64,000 bases of DNA from an uncultured Actinomycetes bacterium (GCA_963742735.1 CAVUMN010000001.1:64001-128000); one strand, 5' to 3'; positions 1-64,000 are shown, counted from the stretch's first letter. Translations and numbers: made by a program. Notes: generated by a model from the sequence alone, not told the origin.

Positions 1-1521
1 AACGAGTCGGACCTGGAGACGGCCGACTTCATCCGCCACTTCGCCGACCGGCCCACGGTCGGGGCCATCGCCGGCTACATCGAGGGCTTCAAGGACGGGC
101 GGACGACGATGCTGGCGCTGGACCAAGCGGCCCGAGCCGGCGTGCCGGTGGTGCTGGTCAAGGTCGGGCGGAGCGCCCTGGGGCGGTCGTGGGCGCAGTC
201 GCACTCGGGCCACCTGGCCGGCTCGGACGCGGTTACCGACGGAGTGTTCCGCCAGTTCGGCGTGACGCGGGTGGACGGGCTGGACGAGCTCCTGGACGTC
301 TCGGCGATGCTCGCCCGGTGCGGTCCGCCCGCGACCGACGGGGTGGCGATCTACTCGATCTCGGGAGGGACCAGCGCGCACATGGCGGACTGGGCGTCCT
401 CCATGGGGCTGCGACTGCCGGAGCTCACCGCGTCCACGCAGGCCCGCCTGCGCGAGTGGATCCCCGACTTCCTGCGGATCTCCAACCCCGTGGACTCCGG
501 GGGCATCGCCACCGGCGACGAGCGGGGACGGAAGATCCTCGACGCGATCCTGGAGGACCCGAACGTCGGCGCCCTGATCGTCCCGGTTGCCGGGTCGTTC
601 TCGCCGATCAGCGACACCCTGGCCCGCGACCTGGTCGACGCGGCCGCGAACACGTCCAAGCCAGTCTGCGTGATCTGGGGGTCCCCCGCCGCCGACGAGG
701 CGGGATACCGGGAGGTGCTGCTGGCCTCCGAGCTCCCCGTGTTCCGTTCGGCCCGGAACTGCCTGACCGCGGTGAAGGCGTGGCTCGGCCACCACGAATT
801 CCGGGCGCGGTATCGCTCGCCGTTCGATCACGTGCCGGCCCGTCCCCTGCCGGCGGCCCGCGTCGCGCGGGGGCTGCTCTCCCCCGGCCGGGCGCTGTCG
901 GAGGCCCGTTCGAAGGAGCTCCTGGCCGCGTACGGGATCCCCGTCACCCGCGACGTGCTCGTGACGAGCGCCTCGGAGGCGGCCCGCGCCGCCGAGTCCA
1001 TCGGGTTCCCGGTGGTCCTGAAGGCCTCCGGCGAGACGCTGCTGCACAAGAGCGACCGAGGCCTGGTCCGCCTGGGGCTCGGGTCGGCGACGGAGGTGCG
1101 CGCGGCCTTCGCCGAGCTCACCTCGGAGGCCCCGGAGGCCGACGGGGTGCTGGTCTCCGAGATGATCATCAGCGGCGTGGAGACCATCGCCGGCGTGGTT
1201 CGCGACGAGCGGTTCGGGCCGGCGGTGATGTTCGGGCTCGGCGGGGTCGCGGTGGAGGTCTTTCGCGACGTGACGTTCCGGGTGCCGCCGTTCGGCCGCG
1301 ACGAGGCCCGCCGGATGATCGAGGAGCTCAGGGCGTTCCCCCTCCTGGCGGGCGTCCGAGGCGGTCCGAGGGCGAGCCTGCGCGCGCTCGTGGACGTGCT
1401 GATGCGCCTGCAGCGGCTGGCCATGGACCTGGCCGGCGCGGTGGAGGAGCTCGACATCAACCCGCTCATCGCGCTCCCCGGCCGGGCCGTGGCCGCCGAC
1501 GCCCTGGTGGTGGCCCGATGA
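1..1521 (+). CDS. Acetate-CoA ligase family (NDP-forming acyl-CoA synthetase), 5' truncated by window edge
   Basis: Frame 1 is open from base 1 (NESDLETADF). Has SHSGHLAG phospho-His loop, SNPVD, and C-terminal ATP-grasp (HKSDRGLV, ELDINPL). Confidence 0.9.
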   Translation, partial: NESDLETADFIRHFADRPTVGAIAGYIEGFKDGRTTMLALDQAARAGVPVVLVKVGRSALGRSWAQSHSGHLAGSDAVTDGVFRQFGVTRVDGLDELLDVSAMLARCGPPATDGVAIYSISGGTSAHMADWASSMGLRLPELTASTQARLREWIPDFLRISNPVDSGGIATGDERGRKILDAILEDPNVGALIVPVAGSFSPISDTLARDLVDAAANTSKPVCVIWGSPAADEAGYREVLLASELPVFRSARNCLTAVKAWLGHHEFRARYRSPFDHVPARPLPAARVARGLLSPGRALSEARSKELLAAYGIPVTRDVLVTSASEAARAAESIGFPVVLKASGETLLHKSDRGLVRLGLGSATEVRAAFAELTSEAPEADGVLVSEMIISGVETIAGVVRDERFGPAVMFGLGGVAVEVFRDVTFRVPPFGRDEARRMIEELRAFPLLAGVRGGPRASLRALVDVLMRLQRLAMDLAGAVEELDINPLIALPGRAVAADALVVAR

Positions 1522-2399
1522 GCGAGCCCACCGGCCTCCCCGCGCCGCCGCCCGAGGGAACCTCGGCGCTCGTCCCCGGCACGTTCGACGGCCGGGTCGT
1601 GGCCGTGACCGGCGGCGGCACCGGGCTGGGGAAGGCCATCGGGGTCGAGTTCGCGCGGCTCGGCGCCTCGGTCGCGATCCTCTCGCGGAGCCCGGAGCAC
1701 CTGGAGGCGGGGATCGACGCCGTCGAGGCGGCGGGCGGCCGGGCGATCGGCGCGGAGTGCGACATCCGCGACCCCGGGGTGGTGGGGGCGGCGTTCGACG
1801 CCGTGGAATCGGAACTGGGGCTTCCCGACGTCCTGGTCAACAACGCGGCAGGCAACTTCCCGGTTCCGGCCGAGGACCTGAGCCCGAACGGATGGCGGGC
1901 CGTGCTGGGCATCGTCCTGGACGGGACCTTCTTCATGTCGCGGGAGTTCGGCCGGCGCCACATCGCCGCGGGGACGCCGGGCTCGATCCTCAACATCGGC
2001 GCCTCCTACGCCTGGACCGGCGGACCCGGGTTCGCGCACTCCGCCGCGGCGAAGGCCGCCGTGAAGAACCTGACCGAGACGCTCGCGGTCGAGTGGGCCC
2101 CGTACGGCATCCGGGTCAACGGCCTCGTTCCGGGCCTGTTCCCCCACGAGGACGAGGTCGAGCAGATCCGGGCGGTGCCGGGCCGGGGACAGAACGAGAA
2201 CGCCAAGGTTCCGGCCCTGCGGGTCGGCGAGGTCCGGGAGCTCGGTTGGGCGGCGACGTTCCTCGCGTCGCCGTTCGCCGCCTACATCACCGGCGCCACG
2301 CTCACCGTCGACGGCGCCAACTGGCAGCGGCGCAACCTGATGCAGCCGCCGTTCCGCCCGATCCGGGACCAGTTGGGCAAGGAACCCTTCACCCCGTGA
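1518..2399 (+). CDS. SDR oxidoreductase, 2,4-dienoyl-CoA reductase-like
   Basis: ATGA overlap with the upstream gene; TGGGTGLG, NNAAGNF, HSAAAK. True start is internal to the 189..2399 ORF. Confidence 0.85.
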   Translation: MSEPTGLPAPPPEGTSALVPGTFDGRVVAVTGGGTGLGKAIGVEFARLGASVAILSRSPEHLEAGIDAVEAAGGRAIGAECDIRDPGVVGAAFDAVESELGLPDVLVNNAAGNFPVPAEDLSPNGWRAVLGIVLDGTFFMSREFGRRHIAAGTPGSILNIGASYAWTGGPGFAHSAAAKAAVKNLTETLAVEWAPYGIRVNGLVPGLFPHEDEVEQIRAVPGRGQNENAKVPALRVGEVRELGWAATFLASPFAAYITGATLTVDGANWQRRNLMQPPFRPIRDQLGKEPFTP

Positions 2400-4117
2400 G
2401 CGAATCAAGAGGCATACGCCGCGCCCTGATCGTCCTCGCGCTGCTCGCCGCCCTCGTCGGCGGCCTGGTCATGCCCGCCTCGGCGCAGACCTATCCCATC
2501 GACAGCTTCCTCTCGATGTTCGACGGGCCCGTGGCGGACGCCACGGATCCACGCACGCGCAACTTCAACTTCGAGGAGGGGGTCCTCGGCGCGATCCGGC
2601 GGATCCTCATGCGCTACCCCGCCCACTACGGAAATCCCGAGCTCGACCCGGCCCACGAGGCGCAGGTCGCGTTCGACTCGGCCCTGCACATGCGGCCGCA
2701 GCTTCCCTACGACCATGCCGGAGACGTGGGGCTCGCCGCGTACACGCCGGACTGGGACCACGACGGCGCCTTCGGAGACGGGGGCGGGACCGACCCCACC
2801 TCCGGCTCGGGCGATTTCGACGCCGACACCGACGAGGTCCTGGACACCGCGTACTTCCTGATGCCGTGTCTGTCCGCACAGGAGCCGTACCCGGTTCACT
2901 ACCGCTACACGAACGGAACGTGCGACGTGGGGAACGAGCAGACGCTCCCGTACGTGGCGGGGGTCGCCCAGGAGGTGCGGTTCGTCAACGCGCGTGGGCT
3001 GGTGCTCGAGGGCACGCTGTGGCTCCCGCCCCGGGCCTTCGTCGGACTCGGATGTCCCGTGCCGGGCACGAAGGCATACGCGGTCCCGGGAACGTGGGCG
3101 GGATGCGTCTCGCGATCGAACCTCACCCGCGACCGGCTGCCCGGGATCGTGTGGGCCGCGGGGCTGGCCTCCCGGCAGGAGCACTACTTCTGGATCGCGC
3201 AGCGCCTTGCCTGGGCCGGCTACGTGGTGCTGACCTACGACCCGGCCGGCCAGGGCGAGTCCGAGGGGTCCACCCTCGACCTCCTCAACCCGGTCGAGTT
3301 CGCGGCCCCCCAGACGTGCCGGTACCCCGGCTCGTGCCAGGATCTGGAGGACGCCGTCCGATGGTTCATGCGGATCCCGGTGACCCCCGTCGACGTGGCG
3401 ACGCCTCGGCTCGAGGCCCGAGTGGATCCTCGGAACGGCCCGCCCAACCCGGTCGCCTTCCTGGTCGATCGCCGCCGGGTCGGCATCGGGGGCCACTCGA
3501 TGGGCGGCGCAACGGTCCATTCCTACCTGCGGAGCCTGGCGGCCGGCGCCGGCGTCGACGGCCGCCCCGTGCCCAAGGTGGCCGCCGCGGTGTCCCTGTC
3601 CTACTCGGCCCCCGTCACCGCCGTCGTTCCGCTGCAGCTGCAGACGTCGGACTACGACGGCGTGCCGTTCGGCTTCACCGTCCTGCAGGCGAACGCCCAG
3701 GCGATGGGCGAGGGGCTCGGCTACCAGCGCCACAAGGAGGGATACGACGCGATCCGGGCCGGGCCGGGGCGAAGACCCGTCTCGCTCATCGTCCTGGAGG
3801 GCGGGACGCACACCGACTTCATCAACCAGCCGTTCATCTACAAGACCCCGTGGGCCCATTTCGTGGCCGGTCACTACGCCCAGGCCTGGTTCGACTGCCA
3901 CGTGCTGGGTTCGAGGGCGGCCTGTGTCACCGGGACCCGGCCGATCCCACACCTGTCGCGATCGTTCGCGTCCGAGCAGGACCCCGACGGGCCGGGACCA
4001 CGGCCGAGCCGCTGCATCGCCGTGCCCGATCAGTGGTCGCTGGCGCAGGACCCGCAGTCGCTGGTGACCGCGGCGACCGGCGCCGCCCCGTACGACTGCG
4101 CGACCGGGCGCGGTTAG
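2396..4117 (+). CDS. Secreted alpha/beta-fold serine hydrolase (lipase/esterase-like)
   Basis: GTGA overlap; signal peptide ending ASA-Q; YDPAGQGES and GHSMGG nucleophile elbow; GGTH near the C-terminus. Confidence 0.75.
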   Translation: MSESRGIRRALIVLALLAALVGGLVMPASAQTYPIDSFLSMFDGPVADATDPRTRNFNFEEGVLGAIRRILMRYPAHYGNPELDPAHEAQVAFDSALHMRPQLPYDHAGDVGLAAYTPDWDHDGAFGDGGGTDPTSGSGDFDADTDEVLDTAYFLMPCLSAQEPYPVHYRYTNGTCDVGNEQTLPYVAGVAQEVRFVNARGLVLEGTLWLPPRAFVGLGCPVPGTKAYAVPGTWAGCVSRSNLTRDRLPGIVWAAGLASRQEHYFWIAQRLAWAGYVVLTYDPAGQGESEGSTLDLLNPVEFAAPQTCRYPGSCQDLEDAVRWFMRIPVTPVDVATPRLEARVDPRNGPPNPVAFLVDRRRVGIGGHSMGGATVHSYLRSLAAGAGVDGRPVPKVAAAVSLSYSAPVTAVVPLQLQTSDYDGVPFGFTVLQANAQAMGEGLGYQRHKEGYDAIRAGPGRRPVSLIVLEGGTHTDFINQPFIYKTPWAHFVAGHYAQAWFDCHVLGSRAACVTGTRPIPHLSRSFASEQDPDGPGPRPSRCIAVPDQWSLAQDPQSLVTAATGAAPYDCATGRG

Positions 4118-4893
4118 CGGCCGCGGAACTTGGGCTCGCGGCCCTCGGCGCGAGCGGCCTTGAGCTCCGCGTAGTCCTCGCTCGCAAAGATCGCCGTCTG
4201 AGCGAGCTTCTCCTCGTGCATCGAGCGCTCAACCGGCGGGACGGCGATCGCCCGGAGGACCTGGCGGTTGAACTTCACCGCCAGCGGCGAGCGCGAGGCG
4301 ATGTCGTGGGCCAGCTCGAGCGCCGCGTCGTCCAGCTCCTCCGCCGGGACCACCCTCGAGACGACCCCATGGGTCAGCGCCTCCTGGGCGGTCAGCACGC
4401 GGCCGGTGAGCGCCAGGTCGGCGGCCAGGCCGTGGCCGGCGATCTGGAACAGCCGCGCGGTCCCACCGGAGTCGGGGATCACGCCGTGGGTGATCTCGGG
4501 CAGGGTCATCCGGGCGTCCTCGGCGGCGAGGCGCAGGTCGCACAGGAGCGCGCGCTCGAAGGAACCGCCGATCACCCAGCCCTTCAGGGCCACGACGATC
4601 GGCACCGGCATGTCCCACAGGATCCGGGTCCGGCGATGGCCGGCCTCGATGTACTCGAGGTCGCTCTCCCCCTTCGTTCGGATGCCGAGCTCCTTGGTGT
4701 CGCGGCCACTGGAGAACGACTTCCCCTCGCCCCGCCAGATCACCGCGCGTACGTCCTCGCGGGCAGCCAGGGCGTCCATGGCGTCGAAGAACGCCCCGTC
4801 CATCTCGTCGGTGAAGGCGTTGTGGCGGTCCGGGCGGTTCAGGCTGACGATGGCGACGGGGCCGTCGTGGGTGACGCGGACGGTGTCGCTCAC
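4114..4893 (-). CDS. Enoyl-CoA hydratase/isomerase
   Basis: LNRPDRHNAF, FSSGRD, GGSFE, LPEITHG; GTG start overlaps the upstream stop. Confidence 0.9.
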   Translation of the reverse strand: MSDTVRVTHDGPVAIVSLNRPDRHNAFTDEMDGAFFDAMDALAAREDVRAVIWRGEGKSFSSGRDTKELGIRTKGESDLEYIEAGHRRTRILWDMPVPIVVALKGWVIGGSFERALLCDLRLAAEDARMTLPEITHGVIPDSGGTARLFQIAGHGLAADLALTGRVLTAQEALTHGVVSRVVPAEELDDAALELAHDIASRSPLAVKFNRQVLRAIAVPPVERSMHEEKLAQTAIFASEDYAELKAARAEGREPKFRGR

Positions 4894-6428
4894 GAGTAGG
4901 CCATCCGAAGGTCCTGCTTCAGGACCTTGCCGGCCGGGTTCCTCGGAAGCGCGTCCACGATCTCCAGGCGCTCCGGCCACTTCCGCTTCGTGACCGTCTG
5001 CTCGTCCAGGAACGTCTGCATCTCCTCGAACGTGAGTGGGTCGCCCGGGTCCTTCAGTGCCACGACCGCGCAGGCGATCTCCCCCGCCTCCGGGTCCGGG
5101 AGGCCGACCACCGCGGCATCGGCCACCTTCGGGTGCCGGAACAGGGCGTCCTCGAGCTCCTTCGCCGAGATGTTCTCGCCCTTGCGGATGATGATGTCCT
5201 TCAGACGCCCGGTGATCGTCACGTTGCCGTCGGCGTCGAGCCTGCCCAGGTCGCCGGTGCGGAACCAGCCCTCCTCGTCGAACGCCTCGGCGTCCAGGCC
5301 GGAGTCCACGTACCCCCGCAACATCTGCGGACCCTTCGCGCGGATCTCCCCCTCCTCGCCGATGCCGGCGACCTTGCCCTCCAGGGTGACCGCCCGGAGC
5401 TCGACGCCCGGGGTGGCCCGGCCCTCGGTGTTGGCCAGGACTTCATCGGAGTCGGTGACGCCGGCCATGGAGATGATCGGCGCTTCGGTCAGCCCGTAGC
5501 CGCTGACGATGCCGGCGCCCCCGAGGTGCTCCTTCAGGTCGTAGTGGAGCTGCGGCGGCTTCGGCGCACCGCCCCCCGGGTACGCGCGGACGCTGGGGAA
5601 CAGCTTCGTCGACGGGTCCGCCTGCTGCATCTTCAGGTAGGCCAGGTGGAAGAACGTGCCGGAGCCGGCGAGGGTGACGTCCTGCTCGGCCAGGTAGCGG
5701 GTGGTCTTCTCCGGATCGAACGCCTCGTCGATCACGTTGACCACGCCGGTCATCAGGCTCGCGAACAGCCAGATGATCCCGCCGATGTGGGTGAACGGGA
5801 ACACCAGCGCGCTCCGGTCGGCGTCGGTCAGGGCGAGGCGCTCGGACATCGCGCGCGCGGCGGCGGCGATGGTGTGGTCGGTGTGCTGCGCGCCCTTCGG
5901 CTCGGCGGTGGTGCCCGACGTGTAGAAGTACCAGCGAACGGGCGCGTCCTCCGGGGTCGTCGGCGGCGGAGGGGGCGGAAGCGTCGACGGGTCGCCCTCG
6001 GGCAGGACTCGATCGGCGACGAGGACCTCGACGCCGCCGGCCGTCTCGGCGATCCCGCGGACCATGGCCTCGTAGTCGAACCCCCGCCACTGCGAGGGCG
6101 TCAGGAAGAGCTTCGAGCGCGCCTGCGGGAGGATGAACCCGACCTCGCGTTCCCGGTACAGCGGCAGGATCGGGTTCTGGACCGCCTGCAGGCGGGCCAG
6201 CGCGCCGACCAGGACCATCGATTCGATCCACGTGGGCAGCTGCCACGACACCACGTCGCCCTCGCCGACCCCGTGCTCGGCAGCCAGGCCGGCGGCGGCG
6301 CGCTCCGCCCGCTCCTTCAATTGGCCGAACGTCAGCGACTCGCCGCGCTCGTCCACGGCGGTCGTCGCGTCGGGCGTCGACGCCGCACGCGCCTCGATCA
6401 GTTCCCAGATCCCGCCGGTCTCGGTCAT
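4890..6428 (-). CDS. AMP-binding acyl-CoA ligase (cyclohexanecarboxylate-CoA ligase-like)
   Basis: YTSGTTAEPKG, GYGLTE, WFRTGDLG, IIRKGENIS; GAGGT SD before the ATG at 6428. Confidence 0.9.
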   Translation of the reverse strand: MTETGGIWELIEARAASTPDATTAVDERGESLTFGQLKERAERAAAGLAAEHGVGEGDVVSWQLPTWIESMVLVGALARLQAVQNPILPLYREREVGFILPQARSKLFLTPSQWRGFDYEAMVRGIAETAGGVEVLVADRVLPEGDPSTLPPPPPPTTPEDAPVRWYFYTSGTTAEPKGAQHTDHTIAAAARAMSERLALTDADRSALVFPFTHIGGIIWLFASLMTGVVNVIDEAFDPEKTTRYLAEQDVTLAGSGTFFHLAYLKMQQADPSTKLFPSVRAYPGGGAPKPPQLHYDLKEHLGGAGIVSGYGLTEAPIISMAGVTDSDEVLANTEGRATPGVELRAVTLEGKVAGIGEEGEIRAKGPQMLRGYVDSGLDAEAFDEEGWFRTGDLGRLDADGNVTITGRLKDIIIRKGENISAKELEDALFRHPKVADAAVVGLPDPEAGEIACAVVALKDPGDPLTFEEMQTFLDEQTVTKRKWPERLEIVDALPRNPAGKVLKQDLRMAYS

Positions 6429-6451
6429 CGGTACCTCGCTTTCTATCGGAA

Positions 6452-6895
6452 TCAGCCGCCCAGGGCCCAGGCCGGGAGGACCTGGCCGGCCTCGTCCGTT
6501 CGCCACACGAGGCGCACGGGCGCGCCGAAGTCGACGCCGTCATCGTCGTGCACGCGCTCCCCCGCGTCGTCGACGAGCTGCCCGACCATGCGCACCATCG
6601 GGGCGCCGTCGAGCGCGACCAGCACGAGCACGAAGGGCACCGCGTCCTGCCACACGGGGAGCACCGGCGGATGGATCACGGTCCACGAGGCGACCGTCCC
6701 GGCGCCGCTCAGCTCGGTCCACTCGGGGTCGGGCTCGTGACAGCGAGGACAGATCGGTCGCGGCTGCCAGATCCAGCCGCCGCACGACGCGCATCGCTGG
6801 ACCAGCAGACGGCGTTCGGCCACCCCGTCCCAGAACGTCTGGGTGTCCGGGTCGGGGACGGGCTTCGGCGGCAGCGCGAGGGGCTCGGCGTTCAT
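6452..6895 (-). CDS. DUF35 Zn-ribbon/OB-fold protein (thiolase/aldolase partner)
   Basis: FWDG..QRCASCG..PRPICPRC; ATGA overlap with the thiolase-like gene. Confidence 0.88.
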   Translation of the reverse strand: MNAEPLALPPKPVPDPDTQTFWDGVAERRLLVQRCASCGGWIWQPRPICPRCHEPDPEWTELSGAGTVASWTVIHPPVLPVWQDAVPFVLVLVALDGAPMVRMVGQLVDDAGERVHDDDGVDFGAPVRLVWRTDEAGQVLPAWALGG

Positions 6896-8035
6896 GACGG
6901 TTCCCTGGAGAACACGATGGCTCCGGTGGGCACCACGTTGCCGCTGGTGACCAGGACGTGGCCGGCGTCGGGGGCCTGCGACGTCGAGATCCCGCGCACC
7001 TGGCGCACGCCCTCGACCAGCAGGTTGAACCCGTGGGTGTAGGCCTCGGACAGACCGCCGCCGCTCGTGTTGTACGGGGGCGCCTCGCCGGACGCGAGGT
7101 AGGCCGCGCCCTCGCCCTCCGCGCAGAACTCGAACTCCTGGAAGGCGACGGGGAGCTGAGGGGTGAACGCGTCGTAGAACTGGGCGACGCCGATGTCCTC
7201 CGGCGCCAGGCCGGTGTTCGCCCACAGGTCGGGGGCGACGAACGCGTTGGGGGTCACGCCGAGCTCGGGGCCGTAGTAGTTCGTCATCGCGTAGACCTCG
7301 GGCCCGCTGCCCATGGCGTACCCGGTCACGTAGGCCGGCGTGACCTCCAGGTCCGCCGCCCGCTCGGCGCTGGTGAGGACCATGGCCAGGGCGCCGTCGG
7401 TCTCCAGGCAGTTGTCGAACAGGCACAGCGGCTCGGCGATCATCCGCGACGCCAGGTAGTCCTCCATGGTCAGCGGCCGGCCGTACATCATGGCCATGGG
7501 GTTCTTCAGGGCGTGCTCGCGGATGGCGATGGCCACCCGGCCGAGGTCCTCCCGCGTCCACCCCCATCGATGCATCCACAGGCGCGCGATCATCGCGAAG
7601 CCGTCGGCCGGCCGGACGATCCCGTGGGGCCGCTCGAACTGATCCTGTCCCTCGGCGAGCACCTGCGCGGCCCACGGCCGGCCGCCGGAGGAGCGGTTGC
7701 GCGAGCGGAACGCCACGACGACCTCGGCCAGCCCCAGCTCGATGGCCATGGCGGCGAGCTGAATCGGTGGGCGCCCCCGCCCCCCCGCCGTAGTCGATCT
7801 CGCCGAAGAACCGCAGGTTCTGGATGCCCAGGAGACGGGCCATCTCCATCTCGGTGGTGGGCTGCCACACATAGCGAGTCATCCCGTCGACCTCGGCCAC
7901 CGTGAGGCCGGCGTCCTCGAGGGCGCCGAGGATGGCCAGCGCCCCGGAGCGGCGTTCGGTCATGCCGAGGTCCTTCGAGTAGGGCAGGGCGTGGATGCCC
8001 ACCACCGCGGCCTGGCGACCGCGCTGCCGATTCAC
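6892..8035 (-). CDS. Thiolase-fold lipid-transfer protein (Ltp-like aldolase), frameshifted near 7765
   Basis: N-terminal part (AAVVGIHALPYSK...YGGGAG) and C-terminal part (IQLAAMAI...DNCLETDG...NTSGGGLSEAYTHG) are in different frames; span is 1144 nt. Confidence 0.8.
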
Positions 8036-8997
8036 AGGGCCGCCGCCACGGACTCGATCTGGCGTGTCGCGCCGCCGAAGTGGGTGCGCAGGACGGCGGC
8101 CCGCTTCAGGTACAGGTGGACCTTGCCCTCCCACGTGAACCCCATCCCGCCGTGCACCTGGATGCAGTCCTTGCCGTTGAGATAGGCCGCCTCGGCGCCC
8201 AGCAGGAGCGCGGACGCGACGGCGCGTTCGGCCTCGCCGGCATCCGGGTCGTCCAGGGCGCACCCGGCGGCGTAGGCGGCGGCGCGGGCGATCTCGGCCC
8301 GCACCAGCATGTCCGCGCACAGGTGCTTCACGGCCTGGAACGAGCCGATCGGCCGGTCGAACTGATGCCGCTCCTTCGCGTAGTCCACGGTGGCGTCGGT
8401 CGCGGCCGAGGCGAGCCCGACGCACAGGGCCGCGGTCAGGACTCCGCCCTCCAGCCGCCACCGTTCGGCGTCCGCTGCGGTGCCGAGCCGGTCCCCGTTC
8501 GGCAGCGCGGCGACCCGATGGAGGGGTGTGAGGGGATCGAGGGGGTCGGAGATGGGTTCCGCGCCGAGTCCGCTCGGGGGAACCGACCACACCCCATCAC
8601 CGTCGAGGACGACGAGCGTGTCGAGCGCCTCGAGGCTCTCGATGGCTGCCGGGCCGGTTGCCGGCCGCTCCACCAGGCCGACGATCGCGGTTCCGTCCGC
8701 GGCGCCGTCCACGAGCCCGGCCGCCAGGTGCGTTCCGACGAGCGGGCCGGGGACGTTCGCCCTGCCGAGCTCCTCGAACACCAGGACGGCCTGCGTGGGG
8801 CCGAGGCCGACCCCGCCGCGGTCCTCGGGAAGACGCAGGCCGAAGACGCCGGCGGTCCCCAGCGCACCCCAGTTGTCACGGTCCACGCCGCCCGGCGCGG
8901 TCGCCGCGCGCGGGTGGTCCGGGGCCGACTCGCTCCGGCAGAGCTCGCGGATCCCGGCCTGCAGCGCGCGATCGTCGTCGTCGAGGTCGAAGTTCAT
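8032..8997 (-). CDS. Acyl-CoA dehydrogenase, short (beta-type) subunit
   Basis: MNFDLDDDD start; RHQFDRPIGSFQAVKH; QVHGGMGFTWE. Confidence 0.9.
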   Translation of the reverse strand: MNFDLDDDDRALQAGIRELCRSESAPDHPRAATAPGGVDRDNWGALGTAGVFGLRLPEDRGGVGLGPTQAVLVFEELGRANVPGPLVGTHLAAGLVDGAADGTAIVGLVERPATGPAAIESLEALDTLVVLDGDGVWSVPPSGLGAEPISDPLDPLTPLHRVAALPNGDRLGTAADAERWRLEGGVLTAALCVGLASAATDATVDYAKERHQFDRPIGSFQAVKHLCADMLVRAEIARAAAYAAGCALDDPDAGEAERAVASALLLGAEAAYLNGKDCIQVHGGMGFTWEGKVHLYLKRAAVLRTHFGGATRQIESVAAAL

Positions 8998-10166
8998 CTC
9001 GCGGCGGGCTCCTTGGGGAGGCCGAGGATGCGCTCGCCGATGATGTTCTTCTGGATCTGCGTGGTCCCGGCAGCGATCGTCATGGAGATCGCGTAGATCC
9101 ACCCCCGGACGTGGTCGCGGCCGGCGTCGTCCAGGGAGAGCCCCTCGCGCCCGAGGATCGAGAGTCCGAGGTCCCCCAGGCGGTGCCGCGTCTGGGTGTA
9201 GTGCAGCTTGAACACCGAGCCCCCGAGGCCCGGGACGCCCGAGCCCCGCTCGGCCTGGGTCACGTTGCGCAGGGTGAGCGCCCACAGCGCGTCCAGGTCG
9301 GCGCCGAGGTGTCCGAGCTCGCGACGGACGCCGCCGTCGTCCCACGCGCCGGTCTCCTTCGCCAGGCGGGCGAGCGAGGCGTGGAGCTCGCGGGTCCGCA
9401 GCAGGTCGCCGACGAACGCCGTCCCCCGCTCGAACGAGAACGTGACCATCGCCACCCGCCAGCCGTCGTTCTCCTCGCCGACGCGGTTCTCGACGGGGAC
9501 CCGGACGTCGGTCAGGAACACCTCGCTGAACTCCGAGGACCCGGCGATCGTCCTGAGGGGACGCACCTCGATGCCCGGGGTGTCCATCGGCAGGATCAGC
9601 CAGGTGATCCCCTTGTGCTTCGGGGCGGCGGGGTCGGTACGCACCAGCAGCTCACAGAAGTCGGCCACCTGTCCGAACGACGTCCAGATCTTCTGGCCAT
9701 TGACGACGTAGTCGTCGCCGTCGCGGACCGCCCTGGTGCTGAGCGACGCCAGGTCCGAGCCCGCGCCGGGCTCGGAGAACCCCTGGCACCACGCCTCGTC
9801 GCCCCGCAGGATCGGGGGGAGGTACCGGGCCCGCTGCTCGGGGGTTGCCTCGGCGGCGATCGTCGGCCCCGCGTGCAGCAGGCCGACGAAGTTCACGCCG
9901 ACGTAGGGCGCCCCGGCCCGCTCGGCCTCCTCCAGGAAGATGAGGTGCTCCCCCGGCGTGGCCCCGCGCCCGCCGGCCTCCTCGGGCCAGTCGAGCCCCG
10001 CGTACCCCGCCTCGAACAGCCGCCGCTGCCACCCGGTGTCGAACTCTCGACGTCCGGCCCAGTCCTCCGCTTCGGGCCGCGGCGGAAGCGCGGCAACCGC
10101 CGGCTCCAGCCACGCCCGCGCCTCGGCGCGGAACGCCTGCTCGTGGGGAGAGGTCCGGAGGTCCAC
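8994..10166 (-). CDS. Acyl-CoA dehydrogenase, catalytic (alpha-type) subunit
   Basis: WCQGFSEPGAGSDLA, NGQKIWTS, FERG, IAAGTTQIQKNIIGER. Confidence 0.92.
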   Translation of the reverse strand: MDLRTSPHEQAFRAEARAWLEPAVAALPPRPEAEDWAGRREFDTGWQRRLFEAGYAGLDWPEEAGGRGATPGEHLIFLEEAERAGAPYVGVNFVGLLHAGPTIAAEATPEQRARYLPPILRGDEAWCQGFSEPGAGSDLASLSTRAVRDGDDYVVNGQKIWTSFGQVADFCELLVRTDPAAPKHKGITWLILPMDTPGIEVRPLRTIAGSSEFSEVFLTDVRVPVENRVGEENDGWRVAMVTFSFERGTAFVGDLLRTRELHASLARLAKETGAWDDGGVRRELGHLGADLDALWALTLRNVTQAERGSGVPGLGGSVFKLHYTQTRHRLGDLGLSILGREGLSLDDAGRDHVRGWIYAISMTIAAGTTQIQKNIIGERILGLPKEPAAR

Positions 10167-10169
10167 GGG

Positions 10170-10955
10170 TCAGCGAAGCTGGTCCGTGTAGGTGTCGGTT
10201 CCGGGCAGGGTCGGGATGAAGGGCGAGGCCCAGAGCACGCGGCCCCGGCCGGTCGCCTCCACCGCGTCGCCGAGGACGGCGAACGCGTCCCAGCCCTCCT
10301 TCGGGTCGGCCTCCAGGAACGAGAGCAGCAGGAAGCGCCGCGCGTCGTCCGGGAGCCGCGGCACGTCGGCGGGCGCCCCGTCCGGGATCGGGACCGGGGT
10401 GAACGCGAGGGTCATCGCCGCCGAGCCGGTCGTCGCGGCGGGGACGATGCCCGTCTGCAGCTCCTCGAGCAGCGCGTCGCGGCCGGCCTCGTCGTTCGAC
10501 TCCCCGATCACCGCGGCCACGCCCGCGTAGGGGTGGTCCAGGGCGAGCTCGGGCGGGACGCCGTCGTCGTCGCGGAAGGTGCCCCACCGATAGCGGTACA
10601 TCTTCGTGTGGATGTGGTCGCGCTCCGCGAACATGCGGTCCGCCTTGTGGAGGGCGTGGACCTGCTTCGCGGCCCACGTGCCCCACTCGTCCTGAAGGCC
10701 GCGCTCGATCCAGTACAGGGCCAGGTAGGAGCCGGTGAGCTTGTCCGGCGTCACCGGGGAGTCCTCCGGGAACCGCAGATCCTTGTACGGGCGGGTGGCC
10801 ACGAAGCGGCGGCCGGCCAGGATGCCCGGGCCGATCAGGCACCCCGAGTAGAAGTGGTCGCGCTCGTACCACCGGTTGTAGGCGACCTCGTGGCCGGCGT
10901 GGGGCTCGACCACGGTGAACAGGATCGAGCCGAGCCGGATCGGAGCGTGGTTCAC
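10170..10955 (-). CDS. Hypothetical protein, EthD/DUF4286-like dimeric alpha+beta barrel
   Basis: VEPHAGHEVAYNRWYERDH and YLALYWI motifs; tightly packed in the operon. Confidence 0.6.
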   Translation of the reverse strand: MNHAPIRLGSILFTVVEPHAGHEVAYNRWYERDHFYSGCLIGPGILAGRRFVATRPYKDLRFPEDSPVTPDKLTGSYLALYWIERGLQDEWGTWAAKQVHALHKADRMFAERDHIHTKMYRYRWGTFRDDDGVPPELALDHPYAGVAAVIGESNDEAGRDALLEELQTGIVPAATTGSAAMTLAFTPVPIPDGAPADVPRLPDDARRFLLLSFLEADPKEGWDAFAVLGDAVEATGRGRVLWASPFIPTLPGTDTYTDQLR

Positions 10956-10971
10956 GACGGGGTCCGCATCG

Positions 10972-11208
10972 TCAGTCGATCATGGTGAAGGACGGCCGCG
11001 ACGTGGACTCCTCCTCCCACAGCAGCACCGAGCGCACCGCCTTGCCGTTGATGAGCAGGTCCGCGGTGCCTCCCCGGTCCAGCTGGACCTCGATGCCCAC
11101 CGCGGTGCCCTCGTTCATGGCCCCGGACACCACCGCGCGCAGCGCGTCGAGATCGGCGTCCGGCGGGAGCGGCCACCGCTCCTCACCCAGCCGCAGGTAC
11201 TTGGCCAT
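10972..11208 (-). CDS. Small hypothetical protein (78 aa)
   Basis: Strong GAGGAGA SD, ATG start, fills the gap between operon genes, protein-like composition. Confidence 0.7.
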   Translation of the reverse strand: MAKYLRLGEERWPLPPDADLDALRAVVSGAMNEGTAVGIEVQLDRGGTADLLINGKAVRSVLLWEEESTSRPSFTMID

Positions 11209-11220
11209 GTGTCTCTCCTC

Positions 11221-12806
11221 TCACCCCAGGGACGCGGCACGTTCGCGTAGCTCGTACTTCAGCACCTTTCCGCTCGCGTTGAGTGGCAGGGCCTCCACGA
11301 CCTCGATCCGCCGGGGCACCTTGTAGTTGGCGATCCGCTCGCTCAGCCACGCCAGCACGCCCGGGGGATCGATGGTCTTGCCGGCGCGCAGGACGACGAA
11401 GGCGACCCCAACCTCGCCCAGCCGCTCGTCCGGCATCCCCACCACCGCGGCCTGGGCGATGGACGGATGGGTCAGCAGCTCGTTCTCGATCTCCGCCGGG
11501 TACGCGTTGAAGCCGCCGACGATGAACATGTCCTTCACGCGGTCGGTGATCCGGAGGTAGCCGTCCTCGTCCATGACCCCGACGTCGCCGGTGTGCAGCC
11601 ATCCGTCGCACGATGGTCTCGGCGGTCGCCTCCGGGTCCTCGAAGTAGCCCTTCATAACGTTGTAGCCGCGGATCACGATCTCGCCCGGCTGTCCGCGCT
11701 CGGCCTCCTCGCCCTCGGCGTCCACCACCCGCACCTCGGTGTCAGGGATGGCGCGGCCGGACGTGTTGGCGATGGTCTCCGGGTCGTCGCCCGGCCGGCA
11801 CATCGTCGCGGTGCCCGTCGACTCGGTCAGGCCGTACGCGGTGAGGATCGTCTCGAACGTCAGCTCGTCGCGCATCCGGTGGATGAGCTCCACGGGGACC
11901 ACCGCCGCACCGGTGACCGCGAGCCGGAGCGAGGACAGGTTGCGTCCGGCTCGCGACGGCTCCTCGAGGATCGACTGGTACAGCGTCGGCGGCCCGGGCA
12001 GGACGCTCACCCGCTCCTCGTCGATCCGCTCGAGCACCGAGCCGGCGTCGAACACCGCATGGGGGAGCGGTCGTGGCCCCCCGCATGATCGCGGACAGGA
12101 AGCCGGCCTTGTAGCCGAACGTGTGGAAGAACGGGTTGACGACCAGGTACCGGTCGCCCTCGTCGCAGACCGACCACCCGCGACCACACCTCGAAGACCC
12201 GCAGCGTCTGGCCGTGGGTGCACATCACGCCCTTGGGCCGTCCCGTCGTTCCCGACGTGAAGATGATGTCGGAGAGGTCCTCCGCCTTGACGGCGCCGGC
12301 GCGCTGCTCGGCGGCTGATCCCGTGCGCCCTCGAGGCCGTCGCCCAGGAACGCCTCCCAGCCGAGCGCCGCCCTCCCCCTTCAGCAGGACGACCGTCTCC
12401 AGGGCCGGCAGGTCGGCCGCGTCGCCGAGCATCGCCGGGAAGTCGAGGTCCAGGAATCCGCGGACGGTGAACAGCATCCGGGCGCGGCTTCGTCCCAGCA
12501 CGTACGCCGCCTCGCGCCCCTTGAACCGGGTGTTGATCGGCACCAGGACGCCGCCGGCGCCCACCGCGCCGAGCGCGGCGGCGATCCACTCGACGCAGTT
12601 CGGCGCCCAGATCGCCACCCGGTCCCCCGGCTCGATCCCGGCGGCGACCACCGCGGCCGCGCCCGGTCCACGAGCCCCCCGAGGCCGGCGAAGGACATCC
12701 GGACGTCGCCGTCGACGACGGCCTCCTCGTCGGCGAAGCGCTCGACCGAGGATCGGACCAGCCCGGGGATCGAGCCCCACTCCAGGTCGCCCCGCGGCTC
12801 GGTCAC
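11221..12806 (-). pseudogene. fadD3: FadD3-family acyl-CoA ligase with multiple frameshifts (pseudogene or sequencing errors)
   Basis: Consecutive pieces lie in different frames: MTEPRGDLEWGSIPGLV / IIFTSGTTGRPKG / [12 protein letters not shown] / TAYGLTE / [16 protein letters not shown]...NASGKVLK. Confidence 0.7.
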
Positions 12807-12810
12807 GCGA

Positions 12811-13657
12811 TCACCCGCGGAACGGCTCGACGATCTCGGCGAACCGGTCGAGGGTCGGGAGCACCTCGGCCTCCGTCCCGTGGTCGACGCCGAGGACGAC
12901 GTCCTCGATCCCCAGGCTCGCGAAGTACTCGAGCTTCCCGGGCTCGGGGATCGACCCGATCGGCATGATCTCGAGCGAGTCCGGGTCGCGGCCGTTCTCC
13001 TCGAAGCGTTGCCGGAGCTCGGGCATCGCCTTGGCCATTCCGCGACCGCCGATCGGCATCCACCCGTTCGCGTACTCGGCCACCGCGGCGAAGAGCTTGG
13101 GTCCGCCGGACCCGCCCATGAACACCGGCGGCCACGGCTTCTGGACCGGCTTCGGCCAGGCGTTGGAGGGCTCGAACCGGACGTGCTCGCCCTGGAAGCT
13201 CGCCGCCTCGTCCTCCCACAGGCGCTGCATGGCCAGGACGCGCTCGCGAGTGACCGCCCGGCGTTCGGCGTACGCCACGCCGTGATGCTCGAGCTCGTCC
13301 CGGTTCCAGCCGAAGCCCACGCCGAAGATGAAGCGCCCGCCCGAGAGCAGGTCGAGGGTGGCGATCTCCTTGGCCGTCACGATGGGGTCGCGCTGCGCGA
13401 CCAGGCAGACCGCGGTGCCCACCCGGAGTCGCTCCGTCACCGCGGCCGCGGCCGTGAGGGCCACGAACGGGTCCAGACACCGGTAGTACTGCTCGGGCAG
13501 CGGCTCGCCCATGGGGGGCGGGGTCTTCCGGCTGAGGGGGATGTGGGTGTGCTCGGGGATGAACAGCAGCTCGAAGCCTCGAGCCTCCGCCTCGCGCGCC
13601 GACCACGTCGGGCCGGATCGAGCGGTCCGTCAGGAAGATCTGCACGCCGAATCGCAT
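12811..13657 (-). CDS. F420-dependent LLM-class oxidoreductase (Rv2161c-like), frameshift near 13600
   Basis: MRFGVQIFLTD start, PEHTHIP, DPFVAL, GVGFGWNRDE; span is 847 nt. Confidence 0.8.
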
Positions 13658-13659
13658 GG

Positions 13660-14862
13660 TCAGGTGCTCCTCGCGGCCAGGGCCTCCCGGAACGGGAGGG
13701 TACGGTCGGGTTGCTCGTCGCGCGGCAGGCCGAGGACCCGCTCGCCGATGAGGTTGCGCTGGATCTGATCGGTTCCCCCGCCCAGGTGGAACGCCAGGCT
13801 CCCCAGGAACGTGTGCTGCAGCCCGGCCTCGTCGTCGACGGTCCCCTCGGGGCCCAGGAGATGCACCGCCAGCTCGGCCGAGTCCGACACCAGCCCGGCG
13901 AGGACGAGCTTCATGACCGAGCCTTCCGCGTCGGGGATCTGGCCCTTTCCCAGCTTCGAGACGACCCGGGCGTTCAGGAGCTCCAGGATGCGCCCGCTCG
14001 TGTAGACGCGGGCGAGGGCGTCGCGGTCGACGCGACGGAGCCCCGCCGGGGCGGTTCGCGCCGTCGCCGTCAGCCGCTCGAAGGGGATCGCGAAGCCGGC
14101 GGTGGCGGCGCCGAGCGAGACGCGCTCGTTCATGAGCGTGGTCACCGCGACCTTCCACCCGTCGCCGGGCTCCCCGAGCCGGTTCGCGTCGGGCACCCGG
14201 ACCCCGTTCAGGAACACCTCGTTGAAGTGCGACCCGCCGTCCATCTGGCGGAGCGGGCGGACTTCGATGCCCTCTGCGTGCATATTCACGATCAGATAGA
14301 CGAGCCCCTTGTGCTTCGGCAGGTCGAAGTCGTGGCGGGCGATGAGGATCCCCCAGTCGGCCTCGTGCGCCGCCGAGGACCACACCTTCTGGCCGGTCAC
14401 CACCCAGTCGTCGCCGTCGAGCTCGGCGCGGGTGGTCAGGTTGGCCAGGTCCGATCCCGCGCCCGGCTCGGAGAACAGCTGGCACCACAGCTCCTCGCCG
14501 GCCAGGAGCGGCGGAAGGAACCGGGCCTGCTGCTCCTCGCTTCCGTGGGCCACGATCGTCGGGCCGGCCATGCCGAACCCGGGGATGTCGAACGGGACGT
14601 TCGCGCCGACCCGCGCCTTCTCCTCGGCCCAGATCGTCCCCTCCACGAACCCCAGGCCCCGCCCGCCGAACTGGGGGGGCCACGACGGCGCGGCCCACCC
14701 GTCCGCGTGCAGGACACGGTGCCAGGACCGGGCGACCTCGGTCGGGTACGGCGGCTCGCCCGCGACGCCCTCCGCCGCCTTCCACGCCGGGAAGCGCTCC
14801 TCGAGCCACGCACGGGCCTCGGCGCGGAACTCGGCCTGGGCGGGGGAGTCCTTGAAGTCCAT
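13660..14862 (-). CDS. Acyl-CoA dehydrogenase (alpha-type)
   Basis: WCQLFSEPGAGSDLA, GQKVWSS, LMNER, GGTDQIQRNLIGER. Confidence 0.92.
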   Translation of the reverse strand: MDFKDSPAQAEFRAEARAWLEERFPAWKAAEGVAGEPPYPTEVARSWHRVLHADGWAAPSWPPQFGGRGLGFVEGTIWAEEKARVGANVPFDIPGFGMAGPTIVAHGSEEQQARFLPPLLAGEELWCQLFSEPGAGSDLANLTTRAELDGDDWVVTGQKVWSSAAHEADWGILIARHDFDLPKHKGLVYLIVNMHAEGIEVRPLRQMDGGSHFNEVFLNGVRVPDANRLGEPGDGWKVAVTTLMNERVSLGAATAGFAIPFERLTATARTAPAGLRRVDRDALARVYTSGRILELLNARVVSKLGKGQIPDAEGSVMKLVLAGLVSDSAELAVHLLGPEGTVDDEAGLQHTFLGSLAFHLGGGTDQIQRNLIGERVLGLPRDEQPDRTLPFREALAARST

Positions 14863-16022
14863 CAGCCCCGCCCCAGGATCAGCCCGCTGGTGGGGACGCC
14901 GACGCCGGCGGTGACCAGGACGTGCTCGGCGCCGTCGATCTGGTTCGTGGCGGTCCCCCGGACCTGCCGGACGCCCTCGGCGACGCCGTTCATCCCGTGG
15001 ATGTACGCCTCGCCCAGCTGTCCCCCGTTCGGGTTGAGCGGCAGTCCGCCGCCCGGGCCGATCCCCGTCTCGCGGACGAAGTCCGCGGCCTCGCCGGGCC
15101 CGCAGAACCCGAACTCCTCGAGCTGGATGAGCACGAAGGGAGTGAACGGGTCGTAGATGATCGCGGTCTGCACGTCCGCGGGCTTCAGGCCGGATTGTTC
15201 CCAGAGCTGGCGGGCCACGACCGCCGCCTCGGGAAGGCCGGTGATCGAGGGCCGGGAGTAGCTGGTCATCTCCTCCTGGTCCGCGCCGGAGCCCTGGGCG
15301 ACGGCCTCGATCACCGCCGGGGGCTGGGTCAAGTCGCGGGCCCGCTCAAGGCTGGTGACCACCACCGCGACGGCGCCGTCGGACTCCTGGCAGCAGTCGA
15401 GCAGTCGGAGCGGCTCGACGATCCATCGCGAGGACTGGTGATCCTCGAGGGTGATCGGGCGCTCGTGGAAGAACGCCGCCGGGTTCGTCGCCGCGAACGC
15501 CCGGCACGCGACGGCCACGTTGCCGAGGTCCTCGGTGGTGGCGCCGTGCTCGTGCAGGTACCGCTGGGCGAACATGGCCACCCACCCGGCGGGCGTCGAA
15601 AGCCCGAACGGCAGGTACCAGCCGTAGTGGATCGTGGACGAGGTCGGCTTGCCGGCGATGCTCGTCCCGAACCGGCGCCACGAGCGGCCGTTCAGGGCGC
15701 GGTAGCAGACGACGGTGGTGGCCGCGCCGGTGGCCACGGCCATGGCGGCCTGGTGGACCACGCCGCACGCCGCGCCCCCGCCGTACCCGATCCGGGAGAA
15801 GAACGTGAGGTCGCCCATGCCCAGGGCGCGGGCGATCTCGATCTCCTCGTTGGCGTCCATGGTGAACGTGACCATTCCGTCGACGTCCGAGGGCAGGATG
15901 CCCGCGTCGGCCAGGGCGGCGCCGACGGCCTCGACGGCCAGCCGGAGCTCGGTCCGCCCCGAGTCCTTCGAGAACTCGGTGGAGCCGATCCCCGCGATCG
16001 CGGTCGCTCCCGAAACGCTCAC
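14862..16022 (-). CDS. ltp2: Steroid side-chain aldolase Ltp2
   Basis: GIGSTEFSKDSGRTELRLA, DCCQESDG, GGQLGEAYIHG, GVPTSGLIL; igr-type synteny. Confidence 0.88.
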   Translation of the reverse strand: MSVSGATAIAGIGSTEFSKDSGRTELRLAVEAVGAALADAGILPSDVDGMVTFTMDANEEIEIARALGMGDLTFFSRIGYGGGAACGVVHQAAMAVATGAATTVVCYRALNGRSWRRFGTSIAGKPTSSTIHYGWYLPFGLSTPAGWVAMFAQRYLHEHGATTEDLGNVAVACRAFAATNPAAFFHERPITLEDHQSSRWIVEPLRLLDCCQESDGAVAVVVTSLERARDLTQPPAVIEAVAQGSGADQEEMTSYSRPSITGLPEAAVVARQLWEQSGLKPADVQTAIIYDPFTPFVLIQLEEFGFCGPGEAADFVRETGIGPGGGLPLNPNGGQLGEAYIHGMNGVAEGVRQVRGTATNQIDGAEHVLVTAGVGVPTSGLILGRG

Positions 16023-16444
16023 GCCGGCAGCTCCACGTCCACCGTCCCGGTCACGTGATCGCCGAGGGCATTGGCACCGCGGATCTCCACGGTCACGCGG
16101 CCGCTCGCCGGGTCGGCCTCCGCGACGCGGCCGGTGAACCGCATGGTGTCTCCCGGGTAGCTCGGCACACCCAAGCGGATCGCCACCCGCCGCACGATCG
16201 CCTCCGGCCCGGCCCAGTCGGTCACGTACCGTCCGACCAGACCGTTCGTCGTCAGGATGTTCATGAACACGTCCCGGGCGCCGTGGCCCCGCGCGGCGTC
16301 GCGGTCGTGGTGCACGTCCTGGAAGTCCCGGCTGACGATCGCCCCCCCGATGACCAGCGCCGGGGTCACGTCCACGTCGACCGGCGGGAGGTCCTCGCCG
16401 GCGGCGACCGCCGTACGTGACCGGGTGGATGGAAGGCCCGTCAT
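16019..16444 (-). CDS. chsH1: MaoC hydratase subunit ChsH1
   Basis: RDFQDVHHD, DVFMNILTTNGLV, LGDHVTG. Confidence 0.88.
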   Translation of the reverse strand: MTGLPSTRSRTAVAAGEDLPPVDVDVTPALVIGGAIVSRDFQDVHHDRDAARGHGARDVFMNILTTNGLVGRYVTDWAGPEAIVRRVAIRLGVPSYPGDTMRFTGRVAEADPASGRVTVEIRGANALGDHVTGTVDVELPA

Positions 16445-17535
16445 CGTCCTTCCCCCGCCGCCAGGAGCTCGCCCAGGCGGGCCAGGTGTCGCGTGCCGGA
16501 CCCGAGCCGCAGCTCGAGGTCCTTAGCCCACAGGGTGTACCGATGCAGCGGGTACTCGACGTCGACGCCGATGCCGCCGTGCAGGTGCTGCGCGGTGGCC
16601 GCGACCCGCTGGCCGCCCTCGGCCGCCCAGGCCTTGGCGACGGCGACCTCCTCGCCGGCGGGCAGCCCCTCGTCGAGCTTCCAGGCCGCCTGCCACATCG
16701 TCCACCGCATGATCTCGATGTCGACGTAGGCGTCGGCCAGCCGCTGCTGCACGGCCTGGAACGCCCCGAGTGGCTTCCCGAACTGCTCGCGGCCGGACAC
16801 GTACTCGGCGGTCATCCGCAGGGCTCGCTCTGAGACGCCGACCTGGACGGCGCAGGTGGCCACGACCGCCCTCGGCATCAGCCAGTCGAGCAACCCCGGC
16901 GTGCCGTCCTCGCCGACCGGCTCCCCGTTCACCGCCTCGAGGACCACCCGGAACCGCGGCTCGCGGCTGGTGCCCGTCTGGGTCTCGAGCGTCGCGAACC
17001 CGGCGTTCACCAGGAACGCTTTCGGGCCGTCCGGGGAGGTGGCGGGCACCAGCACGGCGGCCGCGCGCGTGACCGCGGGCACGGCGTCGACGACCCCCGT
17101 CAGGCTCCAGCCGTCCGCCGACTGCGCGGCGTGGACCGTGGGGCCCCCGCCGTCCGGGTTCAGGGCGGCGGTCAGGACGACGTCGCCGGCCGGGACGCCG
17201 CGAAGCAGCAGGTCGCGCTGCCCCTCGGTGCCGAACTCCGCGATGGGCATCGCCCCAAGAACGAGGGTGGGAAGCAGGGGGACCGGCGCCACCGTGCGGC
17301 CCTGTTCCTCGAGGAGCAGGCATGCCTCGGCCATGCCGCCGCCGTTGCCGCCGAGCTCCGGCGGCACGCCGACGCCGAGCAGCCCGGCGCGGGCCAGCTC
17401 GGCCCACAGGCTCGCGTCGTGGTGGTCGGGGCCGCCCTCGACCTCCTTCAGCCGGTCGGGTGTGACCAGGTCAGTGAGGATCTGCCTGGCCAGATCGCGC
17501 AGCGCCCGCTGGTCCTCGTTCGGCGCTAGGTCCAT
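16441..17535 (-). CDS. fadE28: Acyl-CoA dehydrogenase ChsE1/FadE28-like
   Basis: REQFGKPLGAFQAV, HLHGGIGVDVEYPLHRY; lies between chsH2 and chsH1. Confidence 0.72.
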   Translation of the reverse strand: MDLAPNEDQRALRDLARQILTDLVTPDRLKEVEGGPDHHDASLWAELARAGLLGVGVPPELGGNGGGMAEACLLLEEQGRTVAPVPLLPTLVLGAMPIAEFGTEGQRDLLLRGVPAGDVVLTAALNPDGGGPTVHAAQSADGWSLTGVVDAVPAVTRAAAVLVPATSPDGPKAFLVNAGFATLETQTGTSREPRFRVVLEAVNGEPVGEDGTPGLLDWLMPRAVVATCAVQVGVSERALRMTAEYVSGREQFGKPLGAFQAVQQRLADAYVDIEIMRWTMWQAAWKLDEGLPAGEEVAVAKAWAAEGGQRVAATAQHLHGGIGVDVEYPLHRYTLWAKDLELRLGSGTRHLARLGELLAAGEGR

Positions 17536-18497
17536 CAGGCGACCACCTCGAACACCGGGAGGGTGAGGTCGTCGTCGACGGCCTCGAACGCGACCCGGAC
17601 CGGGAGGCCGATCTCGACCGACGCGGGGTCGACCTCGATCAGGTTGGACACCACCCGCACGCCCTCCTCGAGCTCGACCAGGGCCACGACGAAGGGCGGC
17701 GTGAACCCGGGGACCGGGGGGTGGTGGTGGACGACGTAGCTGTAGATCGTCCCCCGGCCCGAGGCCACGATCGTGTCCCACTCGAGCGACCCGCACGCGC
17801 CGCAGGCGGGCCGGGGTGGATGGCGGAGGACGCCGCACGCGGCGCAGCGCTGGATCCGAAGCTCCCCCGCCCTGGCGCCCTCCCAGAAGAACGCGGTGTC
17901 GTCGTTCATCGCCGGGTGGGGCCGCCGGCCGGTGTCCGGGGCGTCTCCCGCGACGAGGGAGGTGCGTTCCTTCGCCCGGTACATCAGCAGGCGGAAGCGC
18001 TGCGTCCCCACGACCTCACCGGCCACGTCGGTGTACTCGCACCGGCAGGTCACGAAGAACCCGTCGCCGATGGCGGTGTGCTTCTCGTCGGAGACCGTCT
18101 CGACGAAGGTCGTCGCGGTGACGCGATCGCCGGGGCGGAGGTAGCGCGCGTACTCCTGCTCGCAGTCGGTGGCGATGATCGAGGGATACCCGGCGTCGGC
18201 CAGCAGGCGGATCAGCGCCTGCGGTGGAGAGCCCGGACCGCCCTTCGTGCGCAGGCCGCGCATCGGCCAGACCTGGAGCATCGTCGGCGGCGCCACCAGA
18301 CCGCCGTGCGCCGACGTCGCCGCGGCCTCGGCGTCGGTGTAGACCGGGTTGTGGTCCTCCAGGACCTCGCACCAGTGGCGGATCATCGCGGCGTTCACCT
18401 CGTCGGGCGCGACGAGCGGATCGGCCGCCTGCTGCCCCTCGAAGGCGCGGAGCCGGGTCAGGAGGTCCTGCTCCGTGGCCGCGGCCGTGTCCGTCAC
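17535..18497 (-). CDS. chsH2: Bifunctional MaoC-N/DUF35 hydratase subunit ChsH2
   Basis: VNAAMIRHWCE, APPTMLQVW, CEQEYARYLRPGD, C-terminal QRCAACG..CGACG OB-fold. Confidence 0.88.
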   Translation of the reverse strand: MTDTAAATEQDLLTRLRAFEGQQAADPLVAPDEVNAAMIRHWCEVLEDHNPVYTDAEAAATSAHGGLVAPPTMLQVWPMRGLRTKGGPGSPPQALIRLLADAGYPSIIATDCEQEYARYLRPGDRVTATTFVETVSDEKHTAIGDGFFVTCRCEYTDVAGEVVGTQRFRLLMYRAKERTSLVAGDAPDTGRRPHPAMNDDTAFFWEGARAGELRIQRCAACGVLRHPPRPACGACGSLEWDTIVASGRGTIYSYVVHHHPPVPGFTPPFVVALVELEEGVRVVSNLIEVDPASVEIGLPVRVAFEAVDDDLTLPVFEVVA

Positions 18498-19675
18498 GCC
18501 CGGCTCCTCGGGAGCCCCAGGCCGGTGGTGGCGATGATGTCGCGCATGACCTCGTTGACCCCGCCGCCGAACGTCAGCACGTACGCGGCCCGGTAGTGGT
18601 GTTCCAGACGGCCGTCGAACAGCGCGCCGAGGGACCCCTCGCGGAGGCTGCCGGCGGCGCCGGTGACCTCCATGAGTGCCCGGTACACCTCGGGGAACGT
18701 CTCGGTCCCGTACACCTTGGCCGCCGACGCATCGGCCGGGCTGAGCTCGCCCTGGGCCAGGCCCCAGGCCATCCGCCAGTTCAGGAGCTTCACGCCCTCC
18801 AGGCGCATCCGCGCCCGGGCCAGGGCCAGCTGCACCCACGGCACGTCGATGACCCGCCCGCCGCTCTCCGCGGGCGTCTCACGGGCCCAGGCGAGGGTTC
18901 GCTCGAACACGTCCTCGGCCTTGCCCGGCGACGCCAGGGCCACCCGCTCGTGGTTCAGCTGGTGGGTGATCAGCCGCCAGCCCTCGTTGAGGCCGCCCAC
19001 CACGGCGTCGTCGGCCACCCGGACGTCCTCGAAGTACGTGGCGTTCGTCAGGCCGTCGTCGATCGTGTGGATCGGCGTCCACTTGAAGCCCGGCGAGGCG
19101 GTGTCGACGATGAAGATCGTGATGCCACGGTGCTTCGGCGCGTCCGCGTCGGTGCGCGCGGCGAGCCAGACGAAGTCCGCGTCGTGGGCGCCGGTGGTGA
19201 ACACCTTCTGGCCGTTGATGACCCAGCCGTCGCCGTCACGCACCGCGCGCGTCGTGAGCGACGCCAGGTCGGTCCCGGCCCCCGGCTCGGTGTACCCGAT
19301 CGCGAAGTGGCATTCGCCCCGCAGGATGGCGGGCAGGAAGCGGTCCTTCTGCGCCTCGCTTCCGAAGTCCATGAGGGTTGGGCCGACGGTGTTCAGGGTT
19401 ACGACCGGCATGGGCGCGCCGGCCCGGCGGGCCTCGTCGAAGAAGATGTACTGCTCGATCGGACCGCGACCCTGTCCGCCGTACTCCACCGGCCAGCCGA
19501 TGCCCAGCCACCCGTCGGCCCCCATCTGCCGGACCAGCCGCCGGAACTCCTCGCCGAAGTGCTCGCCGATGTTGGGGCCGAGGTCGCGGCGGACCTCCGG
19601 GGGGATGAGCCGCTCGAAGTACGCCCGGAGCTCCTGCTTGAGGGCCTCCTGCTCGGCGGTGTACGCGAGGCGCAT
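18494..19675 (-). CDS. fadE29: Acyl-CoA dehydrogenase ChsE2/FadE29
   Basis: FAIGYTEPGAGTDLASL, NGQKVFTTGAHDAD, TNATYF, FGGGVNEVMR. Confidence 0.82.
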   Translation of the reverse strand: MRLAYTAEQEALKQELRAYFERLIPPEVRRDLGPNIGEHFGEEFRRLVRQMGADGWLGIGWPVEYGGQGRGPIEQYIFFDEARRAGAPMPVVTLNTVGPTLMDFGSEAQKDRFLPAILRGECHFAIGYTEPGAGTDLASLTTRAVRDGDGWVINGQKVFTTGAHDADFVWLAARTDADAPKHRGITIFIVDTASPGFKWTPIHTIDDGLTNATYFEDVRVADDAVVGGLNEGWRLITHQLNHERVALASPGKAEDVFERTLAWARETPAESGGRVIDVPWVQLALARARMRLEGVKLLNWRMAWGLAQGELSPADASAAKVYGTETFPEVYRALMEVTGAAGSLREGSLGALFDGRLEHHYRAAYVLTFGGGVNEVMRDIIATTGLGLPRSRA

Positions 19676-20460
19676 CAGCCGGCGGGGTGCGCCTTGATCC
19701 CCGGCCAGCGGATGTAGGCCCCGACCCCTCCGTCGATCACGAACTCCGAGCCCGTGCAGTAGCCGCTCTCGTCCGACGCCAGGAACAGGCACAGGTTCGA
19801 GACGTCCTCGGCCGTGGCCAGACGCCCCACCGGCACGGCCGGAGACAGGAACTTGGCCATCGCCACCGCGTCGACGCCCGGGATGCTGGCGGTCATGTCC
19901 GTTGCAACCGCGCCCGGGTGGACCGAGTTGACCCGGATGCCGTGCTGGCCGAGCTCGACGGCGGCGACCTTCGTCATTCCCCGGACCGCGAACTTGCTGG
20001 CGGTGTACGCGACCAGGAACGGACCGCCGAACATCCCCTCGATCGAGGAGATGTTCACGATCGATCCGCCCCCCGCCCGCTTCATCGGCTCGATCGCGCT
20101 GCGCATCCCGAGGAACACCCCGACCTGGTTGACCTGGATGACCTTCAGGTAGTCGTCCAGCGTCGTGTCGGCGAGCGCGCTGAACCGCAGGATCCCGGCG
20201 TTGTTGACCAGGACGTCGAGCTTGCCGAACTGCGTCTCGACGGCCTCGACCGCGGCCGCCCAGTCGTCCTCGCTGGTCACGTCCAGATGAAGGTAGGCGG
20301 CGGCGTCGCCGAGCTCGTCGGCCAGCGCCTTGCCCGCCTCGTCGGTCACGTCGGCGATCGCCACGCGAGCGCCCTCCGCCACGAACCGGCGAGACTCCGC
20401 CGTCCCCTGGCCCCCGGCGCCGCCGGTGATCAGCGCCACCTTGCCGTCGAGGCGTCCCAT
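19675..20460 (-). CDS. SDR, 3-alpha(20-beta)-hydroxysteroid dehydrogenase-like
   Basis: GKVALITGGAGGQG, NNAGI, YTASK, TGSEFVIDGG. Confidence 0.8.
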   Translation of the reverse strand: MGRLDGKVALITGGAGGQGTAESRRFVAEGARVAIADVTDEAGKALADELGDAAAYLHLDVTSEDDWAAAVEAVETQFGKLDVLVNNAGILRFSALADTTLDDYLKVIQVNQVGVFLGMRSAIEPMKRAGGGSIVNISSIEGMFGGPFLVAYTASKFAVRGMTKVAAVELGQHGIRVNSVHPGAVATDMTASIPGVDAVAMAKFLSPAVPVGRLATAEDVSNLCLFLASDESGYCTGSEFVIDGGVGAYIRWPGIKAHPAG

Positions 20461-21590
20461 CAGATCCCCAAGCGATCGGCGAGGAGCGAGCGCTGGTACG
20501 TCGGGTCGCCGAACAGCAGCTCGCTCGTCTTCGCGCGGCGGAAGTAGAGGTGGGCGTCGTGTTCCCAGGTGAACCCGATGCCGCCGTGGACCTGGATGTT
20601 GCCCCGGGCGACGGCGAACGCGGCCTCGGTGCAGTACGCCTTGGCCATCGGCGCGGCCAGCTTCAGCTCCTGGGGATCCTCGGCCGCGGCCCACATGCCG
20701 TAGTACGCGGCGGTCTTCGACGACTCGACCTGCAGCAGCATGTCGGCGCAGAGGTGCTTCACGGCCTGGAACGAGCCGATGGGCCGCCCGAACTGGACCC
20801 GGTCCTTCGCGTACTGGACCGCCGTGTCCAGGCAGGTCTGGGCGGATCCGGTGGCCTCCGCGGCCAGGAACACCGCGGCGTGGTCCAGGACGCGCTCGAT
20901 CGCCGGCCACGCCGAACCGGCCTCGCCGAGCGGCGTGGCGATCGCTCCCGAGAGCGACACCTTCGCCTGCTTTCGCGTCCGGTCGATCGTGTTCAGCCGG
21001 GTCCGGGTCACGCCCTCGGCGTCGCCGTCGAGCACGAACAGCCCGAGGCCATCGGCGCCGCTCGTTCCCGGCCCACGCGCCGCGACGACCAGCTGGTGCG
21101 CGGTGTGGCCGTCGATGACGTAGGACTTCTCGCCGTCCAGCCGATGACGGTCACCGTCGGGGGTGGCGACGGCCTCTACGCCCTCGGCCCCCCACCGGCC
21201 GTTCGACTCGGCGTACGCGAACGCGGCCCGGGTCTCTCCGGAAGCGATCGAGGGCAATAGCTCGGCCTTCTGCTCCTCGGTACCGGTCTCCAGGATCGCG
21301 GTCGTCGCCAGGCAGGCGGAGGAGAGGAACGGCGCGCACAGCAGGACGCGGCCCATCTCCTCCAGGACGATCCCGAGCTCGACCTGGGTGAACCCCTGGC
21401 CGCCGTACGCCTCGGGGACGTGGATGCCCGGGAGCGCCAGGTCCTGGGACAGCTGCTTCCAGACGGCCTCGTCGAACCCCTCGTCGGTCTCCATCAGCCG
21501 ACGCACCTCCGCGGACGGGGACCGCTCCTCGAGGAACTTGCGGATGGTCCTGCGCAGCTCGTCCTGCTCGTCGCTGAAGGTGAAGTTCAC
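20460..21590 (-). CDS. Acyl-CoA dehydrogenase (beta-type)
   Basis: (M)NFTFSDEQDELR, RVQFGRPIGSFQAVKH, IQVHGGIGFTWEHDAHLYFRRAK. Confidence 0.9.
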   Translation of the reverse strand: MNFTFSDEQDELRRTIRKFLEERSPSAEVRRLMETDEGFDEAVWKQLSQDLALPGIHVPEAYGGQGFTQVELGIVLEEMGRVLLCAPFLSSACLATTAILETGTEEQKAELLPSIASGETRAAFAYAESNGRWGAEGVEAVATPDGDRHRLDGEKSYVIDGHTAHQLVVAARGPGTSGADGLGLFVLDGDAEGVTRTRLNTIDRTRKQAKVSLSGAIATPLGEAGSAWPAIERVLDHAAVFLAAEATGSAQTCLDTAVQYAKDRVQFGRPIGSFQAVKHLCADMLLQVESSKTAAYYGMWAAAEDPQELKLAAPMAKAYCTEAAFAVARGNIQVHGGIGFTWEHDAHLYFRRAKTSELLFGDPTYQRSLLADRLGI

Positions 21591-22744
21591 GGCCGCTCGC
21601 TTCCCACGATCCACATCGAGAAGAACTGCGAGCCCCCACCGTACGCGTGGCCCATGGCGACCTTCACGCCGTCGACCTGGTGCTCGCCGGCCAGGCCCCG
21701 GACCTGCAGGGCGGCCTCGGCGAAACGGATCATGCCCGACGCGCCGATCGGGTTCGAGGACAGCACCCCGCCCGACATGTCGACGGGCAGGTCGCCGTCG
21801 AGGGCGGTCACGCCGTCGTCCACGAGCTTCCACCCCTCGCCCTCCTCGGCGAACCCGAGGTTCTCCAACCACATGGGCTCGTACCAGGAGAACGGCACGT
21901 ACATCTCCACGGCGTCGATGTCGTTTCGAGGGTCGGTGATCCCGGCCTGGCGGTAGAGGTCGGCGGCGCAGTCGACGCCCGCCTGCGGGTTGACCTCGTC
22001 GCGCCCGGCCAGGGCGATCGGCTCGCTGCGCATCGCGGTGGCCCGCACCCATGCGGGCGGGTTGGGGGCGGCCCTGGCCGCGTCCTCGCTGGCCATCACC
22101 ATGGCGCACGCCCCATCCGAGGACGGACAGGTGTCCAGGTACCGCAGCGGGTCCCACAGCATCGGCGAGGCCAGCACGGTCTCCATGCTGATGTCCGGCA
22201 GCTGCAGGTGCGCGTAGGGGTTCTTGAGGGCGTTGAGGCGGTCCTTGACCGCGACCTTGTTGCCGATGTGGTCGGGCGCGTTGGTGCGCCGGATGTACTC
22301 GCGGATATGGGGCGAGAAGTAGCCGCCCGCGCCGGCCACCACCGGTGGGTTGAAGGGGATCTTGGGGGCGAGCGCCCACATCGTGTCGCTCTCGGACTGC
22401 TTCTCGAACGCCACCGTGAGGACCCGGTCGTGGATGCCTCCCTGGACCAGGCTCGCCGCGACCAGGGCCGTGGACCCGCCGACGCTTCCCGCGGTGTGGA
22501 CCCGGATCATGGGCTTGCCCACCGCGCCCAGGGCGTCGGCCAGGAACAGCTCCGGCATCATCACGCCCTCGAAGATGTCGGGGGCCTTGCCCAGGACCAC
22601 CGCGTCGATGTCGGCGAACGTCAGGCCGGCGTCCTCGAGCGCCCGGAGGGCGGCCTCGCGGACGAGGCCGGGCATGGACAGGTCGTCGCGGGCGGCCGAG
22701 TACTTCGTCTGGCCGACGCCGATGACCGCCGTGGGGTTGCCCAT
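21587..22744 (-). CDS. ltp3: Thiolase-fold protein Ltp3
   Basis: GKAPDIFEGVMMPELFLADALG, CPSSDGACA, YVPFSWYEPMWLENLG, HAYGGGSQFF. Confidence 0.88.
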   Translation of the reverse strand: MGNPTAVIGVGQTKYSAARDDLSMPGLVREAALRALEDAGLTFADIDAVVLGKAPDIFEGVMMPELFLADALGAVGKPMIRVHTAGSVGGSTALVAASLVQGGIHDRVLTVAFEKQSESDTMWALAPKIPFNPPVVAGAGGYFSPHIREYIRRTNAPDHIGNKVAVKDRLNALKNPYAHLQLPDISMETVLASPMLWDPLRYLDTCPSSDGACAMVMASEDAARAAPNPPAWVRATAMRSEPIALAGRDEVNPQAGVDCAADLYRQAGITDPRNDIDAVEMYVPFSWYEPMWLENLGFAEEGEGWKLVDDGVTALDGDLPVDMSGGVLSSNPIGASGMIRFAEAALQVRGLAGEHQVDGVKVAMGHAYGGGSQFFSMWIVGSERP

Positions 22745-23802
22745 CAGGCCACCTCCGTCTCCAGGACCGCCACCAGGTTCTGCTGCAGGCAGGGCCCGCT
22801 CGTGGCATGGGCGATGGCGCGCGTTGCGCCGTTCTCTGACAAGCGCGTGGCCGCCTCGCCGAATCGGATCAACCCGGCGGTCATGATCGGGTTCGCCGAG
22901 AGCGCACCCCCGCTCGGGTTGAATTCGACGCCCTCGGCCAAGCCGAGGGCGTCGGCAAGGATCAGCTCTTGGTGGCTGAACGGCGCGTAGATCTCCACGA
23001 CGTCCACTCCGCCCGAGAGGGCGCCCGCCCGCTCCGCGGCCGTTCGCGTGGAGGGCGACGTCGTGAGGTCTCTCGCCCCCAGCGAGTGGGGTTCGATCCG
23101 ATGATCGATACCCCGGATCCAAACCGGTCGCTCGCTGACCTTGCGCGCCAGGTCGCCCGCGGCCAGGACGATGGCCGCGGCGCCGTCCGAGATCGGGGGG
23201 AGGTCGTGCCTGCGAAGCGGGGAGGCCACGTAGGGCTCGGCGAGCAGCGCGTCGGCGTCGAACTCGCCGGAGACCTGCGCGTTCGGGTTGTCCATCGCCG
23301 CCCGGCGGTTGCGCACGGCGACGTCGGCCAGGTCGCGCTCGGTGGCCTTCCCCGAGTCGAGCAGCGCCCGCGCCTGCAGCGCCGCGAGGCTCACCGCGTC
23401 CGGCCACAGCGGTCCGAGGGTGTACGGGTCGAGCTGCAGGGTCAGGACCTCGCCCAGGTCGCCCATCGAGGTGCGCCCGAACGCGTAGACGAGCGCGGAG
23501 TCCACATCGCCGTGCTGCAGCCGGACCCAGGCCTCGTACAGCGCCCACGCGCCGTCCATCTCCACGTGGGACTCCTGGATCGGCGGCCACGCCCCGATCG
23601 CGTCCAGCCCCGACACGAACGAGAACGGGATCCCCGCGACGAAGTCGCTGCTCCCGGAGACCGTGACCCCGATCTCCCCGCGGGGGATGCCGGACCGCTC
23701 CAGGGCCTCGGTGACGACCGGCGCGATCATCTCCGGCTCGTTGCGATCGTCCCGGCGGACCGAGGGCGTCTGCGCGAAGGCGACGATCGCGACGTCACGC
23801 AT
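22744..23802 (-). CDS. ltp4: Thiolase-fold protein Ltp4
   Basis: MRDVAIVAFAQ, PPIQESHVEMDGAWALYEAW, HATSGPCLQQNLV. Confidence 0.88.
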   Translation of the reverse strand: MRDVAIVAFAQTPSVRRDDRNEPEMIAPVVTEALERSGIPRGEIGVTVSGSSDFVAGIPFSFVSGLDAIGAWPPIQESHVEMDGAWALYEAWVRLQHGDVDSALVYAFGRTSMGDLGEVLTLQLDPYTLGPLWPDAVSLAALQARALLDSGKATERDLADVAVRNRRAAMDNPNAQVSGEFDADALLAEPYVASPLRRHDLPPISDGAAAIVLAAGDLARKVSERPVWIRGIDHRIEPHSLGARDLTTSPSTRTAAERAGALSGGVDVVEIYAPFSHQELILADALGLAEGVEFNPSGGALSANPIMTAGLIRFGEAATRLSENGATRAIAHATSGPCLQQNLVAVLETEVA

Positions 23803-24292
23803 CGGCGCGCCCCTGGAGGTGCCGGGTCGGGACGTCGTCCTCGCCGGAGGGACGGAAGTAGCGGATGTTCTCCAGGCCGGGCTTGTCCTCGCTCGCCTCG
23901 GCCCACACGGGCTCGACGCGCATGCCCATGCGGACCTCCTCGGGCGGGACCTCCTGGATCAGGTGGAAGAGCTCCGAGTCGGCGCCGTCGAGCAGGACCG
24001 AGGCGCACACGTACGGGCACTCCACGGCCTGGCCGGCGAACGGGAGGTTCACGATGCAGAACGTGGTCACGGTCCCGGTCCCGGGGACCTCGACCTCCTC
24101 CTCGGTGCGGGCGCCGTCGCGAGGGCAGTACCCGCGGGGCGGCACGTAGACCTTCGAGCACTCGGGACACTTCTCGCCGACGAGCCGATGGTGGTCCGTG
24201 ACCTCTCGGAAGAACCGTGAACCGGCCTCCCCCGGGGTGTAGCGGTACTCCAGGCGGATCGGCGCCGTGAACCCCTTGACGATCTCGGTCAC
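23795..24292 (-). CDS. DUF35 OB-fold protein (Rv3521 C-half-like)
   Basis: KCPECSKVYVPPRGYCP, VRMGMRVEPVW, IRYFRPSGEDD. Confidence 0.82.
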   Translation of the reverse strand: MTEIVKGFTAPIRLEYRYTPGEAGSRFFREVTDHHRLVGEKCPECSKVYVPPRGYCPRDGARTEEEVEVPGTGTVTTFCIVNLPFAGQAVECPYVCASVLLDGADSELFHLIQEVPPEEVRMGMRVEPVWAEASEDKPGLENIRYFRPSGEDDVPTRHLQGRADA

Positions 24293-24735
24293 GACGGCTC
24301 CACCTCGAATGCCTCGATGTCGAGGATGTGGCCCTTGGGGGACTCCGCCCACCGGGGCCGAACGCGCAGGCCGGTGCGCATGGCCGACTCCTCGCCGGCG
24401 TCCACCACGTGGAGCATCGCGGTGTCGGCGCCGTCCAGCTTGATGAGGGCCCACGCGAACGGGCGGTCGAGCGGCTGCTTGGGACGCGGCTCGCGCATCC
24501 ACGACCAGGCGGTGACCTCGCCGCCGGGGCCGACCTCGACAAACTCCTCGGTCACCGCCTCGCCGGTCTCGGGGTCGTACTCGGCCGCCGGAACCAGCAC
24601 CCGGCCGCGGGCCGTACGGACCCCTTCGATCCGGCGCTCCTTGAGGGCGCCGAGGAACCGCCCGATCACCGGGCCGACGCTGCGCTTGTAGGGGAACTCC
24701 AGGACGTGCTGGGCCGACAGGATCTCGGTGGCCAT
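24289..24735 (-). CDS. DUF35 OB-fold protein (Rv3521 N-half-like)
   Basis: YKRSVGPVIGRFL, EYDPETG, PFAWALIKLDGADT. Confidence 0.82.
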   Translation of the reverse strand: MATEILSAQHVLEFPYKRSVGPVIGRFLGALKERRIEGVRTARGRVLVPAAEYDPETGEAVTEEFVEVGPGGEVTAWSWMREPRPKQPLDRPFAWALIKLDGADTAMLHVVDAGEESAMRTGLRVRPRWAESPKGHILDIEAFEVEPS

Positions 24736-24737
24736 GC

Positions 24738-26288
24738 TCAGATCGCCCGCTCTCGTCCGGCCCAGAACGGGTCGCGCAGCCGCCGCTTGTAGAGCTTCCC
24801 GTTCGGGTCCCTGGGCATCTCGTCGATGAAATCGATCGACCGGGGGAGCTTGTACTTGGCGAGCCGGCCTGAGAGGTACTCGAGGATCTCCCGTTCGAGC
24901 TCGGGGCTGCCCTCGACGCCGTCCACCGGCTCGATGACCCCCTTGACCTCCTCGCCCAGGTCCTCGTGCGGGATCCCGAACACCGCCGCGTCGGCGACCT
25001 TCGGGTGGAGCATCAGCTCGTTCTCGATCTCGGCGGGGTAGATGTTCACGCCGCCGGCGATGATCATGTCGGCCTTGCGGTCGTTGAGAAAGAGGAAGGC
25101 GTCCTCGTCCAGGTAGCCGATGTCGCCGACCGTGAAGAACCCGTCCTCGCTCCACGTCTTCGAGGTCTTGTCGGGGTCCTTGTTGTACTCGAAGCGAAGG
25201 TCCCCCATCTTCATCCAGATGGTTCCGGACTCGCCCGGCGGGAGCTCGTTCCCGTCGTCGTCCAGCACCTTCACCTGGCTGATCGGCCACGCGGTGCCCA
25301 CCGTCCCCGGCTTCTTCAGCCACTGCTCGGGGGTGACGAGCGTGCCGCCGCCCTCCGACGCCGCGTAGTACTCGTCGATCACCGGGCCCCACCAGTCGAG
25401 CATCCGCTGCTTCGTCTCGACCGGGCACGGCGCCGCGCTGTGGATCATGTGTCGGAGCGAGGAGACGTCGGCCTTCGCCCGTTCCTCCTCCGGGAGCGCG
25501 AGCAGACGGTGGAACATGGTCGGGACCATGTGGCTGGTGGTCACCCGGTACCGCTCGATGAGTCGAAGGGTCTCCTCGGGCGTCCAGCGGTCCATCAGGA
25601 CCGCGGTGTGTCCGAGGTGCATGGACTGGATCGTGAAGTTCACGACCGCCGTGTGATACAGCGGCGCGACCGTGAGGTGCACGTTGTCGTCGCGCTGGTT
25701 GATCCCGAACAGCGCCAGGAACGAGCCGTACATGGCGCCGTTGGTGTCGGGATCGACGACCGGCAGCGGCCGGCGGACGCCCTTCGGCTGTCCGGTCGTC
25801 CCGGCCGTGTAGGTCATGATCGCGCCCGAGGCGCGGTCCTCCGGCGCCGAATCGGGCTGTCCCGCCTTCAGGTCCTCGTACGGCCGGAAGCCCTCGATGG
25901 AGCCCACCGCGAAGCGCGCGTTCTGGGGGAAGCCGGCCTCCGCCACGGCCTTGCGGCACTCGTCCGCGAGCCGCTCGTGGCCGATGAACGCCTTGGCCTC
26001 GCTGTCGGTGATGATGTAGGCGATCTCCGGCGCGACCAGGTGGTAGTTGATCGGCACGACGTACCAACCCGCCTGGAGCGCGGCCAGGTAGATCTCCACG
26101 ATCGGCGCGCCGTTGGGAAGGATCGCCGCGACCGTGTCGCCGGCGGTCAGCCCGAGCCCCCGAAGCCCGTGCACCAGTCGGTTCGAGGCCGCCGCGAGCT
26201 CTCCAGCGGTGTGCTGGGTGCCGTCGGGCTCGACCAGCGCGAGGTGGTCCGGTTCCTCCGCGGCGTTCTGCCAGAAGCCCATCCCCAT
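24738..26288 (-). CDS. Acyl-CoA synthetase, first gene of the long minus-strand operon
   Basis: YTAGTTGQPKG, PLYHTA, EYYAASEGG, GGVNIYPAEIE, NGKLYKR. Start placed at the ATG just after the KstR box. Confidence 0.9.
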   Translation of the reverse strand: MGMGFWQNAAEEPDHLALVEPDGTQHTAGELAAASNRLVHGLRGLGLTAGDTVAAILPNGAPIVEIYLAALQAGWYVVPINYHLVAPEIAYIITDSEAKAFIGHERLADECRKAVAEAGFPQNARFAVGSIEGFRPYEDLKAGQPDSAPEDRASGAIMTYTAGTTGQPKGVRRPLPVVDPDTNGAMYGSFLALFGINQRDDNVHLTVAPLYHTAVVNFTIQSMHLGHTAVLMDRWTPEETLRLIERYRVTTSHMVPTMFHRLLALPEEERAKADVSSLRHMIHSAAPCPVETKQRMLDWWGPVIDEYYAASEGGGTLVTPEQWLKKPGTVGTAWPISQVKVLDDDGNELPPGESGTIWMKMGDLRFEYNKDPDKTSKTWSEDGFFTVGDIGYLDEDAFLFLNDRKADMIIAGGVNIYPAEIENELMLHPKVADAAVFGIPHEDLGEEVKGVIEPVDGVEGSPELEREILEYLSGRLAKYKLPRSIDFIDEMPRDPNGKLYKRRLRDPFWAGRERAI

Positions 26289-26296
26289 GCGAGAAG

Positions 26297-26310
26297 TAGA
26301 ACACGTTCTC
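26297..26310. promoter_or_regulatory. KstR-type operator TAGAACACGTTCTC
   Basis: Matches TnnAACnnGTTnnA except at the last base; intergenic in a divergent region. Confidence 0.85.
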
Positions 26311-26332
26311 ATTCCGGCTCGCAACACGAGAC

Positions 26333-26346
26333 GAGAACGTGTTCTA
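26333..26346. promoter_or_regulatory. KstR-type operator GAGAACGTGTTCTA
   Basis: Exact reverse complement of the 26297 site; overlaps a TAATTT -10-like hexamer upstream of the ADH gene. Confidence 0.85.
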
Positions 26347-26376
26347 ATTTCGGCCTACACGTCCTGGAGGTGGGGT

Positions 26377-27459
26377 ATGCGTGGCGCCGTCCTGATGGGT
26401 CTCGACCAGCCCTTGGAGGTCCGTGACGACCTCGAGGTGATCGGTCCCGGACCCGGCCAGGTCCACGTGAAGATCGCCGCGAGCGGCGTCTGCCACTCCG
26501 ACCTTTCGTTGCAGAACGGGACGCTCCCCCACCCCATGCCGGTGGTCCCCGGCCACGAGGCGGCCGGCGTCGTGCTCGGCGTCGGCGACGGCGTCACCCA
26601 CGTCAAGGAGGGCGACCACGTCATCATCGCGTTCTGGCCGCCGTGCTGGAACTGCCGGGCGTGCATCGGCGGCCAGCCGCACCTGTGCGAGACCTATACC
26701 GAGCAGGCCATCGGCGTGCCCCGGATGAAGACCCCCGACACGCCGCTGTTCTCCTACGCGGGCGTGGGCTCGTTCGCGGAGGAGGTCATGGTCCTCGGCG
26801 AGGCCGCGGTGCCGATCCCCAACGACGTTCCGCTCGACATCGCCGCGCTGATCGGGTGCGGCGTGATGACCGGCGTCGGCGCCGCCATCAACACCGCCAA
26901 GGTCCAGCCCGGCTCGTCCGTGGTCGTGTTCGGCTGCGGCGGGGTCGGGATCAGCGTGATCCAGGGCGCCCGCATCGCGGGAGCCACCGAGATCGTGGCC
27001 GTGGACGTGGTCGAGTCGAAGCTCGACGAGGCGAAGAAGTTCGGCGCCACCCACGCGGTCACCACGGGCGGCCTCGGCGCCGTGAACATGGAGCTGACCG
27101 GCGGCCGCGGGTTCGACTACGGCTTCGAGGTCGTCGGCAGGCCGGAGACGATCCGCAGCGCCTGGGACGCCACGCGACGCGGCGGCACGACGGTCGTGGT
27201 CGGCGCGGGCCGCATGGACGCCATGGTCCCGTTCAGCGCCTTCGAGCTCTTCTACCAGGAGCGGACACTCAAGGGCTGCTGGTACGGAAGCGCGAACGTG
27301 CGCCTCGACTTCCCCAGGCTCCTGGGGTTCTGGCGCGCGGGCACCCTCGACCTCGAGGGCATGATCTCCCGTCGGATCGACCTCTCGGAGATCAACGAGG
27401 CGTTCGCCGCCCTGGAGCGCGGCGAGTTCGTCCGCCAGGTCATCGACTTCTCCGCGTAG
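26377..27459 (+). CDS. Zn-dependent alcohol dehydrogenase (MDR)
   Basis: GGAGG SD; GVCHSD, GHE, CxxCxxC-x7-C, GCGGVG. Confidence 0.92.
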   Translation: MRGAVLMGLDQPLEVRDDLEVIGPGPGQVHVKIAASGVCHSDLSLQNGTLPHPMPVVPGHEAAGVVLGVGDGVTHVKEGDHVIIAFWPPCWNCRACIGGQPHLCETYTEQAIGVPRMKTPDTPLFSYAGVGSFAEEVMVLGEAAVPIPNDVPLDIAALIGCGVMTGVGAAINTAKVQPGSSVVVFGCGGVGISVIQGARIAGATEIVAVDVVESKLDEAKKFGATHAVTTGGLGAVNMELTGGRGFDYGFEVVGRPETIRSAWDATRRGGTTVVVGAGRMDAMVPFSAFELFYQERTLKGCWYGSANVRLDFPRLLGFWRAGTLDLEGMISRRIDLSEINEAFAALERGEFVRQVIDFSA

Positions 27460-27493
27460 GTACCGGGCGGGAAGCCGTCGTAGCCTTTCGGCT

Positions 27494-29248
27494 GTGAGAC
27501 GCAGGCTCGCGGTTCTGGCCACCCTGGCCCTGTTGAGCGCGGTCCTGCCCGGGCTCGGCGCCCCGCCCGCGTCCGCCCAGCAGGTGCAGCCGTGCGACCT
27601 TGGGGGATCGTCCGAGTTCTCGACCGTGTCCCCCCGTCCGCGCCACGACCTCCTCCCGCAGGAGGTCGTGTCGATCCCCAGCGCGCAGGACGGCGCCGAC
27701 ATCCAGATCGGCGTGTTCCGTCCCAGGGTTCCGGCGGGCACCCGCGTCCCCGTCATCGTGCGTGCCTCGCCCTACTTCCACCCGATGCAGGAGCTCGACC
27801 TGCGGGTCTGCGAGCCGTTCCTCATCGAGAACTACGTGCCCCAGGGGTACGCCGTGGGTCTTGTCGCGCTGCGGGGCACCGCGGACAGCGGCGGCTGCTT
27901 CGACTTCTTCGGGTCCCTCGAACGGCAGGACCTCGCCCAGGCGGTCAGCTGGCTGGGCAGCCGGCCGTGGAGCAACGGCCGCGTGGGCATGGTCGGCAAG
28001 TCCTCGGACGGCGGCTCGCAGTGGGAGGTCGCCTCGATCGGCAGCCCGTACCTGAAGACGATCGTCCCCGTCTCGGGCGTGGTCGACGTGTTCGACCTCC
28101 AGTACGGCGGGGCGAACGTCGACGTCCGTGGCGGGATCCTTGCCGGTGTGTACTTCGCCCAGAGCCTGGGATACGCGCAGGGTCGCTCGCCGCAGCACAC
28201 CGCCGGAGTGGCCGCGTGCCCGGAGTACGCGACGGCCGTGGCGGCGAGCCTGTACAGCTCGGTGACCGGCGACGAGGACCTGTTCGGGTACTGGGCGGAC
28301 CGCCGCTACTCGGACGACATCCTCGAGCGCTATCGGGGAAGCGTGTTCTTCATCCACGGGCTGCAGGACTGGAACGTGAACCCGGGCACGCAGTTCCCCT
28401 TCATCCTCGACCTGAAGCGCCGGGGTGTGCCGGTGAAGACCCTGCTCGGCCAGTGGGGACACGCGTTTCCGGACGAAGCCACCCCGCCGAGCCTGCGGCG
28501 GGACTTCGCGGACATCCTGTTGCGATGGTTCGACCGGTGGCTGAAGGGCCGCAAGGTCGACACCGGTCCGGCCGCCCAGGTCGAGGACTCGGACGGCTTG
28601 TGGCGGAACGAGCGGTCCTGGCCGCCGGCCGGGCGCACCACCCGGCTGTGGCTGACGCCGGACGGCGCCCTGGCCGCGGCGCCCGGGGGTGCGGGATCGG
28701 CCATGGTCGCGCCGAGCCCGCTCCACGTCTCCGACCCGCTCGGGAACATGGGCGCGGGCGTCGGCCTGCCGCCCCTGCCGGCCGAGCTCCAGGCGGTCTG
28801 CCAGGCCCCGGTCTGCGCGGCGTTCCGGACCGAGCCCATGGCCGGCGCCTATCGCATCGCGGGGCTCCCCCGCCTTCGAGTGCCGGTCACACCGGCCGGA
28901 CCGCTGGGGAACCTGGCGGCGTTTCTCCTCGCCGAGGGGCCGGACGGGCTCCGCCGCCTCGGCTGGGGCCAGGTCGACCTGCGGTTCCCGCGCGGGCGGG
29001 GCGCGTCGCAGACGGTGACGCCCGGAACCACCGTCGAGATCGACGCGCCGCTTCAGCCTCTCGACGCCGTGCTGCACCCCGGCGAGCGCCTGGTCCTGAT
29101 GGTCACGATGGCCAACAGCGGGAACCGGCTGCCCGGGCTCGGACTGCCCGCGACCCTGGAGCTTGGCGCTGAGAGCAGCCTGACGATCGTGCGGGTGACG
29201 CCCAGGCCGTCGCAGTTCTTCGAGCCACCCGCGGAGCCGGAGGCGTAG
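27494..29248 (+). CDS. Secreted CocE/NonD (peptidase S15) family hydrolase
   Basis: Signal peptide (ASA-Q), SPY, RGTADSGGC, WSNGRVGMVGKSSDG, HGLQDWNV, GQWGH. Confidence 0.85.
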   Translation: MRRRLAVLATLALLSAVLPGLGAPPASAQQVQPCDLGGSSEFSTVSPRPRHDLLPQEVVSIPSAQDGADIQIGVFRPRVPAGTRVPVIVRASPYFHPMQELDLRVCEPFLIENYVPQGYAVGLVALRGTADSGGCFDFFGSLERQDLAQAVSWLGSRPWSNGRVGMVGKSSDGGSQWEVASIGSPYLKTIVPVSGVVDVFDLQYGGANVDVRGGILAGVYFAQSLGYAQGRSPQHTAGVAACPEYATAVAASLYSSVTGDEDLFGYWADRRYSDDILERYRGSVFFIHGLQDWNVNPGTQFPFILDLKRRGVPVKTLLGQWGHAFPDEATPPSLRRDFADILLRWFDRWLKGRKVDTGPAAQVEDSDGLWRNERSWPPAGRTTRLWLTPDGALAAAPGGAGSAMVAPSPLHVSDPLGNMGAGVGLPPLPAELQAVCQAPVCAAFRTEPMAGAYRIAGLPRLRVPVTPAGPLGNLAAFLLAEGPDGLRRLGWGQVDLRFPRGRGASQTVTPGTTVEIDAPLQPLDAVLHPGERLVLMVTMANSGNRLPGLGLPATLELGAESSLTIVRVTPRPSQFFEPPAEPEA

Positions 29249-29256
29249 CCCGGGCG

Positions 29257-30474
29257 TTACTTCGTGAGCCGGACCGGCAGGTGCTTGGTCCCGTTGATGA
29301 AGGTCGAGCGGAGGTGGGCCTCGTCGCCGACCTGCTCGATGTCGGGGACCAGCCTCAGGAGCTCCTCGAACATGATGCGGATCTCGAGCCGGGCCAGGTT
29401 CGCGCCCAGGCAGAAGTGGGGGCCGCCCGTCCCGAAGCCGAAGTGCTCGTTCGGGCTCCGCGTGATGTCGAACTGGTGGGGGTCGGGGAACTCGGCGGGG
29501 TCGCGGTTGGCGGCGACGTACCAGAGCGTGACGCCGTCACCTTGCTTGAGGGTCTTGCCGCCCATCTCGACGTCCTGGTTCACCCATCGGCGGAAGTGCA
29601 TGACCGGCGTGATGTAGCGGAGCATCTCCTCGACCCCGGTGTGCAGGAGCTCCGGCCGCTCGAGGAGCATCTGCCACTGGCCGGGGTTCTTGAACAGCTG
29701 AAGGAGCCCGCCGGAGACCAGGTTCCGCGTGGTCTCGTTCCCGGCCACCGCGAGCAGGAGCAGGAACGTGTCGATCTCCATGTTCGACAGCGGCTCCCCG
29801 GTGTCGCCGACCTCGGTCTCCATGAGGACCGTGATCAGGTCGTCCCGCCGCTCGGCCCGGTGCTGCTCGGCCAGCCACTCCCAGTACATGTACATCTGGA
29901 TCGCGGCCTGCTCGCCCTTCTCGGCGGTGTTGCCGAACTCGGGGTCGTCGAAGCCGATCATCGTGTTGCTCCAGTCGAGCACGCGCCCGCGGTCCTCCTC
30001 GGGCACGCCGACCATCTCCATGATCACCTGGAGCGGGAAGTCGGAGGCGATCTCGGTGACGAAGTCGACCTCGCCGTGTGGCTTGGCCTTCTCGATGAGG
30101 TCGGCGGCGATCCCGCGGATGTGGTCCTCGAGGACCCCCACGCGGCGGGGCGTGAACCCCTTGTTGACGAGCTGCCGGAGCCGCGTGTGTTTCGGCGGGT
30201 CCATGTTGATCATCATCAGCTCGACGCCGCTGCCCGGCCGCATCATCTCGGGACGGACCGGAAGCGCCCCACTGTGCGCGGACGAGAACGTCTCCCAGTC
30301 ACGGCCGGCGCGCGCGACGTCCTCGTAGCGGATCAGCGACCAGAAGCCGATGCCGTCGGCCTCGGGGTGATACGCCACCGGGTCGTTCTGGCGGAGCCAG
30401 TCGAAGCCGTCATGGGGGACCCCGCCCATGAAGTTGTCGGGGTCGTAGACGTCCAGCCGCTGCGCAGTCGTCAC
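29257..30474 (-). CDS. Cytochrome P450, CYP125/CYP142-like sterol C26 monooxygenase candidate
   Basis: MDPPKHTRLR, LAVAGNETTRN, EEMLR, FGTGGPHFCLGANLAR; KstR box upstream. Confidence 0.85.
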   Translation of the reverse strand: MTTAQRLDVYDPDNFMGGVPHDGFDWLRQNDPVAYHPEADGIGFWSLIRYEDVARAGRDWETFSSAHSGALPVRPEMMRPGSGVELMMINMDPPKHTRLRQLVNKGFTPRRVGVLEDHIRGIAADLIEKAKPHGEVDFVTEIASDFPLQVIMEMVGVPEEDRGRVLDWSNTMIGFDDPEFGNTAEKGEQAAIQMYMYWEWLAEQHRAERRDDLITVLMETEVGDTGEPLSNMEIDTFLLLLAVAGNETTRNLVSGGLLQLFKNPGQWQMLLERPELLHTGVEEMLRYITPVMHFRRWVNQDVEMGGKTLKQGDGVTLWYVAANRDPAEFPDPHQFDITRSPNEHFGFGTGGPHFCLGANLARLEIRIMFEELLRLVPDIEQVGDEAHLRSTFINGTKHLPVRLTK

Positions 30475-30483
30475 GACCGAAAG

Positions 30484-30497
30484 TAGAACACGTTCTC
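30484..30497. promoter_or_regulatory. KstR-type operator TAGAACACGTTCTC
   Basis: Identical to the 26297 site; 9 nt from the P450 start codon. Confidence 0.85.
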
Positions 30498-30537
30498 ACT
30501 TTGCGCGCAAGGCCGGAGGACCTCCCCGGAGCACGAA

Positions 30538-30573
30538 GAGAGCCCCCTCGCTCCGGAGAACGAGGGGGCTCTC
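30538..30573 (-). terminator. Stem-loop downstream of the SBP gene
   Basis: GAGAGCCCCCTCG-N10-CGAGGGGGCTCTC, a 13-bp perfect stem about 26 nt after the stop. Confidence 0.7.
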
Positions 30574-30599
30574 CCCGGGTGACTGAGCGCTCGGCCGGG

Positions 30600-31928
30600 T
30601 CAGCCTGCCGAGGAGCAGGCCTCCGTGAACTCGAACGCCTCGGCCGTCGGCCCCACGAAGAAGGGCTCGAGGACCGAGGACCCGAGCGGTGCGTCCGGGT
30701 CGGGCTGTCCGATGATCGCTTCCCGAACGACGGCCTCGTTCGGGTCGCCCCCGAACTGGACCTCGGGAAGCGCGCCCTCGTAGTCGACGGTCAGGCCGTC
30801 GGCCGCCGCGAGCAGCCCCGCACGGGTCAGGTCGTTGTTCGCGTGCGCCGCCTCGAGCAGCGACTTCATCGGGTACGACCAGATCCAGCCGAACGTGTAG
30901 CCGTCGTTCGCCGGCAGCTTGTTGCCGGCGGCCTCGACCATGGCGTCATGCGCCGCGGTGTCCGAGGCCCACGGTCCCCACGGCGACACGAAGTGATACA
31001 GCGCCTGGATCGCGGGCGCCGCCTCGCTCTGCAGCAGGGCCGGGTTGAAGGTCGGCACCGAGCCCACGAACTGACCCGTGAACCCCTGCGCCGCCGACTT
31101 GCCGACGATCTCGGCCATCTCGCCCGGTCCGGTGGCGATCACCACGATGTCCGGGCTCGCCCCGAGGATCGCGCCCACGGCCGCGTCCTGGTTGCCCGCC
31201 ACCGCGTTCGGCGCCGTCTCAACGATGTGCGTGTCGGGGTTGAACTCCACCTCGTTGGCCTCGGCCCATTCCCGAACGCCGGCCGCGGAGTCGCCGCCGT
31301 AGTCGCCCGGGTAGCCGACGGCCATGACCGTGGTGGGATCGCCGAACTCACCGGCGGCCCAGTCGAGGCCGTTCTGCGACTCGAGGCAGTAGTTGTAGCC
31401 GCTCTCCAGGATGTTGTCCTCGAACGCCCATCCCGACCACCAGGAGGCCGGCGAGGCGATGACCTCGTCCTCCTTGTAGAGGTCGAGCGCCGCGAGCGTC
31501 GTCGGCGTCCCGAGGGACTGCGCGAGGGCCAGGATCTCGGGTTCGATCTCCCGGTACTTCGCGACGTGCTCCTCGGGGTCGTACTTGTTGTCGCGGGTGT
31601 TGGTCTCGATGTCGACGTCGAACTCCCCGCCGATGCCGCCGTTGGCGTTCACCCGCACCCAGAACGCCTTCTGGCCGTCCGTGATCGGCACCGCGAGCGG
31701 CGCGAACGGGCCCTCGGTCAGGTCGGAAAGGACCCCGAGGTAGATGCAGCCACGGTCTGCGTTCTCGCTGCCCGGGCAGGGCTCGGCCGTGACGCCCACG
31801 CCGGTCTTCAGCTCACCGCCGTTGCCTCCGTTGCCGTCGTCACCCGTGCCCGACGAACAGGCCCCGGCGACCAACATGAGCAGCCCGAGGCCCACCACCA
31901 AGTAGCGCCAGCCCAGCAGCCTTCGCAT
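30600..31928 (-). CDS. HAAT-type ABC substrate-binding lipoprotein
   Basis: Lipobox VAGA-C; GVLSDLTEGPFA, VNANGGIGG, DNKYDP, SLGTPTT; GAAGGAGG SD. Confidence 0.85.
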   Translation of the reverse strand: MRRLLGWRYLVVGLGLLMLVAGACSSGTGDDGNGGNGGELKTGVGVTAEPCPGSENADRGCIYLGVLSDLTEGPFAPLAVPITDGQKAFWVRVNANGGIGGEFDVDIETNTRDNKYDPEEHVAKYREIEPEILALAQSLGTPTTLAALDLYKEDEVIASPASWWSGWAFEDNILESGYNYCLESQNGLDWAAGEFGDPTTVMAVGYPGDYGGDSAAGVREWAEANEVEFNPDTHIVETAPNAVAGNQDAAVGAILGASPDIVVIATGPGEMAEIVGKSAAQGFTGQFVGSVPTFNPALLQSEAAPAIQALYHFVSPWGPWASDTAAHDAMVEAAGNKLPANDGYTFGWIWSYPMKSLLEAAHANNDLTRAGLLAAADGLTVDYEGALPEVQFGGDPNEAVVREAIIGQPDPDAPLGSSVLEPFFVGPTAEAFEFTEACSSAG

Positions 31929-32086
31929 GCCCCCTCCTTCGTCCGGCTCCCGCTTCCCGGCAAGGTGATACCACGCCGCGCCCGCCGAAGCGACCCGAGC
32001 AGCCCGGCGGGAAGGGCATCTGATCTACCATGCGGGCGACGGACCCGTCGGGAGCCGGGTCCCCGGGGTGAAGGGGTGCATCGAGG

Positions 32087-32868
<782 letters not shown>

Positions 32869-32872
<4 letters not shown>

Positions 32873-33738
32873 AGACGCTCGGTGAGCTCCTCGGCACCGC
32901 GGTCCCGGCGCCCGGCGACGGTCCGGTGGGCCCCGTGCTTGAGGTCCGCGACGTCCACCTCGCGTTCGCCGGGGTCCGCGCGATCCGTGGCGTCTCCTTC
33001 GAGGTCGACAGCGACGAGCTGTTCGCCATCATCGGGCCGAACGGCGCGGGCAAGACCTCGCTCTTCAACTGTCTGTCGGGCGTGTACCGGCCGCAGCAGG
33101 GCCGGCTGGTCTTCCTCGGCCAGGACATCACCGACGAGAGCCCGCACGCTATCGCCCGCCTCGGAATGGCCCGGACGTTCCAGAACGTCGAGCTGTTCGA
33201 GAACCTCACGGTGCTCGAGAACCTCCTCCTCGGCCGGCACGTGCACGTCCGATACGGGACCCTCGCCGCGCTGGTCTACGCGGGCCGAGCGAAGCGGGAG
33301 GAGGTCCGCCACCGCGCGGTGGTGGAGCACATCGTCGACTTCCTCGAGATCGAGCAGTGGCGGAAGTACCCGGTGGGCCTCTTGCCATACGGCATCAAGA
33401 AGCGCGTCGAGCTGGGACGGGCGCTCGCCATGGAGCCGAAGCTCCTGCTCCTGGACGAGCCCGTGGCCGGCATGAACGTCGAGGAGACCGAGGACATGGC
33501 CCGGTTCATCCTGGACATCCGCGAGGAGCTCGGGATCCCGATGGTCCTGGTGGAACACGACATGGGGGTGGTCATGGATCTGGCCGATCGCATCCTGGCG
33601 CTCGACTTCGGCCTTCCCATCGCGACCGACACCCCGGAGGAGATCCAGCAGCATCCGGACGTCATCCGGGCCTACCTGGGCGAGGAGCATGCCGTCGAGG
33701 CCGAGGAGGTCGCCGAGACCGAGGAGGTGGCGGGATGA
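32869..33738 (+). CDS. ABC ATP-binding protein, LivG-like
   Basis: GPNGAGKTS, RTFQN, LPYG, LLDEPVAG, VEHDM, AYLG. Confidence 0.93.
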
Positions 33739-35654
33739 GCGGCGTGCGCACGGTACCGGTTCGGGTCCGCGAGTGGGCCGAGCGAAGCCCGGCCGAGGTC
33801 GCGCTGCGCGAGAAGCGCTTCGGCGTGTGGCAGGAGATCACCTGGGGGTCCTACTGGGAAGAGGTCGAGCTGGTCGCGCACGCCCTCATGTCGCTGGGGC
33901 TCGAGCCGGGTGACCGGGTCGGGGTCCATTCCGAGAACCGCCCGGAGTGGCTGTTCGCCGACGTTGGCACCGTGGCCGCGGGCGGCATCACCGTGGGCCT
34001 CTACCCGACGAACCCCGCGGCGGAGGTGCGGCACATCCTGGCGGACTCCGGTGCCAAGGTCCTGATCGCCGAGGACCAGGAGCAGGTCGACAAGGCCCTC
34101 GAGGTCCGGGCCGGCCTGCCGGACCTTCGGTGGATCGTCTACGTCGACCCGAGCGGCGTGACGACATATGACGACGCCTCGCTCCTGTCGTGGAACGACC
34201 TCCTCGAGCGGGGACGCGCCCATCGGGCCGAGCACCCGGATGCCGTCGACCGGACCATGGCCGCCGCCACCGAGGACGACGTCGTGACCCTCATCTACAC
34301 GAGCGGAACGACCGGTCCTCCCAAGGGCGCCATGCTCACCGCGCGCAACGTGAACCTGGCCATCGAGGTGCTCGTGACCTCGGGAGGGTTCTACCAGAAC
34401 CCCACGCCCAGGGACCTGACGCTGTCCTACCTCCCACTGGCGCACGTGGCGGACCGGATCTCGACGGAGTGGACGAACGCCGAGGCCGGGACGCGGGTGC
34501 ACTTCGCCGAGTCGATCGAAACCGTGCAGCTCAACCTGCGGGAGGTGCAGCCCACGCTGTTCTTCGCCGTCCCGCGGATCTGGGAGAAGATGCGGGCGAC
34601 GGTCGAGATCAAGATGGCGTCGGCCTCCCGCATCAAGCGGTGGAACTACGGCCTGTGGATGCGACTCGGCCGCAGCGTGGGCCGGTCGCTCGCTGAGAAC
34701 GGCGGGACGCACACCGTCGGAACCCGCCTCCGGTACGCCCTCGGCTACCCCTTCCTGTTCTGGCCGCTGCGCCGGCAGCTCGGCCTCGCGAAGTGCCGGT
34801 TCGCCTCCAGCGGCGCGGCCCCGATCGCCCCGGAGGTCCTGGAGTGGTTCTTCGGCCTCGGGGTGGTCATCCACGAGATCTACGGCATGACCGAGAACGC
34901 CGCGGTCGCGACCGTGAACCGTCCAGGCCGGATCAAGCTCGGGACGGTCGGTGAGGCCCACGCCGGCATCGAGGTCAAGATCGACGAGCGTACGGGCGAG
35001 ATCCTGACCCGGCACGCCGGGGTGTTCGCGGGCTACTGGAAGCAGAAGGCGAGGACCAAGGAGACGATCGACGCCGAGGGATGGCTGCACACGGGCGACG
35101 TCGGCGAGCTGGTCGACGGCACCCACATCCGCATCGTGGACCGCATCAAGGACATCCTCATCACCGCGGGCGGCAAGAACATCTCCCCGTCCGAGATCGA
35201 GAACTCGCTCAAGTTCTCGCCGTTCATCAAGGAGGCCGTGGTGGTGGGCGACCGCCAGCCGTACCTGAGCGCGCTGATCGGCATCGAGTGGGACACCGTG
35301 GGCGACTGGGCGCAGCGCCGCCGCCTGCCGTACACGACGTACCGGAATCTCTCCGAGAACCCCGAGGTGCTCAAGCTGGTCCAGGACATCGTCTGCGAGA
35401 CGAACGAGCGGTTCTCGCGTCCGGAGAACGTCCGCATGTTCCGGATGATCCCGAAGGAGCTGGACCACGAGGACGGCGAGCTGACGGCGACCCAGAAGGT
35501 CAAGCGCGCGGCGATCGCCGACATGTTCGGGCACCTCGTCGAGGACATGTATTCCGGCGGGAAGGCGCACGCGGGAGGCGACCTCGCCGAGGTGTACTCC
35601 CCCACGCGGCTCGAGGAGGACGAGGACGCCCCGGCGCCGGTGGGAGGCCGCTAG
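33735..35654 (+). CDS. Long-chain acyl-CoA synthetase inside the ABC operon
   Basis: YTSGTTGPPKG, YLPLAH, VPRIWEK, YGMTE, WLHTGD, GGKNISP, ELTATQKVKR. Confidence 0.92.
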   Translation: MSGVRTVPVRVREWAERSPAEVALREKRFGVWQEITWGSYWEEVELVAHALMSLGLEPGDRVGVHSENRPEWLFADVGTVAAGGITVGLYPTNPAAEVRHILADSGAKVLIAEDQEQVDKALEVRAGLPDLRWIVYVDPSGVTTYDDASLLSWNDLLERGRAHRAEHPDAVDRTMAAATEDDVVTLIYTSGTTGPPKGAMLTARNVNLAIEVLVTSGGFYQNPTPRDLTLSYLPLAHVADRISTEWTNAEAGTRVHFAESIETVQLNLREVQPTLFFAVPRIWEKMRATVEIKMASASRIKRWNYGLWMRLGRSVGRSLAENGGTHTVGTRLRYALGYPFLFWPLRRQLGLAKCRFASSGAAPIAPEVLEWFFGLGVVIHEIYGMTENAAVATVNRPGRIKLGTVGEAHAGIEVKIDERTGEILTRHAGVFAGYWKQKARTKETIDAEGWLHTGDVGELVDGTHIRIVDRIKDILITAGGKNISPSEIENSLKFSPFIKEAVVVGDRQPYLSALIGIEWDTVGDWAQRRRLPYTTYRNLSENPEVLKLVQDIVCETNERFSRPENVRMFRMIPKELDHEDGELTATQKVKRAAIADMFGHLVEDMYSGGKAHAGGDLAEVYSPTRLEEDEDAPAPVGGR

Positions 35655-36551
35655 GTGGAAGAGTTCGTCGCCGCCACCGTCCGGGGACTGGGGCAGGGCT
35701 CGCTCTACGCCCTGCTGGGGCTCGGCTTCGTGATGGTCTACAAGAGCACGAAGGTCGTGAACTTCGCCCAGCCGGCGCTGATGATCCTCGGGGCCTATTT
35801 CGCCTCCTACTACTCGATCACGCTGGGGCTCGGGTTCTGGGCCGCGCTCCCGCTGGCGATCCTCACGGGGGCCCTGCTGGGGGCGGTCGTCGAACGGCTG
35901 GCGCTGCGCCCCATGGTCGGCGAGCCCGCCTTCGCGACGGCGATGGTGACGGTCGGCGTCTTCATCGTGCTCTCGGTGATCGCCGGCAACCTGATCGGAT
36001 CGGACATCCGCCGGGTCGGCGACCCGTGGGGACTCAAGCAGACGAACCTGTTGGGCGCGGTCGTGTTCCAGATCGATCTGGTGAAGGTCGCCGTGGCGGC
36101 CGTGGCCATCGGGGCGCTGACCGTGTTCCTCAAGCGCACGCGGGTCGGCCTGGCCATGCGCGCGACCGCGTACAACCAGGAGACCTCCCTGGCCCAGGGG
36201 ATCCCGGTCGGCCGGATGTTCGCCCTGTCGTGGGCCCTGGCCGGGTCCCTCGGGGCGATCGCCGGGGCGTTCGTGGGCAGCGGCGGCGCCGGTTTCACCC
36301 AGAACTCGGGGTTCATCGCGCTGAAGGCGCTGCCGGCCATCGTCCTGGGAGGTCTCGACTCGGCGCCGGGCGCCGTCGTCGGCGGCCTGGTGATCGGCCT
36401 CGCGGAGGCGTACACGAAGACGTACCAGCCCGACCTGTTCCCGTGGGCCGGGTCCAACGTCGACCAGGTGGTCCCCTACGTCGTGATGTTCATCGTCCTC
36501 CTGGTCCGCCCGTACGGTCTGTTCGGGACGCCCGAGATCGAGCGCGTATGA
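35655..36551 (+). CDS. ABC permease, LivH-like
   Basis: YALLGLGF..VVNFAQ, GLAMRA, LGGLDS, RPYGLFG. Confidence 0.92.
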   Translation: MEEFVAATVRGLGQGSLYALLGLGFVMVYKSTKVVNFAQPALMILGAYFASYYSITLGLGFWAALPLAILTGALLGAVVERLALRPMVGEPAFATAMVTVGVFIVLSVIAGNLIGSDIRRVGDPWGLKQTNLLGAVVFQIDLVKVAVAAVAIGALTVFLKRTRVGLAMRATAYNQETSLAQGIPVGRMFALSWALAGSLGAIAGAFVGSGGAGFTQNSGFIALKALPAIVLGGLDSAPGAVVGGLVIGLAEAYTKTYQPDLFPWAGSNVDQVVPYVVMFIVLLVRPYGLFGTPEIERV

Positions 36552-37660
36552 GGGGCCGGCCGTCGCTGGTCACGTCGTACGCCCAGGACCAACAGACCCT
36601 CGGAACCTGGACGAAGCGCGGCTCGTTCGTGCTGCTCGGAGTCGTCCTGGCGGTCCTGCCGCTGTTCATCGACGGGGAGCTCAACGCGTTGATGGCCACG
36701 GCCTTCCTGGCGTCCATCGGGGCCATCGGGCTCAACATCGTCACCGGGTTCGCGGGGCAGGTCTCGCTGGGGCACGCGTTCTTCCTCGGGCTCGGCGCGT
36801 ACACCGCGGCGGTCCTGAACGGAGACCCGGACGGACGCACGGTCGGGTTCGGCCTCGACATGTGGATCTGGCTGCCGGCGGCCGGGCTGGTGGCGGCGAT
36901 CGTGGGCCTGCTGGTCGCCCCGATCGCGACCCGCCTGAAGGGCCTCTATCTGGCGATCGTCACCCTCGGTTTGGTGTTCATCGGTCAGCATCTGTTCCAG
37001 GAGATGCGGTCCCTGACGGGGGGAGCGGGCGTCGGCCGGTCTGCGGCGGACCTGTCCCTGTTCGGGGCGAACTTCGAACGAGGGGGTGCGCTCCTCGGAC
37101 GCGAGATCTCCCGCGAGGCGAACCTGTACTGGATCAGCCTGGGGCTGCTGGTCGTGATGGCCGTGCTCGCGAAGAACCTCCTCCGCTCGGCGATCGGCCG
37201 GGGGTTCACCGCGGTGCGGGACCGCGACATCGCCGCCGAGGTCATGGGCGTGCAGCTCACGAAGCACAAGGTGATCGCGTTCACGATCTCGTCGTTCTAC
37301 GCGGGGGTCGCCGGAGCGATGCTCTCGACCGTCACCGGCTACATCGAGCCGGGGGGCTACAACCTCTTGCTGTCGGTGCAGTACCTGGCGATGATCCTGA
37401 TCGGCGGCATCGGCGCGCTGTCCGGGTCGATCCTCGGAGCCGCGTTCGTGATCCTGCTGCCGCGGTTCGTCGAGGAGATCCCGCGCGTGCTCCCGATCAT
37501 CAGTGGCGGCTCGACCGGCGGATTCCTCACGGTCTTCCAGCTCCAGACGCTGCTCTACGGGGTCCTCATCGTCGTGTTCCTCATCCTGGAGCCGCGCGGG
37601 CTGTTCGGGGTGTGGATCCGGGTCAAGAACTACTTCCGCACCTGGCCGTTCTCGTACTGA
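36548..37660 (+). CDS. ABC permease, LivM-like
   Basis: GLNIVTGFAGQVSLGH, GLYLAIVTL, AVRDRDIAA, EPRGL. Confidence 0.92.
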   Translation: MRGRPSLVTSYAQDQQTLGTWTKRGSFVLLGVVLAVLPLFIDGELNALMATAFLASIGAIGLNIVTGFAGQVSLGHAFFLGLGAYTAAVLNGDPDGRTVGFGLDMWIWLPAAGLVAAIVGLLVAPIATRLKGLYLAIVTLGLVFIGQHLFQEMRSLTGGAGVGRSAADLSLFGANFERGGALLGREISREANLYWISLGLLVVMAVLAKNLLRSAIGRGFTAVRDRDIAAEVMGVQLTKHKVIAFTISSFYAGVAGAMLSTVTGYIEPGGYNLLLSVQYLAMILIGGIGALSGSILGAAFVILLPRFVEEIPRVLPIISGGSTGGFLTVFQLQTLLYGVLIVVFLILEPRGLFGVWIRVKNYFRTWPFSY

Positions 37661-37687
37661 CCCGACCCGGCGGTTGCCCGGGCTGAC

Positions 37688-37701
37688 TAGAACGTGTTCT
37701 A
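37688..37701. promoter_or_regulatory. KstR operator TAGAACGTGTTCTA
   Basis: Perfect TnnAACnnGTTnnA; 9 nt before the echA19 ATG. Confidence 0.9.
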
Positions 37702-37710
37702 CTTCCGGCC

Positions 37711-38505
37711 ATGAGCGACGATCCCCACCTCCTGGTCGACCGTGACGGGCCCATCGTCACGCTGACGATGAACCGCCCCGACGCGCGCAACGCGCTGTCG
37801 GCGGAGATGCTCGCCCGCCTGGTCGACGCGTGGCACCTGATCGACGAGGACGATTCGATCCGCGTGGCGATCCTCACGGGCGGTCCCGACGTGTTCTGCG
37901 CCGGAGCCGACCTCAAGACGATGTTCTCGCCCGGCACGGATTCGTGGAGCCAGCGGTTCCAGGAGGACCCCGAGCTCGCGTGGAAGGGCCTGCTCCGCAA
38001 CTACCGCCTGACCAAACCACTGATCGCCGCCGTCGAGGGCTACGCCGTCGCGGGCGGCACCGAGATCTTGCAGGGCACGGACATCCGCGTCGCCGGCGAG
38101 GGCGCGCAGTTCGGCCTGGCGGAGGTGAAGCGCGGGCTGTTCCCTCTGGGCGGCTCGACCGTCCGGCTTCGCCGCCAGATCCCCTACGCGTGGGCCATGG
38201 ACATCCTGCTCACCGGCCGGTTCATCCCCGCCGAGGAGGCCCTGCAGATGGGCCTCATCAACAAGATCGTGCCGAAGGGCGAGGCCCTGAAGGCGGCGCG
38301 CGAGTACGCGGAGATGATCTCGGAGAACGCGCCGCTGTCGGTCAAGGCCATCAAGCGTTCGGTTCAGGAGACCGAGGGCCTCCCCGAGAAGGAGGCGCTC
38401 AACATCGAGTTCAACATCGGTTTCCCGATCTTCCAGACCGCGGACGCCCGCGAGGGCGCGAAGGCCTTCTCCGAGAAGCGCAAGCCCGACTACAAGGGCG
38501 AGTAG
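37711..38505 (+). CDS. echA19: Enoyl-CoA hydratase EchA19-like
   Basis: TMNRPDARNALS, KPLIAAVEG.AVAGGTEILQGTDIRVAGE, GGSTVRLRRQIPY. Confidence 0.8.
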   Translation: MSDDPHLLVDRDGPIVTLTMNRPDARNALSAEMLARLVDAWHLIDEDDSIRVAILTGGPDVFCAGADLKTMFSPGTDSWSQRFQEDPELAWKGLLRNYRLTKPLIAAVEGYAVAGGTEILQGTDIRVAGEGAQFGLAEVKRGLFPLGGSTVRLRRQIPYAWAMDILLTGRFIPAEEALQMGLINKIVPKGEALKAAREYAEMISENAPLSVKAIKRSVQETEGLPEKEALNIEFNIGFPIFQTADAREGAKAFSEKRKPDYKGE

Positions 38506-39099
38506 TTGGATCCGCTCGCCGACGCCGTCCGCCGGCTCGTCCGGCTCTGCGTCGCCAGCGACGCTCCCCCCGAGGTCCGCGACGCGGCCGTCGCCGAGCT
38601 CGAGTCCGTCGCCGAGCGGCTCGAGGCCCACGCGCTGCGCCCCGACAAGATGCCGAGCCTCCCCGACATGCACGACCTGCAGGCGGCCTTCCACTCCGAC
38701 CCCGTCGTGGGCGCGAAGAACCCGATCGCGCCGCCCGTGGAGATCTGGGTGGAGGGTCGCGAGGTCCACGGCCGGGTCACGTTCCAGCGCCAGTACGAGG
38801 GACCGCCGGGCTACGTGCACGGCGCGATCGTCGCGGCCGTGTTCGACCTGTTCCTGGGGGCGGCCAACCTCGCCGCCGGGAACACCGGGATGACCGGGAC
38901 GCTGACGATCCGCTACCTGCGCCCCACGCCCCTCTACCAGGAGATCCTGATCGAGGCGTCCCAGATCGCCGTCGAGGGTCGCAAGACGTTCGTCGGCGGA
39001 CGGTTCCTCCACGGCGCGCAGGTCACCGCCGAGGCCGAGGGCGTCTTCGTCAGCCTCCGGGACACCCGCGCTGCGGAGTACTTCCAGAAGAAGGCCTGA
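38506..39099 (+). CDS. PaaI/hotdog thioesterase
   Basis: NPIAPP, YEGPPGYVHG, TLTIRYLRPTPL. Confidence 0.85.
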   Translation: MDPLADAVRRLVRLCVASDAPPEVRDAAVAELESVAERLEAHALRPDKMPSLPDMHDLQAAFHSDPVVGAKNPIAPPVEIWVEGREVHGRVTFQRQYEGPPGYVHGAIVAAVFDLFLGAANLAAGNTGMTGTLTIRYLRPTPLYQEILIEASQIAVEGRKTFVGGRFLHGAQVTAEAEGVFVSLRDTRAAEYFQKKA

Positions 39100-39860
39100 T
39101 GCCCCGCACGTACGCCGTGACCGGCTCCGCATCGGGGATCGGCAAGGCCGTCCGGAGCTATCTGGAGGCCCGGGGGGACCGCGTGATCGGGGTGGACCAC
39201 CGCGACGAGGACGTGACGGCCGACCTCGCCAGTACCGAGGGGCGCACCGCGATGGTCGAGGGCGTCCGCGAGCTGAGCGGAGGCCGGCTCGACGGGGTGA
39301 TCGCCTCGGCCGGGCTGTCCGAGGGTGCGCCGATCACCGTCCGGGTGAACTTCTTCGGCGTCGTGGCGACGCTGGAGGGACTGCGCCCGCTCCTCGCCGA
39401 GGGCGACACGCCCCGGGCCGTGGCCCTCACGTCGACCGCCGCGAACCATCCGGTCCTCGACGCGATCGTCGACGCGTGCCTTGCCGGCGACGAGGACGCC
39501 GCGGTCGAGGCCGGCCGCGACGCCGACTACGCGAACTACTCCTCTTCCAAGCGGGCGCTGTCCCGGTGGATCCGGCGAACCGCGGGGACCCCGGAGTGGG
39601 CGGGGGCCGGCATCGCCCTGAACGGGATCGCCCCCGGGGTGGTGGTCACGCCGATGACGCAGGCGATCGTGGACGACCCCTCGGCGCGGCTGGTGATGGA
39701 CCAGGCCGTGCCGATGCCGTTCGGCGGCCACTCGAGGCCCGAGGACCTGGCGCCGCTCCTGGCGTTCCTGACGAGTCCCGAGAACACCCACGTCACCGGG
39801 CAGATCGTCTACGTCGACGGGGGCGCGGACCTCGTCTACCGGGGCGACGCGGTCTGGTAG
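39099..39860 (+). CDS. SDR, 3-alpha-HSD/carbonyl reductase-like
   Basis: TGSASGIG, VNFFG, YSSSK, GQIVYVDGG. Confidence 0.8.
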   Translation: MPRTYAVTGSASGIGKAVRSYLEARGDRVIGVDHRDEDVTADLASTEGRTAMVEGVRELSGGRLDGVIASAGLSEGAPITVRVNFFGVVATLEGLRPLLAEGDTPRAVALTSTAANHPVLDAIVDACLAGDEDAAVEAGRDADYANYSSSKRALSRWIRRTAGTPEWAGAGIALNGIAPGVVVTPMTQAIVDDPSARLVMDQAVPMPFGGHSRPEDLAPLLAFLTSPENTHVTGQIVYVDGGADLVYRGDAVW

Positions 39861-39864
39861 CCGC

Positions 39865-40986
39865 CTAGCGCCGGGCGTCCTCGCCGGCGACGTCGCGGAC
39901 CCGGGCGAAGGCCTCCTCGGCCTCCGCGGCCAGCCGGGCGACGACCTCCTCGGCGGAGCGCTCCTCGGTCATCCGCCCCACGATCTGACCGACCGGCATC
40001 CCCGCCAGCTCGTTGGGCAGGTTCTGGAACATCCGATGCTGCGCCTCGGCGGTGAGCATGAACTGCAGCGGCATCGGCAGCGGGTCGGGGTTCTCGGGGT
40101 CGTCCCAGGCGTCCGTCCACTTGGTCCGGAGCAGCCGCGCCGGCTTGCCGGTCCACGCCCGGGTGCGGACGGTGTCGCGGCTCCCGGCGGCGAGCAGCTT
40201 CTCCTTCACCGGGCCGGGGATCTCGTTCTCGAGGGTGGTGAGCCAGATCGAGCCCGTCCACACGCCCTCGGCGCCGAGCGCGAGCGCCGCGGCGATCTGA
40301 CGTCCGGTCCCCACTCCCCCGGCCGCGAGCACCGGCTTCGGCGCCAGCGCGTCGACGACCTCGGGCCACAGGACCATGCTGGCGACGGTCCCGGTGTGTC
40401 CGGCCGCCTCGGTGCCCTGCGCGATGACGATGTCGACCCCCGCGGCGGACTGTGTGCGCGCCTGGTCGACGTGTCCCACCAGCCCGGCGACCGGGACGCC
40501 GGCCGCGTGCGAGCGCTCGATGACGTCCTCGGGCAGCGGCCCGAGGGCGCTGGACAGAAGCTTGATCGGATGCTTGAAGGCCACGTCGATCTGCGGCATC
40601 CCGGTCGCCGCCGTCCAGCCCAGGAGCTCACGGACCTCGGTCCCCTCGGGGAGCGGCGGGATGCCGGCCTCGGCCAGGACCCGCTCCACGAACGCCTTGT
40701 GCTCCGGCGGGATCTGCTCCTCCAGACCTGACATCAGGGCGACCGGATCGGAGATGTTCATGCCCTCGTACTTCACGGGCGTCACGATGTTCACGCCGTA
40801 CGGCTTGCCGTCGGTGTGCTCGTCGAGCCAGGTGAGCTCCTCCTCGAGCTCCTCCGGGCTGAACCGCAGCGCGCCCAGGACGCCGAACCCACCGGCGCGG
40901 CTCACGGCCGCGGCGACCGCACTGACGTGGGTGAACGCGAAGATCGGGTGCTCGATGCCGAACTGCTCGGTGAGCCGGGTCTTCAC
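39865..40986 (-). CDS. Nitronate monooxygenase/FabK-like flavoenzyme
   Basis: GIEHPIFAF, AQGTEAAGHTG, LAAGGVGTGRQ, PVGQIVG. Confidence 0.85.
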   Translation of the reverse strand: MKTRLTEQFGIEHPIFAFTHVSAVAAAVSRAGGFGVLGALRFSPEELEEELTWLDEHTDGKPYGVNIVTPVKYEGMNISDPVALMSGLEEQIPPEHKAFVERVLAEAGIPPLPEGTEVRELLGWTAATGMPQIDVAFKHPIKLLSSALGPLPEDVIERSHAAGVPVAGLVGHVDQARTQSAAGVDIVIAQGTEAAGHTGTVASMVLWPEVVDALAPKPVLAAGGVGTGRQIAAALALGAEGVWTGSIWLTTLENEIPGPVKEKLLAAGSRDTVRTRAWTGKPARLLRTKWTDAWDDPENPDPLPMPLQFMLTAEAQHRMFQNLPNELAGMPVGQIVGRMTEERSAEEVVARLAAEAEEAFARVRDVAGEDARR

Positions 40987-42581
40987 GAGACCGGCACCTC
41001 CTCCCCCGCGGCGACCTTCTTCGCCCACGGATAGTCGGGCTTCCCGCTGGGGTGGCGCAGGATGGTCTCGACGAACGTGTACGCGCGGGGGACCTTGTAG
41101 CCGGCCACCAGAGTACGGGCGTGGGCGTCGAGGGCTTCCTCGGTCGGGGTCGCCCCCGGGTGCGGCTGCACGACCGCGGCCACGCGTTCGCCCCACCGCT
41201 CGTCGGGGATCCCGACCACGACCGCGTCGTCCACGTCGGGGTGGCCCTTGAGCGCCGACTCGACCTCCTCGGGATAGATCTTCTCGCCGCCCGAGTTGAT
41301 GCAGACGGTTCCGCGGCCGAGGACCTTCACGATCCCGTCGGGTTCCACGAGCGCCATGTCTCCGAGCAGCACCCACCGCTCGCCGTCGATCTCCACGAAC
41401 GTCTCCGCGGTCTTCTCCGGGTCGTTGTAGTAGCCGACGGGGATGCGTCCGCGGAGGGCGACCTTGCCGACGACGTCCGAGCCGGGCTGAACGAACCGGC
41501 CCTCGTCGTCGATCACCCGAGTGCGGTCGTTCATCATGAACCGCATCCGGTCCCCGCCCGGGACGGCGCCTCCCTGGTACCCCGTCTCGGTGGCGCCGAA
41601 GTTCTCGGTGACGATGCAGTTGGGAAGCAGCGCGCGCAGCCGCTCCTTGACCGACTCCGAGAGCAGCGCGCCGGCGGAACCGAAGTAGACGAGCGAGCTC
41701 ACGTCGCGGGTCCCCACGGACCCCTCCAGGACGTCGGCCATCGGGGCGGCGATCGCGTCCCCGACCACCGTGATCGTGTTGATCTGCTCGCGTTCGATCA
41801 CGTCCCAGGCGACCTCGGGGTCGAACTTGGGGATCAGCGCCACCCGGTCGCCCCAGAAGAACGCGATGAACACGCCGAGCTGGGCCGCCCCGTGGATGAG
41901 CGGCGGGATCGGGAACTGGTTCGTGGGGGGCTTGGCCTGCGCGTTCTGGGCGAGCTCCTCGGGTGCCGAGATGGGCGTGCCCACCGGGTTCCCGCCGCCC
42001 ATGCCGGTGAAGAAGATGTCCTCCTGGCGCCACACCACGCCCTTGGGCATGCCCGTGGTCCCGCCCGTGTAGATGATGAAGTGGTCGTCGGGAGACCGCT
42101 CTGGGAAGTCGCGCTCCGGAGATGCGGCCTCCAGGGCCGCCTCGAACTCCGTCGCGCCGAGGACGTCGCAGTCGGCGCCGCTGTCGTCGTCGACGTAGAC
42201 GAACGTGCGCAGGGTGGGGACCTTCTCGCGAACCGAGGCCACCCGCGGGCAGAACTCGCGCTGCATGACCACGCCCACCAGGTCGGCGTTGTCGAACAGA
42301 TAGGTGAGCTCGGCTTCGACGTAGCGATAGTTCACGTTGATGGGGACCGCGCGAATCTTGAAGCAGGCCAGCATCGCCTCGACGTACTCGGTCCCGTTGT
42401 AGAGGTAGAGGCCGACGTGGTCGCCGGGCGCGATGCCCTGGGCGGCCAGGTGATGGGCCATCCGGTTGGCGCGCTCGTCGAGCCGGCGGTAGGTCAGGCG
42501 GCGGTCGCCGCAGACCAGCGCCTCTCGATCGGGGATGGCGTCGACGACGGACTCGAACAGGTCGGCCAGGTTGAACTGCAC
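40983..42581 (-). CDS. fadD19: Steroid-CoA ligase FadD19-like
   Basis: FNLADLFE, INVNYRYVE.EL.YL, YTGGTTGMPKGVVWRQEDIF, CINSGGEKIYPEEVE, SGKPDYPWA. Confidence 0.85.
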   Translation of the reverse strand: MQFNLADLFESVVDAIPDREALVCGDRRLTYRRLDERANRMAHHLAAQGIAPGDHVGLYLYNGTEYVEAMLACFKIRAVPINVNYRYVEAELTYLFDNADLVGVVMQREFCPRVASVREKVPTLRTFVYVDDDSGADCDVLGATEFEAALEAASPERDFPERSPDDHFIIYTGGTTGMPKGVVWRQEDIFFTGMGGGNPVGTPISAPEELAQNAQAKPPTNQFPIPPLIHGAAQLGVFIAFFWGDRVALIPKFDPEVAWDVIEREQINTITVVGDAIAAPMADVLEGSVGTRDVSSLVYFGSAGALLSESVKERLRALLPNCIVTENFGATETGYQGGAVPGGDRMRFMMNDRTRVIDDEGRFVQPGSDVVGKVALRGRIPVGYYNDPEKTAETFVEIDGERWVLLGDMALVEPDGIVKVLGRGTVCINSGGEKIYPEEVESALKGHPDVDDAVVVGIPDERWGERVAAVVQPHPGATPTEEALDAHARTLVAGYKVPRAYTFVETILRHPSGKPDYPWAKKVAAGEEVPVS

Positions 42582-42590
42582 GTCAGAAAG

Positions 42591-42604
42591 TAGAACACGT
42601 TCTC
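42591..42604. promoter_or_regulatory. KstR-type operator TAGAACACGTTCTC
   Basis: Identical to the 26297 and 30484 sites; 9 nt from the fadD19 GTG. Confidence 0.85.
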
Positions 42605-42629
42605 ATTCTGTCGCGCAAGGCCGGCTCGG

Positions 42630-43277
42630 TCAGGCCCGGGCGGTCTCCGCTCCCAGCGGGTCGCACATCTTGCAGGGCTCGAGCCCGCGGGCGCCCGCGC
42701 TGACCTTCTTCAGGTCCGTGCGGCCGGCCACCACCGCGCAGTCCGGGCGGTGGAACATCGTCCCCCCCGCGGTGGCGACGAAGGCGCCGTTCGAGCTCCC
42801 GCCCGACGACGCGCTCCCCCCTCCCGAGCCGTTGGACGAGGCGACGAGGGCCTCCTCGATCCGGCGCAGCGCCTGCTCCGTCATCTGCGCCTGACGCTTG
42901 GTCTCCTCGACCTGGCGAGTCAGCCAGTACGCGAAGTAGAACGCGGCGCCGGCGACGACGAGCCCCAGACCGAGCAGGCCGCCCGAGATCAGGTAGGGCA
43001 CCTGCTCGAACAGGTACGGGGTGTGGGCGGCGCCGTACCAGGCCGCGCCGATGAACACGAGCCCGAGGATCAGCAGGACACCGCCGGTGATCATCAGCAT
43101 GCGCGGCACGTCGAGGTTCCACCCCCGGATGCGAAGCTTCGACACCCGCTCGCGGAGCTGATCGGCCTTCGCCGCGGACTCCTGGTCCGTGGCCTCCCGG
43201 GTCGCCGCGGCCTCGGTCCCATCCTCGGCCGGGGTCTTCGGCCGGGGTGCCGCGCGGCCTCGCCGCCGTTGCGCCAT
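42630..43277 (-). CDS. Two-TM membrane protein with C-terminal HxxxC...CxxC (Ada-like Zn-finger) domain
   Basis: Two hydrophobic helices flanking EQVPYLISGG, a coiled segment, then FHRPDC...PCKMCDP. Confidence 0.72.
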   Translation of the reverse strand: MAQRRRGRAAPRPKTPAEDGTEAAATREATDQESAAKADQLRERVSKLRIRGWNLDVPRMLMITGGVLLILGLVFIGAAWYGAAHTPYLFEQVPYLISGGLLGLGLVVAGAAFYFAYWLTRQVEETKRQAQMTEQALRRIEEALVASSNGSGGGSASSGGSSNGAFVATAGGTMFHRPDCAVVAGRTDLKKVSAGARGLEPCKMCDPLGAETARA

Positions 43278-44599
43278 CAGTTACCTCCCAGTGGACATGC
43301 GTCGGCGGTGGCTTCACCGAGCAGCGCCTTGTCGGCGACCCGGCGCAGTACCCGGCTCGAGATCCCCGCGAACAGGCCCCCTCCAACTCCCATCCAGACC
43401 GGCAGGGTCGCCCCGGCCGGCGGCTCCGTGGTCCCCGTGGGGACCGGAGTGACGCCGTCGCCGGGCGGAGCGGGCGACACGATCGGGCCGGGGGCGGGCG
43501 GCAGCGTTCCCCCATCGCCCCCCGGCGGGGGCGGAGGCGGCGGCGGGGGCACGGGCGGTGAGGCCGCCGCCCGGACGGCCACCCCGCCGAGCGCGATCGT
43601 GATCGTCTGGTCGAAGGTCGTCAGGAAGCCCGGCACGTCCGGCGGGATCTGGCTGATGATCTCGGGCGGGATGTTCGAGGCCAGGGTCTTCGGCTTGAAG
43701 GTGATGATCAGCCCGCCCAGGCTTCGCGACGCGGCGGCCCCTTCGATGAGATCGATCGGCTCCGCCACGAACATCTGGATGCCGAGTTGCAGCAGCTGCT
43801 CGTTGAGCGGGCCGGTCACGTCGCGGATGGGGATCGGGACGTTGTTCTCCATGGGCGCGTGGATGCCGTCGCTGTCGACGGTGAACTCGTTGCCCTGGAT
43901 GGTGAGCCCCGACACGAGGGTTCGTCCGCTGAGCTTCGCCGTGGTTCCGTCGCTCGTCGCCTCGGCCACGGTCGAGACCTGCTCGATCTTGATCACGCCC
44001 GCGATGTCGATGTCCGAGACCGAGGAGCGGGCCACGGTCACCGCCGTCTCCCCCTCCGCCGTCCCCGTGACCCGCGACGTGGCCGTCCCGGTGCCCAGGA
44101 CGCCCTCGACCTCCGTCGAGCGGGACACCGCGAGAGCGGACAGCGCCGTGCTCTCCGCGCGCATGGCGTAGACACCGCCGTCGAGGTTCGCCGAGGACTC
44201 CTGTCCCTCGGAGGCGGGGAAGTAGGTCTCCGCCAGGATCGGGTACTTCGGCAGCAGCGGGATGCGGGGGTCCACGTCGTGCAGGGCCGCCCCGAGGTTC
44301 GCGGCGGTGGCCCCCGGCCACAGCGCGCTGGCCACCGAGTGCGACGTGCCGTTGTCGACGCTCACCTCGGCGTGCCCGAGCGAGAGCTCCTGGGTAGGAT
44401 TCGCCGGGATGGGCGCGGCCGGCTGGTGGTACGCCTCGTAGATCGGGGCCGCGCGGCCGGTCATCGAGTACGAGCCGAGCGAGGTGGTCGGTTCCTCCTG
44501 GGCGCCGGCGTTTGCCGTCGGCAGGAGACCGGCCGCCAGGAGGAGTGCCAGGACCTGCACCACGCGGAGTAGGCGGACCGTCCGCTGCCTGACGGTCAC
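43277..44599 (-). CDS. Secreted, C-terminally membrane-anchored protein (choice-of-anchor P-like)
   Basis: Signal peptide (AGA-Q), Ser/Thr/Val/Ala beta-rich body, poly-Pro linker, C-terminal hydrophobic helix followed by basic residues. Confidence 0.65.
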   Translation of the reverse strand: MTVRQRTVRLLRVVQVLALLLAAGLLPTANAGAQEEPTTSLGSYSMTGRAAPIYEAYHQPAAPIPANPTQELSLGHAEVSVDNGTSHSVASALWPGATAANLGAALHDVDPRIPLLPKYPILAETYFPASEGQESSANLDGGVYAMRAESTALSALAVSRSTEVEGVLGTGTATSRVTGTAEGETAVTVARSSVSDIDIAGVIKIEQVSTVAEATSDGTTAKLSGRTLVSGLTIQGNEFTVDSDGIHAPMENNVPIPIRDVTGPLNEQLLQLGIQMFVAEPIDLIEGAAASRSLGGLIITFKPKTLASNIPPEIISQIPPDVPGFLTTFDQTITIALGGVAVRAAASPPVPPPPPPPPPGGDGGTLPPAPGPIVSPAPPGDGVTPVPTGTTEPPAGATLPVWMGVGGGLFAGISSRVLRRVADKALLGEATADACPLGGN

Positions 44600-45300
44600 G
44601 CCGCCCCCCCGAGGTAGGCGCTGGCGAGCTCCTCCTTGATCTCCGCGGGCTGGCCGACGCTGCGGACCTTCCCGCCGACCATGATCGCGGCGTAGTCCGC
44701 GACGGACAGGGCCGTCTGCGCGAACTGCTCGACCAGCAGGATCGACACGCCGCTCGCTCCGATCTGCGCCACGATCTCGTAGAGGCGCGCAACGATCAGC
44801 GGCGCGAGCCCCATCGAGATCTCGTCCAGCAAGAGTACGGCCGGGTCGGTGGCCAGGGCCCGCGCCATGGCCAGCATCTGCTGCTCGCCGCCGGACATGG
44901 TCCCGGCCAGCTGGTGCCGGCGCTCCTTGAGGATCGGGAACCGCGCGAACGCCTCGGCCTCCACCTGGCCCCGCCCCACGTCGCCGTAGGTCATCATCCA
45001 CAGGTTCTCGCGAACCGTGAGGTTCGGGAAGATCCCCCGGCCCTCGGGCAGAGCGCACACGCCGGCGCGGGCCAGCTTGTCGGCACTGGCTCCGTTGATG
45101 TGTCGATCCGCCACGTGGACGCATCCCGAGCTCGGCTTCATCTGGCCGCTCGCCACGCGCAGGGTCGTGCTCTTGCCGGCGCCGTTCGGCCCGAGCAACG
45201 CGACGATGCTGCCCTCGGGGACGACCAGGTCCACCCCGTGGAGAACCTCGATCTTCCCGTACGCCGCGCGCACGTTGCGCAGCTCGAGGACGGCGGTCAT
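44596..45300 (-). CDS. ABC ATP-binding protein, LivF-like
   Basis: GPNGAGKST, MSGGEQQM, LLDEISMG, VEQF, AYLG. Confidence 0.92.
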   Translation of the reverse strand: MTAVLELRNVRAAYGKIEVLHGVDLVVPEGSIVALLGPNGAGKSTTLRVASGQMKPSSGCVHVADRHINGASADKLARAGVCALPEGRGIFPNLTVRENLWMMTYGDVGRGQVEAEAFARFPILKERRHQLAGTMSGGEQQMLAMARALATDPAVLLLDEISMGLAPLIVARLYEIVAQIGASGVSILLVEQFAQTALSVADYAAIMVGGKVRSVGQPAEIKEELASAYLGGAA

Positions 45301-46055
45301 CGTCCCGCCTCCACGGGCTCGGCGGGGGTCTCTTCGGTGCCCAGGTACGCCGCCTGCACGGCCGGATCGGCCTGGACCTCGGCCGGGGTGCCCTGGGCGA
45401 TCATCTGTCCGAAGTCGAGCACGTGGATGCGCTCGCAGATCCCCATGACGAGGTCGATGTCGTGCTCGACGAGGAGCACGCCGAGGTTGTCCTCGCGAGC
45501 CAGATCGCGCAGGACATCGGCCACGCGCTCCTTCTCCTCTTCGGACAGTCCCGAGGAGGCCTCGTCCAGCAGGATCAGCTGAGGGTCCATGGCGAGTGAT
45601 CGGCCGATCTCGACCAGCCGCGCCAGCCCGGTGGGAAGCGAGTCGACGCGGTCCTCCGCCACCGAGCGAAGGCCGACGGTGTCCAGGAGCCGATCGGCCA
45701 CCTTCCGTGGGTCGTCCTGGTCCTTCGACCATCGATTGCGGATCTCCCCCGCCACCAACAGGTTCTCGCGGGTGGTGAGCGTCCCGAACAGCTCGAAACG
45801 CTGGAAGGTGCGGGCGATCCCCTTGCGGGCTCGCTCGTGCGGACGGAGCTTGCTGATGTCCTCGCCGGCGAGAGTGACCTTTCCCCGCACGGTCGCCTGG
45901 AGGCCGCAGATCACGTTGAACAGCGTGGTCTTCCCGGCTCCGTTCGGCCCGATCAGGCCCGTGATGGCACCTGCCTCGGCGTCGAGGTCGGCGTCCGAGA
46001 CGGCGAGGAGTCCGCCGAAGCGCACCGTGGCCGACTCAACCTGCAGCAGCGGCAA
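45297..46055 (-). CDS. ABC ATP-binding protein, LivG-like
   Basis: TTG start after GAGGAGG; GPNGAGKTT, RTFQ, LLDEASSG, VEHD. Confidence 0.9.
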   Translation of the reverse strand: MPLLQVESATVRFGGLLAVSDADLDAEAGAITGLIGPNGAGKTTLFNVICGLQATVRGKVTLAGEDISKLRPHERARKGIARTFQRFELFGTLTTRENLLVAGEIRNRWSKDQDDPRKVADRLLDTVGLRSVAEDRVDSLPTGLARLVEIGRSLAMDPQLILLDEASSGLSEEEKERVADVLRDLAREDNLGVLLVEHDIDLVMGICERIHVLDFGQMIAQGTPAEVQADPAVQAAYLGTEETPAEPVEAGR

Positions 46056-47970
46056 CCGGCACCTCCTCCTCGTGCTCGGCGGACCCCCGGGGCGAAGGCT
46101 CGCTCGCGGGAGCCTTCTGGGCGGGTCCACCTCGGCCACCGGGCAGCAGCTTCCGAATGCCCTCGGAGATCTGGTACGCGACGCCGTTCGGCTGCCGTCC
46201 GACGCTGACCGCGGCCAGCCCGATCAGCAGCGGCACCAGCCCACCGATCTGGGGGAACTGCTCCTGGAGGATCGGCAGGAGGGCGAACGAGAGCCCGCCG
46301 ACGAGCGCACCCCCCACGGAGGTGATGCCACCGATCACCGCGAGCAGGAGCAGGGGAAGGCTCTGCAACATGATGTACTCGACGGAACCGACGTTCGTGA
46401 TCGCGCCGGCGAACAGCGCGCCGCCGACCCCGGCCATCGCGGCGGAGAGCATGAACACCGTGAGCTTCGTGCGGGTCAGCGACAGCCCGAGCGTCGCGCA
46501 CGCCACGGGGCTGTCACGCATGGCCATCAACAGCCGTCCGAACGGCCCGCGTCGGATCCACAGGACCAGCATCCCCATCAGACCGAAAACGGCAGCGAGG
46601 AACACGAGGTAGACGCGGTCGTCCGCGAACGACACGCCGAGCACCTTCAGCCGGCCGATCGGGATCGCGGAGAGGCCGAGGACGTTCCCGAAGAACAGGA
46701 ACTCCATCATCAGCGCGAAGGACATCGTCCACAGGGCGAGGTACAGGCCCTGCAGGCGCAGGGAGGGCAGGGCCACCACCGCCCCGAGGGCTCCCGACGC
46801 CACGGCGGCCAGGACGAGCCCGTGCAGGGTGTTGCCGTCGCCGGTCTTGGCCATGACGAAGGCGCCGACCCCGGCGAAGGTCATCTGGCCGAGCGAGACC
46901 TGTCCCCCGTAGCCGGTGAGGACCACCAGCGAAAGCATGATGATGGCAAGGCCGAGCCCCTGGGACAGGCGCGAGACGTCGCCGGCCTTCAGGAACAGCG
47001 ACGCCCCGAACGTCACCCCAACCAGGACGAACGTCCCCAGCAGCGCCCTCCGCGCGTTGGGCACCTTCGGGGTCACGGCGCCTACCAGTCGACCCGCCCG
47101 CAGACGCGCCTCCGGCATGAACAACAGGACCAGGAACAGGAAGATGATCGGCAGGGACGGCCTGAGCGCGTTCAGCCACCCGCTGAGCTGCACGTAGCCG
47201 ATCGCGTAGTTCTCGACGAGCCCGAGGACGATGGCCCCGGCGTAGGTGAGGGGCAAGCTCTTGAGCCGCCCGACCATGGCCGCCGCGAACGCGTTCACGA
47301 TGAGCAGGGTCAGCGAGATCACGTTCAGCGAGAGGAGCGGCGCGAGCAGGATGCCGGCCAGGGCCGCCAGCGACGCGCCGATGGCCCACGAGAGCTGGCT
47401 CACCCGGTCCGGACGGGCTCCGGTGAGGCCGGCCAGGTTGCGGTCGTCGACCACCGCGCGCATCGCCACGCCGATGCGGGTCCGGTTCAGGAACACGTAG
47501 ATGAACGCAGCAACCGCGAGGCCGGCCGCCACCGTGACGATCTGGTGCCCGGTGATGAAGATCCCACCGACGTTCACCCCCCACGGGGTGAAGAACCCGA
47601 CGACGGTTCTGGACACCTCGTTGGTCCAGACGAGCTGGGCCAGGCCGATCAGCGCCACCATGAGCCCGACCGTCACCACCAGGGACTGGGCGACGCTCGC
47701 CCCCCGGAGATTCCGGATCAGGACCCGCTCGATGAACGCGCCGATCAGCGGCGCCGCCACGAACACGACGACCACGAACGACAGAAGGGTCGGCCACCCC
47801 CAGCTCACGTGGAGCTGCCAGTAGAGGAACGCGCAGAACATCCCGATGGCCCCGTGGGCGATGTTGAAGATCCCCGACGTGATGTAGGTGACCACCAGAC
47901 CGCTCGCCGCCACCGCGTAGATCGCGCCGGTGGCGATCCCCAGGACGGTGAAGGTGATGAGCTTGTCCAC
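46036..47970 (-). CDS. Fused LivH-LivM ABC permease
   Basis: SGIFNIAHG..GVAMRAV (LivH half) and LTGYGGQVSLGQ..GLYLAL (LivM half). Confidence 0.9.
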   Translation of the reverse strand: MDKLITFTVLGIATGAIYAVAASGLVVTYITSGIFNIAHGAIGMFCAFLYWQLHVSWGWPTLLSFVVVVFVAAPLIGAFIERVLIRNLRGASVAQSLVVTVGLMVALIGLAQLVWTNEVSRTVVGFFTPWGVNVGGIFITGHQIVTVAAGLAVAAFIYVFLNRTRIGVAMRAVVDDRNLAGLTGARPDRVSQLSWAIGASLAALAGILLAPLLSLNVISLTLLIVNAFAAAMVGRLKSLPLTYAGAIVLGLVENYAIGYVQLSGWLNALRPSLPIIFLFLVLLFMPEARLRAGRLVGAVTPKVPNARRALLGTFVLVGVTFGASLFLKAGDVSRLSQGLGLAIIMLSLVVLTGYGGQVSLGQMTFAGVGAFVMAKTGDGNTLHGLVLAAVASGALGAVVALPSLRLQGLYLALWTMSFALMMEFLFFGNVLGLSAIPIGRLKVLGVSFADDRVYLVFLAAVFGLMGMLVLWIRRGPFGRLLMAMRDSPVACATLGLSLTRTKLTVFMLSAAMAGVGGALFAGAITNVGSVEYIMLQSLPLLLLAVIGGITSVGGALVGGLSFALLPILQEQFPQIGGLVPLLIGLAAVSVGRQPNGVAYQISEGIRKLLPGGRGGPAQKAPASEPSPRGSAEHEEEVPVAAAAG

Positions 47971-47982
47971 GCGACCGCCGCG

Positions 47983-49401
47983 CTACGGGCTGGTTGGGTA
48001 GGGGACCTTGCGCGTCGGCCGGTCGCACTTCCAGCCGCTGCCCGGGTGGATCCGGTGGAAGGTGTAGTTCCGGACGTCGCCGTACAGGTAGCAGGGCCCG
48101 GTCAGCTTCTGGCCCGTGAGATGGGGTCCGTGCAGCCCGTGCGAGTCCCACTCCGCCACCTTGGCGATCTCGGACAGAAACGCCTTGCGGGTCAGGTTCG
48201 GCCCGACCTTCGTGGCCACCTCCTGGAACAGGCGGCCGGCCGACCACGCGTACAGGCCGAAGAAGTCGGGCTTCTTGCCGGGCGCGACCTGCGCCAGCCA
48301 CTGCCGGTAGAGGTCCATCTCGGCGTTCCCGGACTCCTCGAACATGGCCGTGTTGATGAACCAGAACAGGTTGGTGGTGGTGATCCCGCGGTCCTTGAGG
48401 TCCTGCAGGAACAGCGGGCTGTACACCACCGAGTCGAAGTCGATGAAGTCCGGATGCCACTGCTGTTGGTCCATCGCCTGAAGCATGTTCTCGGCGCTCT
48501 GGTAGTTGCCGACGAACGTCAGGTACTTCACCGGCGGGTTGTGGTTCTTCATCTGCGACACGTAGCTCGCGTAGTTGGGGTCGGTGACCTGCGCCTCCTG
48601 GCGGTACACGAACTCGAACCCGGCCTGTTCGTACGCGCGCTCGCGCGAGGCCATGTTCGTGCGTGCCACCGGCTGGTTCAGCCAGACCGCGGCCGCTCCG
48701 GATTTCACGTCCGGGGCGGTCTGGTTCACGTAGCTGGCCGTGTCCATGATGTAGTCGGGCCGCTGGGGGTAGGCCGGGTAGTAGTTGGGCGGATAGATCT
48801 GGTCGCTCTTCCAGGCGTTCGTGCTGATCGCCGGGATGGCGGGGATGCCGCACTCGTTGCCGGCGTCGTACCCACCGCCGTCGAAGGCCGACATGGAGCC
48901 GACGATCGCGAAGTCGGCATTGCAGGCGGAGCGCGTCCCGGACTGGTTCCCGCCCGAGTTCGTCCCGGTGTCGTAGATGTCCACCGCCACCGTCCGGCCG
49001 CAGATGCCGCCGGCGTTGTTGACCATCGCCGCCCAGGCCTGCATGGCCTCCTTGGCGGGAGTGAACAGACCCGTCTGGACGCCGCTCAGATCGACCACCA
49101 CGCCGATCTTGATCTGGTCGGCGGTGACGCCGGTGTCGCTGGCCTTGTTCTCGCCCTCGGCACACGCGGAGGTGGGCGCGCCGGGCGAGCCAGTGCCGCC
49201 GGTGGGCACGGCACCCGGGCTGTTGGTCGCGCCGTCGGTCGGGACGGCTCCCGGGCTGTTGGTTGCGACGGGGTTACCGGCCGGGTCGAACGCGACGCCG
49301 CCGCTGAGGACCGCGTCGCGCTGCTCCTGGGTCAGGCGCGCACCGCAGGACACGGTAAGCAGGGCGAGGGCAAACAGGATGGCCGCCGTGCGGGACCGCA
49401 C
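47983..49401 (-). CDS. HAAT-type ABC substrate-binding lipoprotein
   Basis: GGAGG SD; lipobox TVS-C; SDTGVTADQIKIG, VNNAGGICGR, FAIVGSMS. Confidence 0.85.
   Translation of the reverse strand: MRSRTAAILFALALLTVSCGARLTQEQRDAVLSGGVAFDPAGNPVATNSPGAVPTDGATNSPGAVPTGGTGSPGAPTSACAEGENKASDTGVTADQIKIGVVVDLSGVQTGLFTPAKEAMQAWAAMVNNAGGICGRTVAVDIYDTGTNSGGNQSGTRSACNADFAIVGSMSAFDGGGYDAGNECGIPAIPAISTNAWKSDQIYPPNYYPAYPQRPDYIMDTASYVNQTAPDVKSGAAAVWLNQPVARTNMASRERAYEQAGFEFVYRQEAQVTDPNYASYVSQMKNHNPPVKYLTFVGNYQSAENMLQAMDQQQWHPDFIDFDSVVYSPLFLQDLKDRGITTTNLFWFINTAMFEESGNAEMDLYRQWLAQVAPGKKPDFFGLYAWSAGRLFQEVATKVGPNLTRKAFLSEIAKVAEWDSHGLHGPHLTGQKLTGPCYLYGDVRNYTFHRIHPGSGWKCDRPTRKVPYPTSP
49171..49266 (-). repeat. Degenerate coding tandem repeat (ATNSPGAVPT x2 plus GSPGAPT) in the SBP linker
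   Basis: CCCGGGCTGTTGGT recurs at 36-nt spacing; the repeat is visible in the translation. Confidence 0.65.
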
Positions 49402-49445
49402 GTCCCCTCCCTCCCGCGGCACCCGGGCCGCTGTCGGTTCTCAGG

Positions 49446-50642
49446 TTACTGCCGGGGCGAGCCCCCGGCTGCGGGCGTTCCACGCATCTCGGACCACGGA
49501 CGCCCCAGGTCGGGCTCGGGCTCCCGCGGCAGGCCGAGGATGCGCTCTCCAATGATGTTCCGCAACACTTCCGAGGTTCCTCCCCCGATGGTGAGAGCGG
49601 GGCTGAACAGGAACCCCTGCGCCCACCACCCTCCGGGGGCTCCGAGCGGCCCGGCGTCCTCCAGGACCCCGGCCGCGCCGGCCAGGTCGCGGGCCACCTG
49701 GAACACGTGCTGGCCGTGCGGGTCGCCGAGCGCCTTCCGCACGCTCGACATGCGGCCGTCCCCCCGGCCGGTCACCGCGTCGCCGACCTGCCGGAGCCCG
49801 TGGATGCGGTAGATCTCGCCCTCGATGTAGAGGGCGGCCAGGCGATCGCGCAGGACCTCGTCGGAAACCCCGCCGCGCTCGCGGGCCACCTCGACCAGGT
49901 CGGTCGCGGTGGGTCCCCATCCCCACTGCGCGCCCTGACGGGAGAGCGTCACGCGCTCGTTGACCAGCGTCTCCTTCGCGAGCCCCCAGCCGCGGTTCTC
50001 CTCGCCGATCAGCTGGTCGGCCGGCACGCGGACGTCGGTGAAGAACACCTCGTTGAACCCGCCGGCCTCGTTGTGCCACCCCGTGGCGTCGACGATCGGG
50101 CGAACGTCGATGCCCTGGGCCTTCATGTCGATGATGAAATACGAGAGGCCGTCGTGCTTCGGGACGTCCGGGTTCGTGCGGGCCAGCAGGATGCCGAGCT
50201 GCGCGAAGTGGCCCAGCGACGTCCAGATCTTCTGCCCGTTCACGACGAACTCGTCGCCGTCGCGAACCGCCTTGGTCGCGACGCTCGCCAGGTCCGACCC
50301 CGCCCCGGGCTCGCTGAACAGCTGGCACCAGATCTCCTCGCCGGCCATCATCGGCGGGATGTAGCGCGCCTTCTGCTCCTCGGTCCCGTGGGACACGAGG
50401 ATGGGCCCGCAGTGGCCGGTGCCGATCGGGTTGATCGGGCGCTGCACGCCCGCGCGCTTGAGCTCGTCGTCGATGATCAGCTGCATCAGCGGGTCCGCGT
50501 CGAGCCCCCACGGCCTCGGCCAGTGCGGGACGACGTATCCGGCGTCGGCGAGGTCGCGTCCGCTCGGGTTCGGATGCTCCGCCAGCCAGTCCCTGACCTC
50601 CGCGCGCCGGGGATCGTCGTCCGGCGGGAGCAGGAAATCCAT
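49446..50642 (-). CDS. Acyl-CoA dehydrogenase (alpha-type, FadE34 C-domain-like)
   Basis: GYVVPHWPRPWG, WCQLFSEPGAGSDLA, LVNERV, IGGGTSEVLRNIIGER. Confidence 0.9.
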   Translation of the reverse strand: MDFLLPPDDDPRRAEVRDWLAEHPNPSGRDLADAGYVVPHWPRPWGLDADPLMQLIIDDELKRAGVQRPINPIGTGHCGPILVSHGTEEQKARYIPPMMAGEEIWCQLFSEPGAGSDLASVATKAVRDGDEFVVNGQKIWTSLGHFAQLGILLARTNPDVPKHDGLSYFIIDMKAQGIDVRPIVDATGWHNEAGGFNEVFFTDVRVPADQLIGEENRGWGLAKETLVNERVTLSRQGAQWGWGPTATDLVEVARERGGVSDEVLRDRLAALYIEGEIYRIHGLRQVGDAVTGRGDGRMSSVRKALGDPHGQHVFQVARDLAGAAGVLEDAGPLGAPGGWWAQGFLFSPALTIGGGTSEVLRNIIGERILGLPREPEPDLGRPWSEMRGTPAAGGSPRQ

Positions 50643-50648
50643 GCGGCG

Positions 50649-50700
50649 ATTCTCTCCGGACGCCCAAGAAATTGCAACACGTTCTAGTTCGGGCTATCGT
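50649..50700. promoter_or_regulatory. Divergent promoter region with KstR operator TGCAACACGTTCTA (50673-50686)
   Basis: Operator fits TnnAACnnGTTnnA. Plus strand reads TTGCAA-17-TATCGT; minus strand reads TTGCAA-17-GAGAAT. Confidence 0.75.
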
Positions 50701-50714
50701 GGCCGTAGACCGTT

Positions 50715-53416
<2,702 letters not shown>

Positions 53417-53423
53417 GCCCCGC

Positions 53424-54434
53424 GTGACCGGGGACCTGAAGCTCGGCCTGACCCTCGGGTACTGGGCCGCCGAGCGGTGGGACCCCACCGACCTGGTCCT
53501 GGAGGCCGAGCGGCTGGGCTACGAGTCGGCGTGGACGGCGGAGGCGTACGGCTCCGACGCCTTCTCGCCGCTGGTGTGGGTCGGCGCCAGGACCTCGCGG
53601 ATCAAGCTCGGCACCGGGATCGTGCAGATCTCGGCGCGGACGCCGGCCGCGGTGGCGATGACCGCGGCGACCATCGACCACCTCACCGAGGGCCGGTTCA
53701 TCCTCGGGCTCGGAGTGAGCGGCCCGCAGGTGGTCGAGGGCTGGTACGGCCAGCCGTTCCCGAAGCCGCTCGCCCGGACGCGGGAGTACGTGGAGGTGAT
53801 CCGCCGGATCCTGCGTCGCGAGGAGCCGGTCACCTTCGACGGAGAGCACTACCCGCTGCCCTATCCGGGGGGCACCGGCCTGGGCAAGCCCCTGAAGATC
53901 ACGGTCCATCCACGACGGGCGGACATCCCCATCTACCTCGGGGCCGAGGGGCCGAAGAACGTGGCCCAGGCCGTGGAGATCGGCGACGGCTGGCTCCCGA
54001 TCTTCTGGTCGCCGTACCGGCCGGAGATGTACGGCGACGCGCTGACGAACCTTCCCGAGGGATTCCAGATCGCGGCGCCGGTCACCGTGGTCGTGGCCGA
54101 CGACGTCACCGCTGGGCTGATGCTGGTGAAGTGGTACCTGGCCTTCTACATCGGCGGGATGGGCGCGGCGTCGATGAACTTCCACCTGAATGTGATCGGG
54201 CGCATGGGCTTCGCGGAGGACGCCGCGCACGTCCAGAAGCTGTTCATGGACGGCGACCGCGAGGCCGCCGCGAAGGCGGTGCCCGACGCGCTGGCGGACG
54301 AGATCTCGCTGGTCGGCCCGCCCGGACGGATCAAGGAGCGCCTCGGCGCGTGGATCGACTCCCCCGTCACCCAACTCCTGGCCGGCACCCGCGAGCCCGA
54401 GGCCCTGAAGGTCCTCGCCGACGCCCTGTCCTAG
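53424..54434 (+). CDS. F420-dependent LLM oxidoreductase (Rv3520c family)
   Basis: WTAEAYGSDA, LGLGVSGPQVVEGWYG, GAEGPKNV, YIGGMGA..NFH. Confidence 0.88.
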   Translation: MTGDLKLGLTLGYWAAERWDPTDLVLEAERLGYESAWTAEAYGSDAFSPLVWVGARTSRIKLGTGIVQISARTPAAVAMTAATIDHLTEGRFILGLGVSGPQVVEGWYGQPFPKPLARTREYVEVIRRILRREEPVTFDGEHYPLPYPGGTGLGKPLKITVHPRRADIPIYLGAEGPKNVAQAVEIGDGWLPIFWSPYRPEMYGDALTNLPEGFQIAAPVTVVVADDVTAGLMLVKWYLAFYIGGMGAASMNFHLNVIGRMGFAEDAAHVQKLFMDGDREAAAKAVPDALADEISLVGPPGRIKERLGAWIDSPVTQLLAGTREPEALKVLADALS

Positions 54435-55232
54435 CTAGCGGCGCGGCTCCCACGTGAAGAATCGGATCGCCAAAAGCAGGCCGGCAACCCCCCACGCCGC
54501 GACGATCAGGAGGTCGCCACCCCGGAGCGTCTCCGACCCACCCGTGGGGAAGAACGACGCGAGCATCGCCTTCACGAAGTGACGGATCGGGAAGACGTCG
54601 GCGATCCCCGTGACCCAGGCGGGCGCTTCGTCCCCCAGCGGGATGAACACGTCGGAGATGAACAGCAGGGGCAGGATCGTGGCGTTGACGATGGGCGGAG
54701 CCGCGTCCGCGTTGGGGATGATCGCGGTCACCGCGATCCCGAGGGCCGAGAACGCGAACGCCCCGGTGGCCAGGGTCAGCAGGAACTCGGGCAGCGTGTC
54801 GACGGGGATCTCCGCGTTGTAGAACGCCGCGCCGAACGCCACGCAGATGATCACCAGCAGGACCGCGACCAGCACCGCGTGGGTGATGCGCGCCGATAGG
54901 TAGGACCACCCCGGAAGGGGCGTCCCCCGCAGTCGCTTGAGGGTCCCCTCTTCGCGCGTGAACGTCAGCCCGACGGCTATGTTCGTGTAGCAGGCCGTGA
55001 TGATCGCGAACGCCGTGATCGAGGCTACGTAGAACGTGGAGGTCGAGATCTCCTGGACGCACCCCCGTCCCGGCTCGACGTTGACGCAGGTCCGGTCGTT
55101 GCCGAACAGGACCGTGAAGATCACCAGGAACATGAGCGGGAACGCGAAAGTGAAGAACGCGGCGGCCGGGTTCCGCCAGAACGCCAGGTTCTGGTAGCGG
55201 ACCTGACGGAGCGTCAGCTTGAGCTCGTTCAC
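54435..55232 (-). CDS. ABC-2 exporter permease
   Basis: FWRNPAAAFFTFAFP, REEGTLKRLRGTPL, FFTWEP. Confidence 0.88.
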   Translation of the reverse strand: MNELKLTLRQVRYQNLAFWRNPAAAFFTFAFPLMFLVIFTVLFGNDRTCVNVEPGRGCVQEISTSTFYVASITAFAIITACYTNIAVGLTFTREEGTLKRLRGTPLPGWSYLSARITHAVLVAVLLVIICVAFGAAFYNAEIPVDTLPEFLLTLATGAFAFSALGIAVTAIIPNADAAPPIVNATILPLLFISDVFIPLGDEAPAWVTGIADVFPIRHFVKAMLASFFPTGGSETLRGGDLLIVAAWGVAGLLLAIRFFTWEPRR

Positions 55233-55233
55233 G

Positions 55234-56151
55234 TCACTCCCCCTCCGCCCCCGCCTCGCCGCCGGTGATCTCCAGGTAGACGTCCTCGAGGGTCGGCCGC
55301 GAGACCTGGAGGTCGTCGAGGGCGATCTTGCTCGACAACGCCCACCCCGTCAGGTCGTGGAGCGCCCTGCGAGGTTCCTTCGCGGTGAGCGTCACCCTGG
55401 ACCCCAACACCGACGCTCCCCGGCGGAGCGCGGCCGGGAGCTTCGAGGGATCGGACACGGAGAACTCGATCCGCGTGGCGGCCGTGTCCCGTCCTCCGAG
55501 CTGCGACGGAGGCCCCTCGGCGACGATGCGTCCCCCCGCGATGATCGCTACCTGGTTCGCCAGCTCCTGGGCCTCGTCCATGTAGTGCGTGGTCAGGAAC
55601 ACCGTCTTGCCGAGCTCGGCCAGGTTGCGCACCAGTCCCCAGGCGTTGCGTCGCGCCGAGGGATCGAACCCGGTGGTCGGCTCGTCCAGGAACAGCAGGT
55701 CGGGGTCGCCCGCCAGCGCCACCCCCACGTCCAGCCGGCGCTGCTGACCGCCCGAGAGCTTCCCGATCCGGCTGTCCCGCTTCGTGGTCAGGCCGATGAC
55801 GTCGATGACCTCGTCGAGAGGGCGAGGGTGGGGGTAGTACCCGCGATACATCTCGATGGTCTCCGCGACCGTCAGGAACGGCTCGACGCCCGTCTTCTGC
55901 AGGACGATCCCGATCCGCGACCGGAGGGAGCGCGACCCCTTCTCGGGGTCCTCGCCGAGGACCGCGATGTCGCCGGCGTCGCGCGCCCGATAGCCCTCCA
56001 GGATCTCGACGGTGGTGGTCTTGCCGGCGCCGTTCGGGCCGAGCAGCGCGAACACCTGTCCGCTCGCAACGGTGAGGTCGATCCCCCGGACCGCCTCCAC
56101 CTCGCCGTAGGATTTGCGAAGGCCCCGAACCTCGATGGCCGCGTCGGTCAT
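55234..56151 (-). CDS. ABC exporter ATP-binding protein
   Basis: GPNGAGKTT, LSGGQQRR, FLDEPTTG, TTHYMDEA. Confidence 0.93.
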   Translation of the reverse strand: MTDAAIEVRGLRKSYGEVEAVRGIDLTVASGQVFALLGPNGAGKTTTVEILEGYRARDAGDIAVLGEDPEKGSRSLRSRIGIVLQKTGVEPFLTVAETIEMYRGYYPHPRPLDEVIDVIGLTTKRDSRIGKLSGGQQRRLDVGVALAGDPDLLFLDEPTTGFDPSARRNAWGLVRNLAELGKTVFLTTHYMDEAQELANQVAIIAGGRIVAEGPPSQLGGRDTAATRIEFSVSDPSKLPAALRRGASVLGSRVTLTAKEPRRALHDLTGWALSSKIALDDLQVSRPTLEDVYLEITGGEAGAEGE

Positions 56152-56163
56152 GCGACCACTCTG

Positions 56164-56535
56164 CTACAGGGGCTGGCGCCCGGCGAACCCGGTCTCCGGC
56201 TCGTGCCAGTGGGTGATCCGATCCTCGCCCAGCTGCCAGCAGAGGTAGACGACCCGGCCCTCCCGCTCGGCGGGAAAGTCGATCAGGCCGCTCTCCGGAT
56301 CGCGCAGGATCACGCCCTCCTCGGCGAACCACTCCATGTCGCGCTTGAGCGTCTCCTGGGCCTCCAGGTACTCCGCGCCCTCGGGACCGCCGCCGTTCCC
56401 GCCCGCCCCCTCGTGCACCCGTTCGCCCTGCGCGAACACCACCTGCCGGGCCGCGCGGATCCGTTCCAACGCGGCACCGGCCTCGCCGAGCATCCCGTTC
56501 GCCTCGTCGACCGTGAACATCCGCTCTTGGCTCAC
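56164..56535 (-). CDS. DUF2203 family protein
   Basis: FTVDEAN, GLIDFP, VYLCWQLGE, WHE..GFAGRQPL. Confidence 0.85.
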   Translation of the reverse strand: MSQERMFTVDEANGMLGEAGAALERIRAARQVVFAQGERVHEGAGGNGGGPEGAEYLEAQETLKRDMEWFAEEGVILRDPESGLIDFPAEREGRVVYLCWQLGEDRITHWHEPETGFAGRQPL

Positions 56536-57251
56536 GCCGACTCCAGGATGGCGGGGAGCTCCTCGATCGAGGTGATCCTGGCGCCGGGGGCATCCGGGTA
56601 CCGGTCGCGCCGGTCGATGAGGACGGGGAACATCCCCACAGCCTCGGCGGCCTCGACGTCGAAGTGCGGATGGTCGCCGACGTACACCGACTCCTCGGCC
56701 GACATGCCGGCGCGCTCCAGGGCGATCTCGAAGATCCTCGGGTCGGGCTTCTCGATGCCCTCCACCCCGGAGATCACCCGGACCGGGAAGTAGCGGGTGA
56801 GCTCGACCGCCTCGAGCACGAGCTCGAGCCACTCCTCGAAGTTCGAGATCAGCCCGAGCGTGTAGCCGCGCTCGGCCAGCGCGTCGAGCCCCGGCAGGAC
56901 GTCGGGGTACGCGCGGTAGGACGCGGGGTCGGAGAACGTCGAGTACAGACGACGGGCGATGGCCAGCAGCGCGTGGGGATCGCCCTCGACGCCCAGGTCC
57001 CGCAGGAACCCGTCGTAGACGCTCAGCCAGAAGTCGCGCGACGCCTCTTGGGAAACGGACCACGGCCCCTTTCCCTCGCGCTTCGCCTCGTCGGTCCAAC
57101 GCTGGGAGTAGACCGAGACCGTTTCCAGGATCCGCTCGATCTCCACCTCGTGGCCGGCCTTCGTCAGGACGTCGGCGAACAGCTCGCCGAACGAGGGATG
57201 CGGGTGGATCATCGTCTCGCCCGCGTCCAGGAACACCGCCTTGAATTTCAC
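56532..57251 (-). CDS. HAD-IA family hydrolase
   Basis: FLDAGET, ISNF, EKPDPRIF, YVGD..FDV; TAGCAT 7 nt upstream (leaderless-like). Confidence 0.9.
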   Translation of the reverse strand: MKFKAVFLDAGETMIHPHPSFGELFADVLTKAGHEVEIERILETVSVYSQRWTDEAKREGKGPWSVSQEASRDFWLSVYDGFLRDLGVEGDPHALLAIARRLYSTFSDPASYRAYPDVLPGLDALAERGYTLGLISNFEEWLELVLEAVELTRYFPVRVISGVEGIEKPDPRIFEIALERAGMSAEESVYVGDHPHFDVEAAEAVGMFPVLIDRRDRYPDAPGARITSIEELPAILESA

Positions 57252-57261
57252 GGCGGGGATG

Positions 57262-58224
57262 CTAGGGGATGTGGGCCGCCGGGTGCGCGCGGGCGAAGTT
57301 CCGTATGGCGAACCAGTTGTGCAGCTTCACGTGCTGCCAGGACCAGAACGACACGCCGGCGGCCCCAAGGGAGAACGCGCGCGCAATGAACTTGCGCGTC
57401 GCGCCGGGCGGAGGATGCCCTGGCCCGCCCTCCGGACGCATGTCGTAGGACTGGCCGACGGGGAAGACCGGCAAGCCGTAGGTCCCCAGCCGCTCGATCG
57501 AGCGGGTCACGGCGCCCTCCGGGTCCTCGTAGCCCCAGTAGACCATCGGGGCGAACCCGTCCACCCATGGGGCCAGCTGCGCGTAGGGATAGTTCGCCTG
57601 TCGGGTGGGGGTCGGGCGGGGCGTCGTGGCGATGACCACCGTCTCGGGACCCAGCCGGCGTCGGAGCTCCTTCGCGTAGACGGCCGCCCGATACCGCGTG
57701 AGGTGCACCCCCTGCGCCGGCTCCTCGATGTCGGGGACGAACCCGTCGGCGCGATGGCCGCTCGGCGTGGTGTACCGCATCTCCCAGGCGGCCCGCTTCG
57801 CGTCGGCCGCCGGCTTGTAGAGATAGGGGAAGTCCCACACGAGCACCTTGAGCCCGTGCTTGTGGGCGACCGGAAGGATCCGGTCCAGGTGACGCTGGGC
57901 GTAGAACCCCATCCGCGACGAGCCCGCCCGGATGAGGATGTAGGAGATCCCCATCCGGCGCATGCGCGTGACGATGCGCTCGGGGTCCCCGCCCTCGACC
58001 CGATCGAACTCGTAGATCCACATCCCGATCCCGTTCATCAGGCAACGGGCCGACTCGCGGCGAAACACCGCGTTGCCGATGAGCGGGGTGCAGGCCCCGG
58101 CGTCGACGTGGCGCTCCACCGGGACGGGACGGGCTTCGGCGGGCGTCACCCGCGGCGCACCCGCGGGCCAGAACGGCACGAGGGCCAGCATGAACAGGGC
58201 GACGGGGCGCGTCCGGGGCGTCAT
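57262..58224 (-). CDS. Secreted glycoside-hydrolase-like TIM-barrel protein
   Basis: Signal peptide; GMWIY, GLKVLVW, DGFVPDIEE, APMVYW, GVSFWSW. Confidence 0.55.
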   Translation of the reverse strand: MTPRTRPVALFMLALVPFWPAGAPRVTPAEARPVPVERHVDAGACTPLIGNAVFRRESARCLMNGIGMWIYEFDRVEGGDPERIVTRMRRMGISYILIRAGSSRMGFYAQRHLDRILPVAHKHGLKVLVWDFPYLYKPAADAKRAAWEMRYTTPSGHRADGFVPDIEEPAQGVHLTRYRAAVYAKELRRRLGPETVVIATTPRPTPTRQANYPYAQLAPWVDGFAPMVYWGYEDPEGAVTRSIERLGTYGLPVFPVGQSYDMRPEGGPGHPPPGATRKFIARAFSLGAAGVSFWSWQHVKLHNWFAIRNFARAHPAAHIP

Positions 58225-58287
58225 AGGGGGGCGATTCTAGAGGCCGTCGCAGCGGATGGAACCCTTTTTACGGGAAATTCCGCCGAA

Positions 58288-58914
58288 CTACGTAGACGGG
58301 GCTCGACTTGCTCGCTCCTGCGCCTCGAGGTCCTCCCAGATCTCCTGGACCTGTCCGTCGAGCTCGTCCATCGAGCCCTCGTTGCGGACCACGTGGGTGG
58401 CGCGAGCGAGCTTCTCCTCCTGGGAGGACTGGGCGGCGATGCGGGCCGAAGCCTCGTCCTCGGCCATCCCCCGGTCCCGGATCAGCCGCGCGATCTGCTC
58501 CTCTCGCGGTGCGGTGACGACGATCAGGGCGTCCAGCCCGTCCCCGAACCCGCCCTCCACGATGAGCGGCGCGTCGAACACGACGATGCGGTCGGTCTCC
58601 CGGTATCGCGCGACCTCCTCGAGCAGGAGCCGGCCCACCTCGGGATGGATGATCGCCTCCAGGTCCTTCCGGGCCCCCTCGTCGGCGAACACGATCTCCG
58701 CGAGCTTCTTGCGGTCGAGGACCCCGCCGGTGGCCAGGTCGACGAGCTCCGATCCGAATCGCTTCACGACCTGTTCGAAGCCGGGGGTGCCGGGCTCCAC
58801 GGCTTCACGGGCGAGGACGTCGGCGTCGACCACGACCACCCCGCGATCCGCGAGGAGCTTCGCGACGGTCGACTTTCCCGAACCGATCCCCCCGGTCAGC
58901 CCAACGAGCAGCAT
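58288..58914 (-). CDS. coaE: Dephospho-CoA kinase
   Basis: GLTGGIGSGKST, DAD, LEAIIHP; follows rpsA. Confidence 0.95.
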   Translation of the reverse strand: MLLVGLTGGIGSGKSTVAKLLADRGVVVVDADVLAREAVEPGTPGFEQVVKRFGSELVDLATGGVLDRKKLAEIVFADEGARKDLEAIIHPEVGRLLLEEVARYRETDRIVVFDAPLIVEGGFGDGLDALIVVTAPREEQIARLIRDRGMAEDEASARIAAQSSQEEKLARATHVVRNEGSMDELDGQVQEIWEDLEAQERASRAPST

Positions 58915-58948
58915 GGATCAGATGCTATTGGCTGTGGGAGAAGTCGAG

Positions 58949-60373
58949 CTAGGCGTTGCGGCCTTCGCGGCGCTTGAGCTCCTCGACGATGGACTCGAGG
59001 GAGACGTCGCCCTCAGGCTCCGCCTCGGGCTCGGGCTCGGGGGCCGGCGCGGGCGCGGGCTCGGGAGCCGGCTCAGGTACGGCCTCGGCCGCCGGCTCGG
59101 GTGCGACCGCTGGCGTGGGTTCCGGCTGGCTGTCGCCAGCCGGCTCGGCGGCCGCGGTCTCGGCGGCTTCCGCCGCCTCGACGTCCCCAGCGGCTTCCTC
59201 GGTGGTCTGGGCCGCGGCCGCCTCGGGCTCTGCCGTGATCTCGATGGCCTCCTCGCCCGCGACCAGATCCTGGTCGCCGACCTGGCGCATGGACAGCGAG
59301 ATCCGGCGCCGAGAGACGTCGACATCGACGACCTTCACCTTGACCTTCTGCCCGACGGTCACCACGGACTCCGGCGACTCGACGTGGGCCTCCGAGAGCT
59401 CGGAGATGTGGACCAGGCCCTCGATGCCCTCGCCGACGCGAACGAACGCTCCGAACGGCACGAGCTTGGTGATCTGACCGGCGATGACCTCACCCGCGGA
59501 GTACTTGCGCTCGAACTCCTTCCACGGGTCCTCCTGGGTCGCCTTCAGCGAGAGCGACACGCGCTCACGGTCGAGGTCCACGTCGAGCACCTCGACCTCG
59601 ACCTCCTGGCCGACGGTGACGACCTCGCTGGGGTGATCGACGTGCTTCCAGGACAGCTCGGACACGTGGACGAGCCCGTCCACGCCGCCGAGGTCCACGA
59701 AGGCGCCGAAGTTGACGATCGAGGAGACCGTGCCGGTCCGGCGCTCGCCTTTCTGCAGGTTCTGGAGGAACTGCTTGCGGCCCTCGCTCTGTGACTCCTC
59801 GAGGAACGCCCGGCGCGAGAGCACCACGTTGTTCCGGTTGCGGTCGAGCTCGATGATCTTGCACTCGAGCTGCTGGCCCACGAAGGGGTGCAGGTCGCGC
59901 ACGCGGCGCAGGTCGACCAGCGACGCGGGGAGGAACCCGCGCAGGCCGATGTCGAGGATCAGGCCGCCCTTGACCACCTCGATGACCGGGCCGGTGATCG
60001 TGACGCCCGACTTCATGATCTCCTCGATACGTCCCCATGCGCGCTCGTACTGCGCGCGCTTCTTGGAGAGGATGAGGCGGCCCTCCTTGTCCTCCTTCTG
60101 CAGGACGAGGGCCTCGATCTCGTCGCCGACCTTCACGATCTCGTTCGGGTCGGCGTCGTGACGGATCGAGAGCTCTTTCGAGGGGATGACCCCCTCGGAC
60201 TTGTAGCCGATGTCCAGGAGCACCTCGTCGCGATCGATGCGCACGACCTTGCCGCTGACGAGGTCTCCGTCCTTGAAGTCCTTCAGGGACTCCTCGATCG
60301 CCTGGATGAGCTCCTCAGGCGTGTAGTCGGCCTGTGCGACCGACTGTTCGTTCTGTTCGGTGATGTCGCTCAA
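58949..60373 (-). CDS. rpsA: 30S ribosomal protein S1 with acidic Pro/Ala/Glu tail
   Basis: LDIGYKSEGVIP, LILSKKRAQYERAWG, four S1 repeats; TTG start approximate. Confidence 0.96.
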   Translation of the reverse strand: MSDITEQNEQSVAQADYTPEELIQAIEESLKDFKDGDLVSGKVVRIDRDEVLLDIGYKSEGVIPSKELSIRHDADPNEIVKVGDEIEALVLQKEDKEGRLILSKKRAQYERAWGRIEEIMKSGVTITGPVIEVVKGGLILDIGLRGFLPASLVDLRRVRDLHPFVGQQLECKIIELDRNRNNVVLSRRAFLEESQSEGRKQFLQNLQKGERRTGTVSSIVNFGAFVDLGGVDGLVHVSELSWKHVDHPSEVVTVGQEVEVEVLDVDLDRERVSLSLKATQEDPWKEFERKYSAGEVIAGQITKLVPFGAFVRVGEGIEGLVHISELSEAHVESPESVVTVGQKVKVKVVDVDVSRRRISLSMRQVGDQDLVAGEEAIEITAEPEAAAAQTTEEAAGDVEAAEAAETAAAEPAGDSQPEPTPAVAPEPAAEAVPEPAPEPAPAPAPEPEPEAEPEGDVSLESIVEELKRREGRNA

Positions 60374-60443
60374 CTCCTCCCGCCCGGACGCCTTCGCCCA
60401 CACGAGAGGGCCACGAGGTGTTTCGGGATTGTGGTCCTGCCGG

Positions 60444-60498
60444 TGGGACGTACGTCCCAAGCCGAGCGAGTGTACGCGTGCGCTCGCGCGACCGTCAA
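60444..60498 (-). promoter_or_regulatory. rpsA sigmaA-like promoter TTGACG-18-TACACT followed by a 16-bp palindrome
   Basis: cgtcaa at 60493-60498, agtgta at 60469-60474, TGGGACGTACGTCCCA at 60444-60459. Confidence 0.6.
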
Positions 60499-60546
60499 TC
60501 GTTGCGAGACGGACCTCAGCGCCCCACCCGCAGCTATCCTGCGGCC

Positions 60547-62184
60547 GTGAACCCCAGCCGCCGAGCGCTGCTCGGAGCCCTGTTCGTCGCCCTCCTCGCC
60601 GTCGCCGGCATCGGCACCGCGGCCGCGGTCCCGCTGCTCTCCGGCGAGGGGCTCCCGGACGTGGCCTTCCTGGACACCTTCTTCGATGACGTCGGCGGCT
60701 CGGACGAGGTGGCCCGGGCCGACGTCCGCGCCCGGCTCCGACCCGACGCCGTGCTGGTGGTGGCCCACACCGCGACCTTCGAGGGCGACTCGGCCGTGGT
60801 CACGCTCCCCCGCCCGTGTCCCGCCGGGCCGATCCCCGCCTACGGCTGCGCGCGTGGGTTCAACGTGCGGGGGACAGCGCTGCCGGTCACCGAACGGGCG
60901 GCGCGGGCCGAGGTCACCGTCGATCGCGGCGCGACCATCGGCTACGAGTACCACTCCGGGGTGCGGGTCAACACCGACATCGCGGTCCTCGAATGGCCCG
61001 TGGCGCCGTCGGCGTTCGGCGGGACCCCCGCCGACGCCATCGAGGTGACGCTGACGCTGGAGCTTCCCGGGAACCCGCAGACCGGCAGGATCGAGCCGCA
61101 CCTGCACGCCGCCGCTCGGGACCGGACGGTGAGCGTCGAGCGGGGGTCGGTCGCGGGACACACCGTGGCGGGACAGTTCGTCGACGTGGAGCTGCACCTG
61201 GCGTTTCCGCCGGCACTCGTGCCGGACGCCCCCGCCATCGCTCGGTCGAACTCCGAGGGACGCACCGCGTTCGACATCACCCAGCAGGCCCGCGAGATCG
61301 CCAGCGACGCGCAGGCCGGGGCGTTCGGCGCCGGTGAGACAGCGAGCGGCGTGGTGACCAGCGTTCGCGCGGGCATCAACCGCGCGGTGGCCATCCTCGC
61401 CCTGGGGATCCCCGCGCTGCTGTGGCTCGTGGTTCTGGGGATGGCCCTCGCCCGTCTGCGGCGGCTCTCGGAGCCGCTTCCTCCGCTCGATGACGTCGAG
61501 GAGGAGCCTCCGAGCGACCACGACCCCGCCGTCGTCGCGGCCATCGTCTCGTCCGGGAAGCCGGGGACCGAGGCCGTGGCGGGCGCGATCCTGGACCTCG
61601 CCGACCGCAAGGCCATCGAGATTCACGACCTGGCCGGCGAGGCGTTCACCCTGCGGGTCACCGACGCGGCCGTCCCCGTGAGCCCCGGCGAGAGCCTGCT
61701 CCTGGAGACCCTGCGAACGTTCCAGTACGAGGCCGGCTCCGACGGGCGCATCGGCGCCCCGCCGCTGTGGAAGCGGCCGGTGGGGCTCTGGCGGTCGTTC
61801 CGCCGGGACGCCGTGCAGCGGGCCGAGCGCGAGGGCCTGCTGGAGGGCGTCATCTCCACGAAGCTTGCGCTCGCCGCGATCATCCTCACCGCGCTGGGGA
61901 TGGCCGTGCTGTACGCACCGGTCAACCCCGCCGCCTACTTCGGGGCCGGGGTCGTCCTGGTCATATTCGCGGTGATCGCCACGCTGCGGATCGGGTACAC
62001 CCCGACGCTGCCCGGCCGGGTCCTGCAGGCGCGATGGGCGGCGTACGCCAACCACCTCCGACGTCAGCCGTCGGTGACCGGCTCGCCGCCGGCGGGCGTG
62101 GTGGTCCACGGGAAGGCCCTCGTCTACGGGGCGGTGCTCGGGGTCGCTCCCGAGGCGGTCAGGCTGCTCGCGCCCCCAGAGTAG
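60547..62184 (+). CDS. DUF2207-like membrane protein
   Basis: TATCCT 6 nt before GTG; extracellular domain, TM, EEPPSDHDPAVV, ILDLADR, LVYGAVLGVA. Confidence 0.7.
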   Translation: MNPSRRALLGALFVALLAVAGIGTAAAVPLLSGEGLPDVAFLDTFFDDVGGSDEVARADVRARLRPDAVLVVAHTATFEGDSAVVTLPRPCPAGPIPAYGCARGFNVRGTALPVTERAARAEVTVDRGATIGYEYHSGVRVNTDIAVLEWPVAPSAFGGTPADAIEVTLTLELPGNPQTGRIEPHLHAAARDRTVSVERGSVAGHTVAGQFVDVELHLAFPPALVPDAPAIARSNSEGRTAFDITQQAREIASDAQAGAFGAGETASGVVTSVRAGINRAVAILALGIPALLWLVVLGMALARLRRLSEPLPPLDDVEEEPPSDHDPAVVAAIVSSGKPGTEAVAGAILDLADRKAIEIHDLAGEAFTLRVTDAAVPVSPGESLLLETLRTFQYEAGSDGRIGAPPLWKRPVGLWRSFRRDAVQRAEREGLLEGVISTKLALAAIILTALGMAVLYAPVNPAAYFGAGVVLVIFAVIATLRIGYTPTLPGRVLQARWAAYANHLRRQPSVTGSPPAGVVVHGKALVYGAVLGVAPEAVRLLAPPE

Positions 62185-62193
62185 ACCCGGCGC

Positions 62194-64000
62194 TCAGTGG
62201 CCGGCCGGGGCCGCCTCGGCCCAGTTCGTCCCCGACCCCAGGTCGGCGCGCAGGGGCACCCGCAGCTCGTAGGCGCCCTCCATCTCCGTCTTGACGAGCT
62301 CGCTCGCCAAGTCCAGGACACCCTCCTGAGCCTCGAACACCAGCTCGTCGTGGACGGTCATCACCATCCGGACCGGCAGCCCCGCCACGTCGAGCGCCGC
62401 GTCCACCTTGATCATCGCCAGCTTCATGATGTCCGCCGCGGTCCCCTGGATCGGCGCGTTCAGCGCCATCCGCCGGCCCATGTCACGCATCCGTGGGTTC
62501 GGTGACTGCAGCTCCGGCAGGTACCGCCGGCGTCCCAGGATCGTCGCGGTGAACCCCTCGACCGTGGCCTGGCCCACCTGCCGGTCGAGGAACTCGCGGA
62601 CCTTCGGGAACCCCGCGAAGTACGCGTCGATGAACTCCTGCGCCTCGTCGGGAGCCGTCCCCAGACGCTGCGCGAGCCCGTAGGCGCTCATCCCGTAGGC
62701 GAGCCCGTAGTTCACCATCTTGGCCCGCCGTCGCCACTCCGGATCGACCTTGTCCTCGGGCAGCCCGGCGATCTTCGCCGCCGTGGCCGTGTGGATGTCG
62801 GTGTCGCTGGCGAATGCCTCGGCGAGGTTCTCGTCGCCGGACAGGTGGGCCAGCACCCGCAGCTCGATCTGGGAGTAGTCGGCCACCAGCAGGACGTCGC
62901 CCTCCCGTCCCGGGACGAACGCCCGCCGGATCTGTCGTCCGAGGTCGCCCCGGACCGGGATGTTCTGCAGGTTGGGGTTCATCGACGACAGCCGCCCGGT
63001 CGCGGCCGAGGTCTGGACGTAGGTCGTGTGGACGCGGCCGTCGCGCGGGTCGACCAGCGGCGGCAGGGCGTCGAGGTACGTCGACTTCAGCTTCGAGAGC
63101 TCCCGGTACTCGAGCAGCGCCTCGATGATCGGATGCTGGTCCCGGAGCTTCTCCAGGACGGTGGCGTCGGTGGACAGCGCCCCCTTCGACGTCTTCTTCC
63201 CCGGCGACAGCCGCAGCTTCTCGTACAGGACGACACGCAGCTGGGGGGGCGAGCCGAGGTTGAACGGCTCTCCGGCATGCCGGTAGATCTCCTGCTCGAG
63301 CGTGGCCATCCGGTCGCCGAGCGACTCCGACATCTCCCCGAGGTAGGGGACGTCGATCGCGACGCCCGCGGCCTGAACCTTCGCGAGGACCCGCGCGAGC
63401 GGGAGCTCCACATCGTCCAGGAGCTCCTTCAGTCCGGCCCGCTCCACACGCTCGGCCAGCACCGGCGCCAGGAGCCCGACGGCCGCGGCCTCCGCCGCCA
63501 GCGGCCGCCAGTCCTCCGCGAACAGCTGTCCCTCACCGCCCTCGGCGGGCTCGGCGCCGGCGGTCACGTCCACGCCCAGGTACTGCTCGCACAGGGCCCC
63601 GAGCTCGTAGCCGGCCTCGGCGGGGTCGAGCACGTAGGCCGCGAGGAGCGTGTCGAAGGCCACCCCGTCCGGATGGATCCCGGCGGCCTCGAGCGCGGTG
63701 GCGAGCTCCTTCGCGTCGTGGACCCACTTCGGTCGCGCGGGGTCCTCCAGGAACGCCCGGACCGGGTCCGCGACCGAGGCGAGATGGGCGGCCTGTCCGC
63801 CTCCGGCCGAGATCGCCAGTGAGGCGATCGAGCCGGACGTGCCGCGGACCGCGACCGCCTTCGGCGCGTCGCCGGCCACGAGCTTCGTGACGTCCTTGGG
63901 GCCGGCCTCGCGCAGGTCCAGATCGGCCGCTTCCATCGCCGGCTTCGCGACCCGGCCGAGGTCCTCCAGACGCTCCAGCAGGCTGCGGAACTCCAGCGAG
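62194..64000 (-). CDS. polA: DNA polymerase I (5' part beyond window)
   Basis: TGRLSS.NPNLQNIP, ADYSQIELRVLAH, RRAKMVNYG, NAPIQGTAAD, VHDE. Confidence 0.97.
   Translation of the reverse strand, partial: SLEFRSLLERLEDLGRVAKPAMEAADLDLREAGPKDVTKLVAGDAPKAVAVRGTSGSIASLAISAGGGQAAHLASVADPVRAFLEDPARPKWVHDAKELATALEAAGIHPDGVAFDTLLAAYVLDPAEAGYELGALCEQYLGVDVTAGAEPAEGGEGQLFAEDWRPLAAEAAAVGLLAPVLAERVERAGLKELLDDVELPLARVLAKVQAAGVAIDVPYLGEMSESLGDRMATLEQEIYRHAGEPFNLGSPPQLRVVLYEKLRLSPGKKTSKGALSTDATVLEKLRDQHPIIEALLEYRELSKLKSTYLDALPPLVDPRDGRVHTTYVQTSAATGRLSSMNPNLQNIPVRGDLGRQIRRAFVPGREGDVLLVADYSQIELRVLAHLSGDENLAEAFASDTDIHTATAAKIAGLPEDKVDPEWRRRAKMVNYGLAYGMSAYGLAQRLGTAPDEAQEFIDAYFAGFPKVREFLDRQVGQATVEGFTATILGRRRYLPELQSPNPRMRDMGRRMALNAPIQGTAADIMKLAMIKVDAALDVAGLPVRMVMTVHDELVFEAQEGVLDLASELVKTEMEGAYELRVPLRADLGSGTNWAEAAPAGH

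Follow-up and report, generated by a model that had tools for sequence, protein, structure and literature searches.

The accessible part of one source (PMC4810484) describes the steroid importer Mce4 as restricted to mycolic-acid bacteria and gives further steroid uptake systems as unidentified. The non-mycolate Nocardioides simplex carries a KstR-controlled mce operon (PMC7593942). Liv-type importers have been tied to steroids as well: CamABCD of Rhodococcus jostii RHA1 re-imports cholate metabolites (accessible parts of PMC8399759 and PMC6678751), and supplementary rows annotate RHA1 ro04885 and ro04887 as LivG and LivH, and KR76_25180 and KR76_25190 of N. simplex steroid cluster C as LivF and LivH. 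In the N. simplex rows, livF has an IclR gene as its neighbor by locus tag, and no accessory gene is evident. Excerpts of a paper on estrogen in R. equi report an induced Liv SBP and LivF and no six-gene module. The original prediction for the locus described here named Mce4 as the characterized route of actinobacterial sterol import; these excerpts add Liv-type importers linked to steroid catabolism. For an HAAT importer with a tethered surface partner of its SBP and a hairpin/Zn-finger subunit, we found no report in the open-access literature.

A six-gene transporter operon behind a KstR-type operator

We analyzed a window of 64,000 nucleotides (the whole stretch of DNA under study) from the genome of an uncultured actinobacterium, in which a Liv-type operon faces a kstR-like gene:

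50715..51341, plus strand: KstR-like TetR repressor (best NCBIfam match NF033703, 148.7 bits)
50686-50673: predicted palindromic KstR-type operator TAGAACGTGTTGCA between the kstR-like gene and the ACAD-transporter operon, which diverge from it and share it
49446..50642, minus strand: acyl-CoA dehydrogenase (ACAD), first gene of the operon, assigned by domain search and best-hit comparison
47983..49401, minus strand: lipoprotein SBP of the HAAT/Peripla_BP_6 fold (PF13458)
46036..47970, minus strand: fused LivH-LivM permease of 644 aa (two PF02653 stretches)
45297..46055, minus strand: LivG-type ATPase with DEASSG motif (putative TTG start; overlaps LivHM)
44596..45300, minus strand: LivF-type ATPase with DEISMG motif (ATGA overlap with LivG)
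43277..44599, minus strand: choice-of-anchor-P-like anchor protein (NF040603, 37.5 bits; GTGA overlap with LivF)
42630..43277, minus strand: 2-TM hairpin and Zn-finger protein (TGATG overlap with the anchor gene)
42591..42604: second KstR-like box, in front of fadD19 (sequence match)
42581: start of fadD19 (NF005863, 735.7 bits, cut-off 543)

All operon genes from the ACAD to the Zn-finger gene lie on the minus strand and are tightly coupled, with gaps of 44 nt between the ACAD and SBP genes and 12 nt between those of SBP and LivHM, while TAGAACGTGTTGCA is spaced 31 nt from the ACAD start (50642) and 29 nt from the divergent kstR-like start (50715). Since fadD19 starts behind its own KstR-like box, the transporter unit ends before it. 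The KstR box, gene order, junctions and motifs that had been read from this DNA beforehand were all found in place. Elsewhere in the window, another HAAT SBP (30600-31928) is linked to a FadD11-like ligase.

The operator goes beyond a chance match. The exact sequence TnnAACnnGTTnnA occurs 19 times in 3.08 Mb of the genome and forms the predicted operator before the operon, as is typical of the KstR regulon. Among the genome's 15 HAAT SBP genes, a strict box in the 5 kb upstream is unique to that of this operon, and no other transporter of the genome's steroid cluster has a KstR box. The KstR-like protein scores below the NF033703 cut-off (148.7 vs 280 bits) and is the best match (37%) of a KstR that passes this model and has the same divergent arrangement; likewise, the ACAD is the best match (41.5%) of the kstR-divergent ACAD of a mycobacterial-type genome, which we take to be FadE34/ChsE3. 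The operator position is the same in close orthologues. Strict KstR boxes lie upstream in 17 of 50 carrier loci, against 0.1 expected, with one more inside a gene, and a matrix search finds boxes in 22 of the 50. In a separate branch (L105, L107-L109), all four loci have the box either immediately ahead of the SBP gene or at the module. The proposed KstR link of the operon is supported by close orthologues in steroid clusters behind KstR boxes.

A HAAT core with an atypical SBP

With one operon supplying a type I SBP, two BPD_transp_2 units and two ATPases of the LivG/LivF type, the core of the system belongs to the HAAT transporters, and all NCBIfam Liv equivalog scores of the operon are below cut-off. 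The SBP (PF13458, 111.9 bits, cut-off 31.7) has a putative lipid site at Cys19 and a disordered linker at residues 31-74, and its model matches HAAT SBPs in Foldseek. Residues Y150, Y202 and E226 of LivK bind the amino group of its ligands. In a remote alignment, the SBP keeps the equivalent of LivK S79 (53 of 58 homologues) and has lost those of these three residues, with V/S/T, D/A/N/E and G/D/T-type residues in the respective columns, and it thereby lacks the amino-group residues of LivJ and LivK proper. Judged by its sequence, it would be no amino-acid binder, in keeping with the original prediction. Among solved SBPs, the profile search places the fatty-acid SBP 4N03 of Thermomonospora curvata nearest (E 2e-28); 4N03 is also the second Foldseek match (TM 0.65/0.78). 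The two ATPase loops described as atypical, DEASSG and DEISMG, are indeed present but not distinctive: Pro is kept in 36 of 47 orthologous LivG motifs and likewise missing in six of eight other LivF-type ATPases of the genome, a pattern that rules out these loops as a signature.

Two accessory membrane proteins

The anchor protein comprises a signal peptide, an all-beta ectodomain (residues 43-347), a Pro-rich stalk, a TM helix at about 401-427 and a short tail; 74 of 75 homologues have a Cys among their final 25 aa. NF040603 matches it above cut-off (37.5 vs 27 bits), partially (model positions 41-133 of 185), and matches 46 of the 75 homologues (E<=1e-4); we found no naming paper for this model in the open-access literature. 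A sequence search of the PDB with the anchor returned no match. The best hit of a fold search with the whole 440-residue model (pLDDT 82) was the wall of a beta-barrel (Z 6.9, rmsd 3.5, 107 residues); none of 48,161 chains reached Z>=8, and LprG/LppX, LolA, TULIP and LptA were not among the matches listed. The ESM Atlas gave hypothetical actinobacterial clusters only, plus a DUF8256 lead (0.83, 11% of members). The strands are built of small residues with few aromatics and form no clear groove. Neither fold search nor strand hydrophobicity therefore revealed a sterol pocket, and the suggested capture of sterol by the anchor finds no backing here.

Its association with the SBP fared better. A complex model of the two proteins scores 0.64 (0.56/0.64/0.79), as compared to 0.00 for the best of three controls. 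Of 157 solved pairs, 116 attain the mark for such scores, and of 215 mismatched pairs, 2 do so; these counts hold roughly for this model, which used its own alignments. Poses disagree between runs (contact agreement at least 0%; partner pLDDT at least 75), and conservation at the modeled interface does not exceed that elsewhere in either protein. A loop insertion with a Trp in 18 anchor-less sister SBPs amounts to a single event in the phylogeny and was left out of account. We conclude that the complex model supports SBP-anchor binding; of the envisaged hand-over of sterol, this binding step stands as a modeled contact, while a sterol pocket on the anchor was not found.

The last protein of the operon carries a C-terminal, Ada-like Zn finger (H176-C180/C202-C205) behind a 2-TM hairpin, with marginal matches to Ada 1ADN at E 0.39 and to PF02805 in 1 of 48 members (E 0.0045). 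The Zn finger is fused to LivHM in one permease (L198), and the hairpin has a remote homologue in a sister HAAT clade, encoded by a small gene that follows livF.

Conservation of the module and its steroid context

Related loci were found by searching genome contigs with a Zn-finger alignment, a single-sequence contig scan with the anchor protein giving no match, and were counted by six-frame profile searches because genes in loci of lower GC escaped the gene caller. The anchor gene directly precedes the Zn-finger gene in 77 of 80 related loci (the other three stop at a contig edge) despite shuffled gene orders, and LivHM and the clade SBP are present in all 50 loci with >=7 kb of DNA; part of this synteny, like the conservation of the motifs, is circular, as loci were found via Zn-finger motifs and profiles built from them, and the carrier loci are related by kinship and not independent. 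A reverse test on 20 SBP loci retrieved by SBP score showed the anchor in all high scorers beside a permease with enough contig (L147, L155, L156) and also in L154, where the permease is off the contig, while the lower-scoring SBPs of L148, L150, L152 and L153 had none. The SBP tree was built with FastTree, and long-branch warnings apply. The anchor family numbers 745 clusters at 50% identity (E<=1e-30), with no fusions among the best 150 representatives (412-548 aa), and the accessory genes recur in several actinobacterial Liv clades. The module, which is also found in the cultured strain Actinospongicola halichondriae (L054), thus travels together across related loci as foreseen.

Within the order, close anchor orthologues occur in 5 of 61 genomes and Ltp2 above cut-off in 6, namely the same five and one 69%-complete genome; among 301 genomes of the phylum, all 12 strong carriers are Ltp2-positive. 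Orphan SBPs of the clade adjoin P450/SDR or ipdAB genes. Ltp2 is missing in 12 of 47 carrier genomes, including a complete Acidimicrobiia genome, and many related loci lie among unrelated genes with no KstR box. Divergent six-gene copies in four genomes without the Ltp2 marker, along with a box-less second copy in the own genome, rule out a steroid-exclusive architecture, and the expected sterol specificity of the gene arrangement is hence not upheld. Three soil DNA runs yielded short pieces only, and the fadA5 break was not spanned.

Relation to mce operons

The lack of mce/yrbE genes noted for the window extends to the whole assembly (88.9% complete), with no match to PF02470 or PF02405. Yet some generic mce operon is present in 45 of 50 carrier genomes, and PF02470 matches in 66 of 80 genomes searched rule out a mutual exclusion of module and mce genes. 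The YrbE proteins of 25 carrier operons show 39-54% identity to a KstR-boxed mce4-like YrbE-A, compared to a reference of 93% between two KstR-boxed mce4-like operons, and no YrbE is visible at five further carrier loci. From these sequences, exclusion appears to hold for Mce4 proper only, where checkable, and the claimed Mce4-independence keeps its footing in carriers without true Mce4 and loses it with regard to mce operons at large. About 880 nt ahead of one carrier mce operon (L178) lies a KstR-like box, another adjoins fadD19-like genes (L163), and the generic mce operon of carriers could import sterol.

Proposed function and alternatives

We read the operon as encoding an ABC importer of the HAAT (Liv) type with six components, through which an actinobacterium without mycolic acids would take up steroids under its KstR regulon, and assign this reading a probability of about one half. 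From the predicted six-component sterol importer it retains the module and its KstR context, while sterol is a candidate substrate beside steroid acid and the hand-over a proposed step. Mycobacterial KstR is released by steroid CoA intermediates, which would free the operator here as well. The lipid-anchored SBP would bind a steroid still needing side-chain degradation (a C27-C29 sterol/sterone or side-chain acid) and deliver it to LivHM, powered by LivG and LivF. The membrane-tethered beta-protein may dock on the C-lobe of the SBP, as modeled, and serve at the cell surface as a partner for loading or holding. Going by the LivHM-Zn-finger fusion, the hairpin might pack on the permease and place the cytoplasmic Zn finger at the face between permease and ATPases, making the protein a subunit for assembly or regulation. 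The P450, FadD19, ChsE and Ltp enzymes of the cluster could then process the cargo. A bolder version, in which the tethered beta-sheet protein, whose fold is unassigned, pulls insoluble sterol out of particles or membranes and passes it on to the docked SBP, the hairpin/Zn-finger subunit couples to the Liv permease, and this new-build importer does Mce4's job in Acidimicrobiia, Frankiales-like and uncultured lineages without mycolic acids, seems doubtful to us.

It is possible, if not what we would favor, that the system is a CamABCD-like scavenger whose uptake is limited to steroid acids in soluble form or to ring-opened C/D-ring (HIP-type) metabolites of other degraders, with a structural anchor and hairpin and no insoluble sterol handled. 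The genome has ipdAB-, echA20-, ipdF- and fadA6-like genes, while kshA, hsaA, hsaC, kstD-like and other A/B-ring genes were searched for and not found in it (88.9% complete), so that steroid acids or ring-opened metabolites are still possible substrates. kshA is also absent in four of five further carriers tested, HsaA orthologues occur in only 19 of 49 locus genomes (mostly Frankiales/Mycobacteriales-labeled), and the retained S79 equivalent (53/58) corresponds to a carboxylate-binding residue of LivK. CamABCD itself re-imports cholate metabolites, and ro04885/ro04887 of RHA1, presumably identical with cam genes, are Liv-type by annotation in the supplementary rows. However, the KstR-boxed P450, Ltp3, Ltp4 and FadD19 of the own steroid cluster imply a cargo whose alkyl side chain is still intact, P450s recur next to the module and orphan SBPs, HsaA-positive lineages have the same module behind KstR boxes, and four-gene Liv systems would be enough for soluble acids.

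A general importer of hydrophobic compounds (fatty acids, terpenoids or other lipids), recruited to the steroid regulon in some lineages and with steroids not its main cargo, is unlikely. Such a role would suit the fatty-acid ligand of 4N03, the six-gene copies found in Ltp2-negative genomes and outside steroid neighborhoods, and the box-less second copy of the own genome among thiolase/CoA-ligase genes, but the operon SBP and 4N03 share only 19% identity, the other window SBP (30600-31928; 4N03 E 2e-35) is the better fatty-acid candidate, and KstR boxes recur in several SBP branches. We find it similarly improbable that an ordinary four-gene Liv importer is merely accompanied by a co-regulated surface adhesin (the anchor) and a separate membrane regulator (the Zn-finger protein). 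The translational coupling of the genes, the 77/80 adjacency of anchor and Zn-finger genes despite shuffled orders, a complex model that passes its controls, the permease-Zn-finger fusion and the remote hairpin homologue after livF all speak for subunits, against which stand a second choice-of-anchor-P match of the genome away from the transporter, 4 of 16 weak Zn-finger homologues with no transporter nearby, the missing Zn finger in L105/L107-L109 and the lack of special conservation at the modeled interface.

The six-component form is new among HAAT importers and probably represents the KstR-regulon steroid importer of its lineage, making it a good candidate for steroid uptake in actinobacteria without Mce4. 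It would put a concrete, widespread six-gene system where uptake outside mycolic-acid bacteria is stated as unidentified (accessible part of PMC4810484), and a tethered SBP partner and hairpin/Zn-finger subunit, if true, would widen the textbook architecture of HAAT transporters.

Comparison with known systems

Like the window system, Mce4 is KstR-controlled, lies within a steroid cluster and has multiple subunits, and its accessory membrane proteins Mam/LucA (accessible part of PMC6678751) have a counterpart in those found here; Mce4 is built of YrbE permeases and six Mce proteins, and as the window system has no YrbE, Mce or MceG homology, this likeness is analogy only. CamABCD and the Liv genes of N. 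simplex are, as far as the source excerpts go, ABC importers tied to steroid catabolism as well, with four genes as named for CamABCD, compared by annotation alone, vs six in the window. The LivKHMGF type shares the Peripla_BP_6 SBP, LivH and LivM, LivG and LivF, whereas the window system has LivHM fused, the amino-group-binding residues lost and two extra coupled genes. 4N03, a HAAT SBP that binds long hydrophobic ligands, resembles the operon SBP in fold and is closer to the other window SBP (direct match E 2e-35). The anchor passes the cut-off of choice-of-anchor P (NF040603) by a partial match, and no function is attached to this model. The Zn-binding domain of Ada has four Cys ligands, including the methyl-accepting Cys, whereas the finger described here, alike in spacing to PF02805, has a His in place of the first Cys (H176, C180, C202, C205) and is tethered to the membrane.

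Operon layout and predicted KstR control

The original prediction described a unit of a KstR box, an ACAD gene and six transporter and accessory genes, and this unit is present as claimed, on the minus strand; the post-Walker-B loops of its two ATPases, said to be atypical, proved unremarkable on comparison.

Features of the unit and its operator
50686-50673, unstranded: KstR-type operator TAGAACGTGTTGCA, between the divergent kstR-like gene and ACAD; predicted from sequence
50715-51341, plus: divergent kstR-like gene, score below the KstR cut-off
50642-49446, minus: ACAD, directly behind the operator
49401-47983, minus: SBP gene (PF13458), after a 44-nt gap behind ACAD
47970-46036, minus: fused LivHM permease, two PF02653 stretches, after a 12-nt gap behind the SBP gene
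46055-45297, minus: LivG-type ATPase, family match
45300-44596, minus: LivF-type ATPase, family match
44599-43277, minus: anchor gene, GTGA overlap with livF, NF040603 match
43277-42630, minus: Zn-finger gene, TGATG overlap with the anchor gene

Past the Zn-finger gene lie a second KstR-like box and then fadD19. The best match of a cut-off-passing KstR from another genome is the window's repressor, itself below that cut-off, and the divergent neighbor of this KstR best matches the window's ACAD. In the window's branch, the module is predicted to be under KstR control.

Binding protein and accessory proteins

The SBP is confidently modelled with a HAAT fold (pTM 0.83), and its best profile match is the fatty-acid SBP 4N03 at 19% identity. 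Among the LivK residues with roles in amino-acid binding, the equivalent of S79 is retained in 53/58 SBPs and those of Y150, Y202 and E226 are lost; because of these losses, the SBP is, judged by its sequence, not an amino-acid binder, and its polar handle site would fit a carboxylate or hydroxyl.

The anchor protein matches the choice-of-anchor P family NF040603 (37.5 bits, cut-off 27) and consists of a signal peptide, an all-beta ectodomain, a Pro stalk and a TM helix (model pLDDT 82), with a tail Cys that is found in 74/75 homologues and absent in divergent branches. A fold search with its model gave no relative above Z 6.9. The modelled complex of SBP 76-466 with anchor 36-352 scored 0.64 (0.56, 0.64, 0.79; best of three controls 0.00), against a complex-model mark that 116 of 157 solved pairs attain, as do 2 of 215 mismatched ones; the alignments used here were self-made. 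Contact agreement between runs was at least 0% and partner pLDDT at least 75. The best pose sets SBP 265-312 against anchor strands 47-58, 279-300 and 331-343, and the modelled interface residues are no more conserved than the remaining ones. The models support rather than show SBP-anchor binding. A second choice-of-anchor-P protein of the source genome (G000:C3:568536-569153) has no Liv transporter alongside.

The Zn-finger protein combines two TM helices with an H-x3-C/C-x2-C motif that is Ada-like at marginal scores. One locus of a related genome (L198:9069-11333, G012:C123) encodes a LivHM with the Zn finger attached at its C-terminus as a fusion (residues 710-751), divergent from SBP-LivG-LivF. 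In a sister Liv clade, a two-helix membrane protein of 114-125 aa follows livF without Zn finger or anchor (loci L119:8389-8733, L133, L148:13964-14305, L150:12610-12978 and L152:13990-14364); it is a remote homologue of the hairpin (hhalign probability 94%), and these anchor-less loci also lie among steroid or lipid genes.

Conservation of the module

A contig scan with 48 aligned Zn-finger proteins gave 113 relatives, of which the best 80 loci were analysed; their sources are 72 assemblies that bear the labels Actinomycetota, Acidimicrobiia, Frankiales or Mycobacteriales, and one bin labelled Burkholderiales. In 77 of these 80 the Zn-finger gene is immediately preceded by the anchor gene, and the remaining three break off at the end of a contig. 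Wherever 7 kb or more of upstream DNA is available (50 loci), LivHM and a clade SBP are present, and 37 of these loci also carry LivG and LivF, though the count is partly circular since its profiles were built from the counted loci. The other 13 comprise three with a LivHM-LivF fusion and ten Acidimicrobiia loci without an ATPase in the operon, two of which, followed further, have window-like LivG/LivF at the end of a divergent operon. The genes do not always follow the same order, since the SBP can open or close the unit and the anchor and Zn-finger genes can precede or follow the permease; the anchor-Zn-finger adjacency is constant.

For the reverse test, the SBP alignment was run against 301 phylum genomes and 20 so far unsettled places were fetched. 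The anchor adjoins four high-scoring SBPs (L147, L154, L155, L156), three places end at contig edges (L140, L141, L146), and no anchor was found at the six lower-scoring SBP loci. The other seven (L137-L139, L142-L145) hold orphan SBPs of the module clade next to P450, SDR, aldehyde dehydrogenase or ipdAB-like genes; these SBPs may serve the same transporter as alternative binding proteins. The anchor family comprises 745 clusters at E<=1e-30.

Acidimicrobiia loci L041, L046, L047, L053-L056, L065, L067 and L090 show two divergent Liv systems, one without ATPases, and a generic mce operon ~10 kb off beside Pup/tat-like genes. The full module in the Burkholderiales-labelled bin (L093) has an SBP nested among actinobacterial ones and reflects mis-binning or transfer.

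Association with steroid genes

Within the order, close anchor orthologues occur in 5/61 genomes (two further at E near 1e-3) and Ltp2 is above cut-off in 6/61, namely the five anchor genomes and a 69%-complete one, with two unpublished genomes (G006, G030) taken in as negatives or weak matches. In the phylum sample, where up to five candidates were scored in each genome and a strong anchor means at least 170 bits, all 12 strong-anchor genomes of 301 fall within the 32 Ltp2-positive ones; a strong anchor was not found in the Ltp2-positive genomes of f41 (eight, mce-rich) and f27 (seven). Kin are not independent, and no statistics are claimed for these tallies. Ltp2 is present in 35/47 locus genomes. 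Acidimicrobiia-type loci make up ten of the 12 negatives and retain ChsE-like pairs, and one such genome (G364) has FadD19, Ltp3/4, KstR-like and KshA genes near the module.

Strict KstR boxes lie upstream in 17/50 loci (an 18th is intragenic) versus 0.1 expected from shuffles, and a matrix made from them adds a box at five more. Boxes also occur in L105 and L107-L109, which form a long branch of their own in the SBP tree. About half of the loci have no box, several in neighborhoods of unrelated genes.

The source genome has a second six-gene copy without KstR box (L008, C4:884000-891000; SBP-anchor-Zn finger-LivHM-LivG-LivF), neighbored by thiolase, ACAD and CoA-ligase genes. Its locus L010 (G000:C3:794000-802000) shows split LivH/LivM, another type of surface protein and a convergent gene for a hairpin/Zn-finger protein, a layout recurring in relatives. 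Weak Zn-finger homologues exist in 20 more order genomes; among 16 such loci fetched, four are complete divergent six-gene modules, all in Ltp2-negative genomes, seven adjoin another Liv clade (five with a different surface protein), four lack a transporter and one is a fusion. A steroid-exclusive architecture is ruled out by the box-less loci, the second copy and the modules in Ltp2-negative genomes. The six-gene architecture is thus common to some actinobacterial Liv systems at large, and it is the window's branch and several others that are linked to steroids.

Steroid cluster and mce operons

The steroid cluster on the same contig includes Ltp2, Ltp3/4-type thiolases, FadD19 above cut-off, an EchA19-like protein, an Rv3520c-like LLM protein and a P450 with a KstR box. 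Upstream of the window lie genes that, partly by synteny, we take to be ipdAB-, echA20-, ipdF- and fadA6-like. A fadA5-like thiolase (51361-52525) is broken by a single frame shift near 52195 when compared with an intact orthologue, an assembly error or a pseudogene, and a FadD3-like ligase (11221-12636) is split into four pieces over three frames. A second HAAT system (30600-37660) has its SBP divergent from LivF, LivG, a FadD11-like ligase, LivH and LivM; this SBP matches 4N03 directly (E 2e-35), and the box at 30484 belongs to a P450 leader instead.

The claimed independence from Mce4 holds: PF02470 and PF02405 were not found in a whole-genome search of the 88.9% complete source genome, and the mce operons of module carriers are generic. 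The 25 with visible YrbE mostly have their ATPase inside the operon, and their YrbE shares 39-54% identity with KstR-boxed mce4-like YrbE-A (two such mce4-like operons share 93%) and, where tested in the tree, falls outside the mce4-like clade. In a check for which several lacked upstream DNA, one carrier mce operon (L178) showed a KstR-like box some 880 nt upstream, and another adjoins fadD19-like genes (L163). Since 45/50 locus genomes have mce genes, the module is no general replacement for mce operons, and it is a candidate for the sole sterol route just in genomes where no mce was found, the source genome among them.

Mechanism and cargo

The coupled six-gene module, operator, steroid context and permease-Zn-finger fusion are all seen in the sequence. 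We give a probability of about one half to a six-part importer of side-chain-bearing steroids. Steroid intermediates would release KstR from the operator; the SBP would capture steroid and deliver it to LivHM with LivG/LivF, the anchor may act as a tethered loading or holding partner in its modelled SBP contact, and the hairpin/Zn-finger protein would be a permease-bound subunit. The original step in which the anchor itself captures sterol and hands it to the SBP appears doubtful.

An intact side chain on the cargo is argued from the KstR-boxed P450, FadD19 and Ltp3/4, which speak against an import of soluble metabolites only (steroid acids or ring-opened metabolites). This narrower cargo is possible if rather unlikely; by analogy it has a precedent in CamABCD, and it would suit the source genome, where kshA, hsaA, hsaC, kshB- and hsaEFG-like queries had no match and no kstD-like gene was found, an absence common to close relatives. 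It seems improbable that non-steroid lipids are the cargo, and at least as hard to credit that the accessory genes are not subunits of the importer. The source genome and four relatives (G012, G027, G068, G201) have side-chain and C/D-ring steroid genes, with kshA, hsaA, hsaC and kstD-like genes not found, and are partial degraders, cross-feeders or users of another A/B-ring route.

Comparison with known importers

The module is a real, conserved and apparently undescribed six-component form of HAAT importer, no Liv importer with such accessory genes being reported in the open-access literature searched. Among these lineages, which lack Mce4, it is the leading candidate for taking up steroids. 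We take ro04885-88 of Rhodococcus jostii RHA1 to be camABCD. CamABCD re-imports cholate metabolites (PMC8399759, PMC6678751), ro04885/ro04887 of RHA1 are annotated as Liv-type, and cluster C of Nocardioides simplex holds LivF/LivH genes with Comamonas orthologues (both PMC7593942 supplement). Liv-type importers tied to steroids are thus already on record; the core of the window's system is that of a HAAT importer, but its two accessory genes set it apart.
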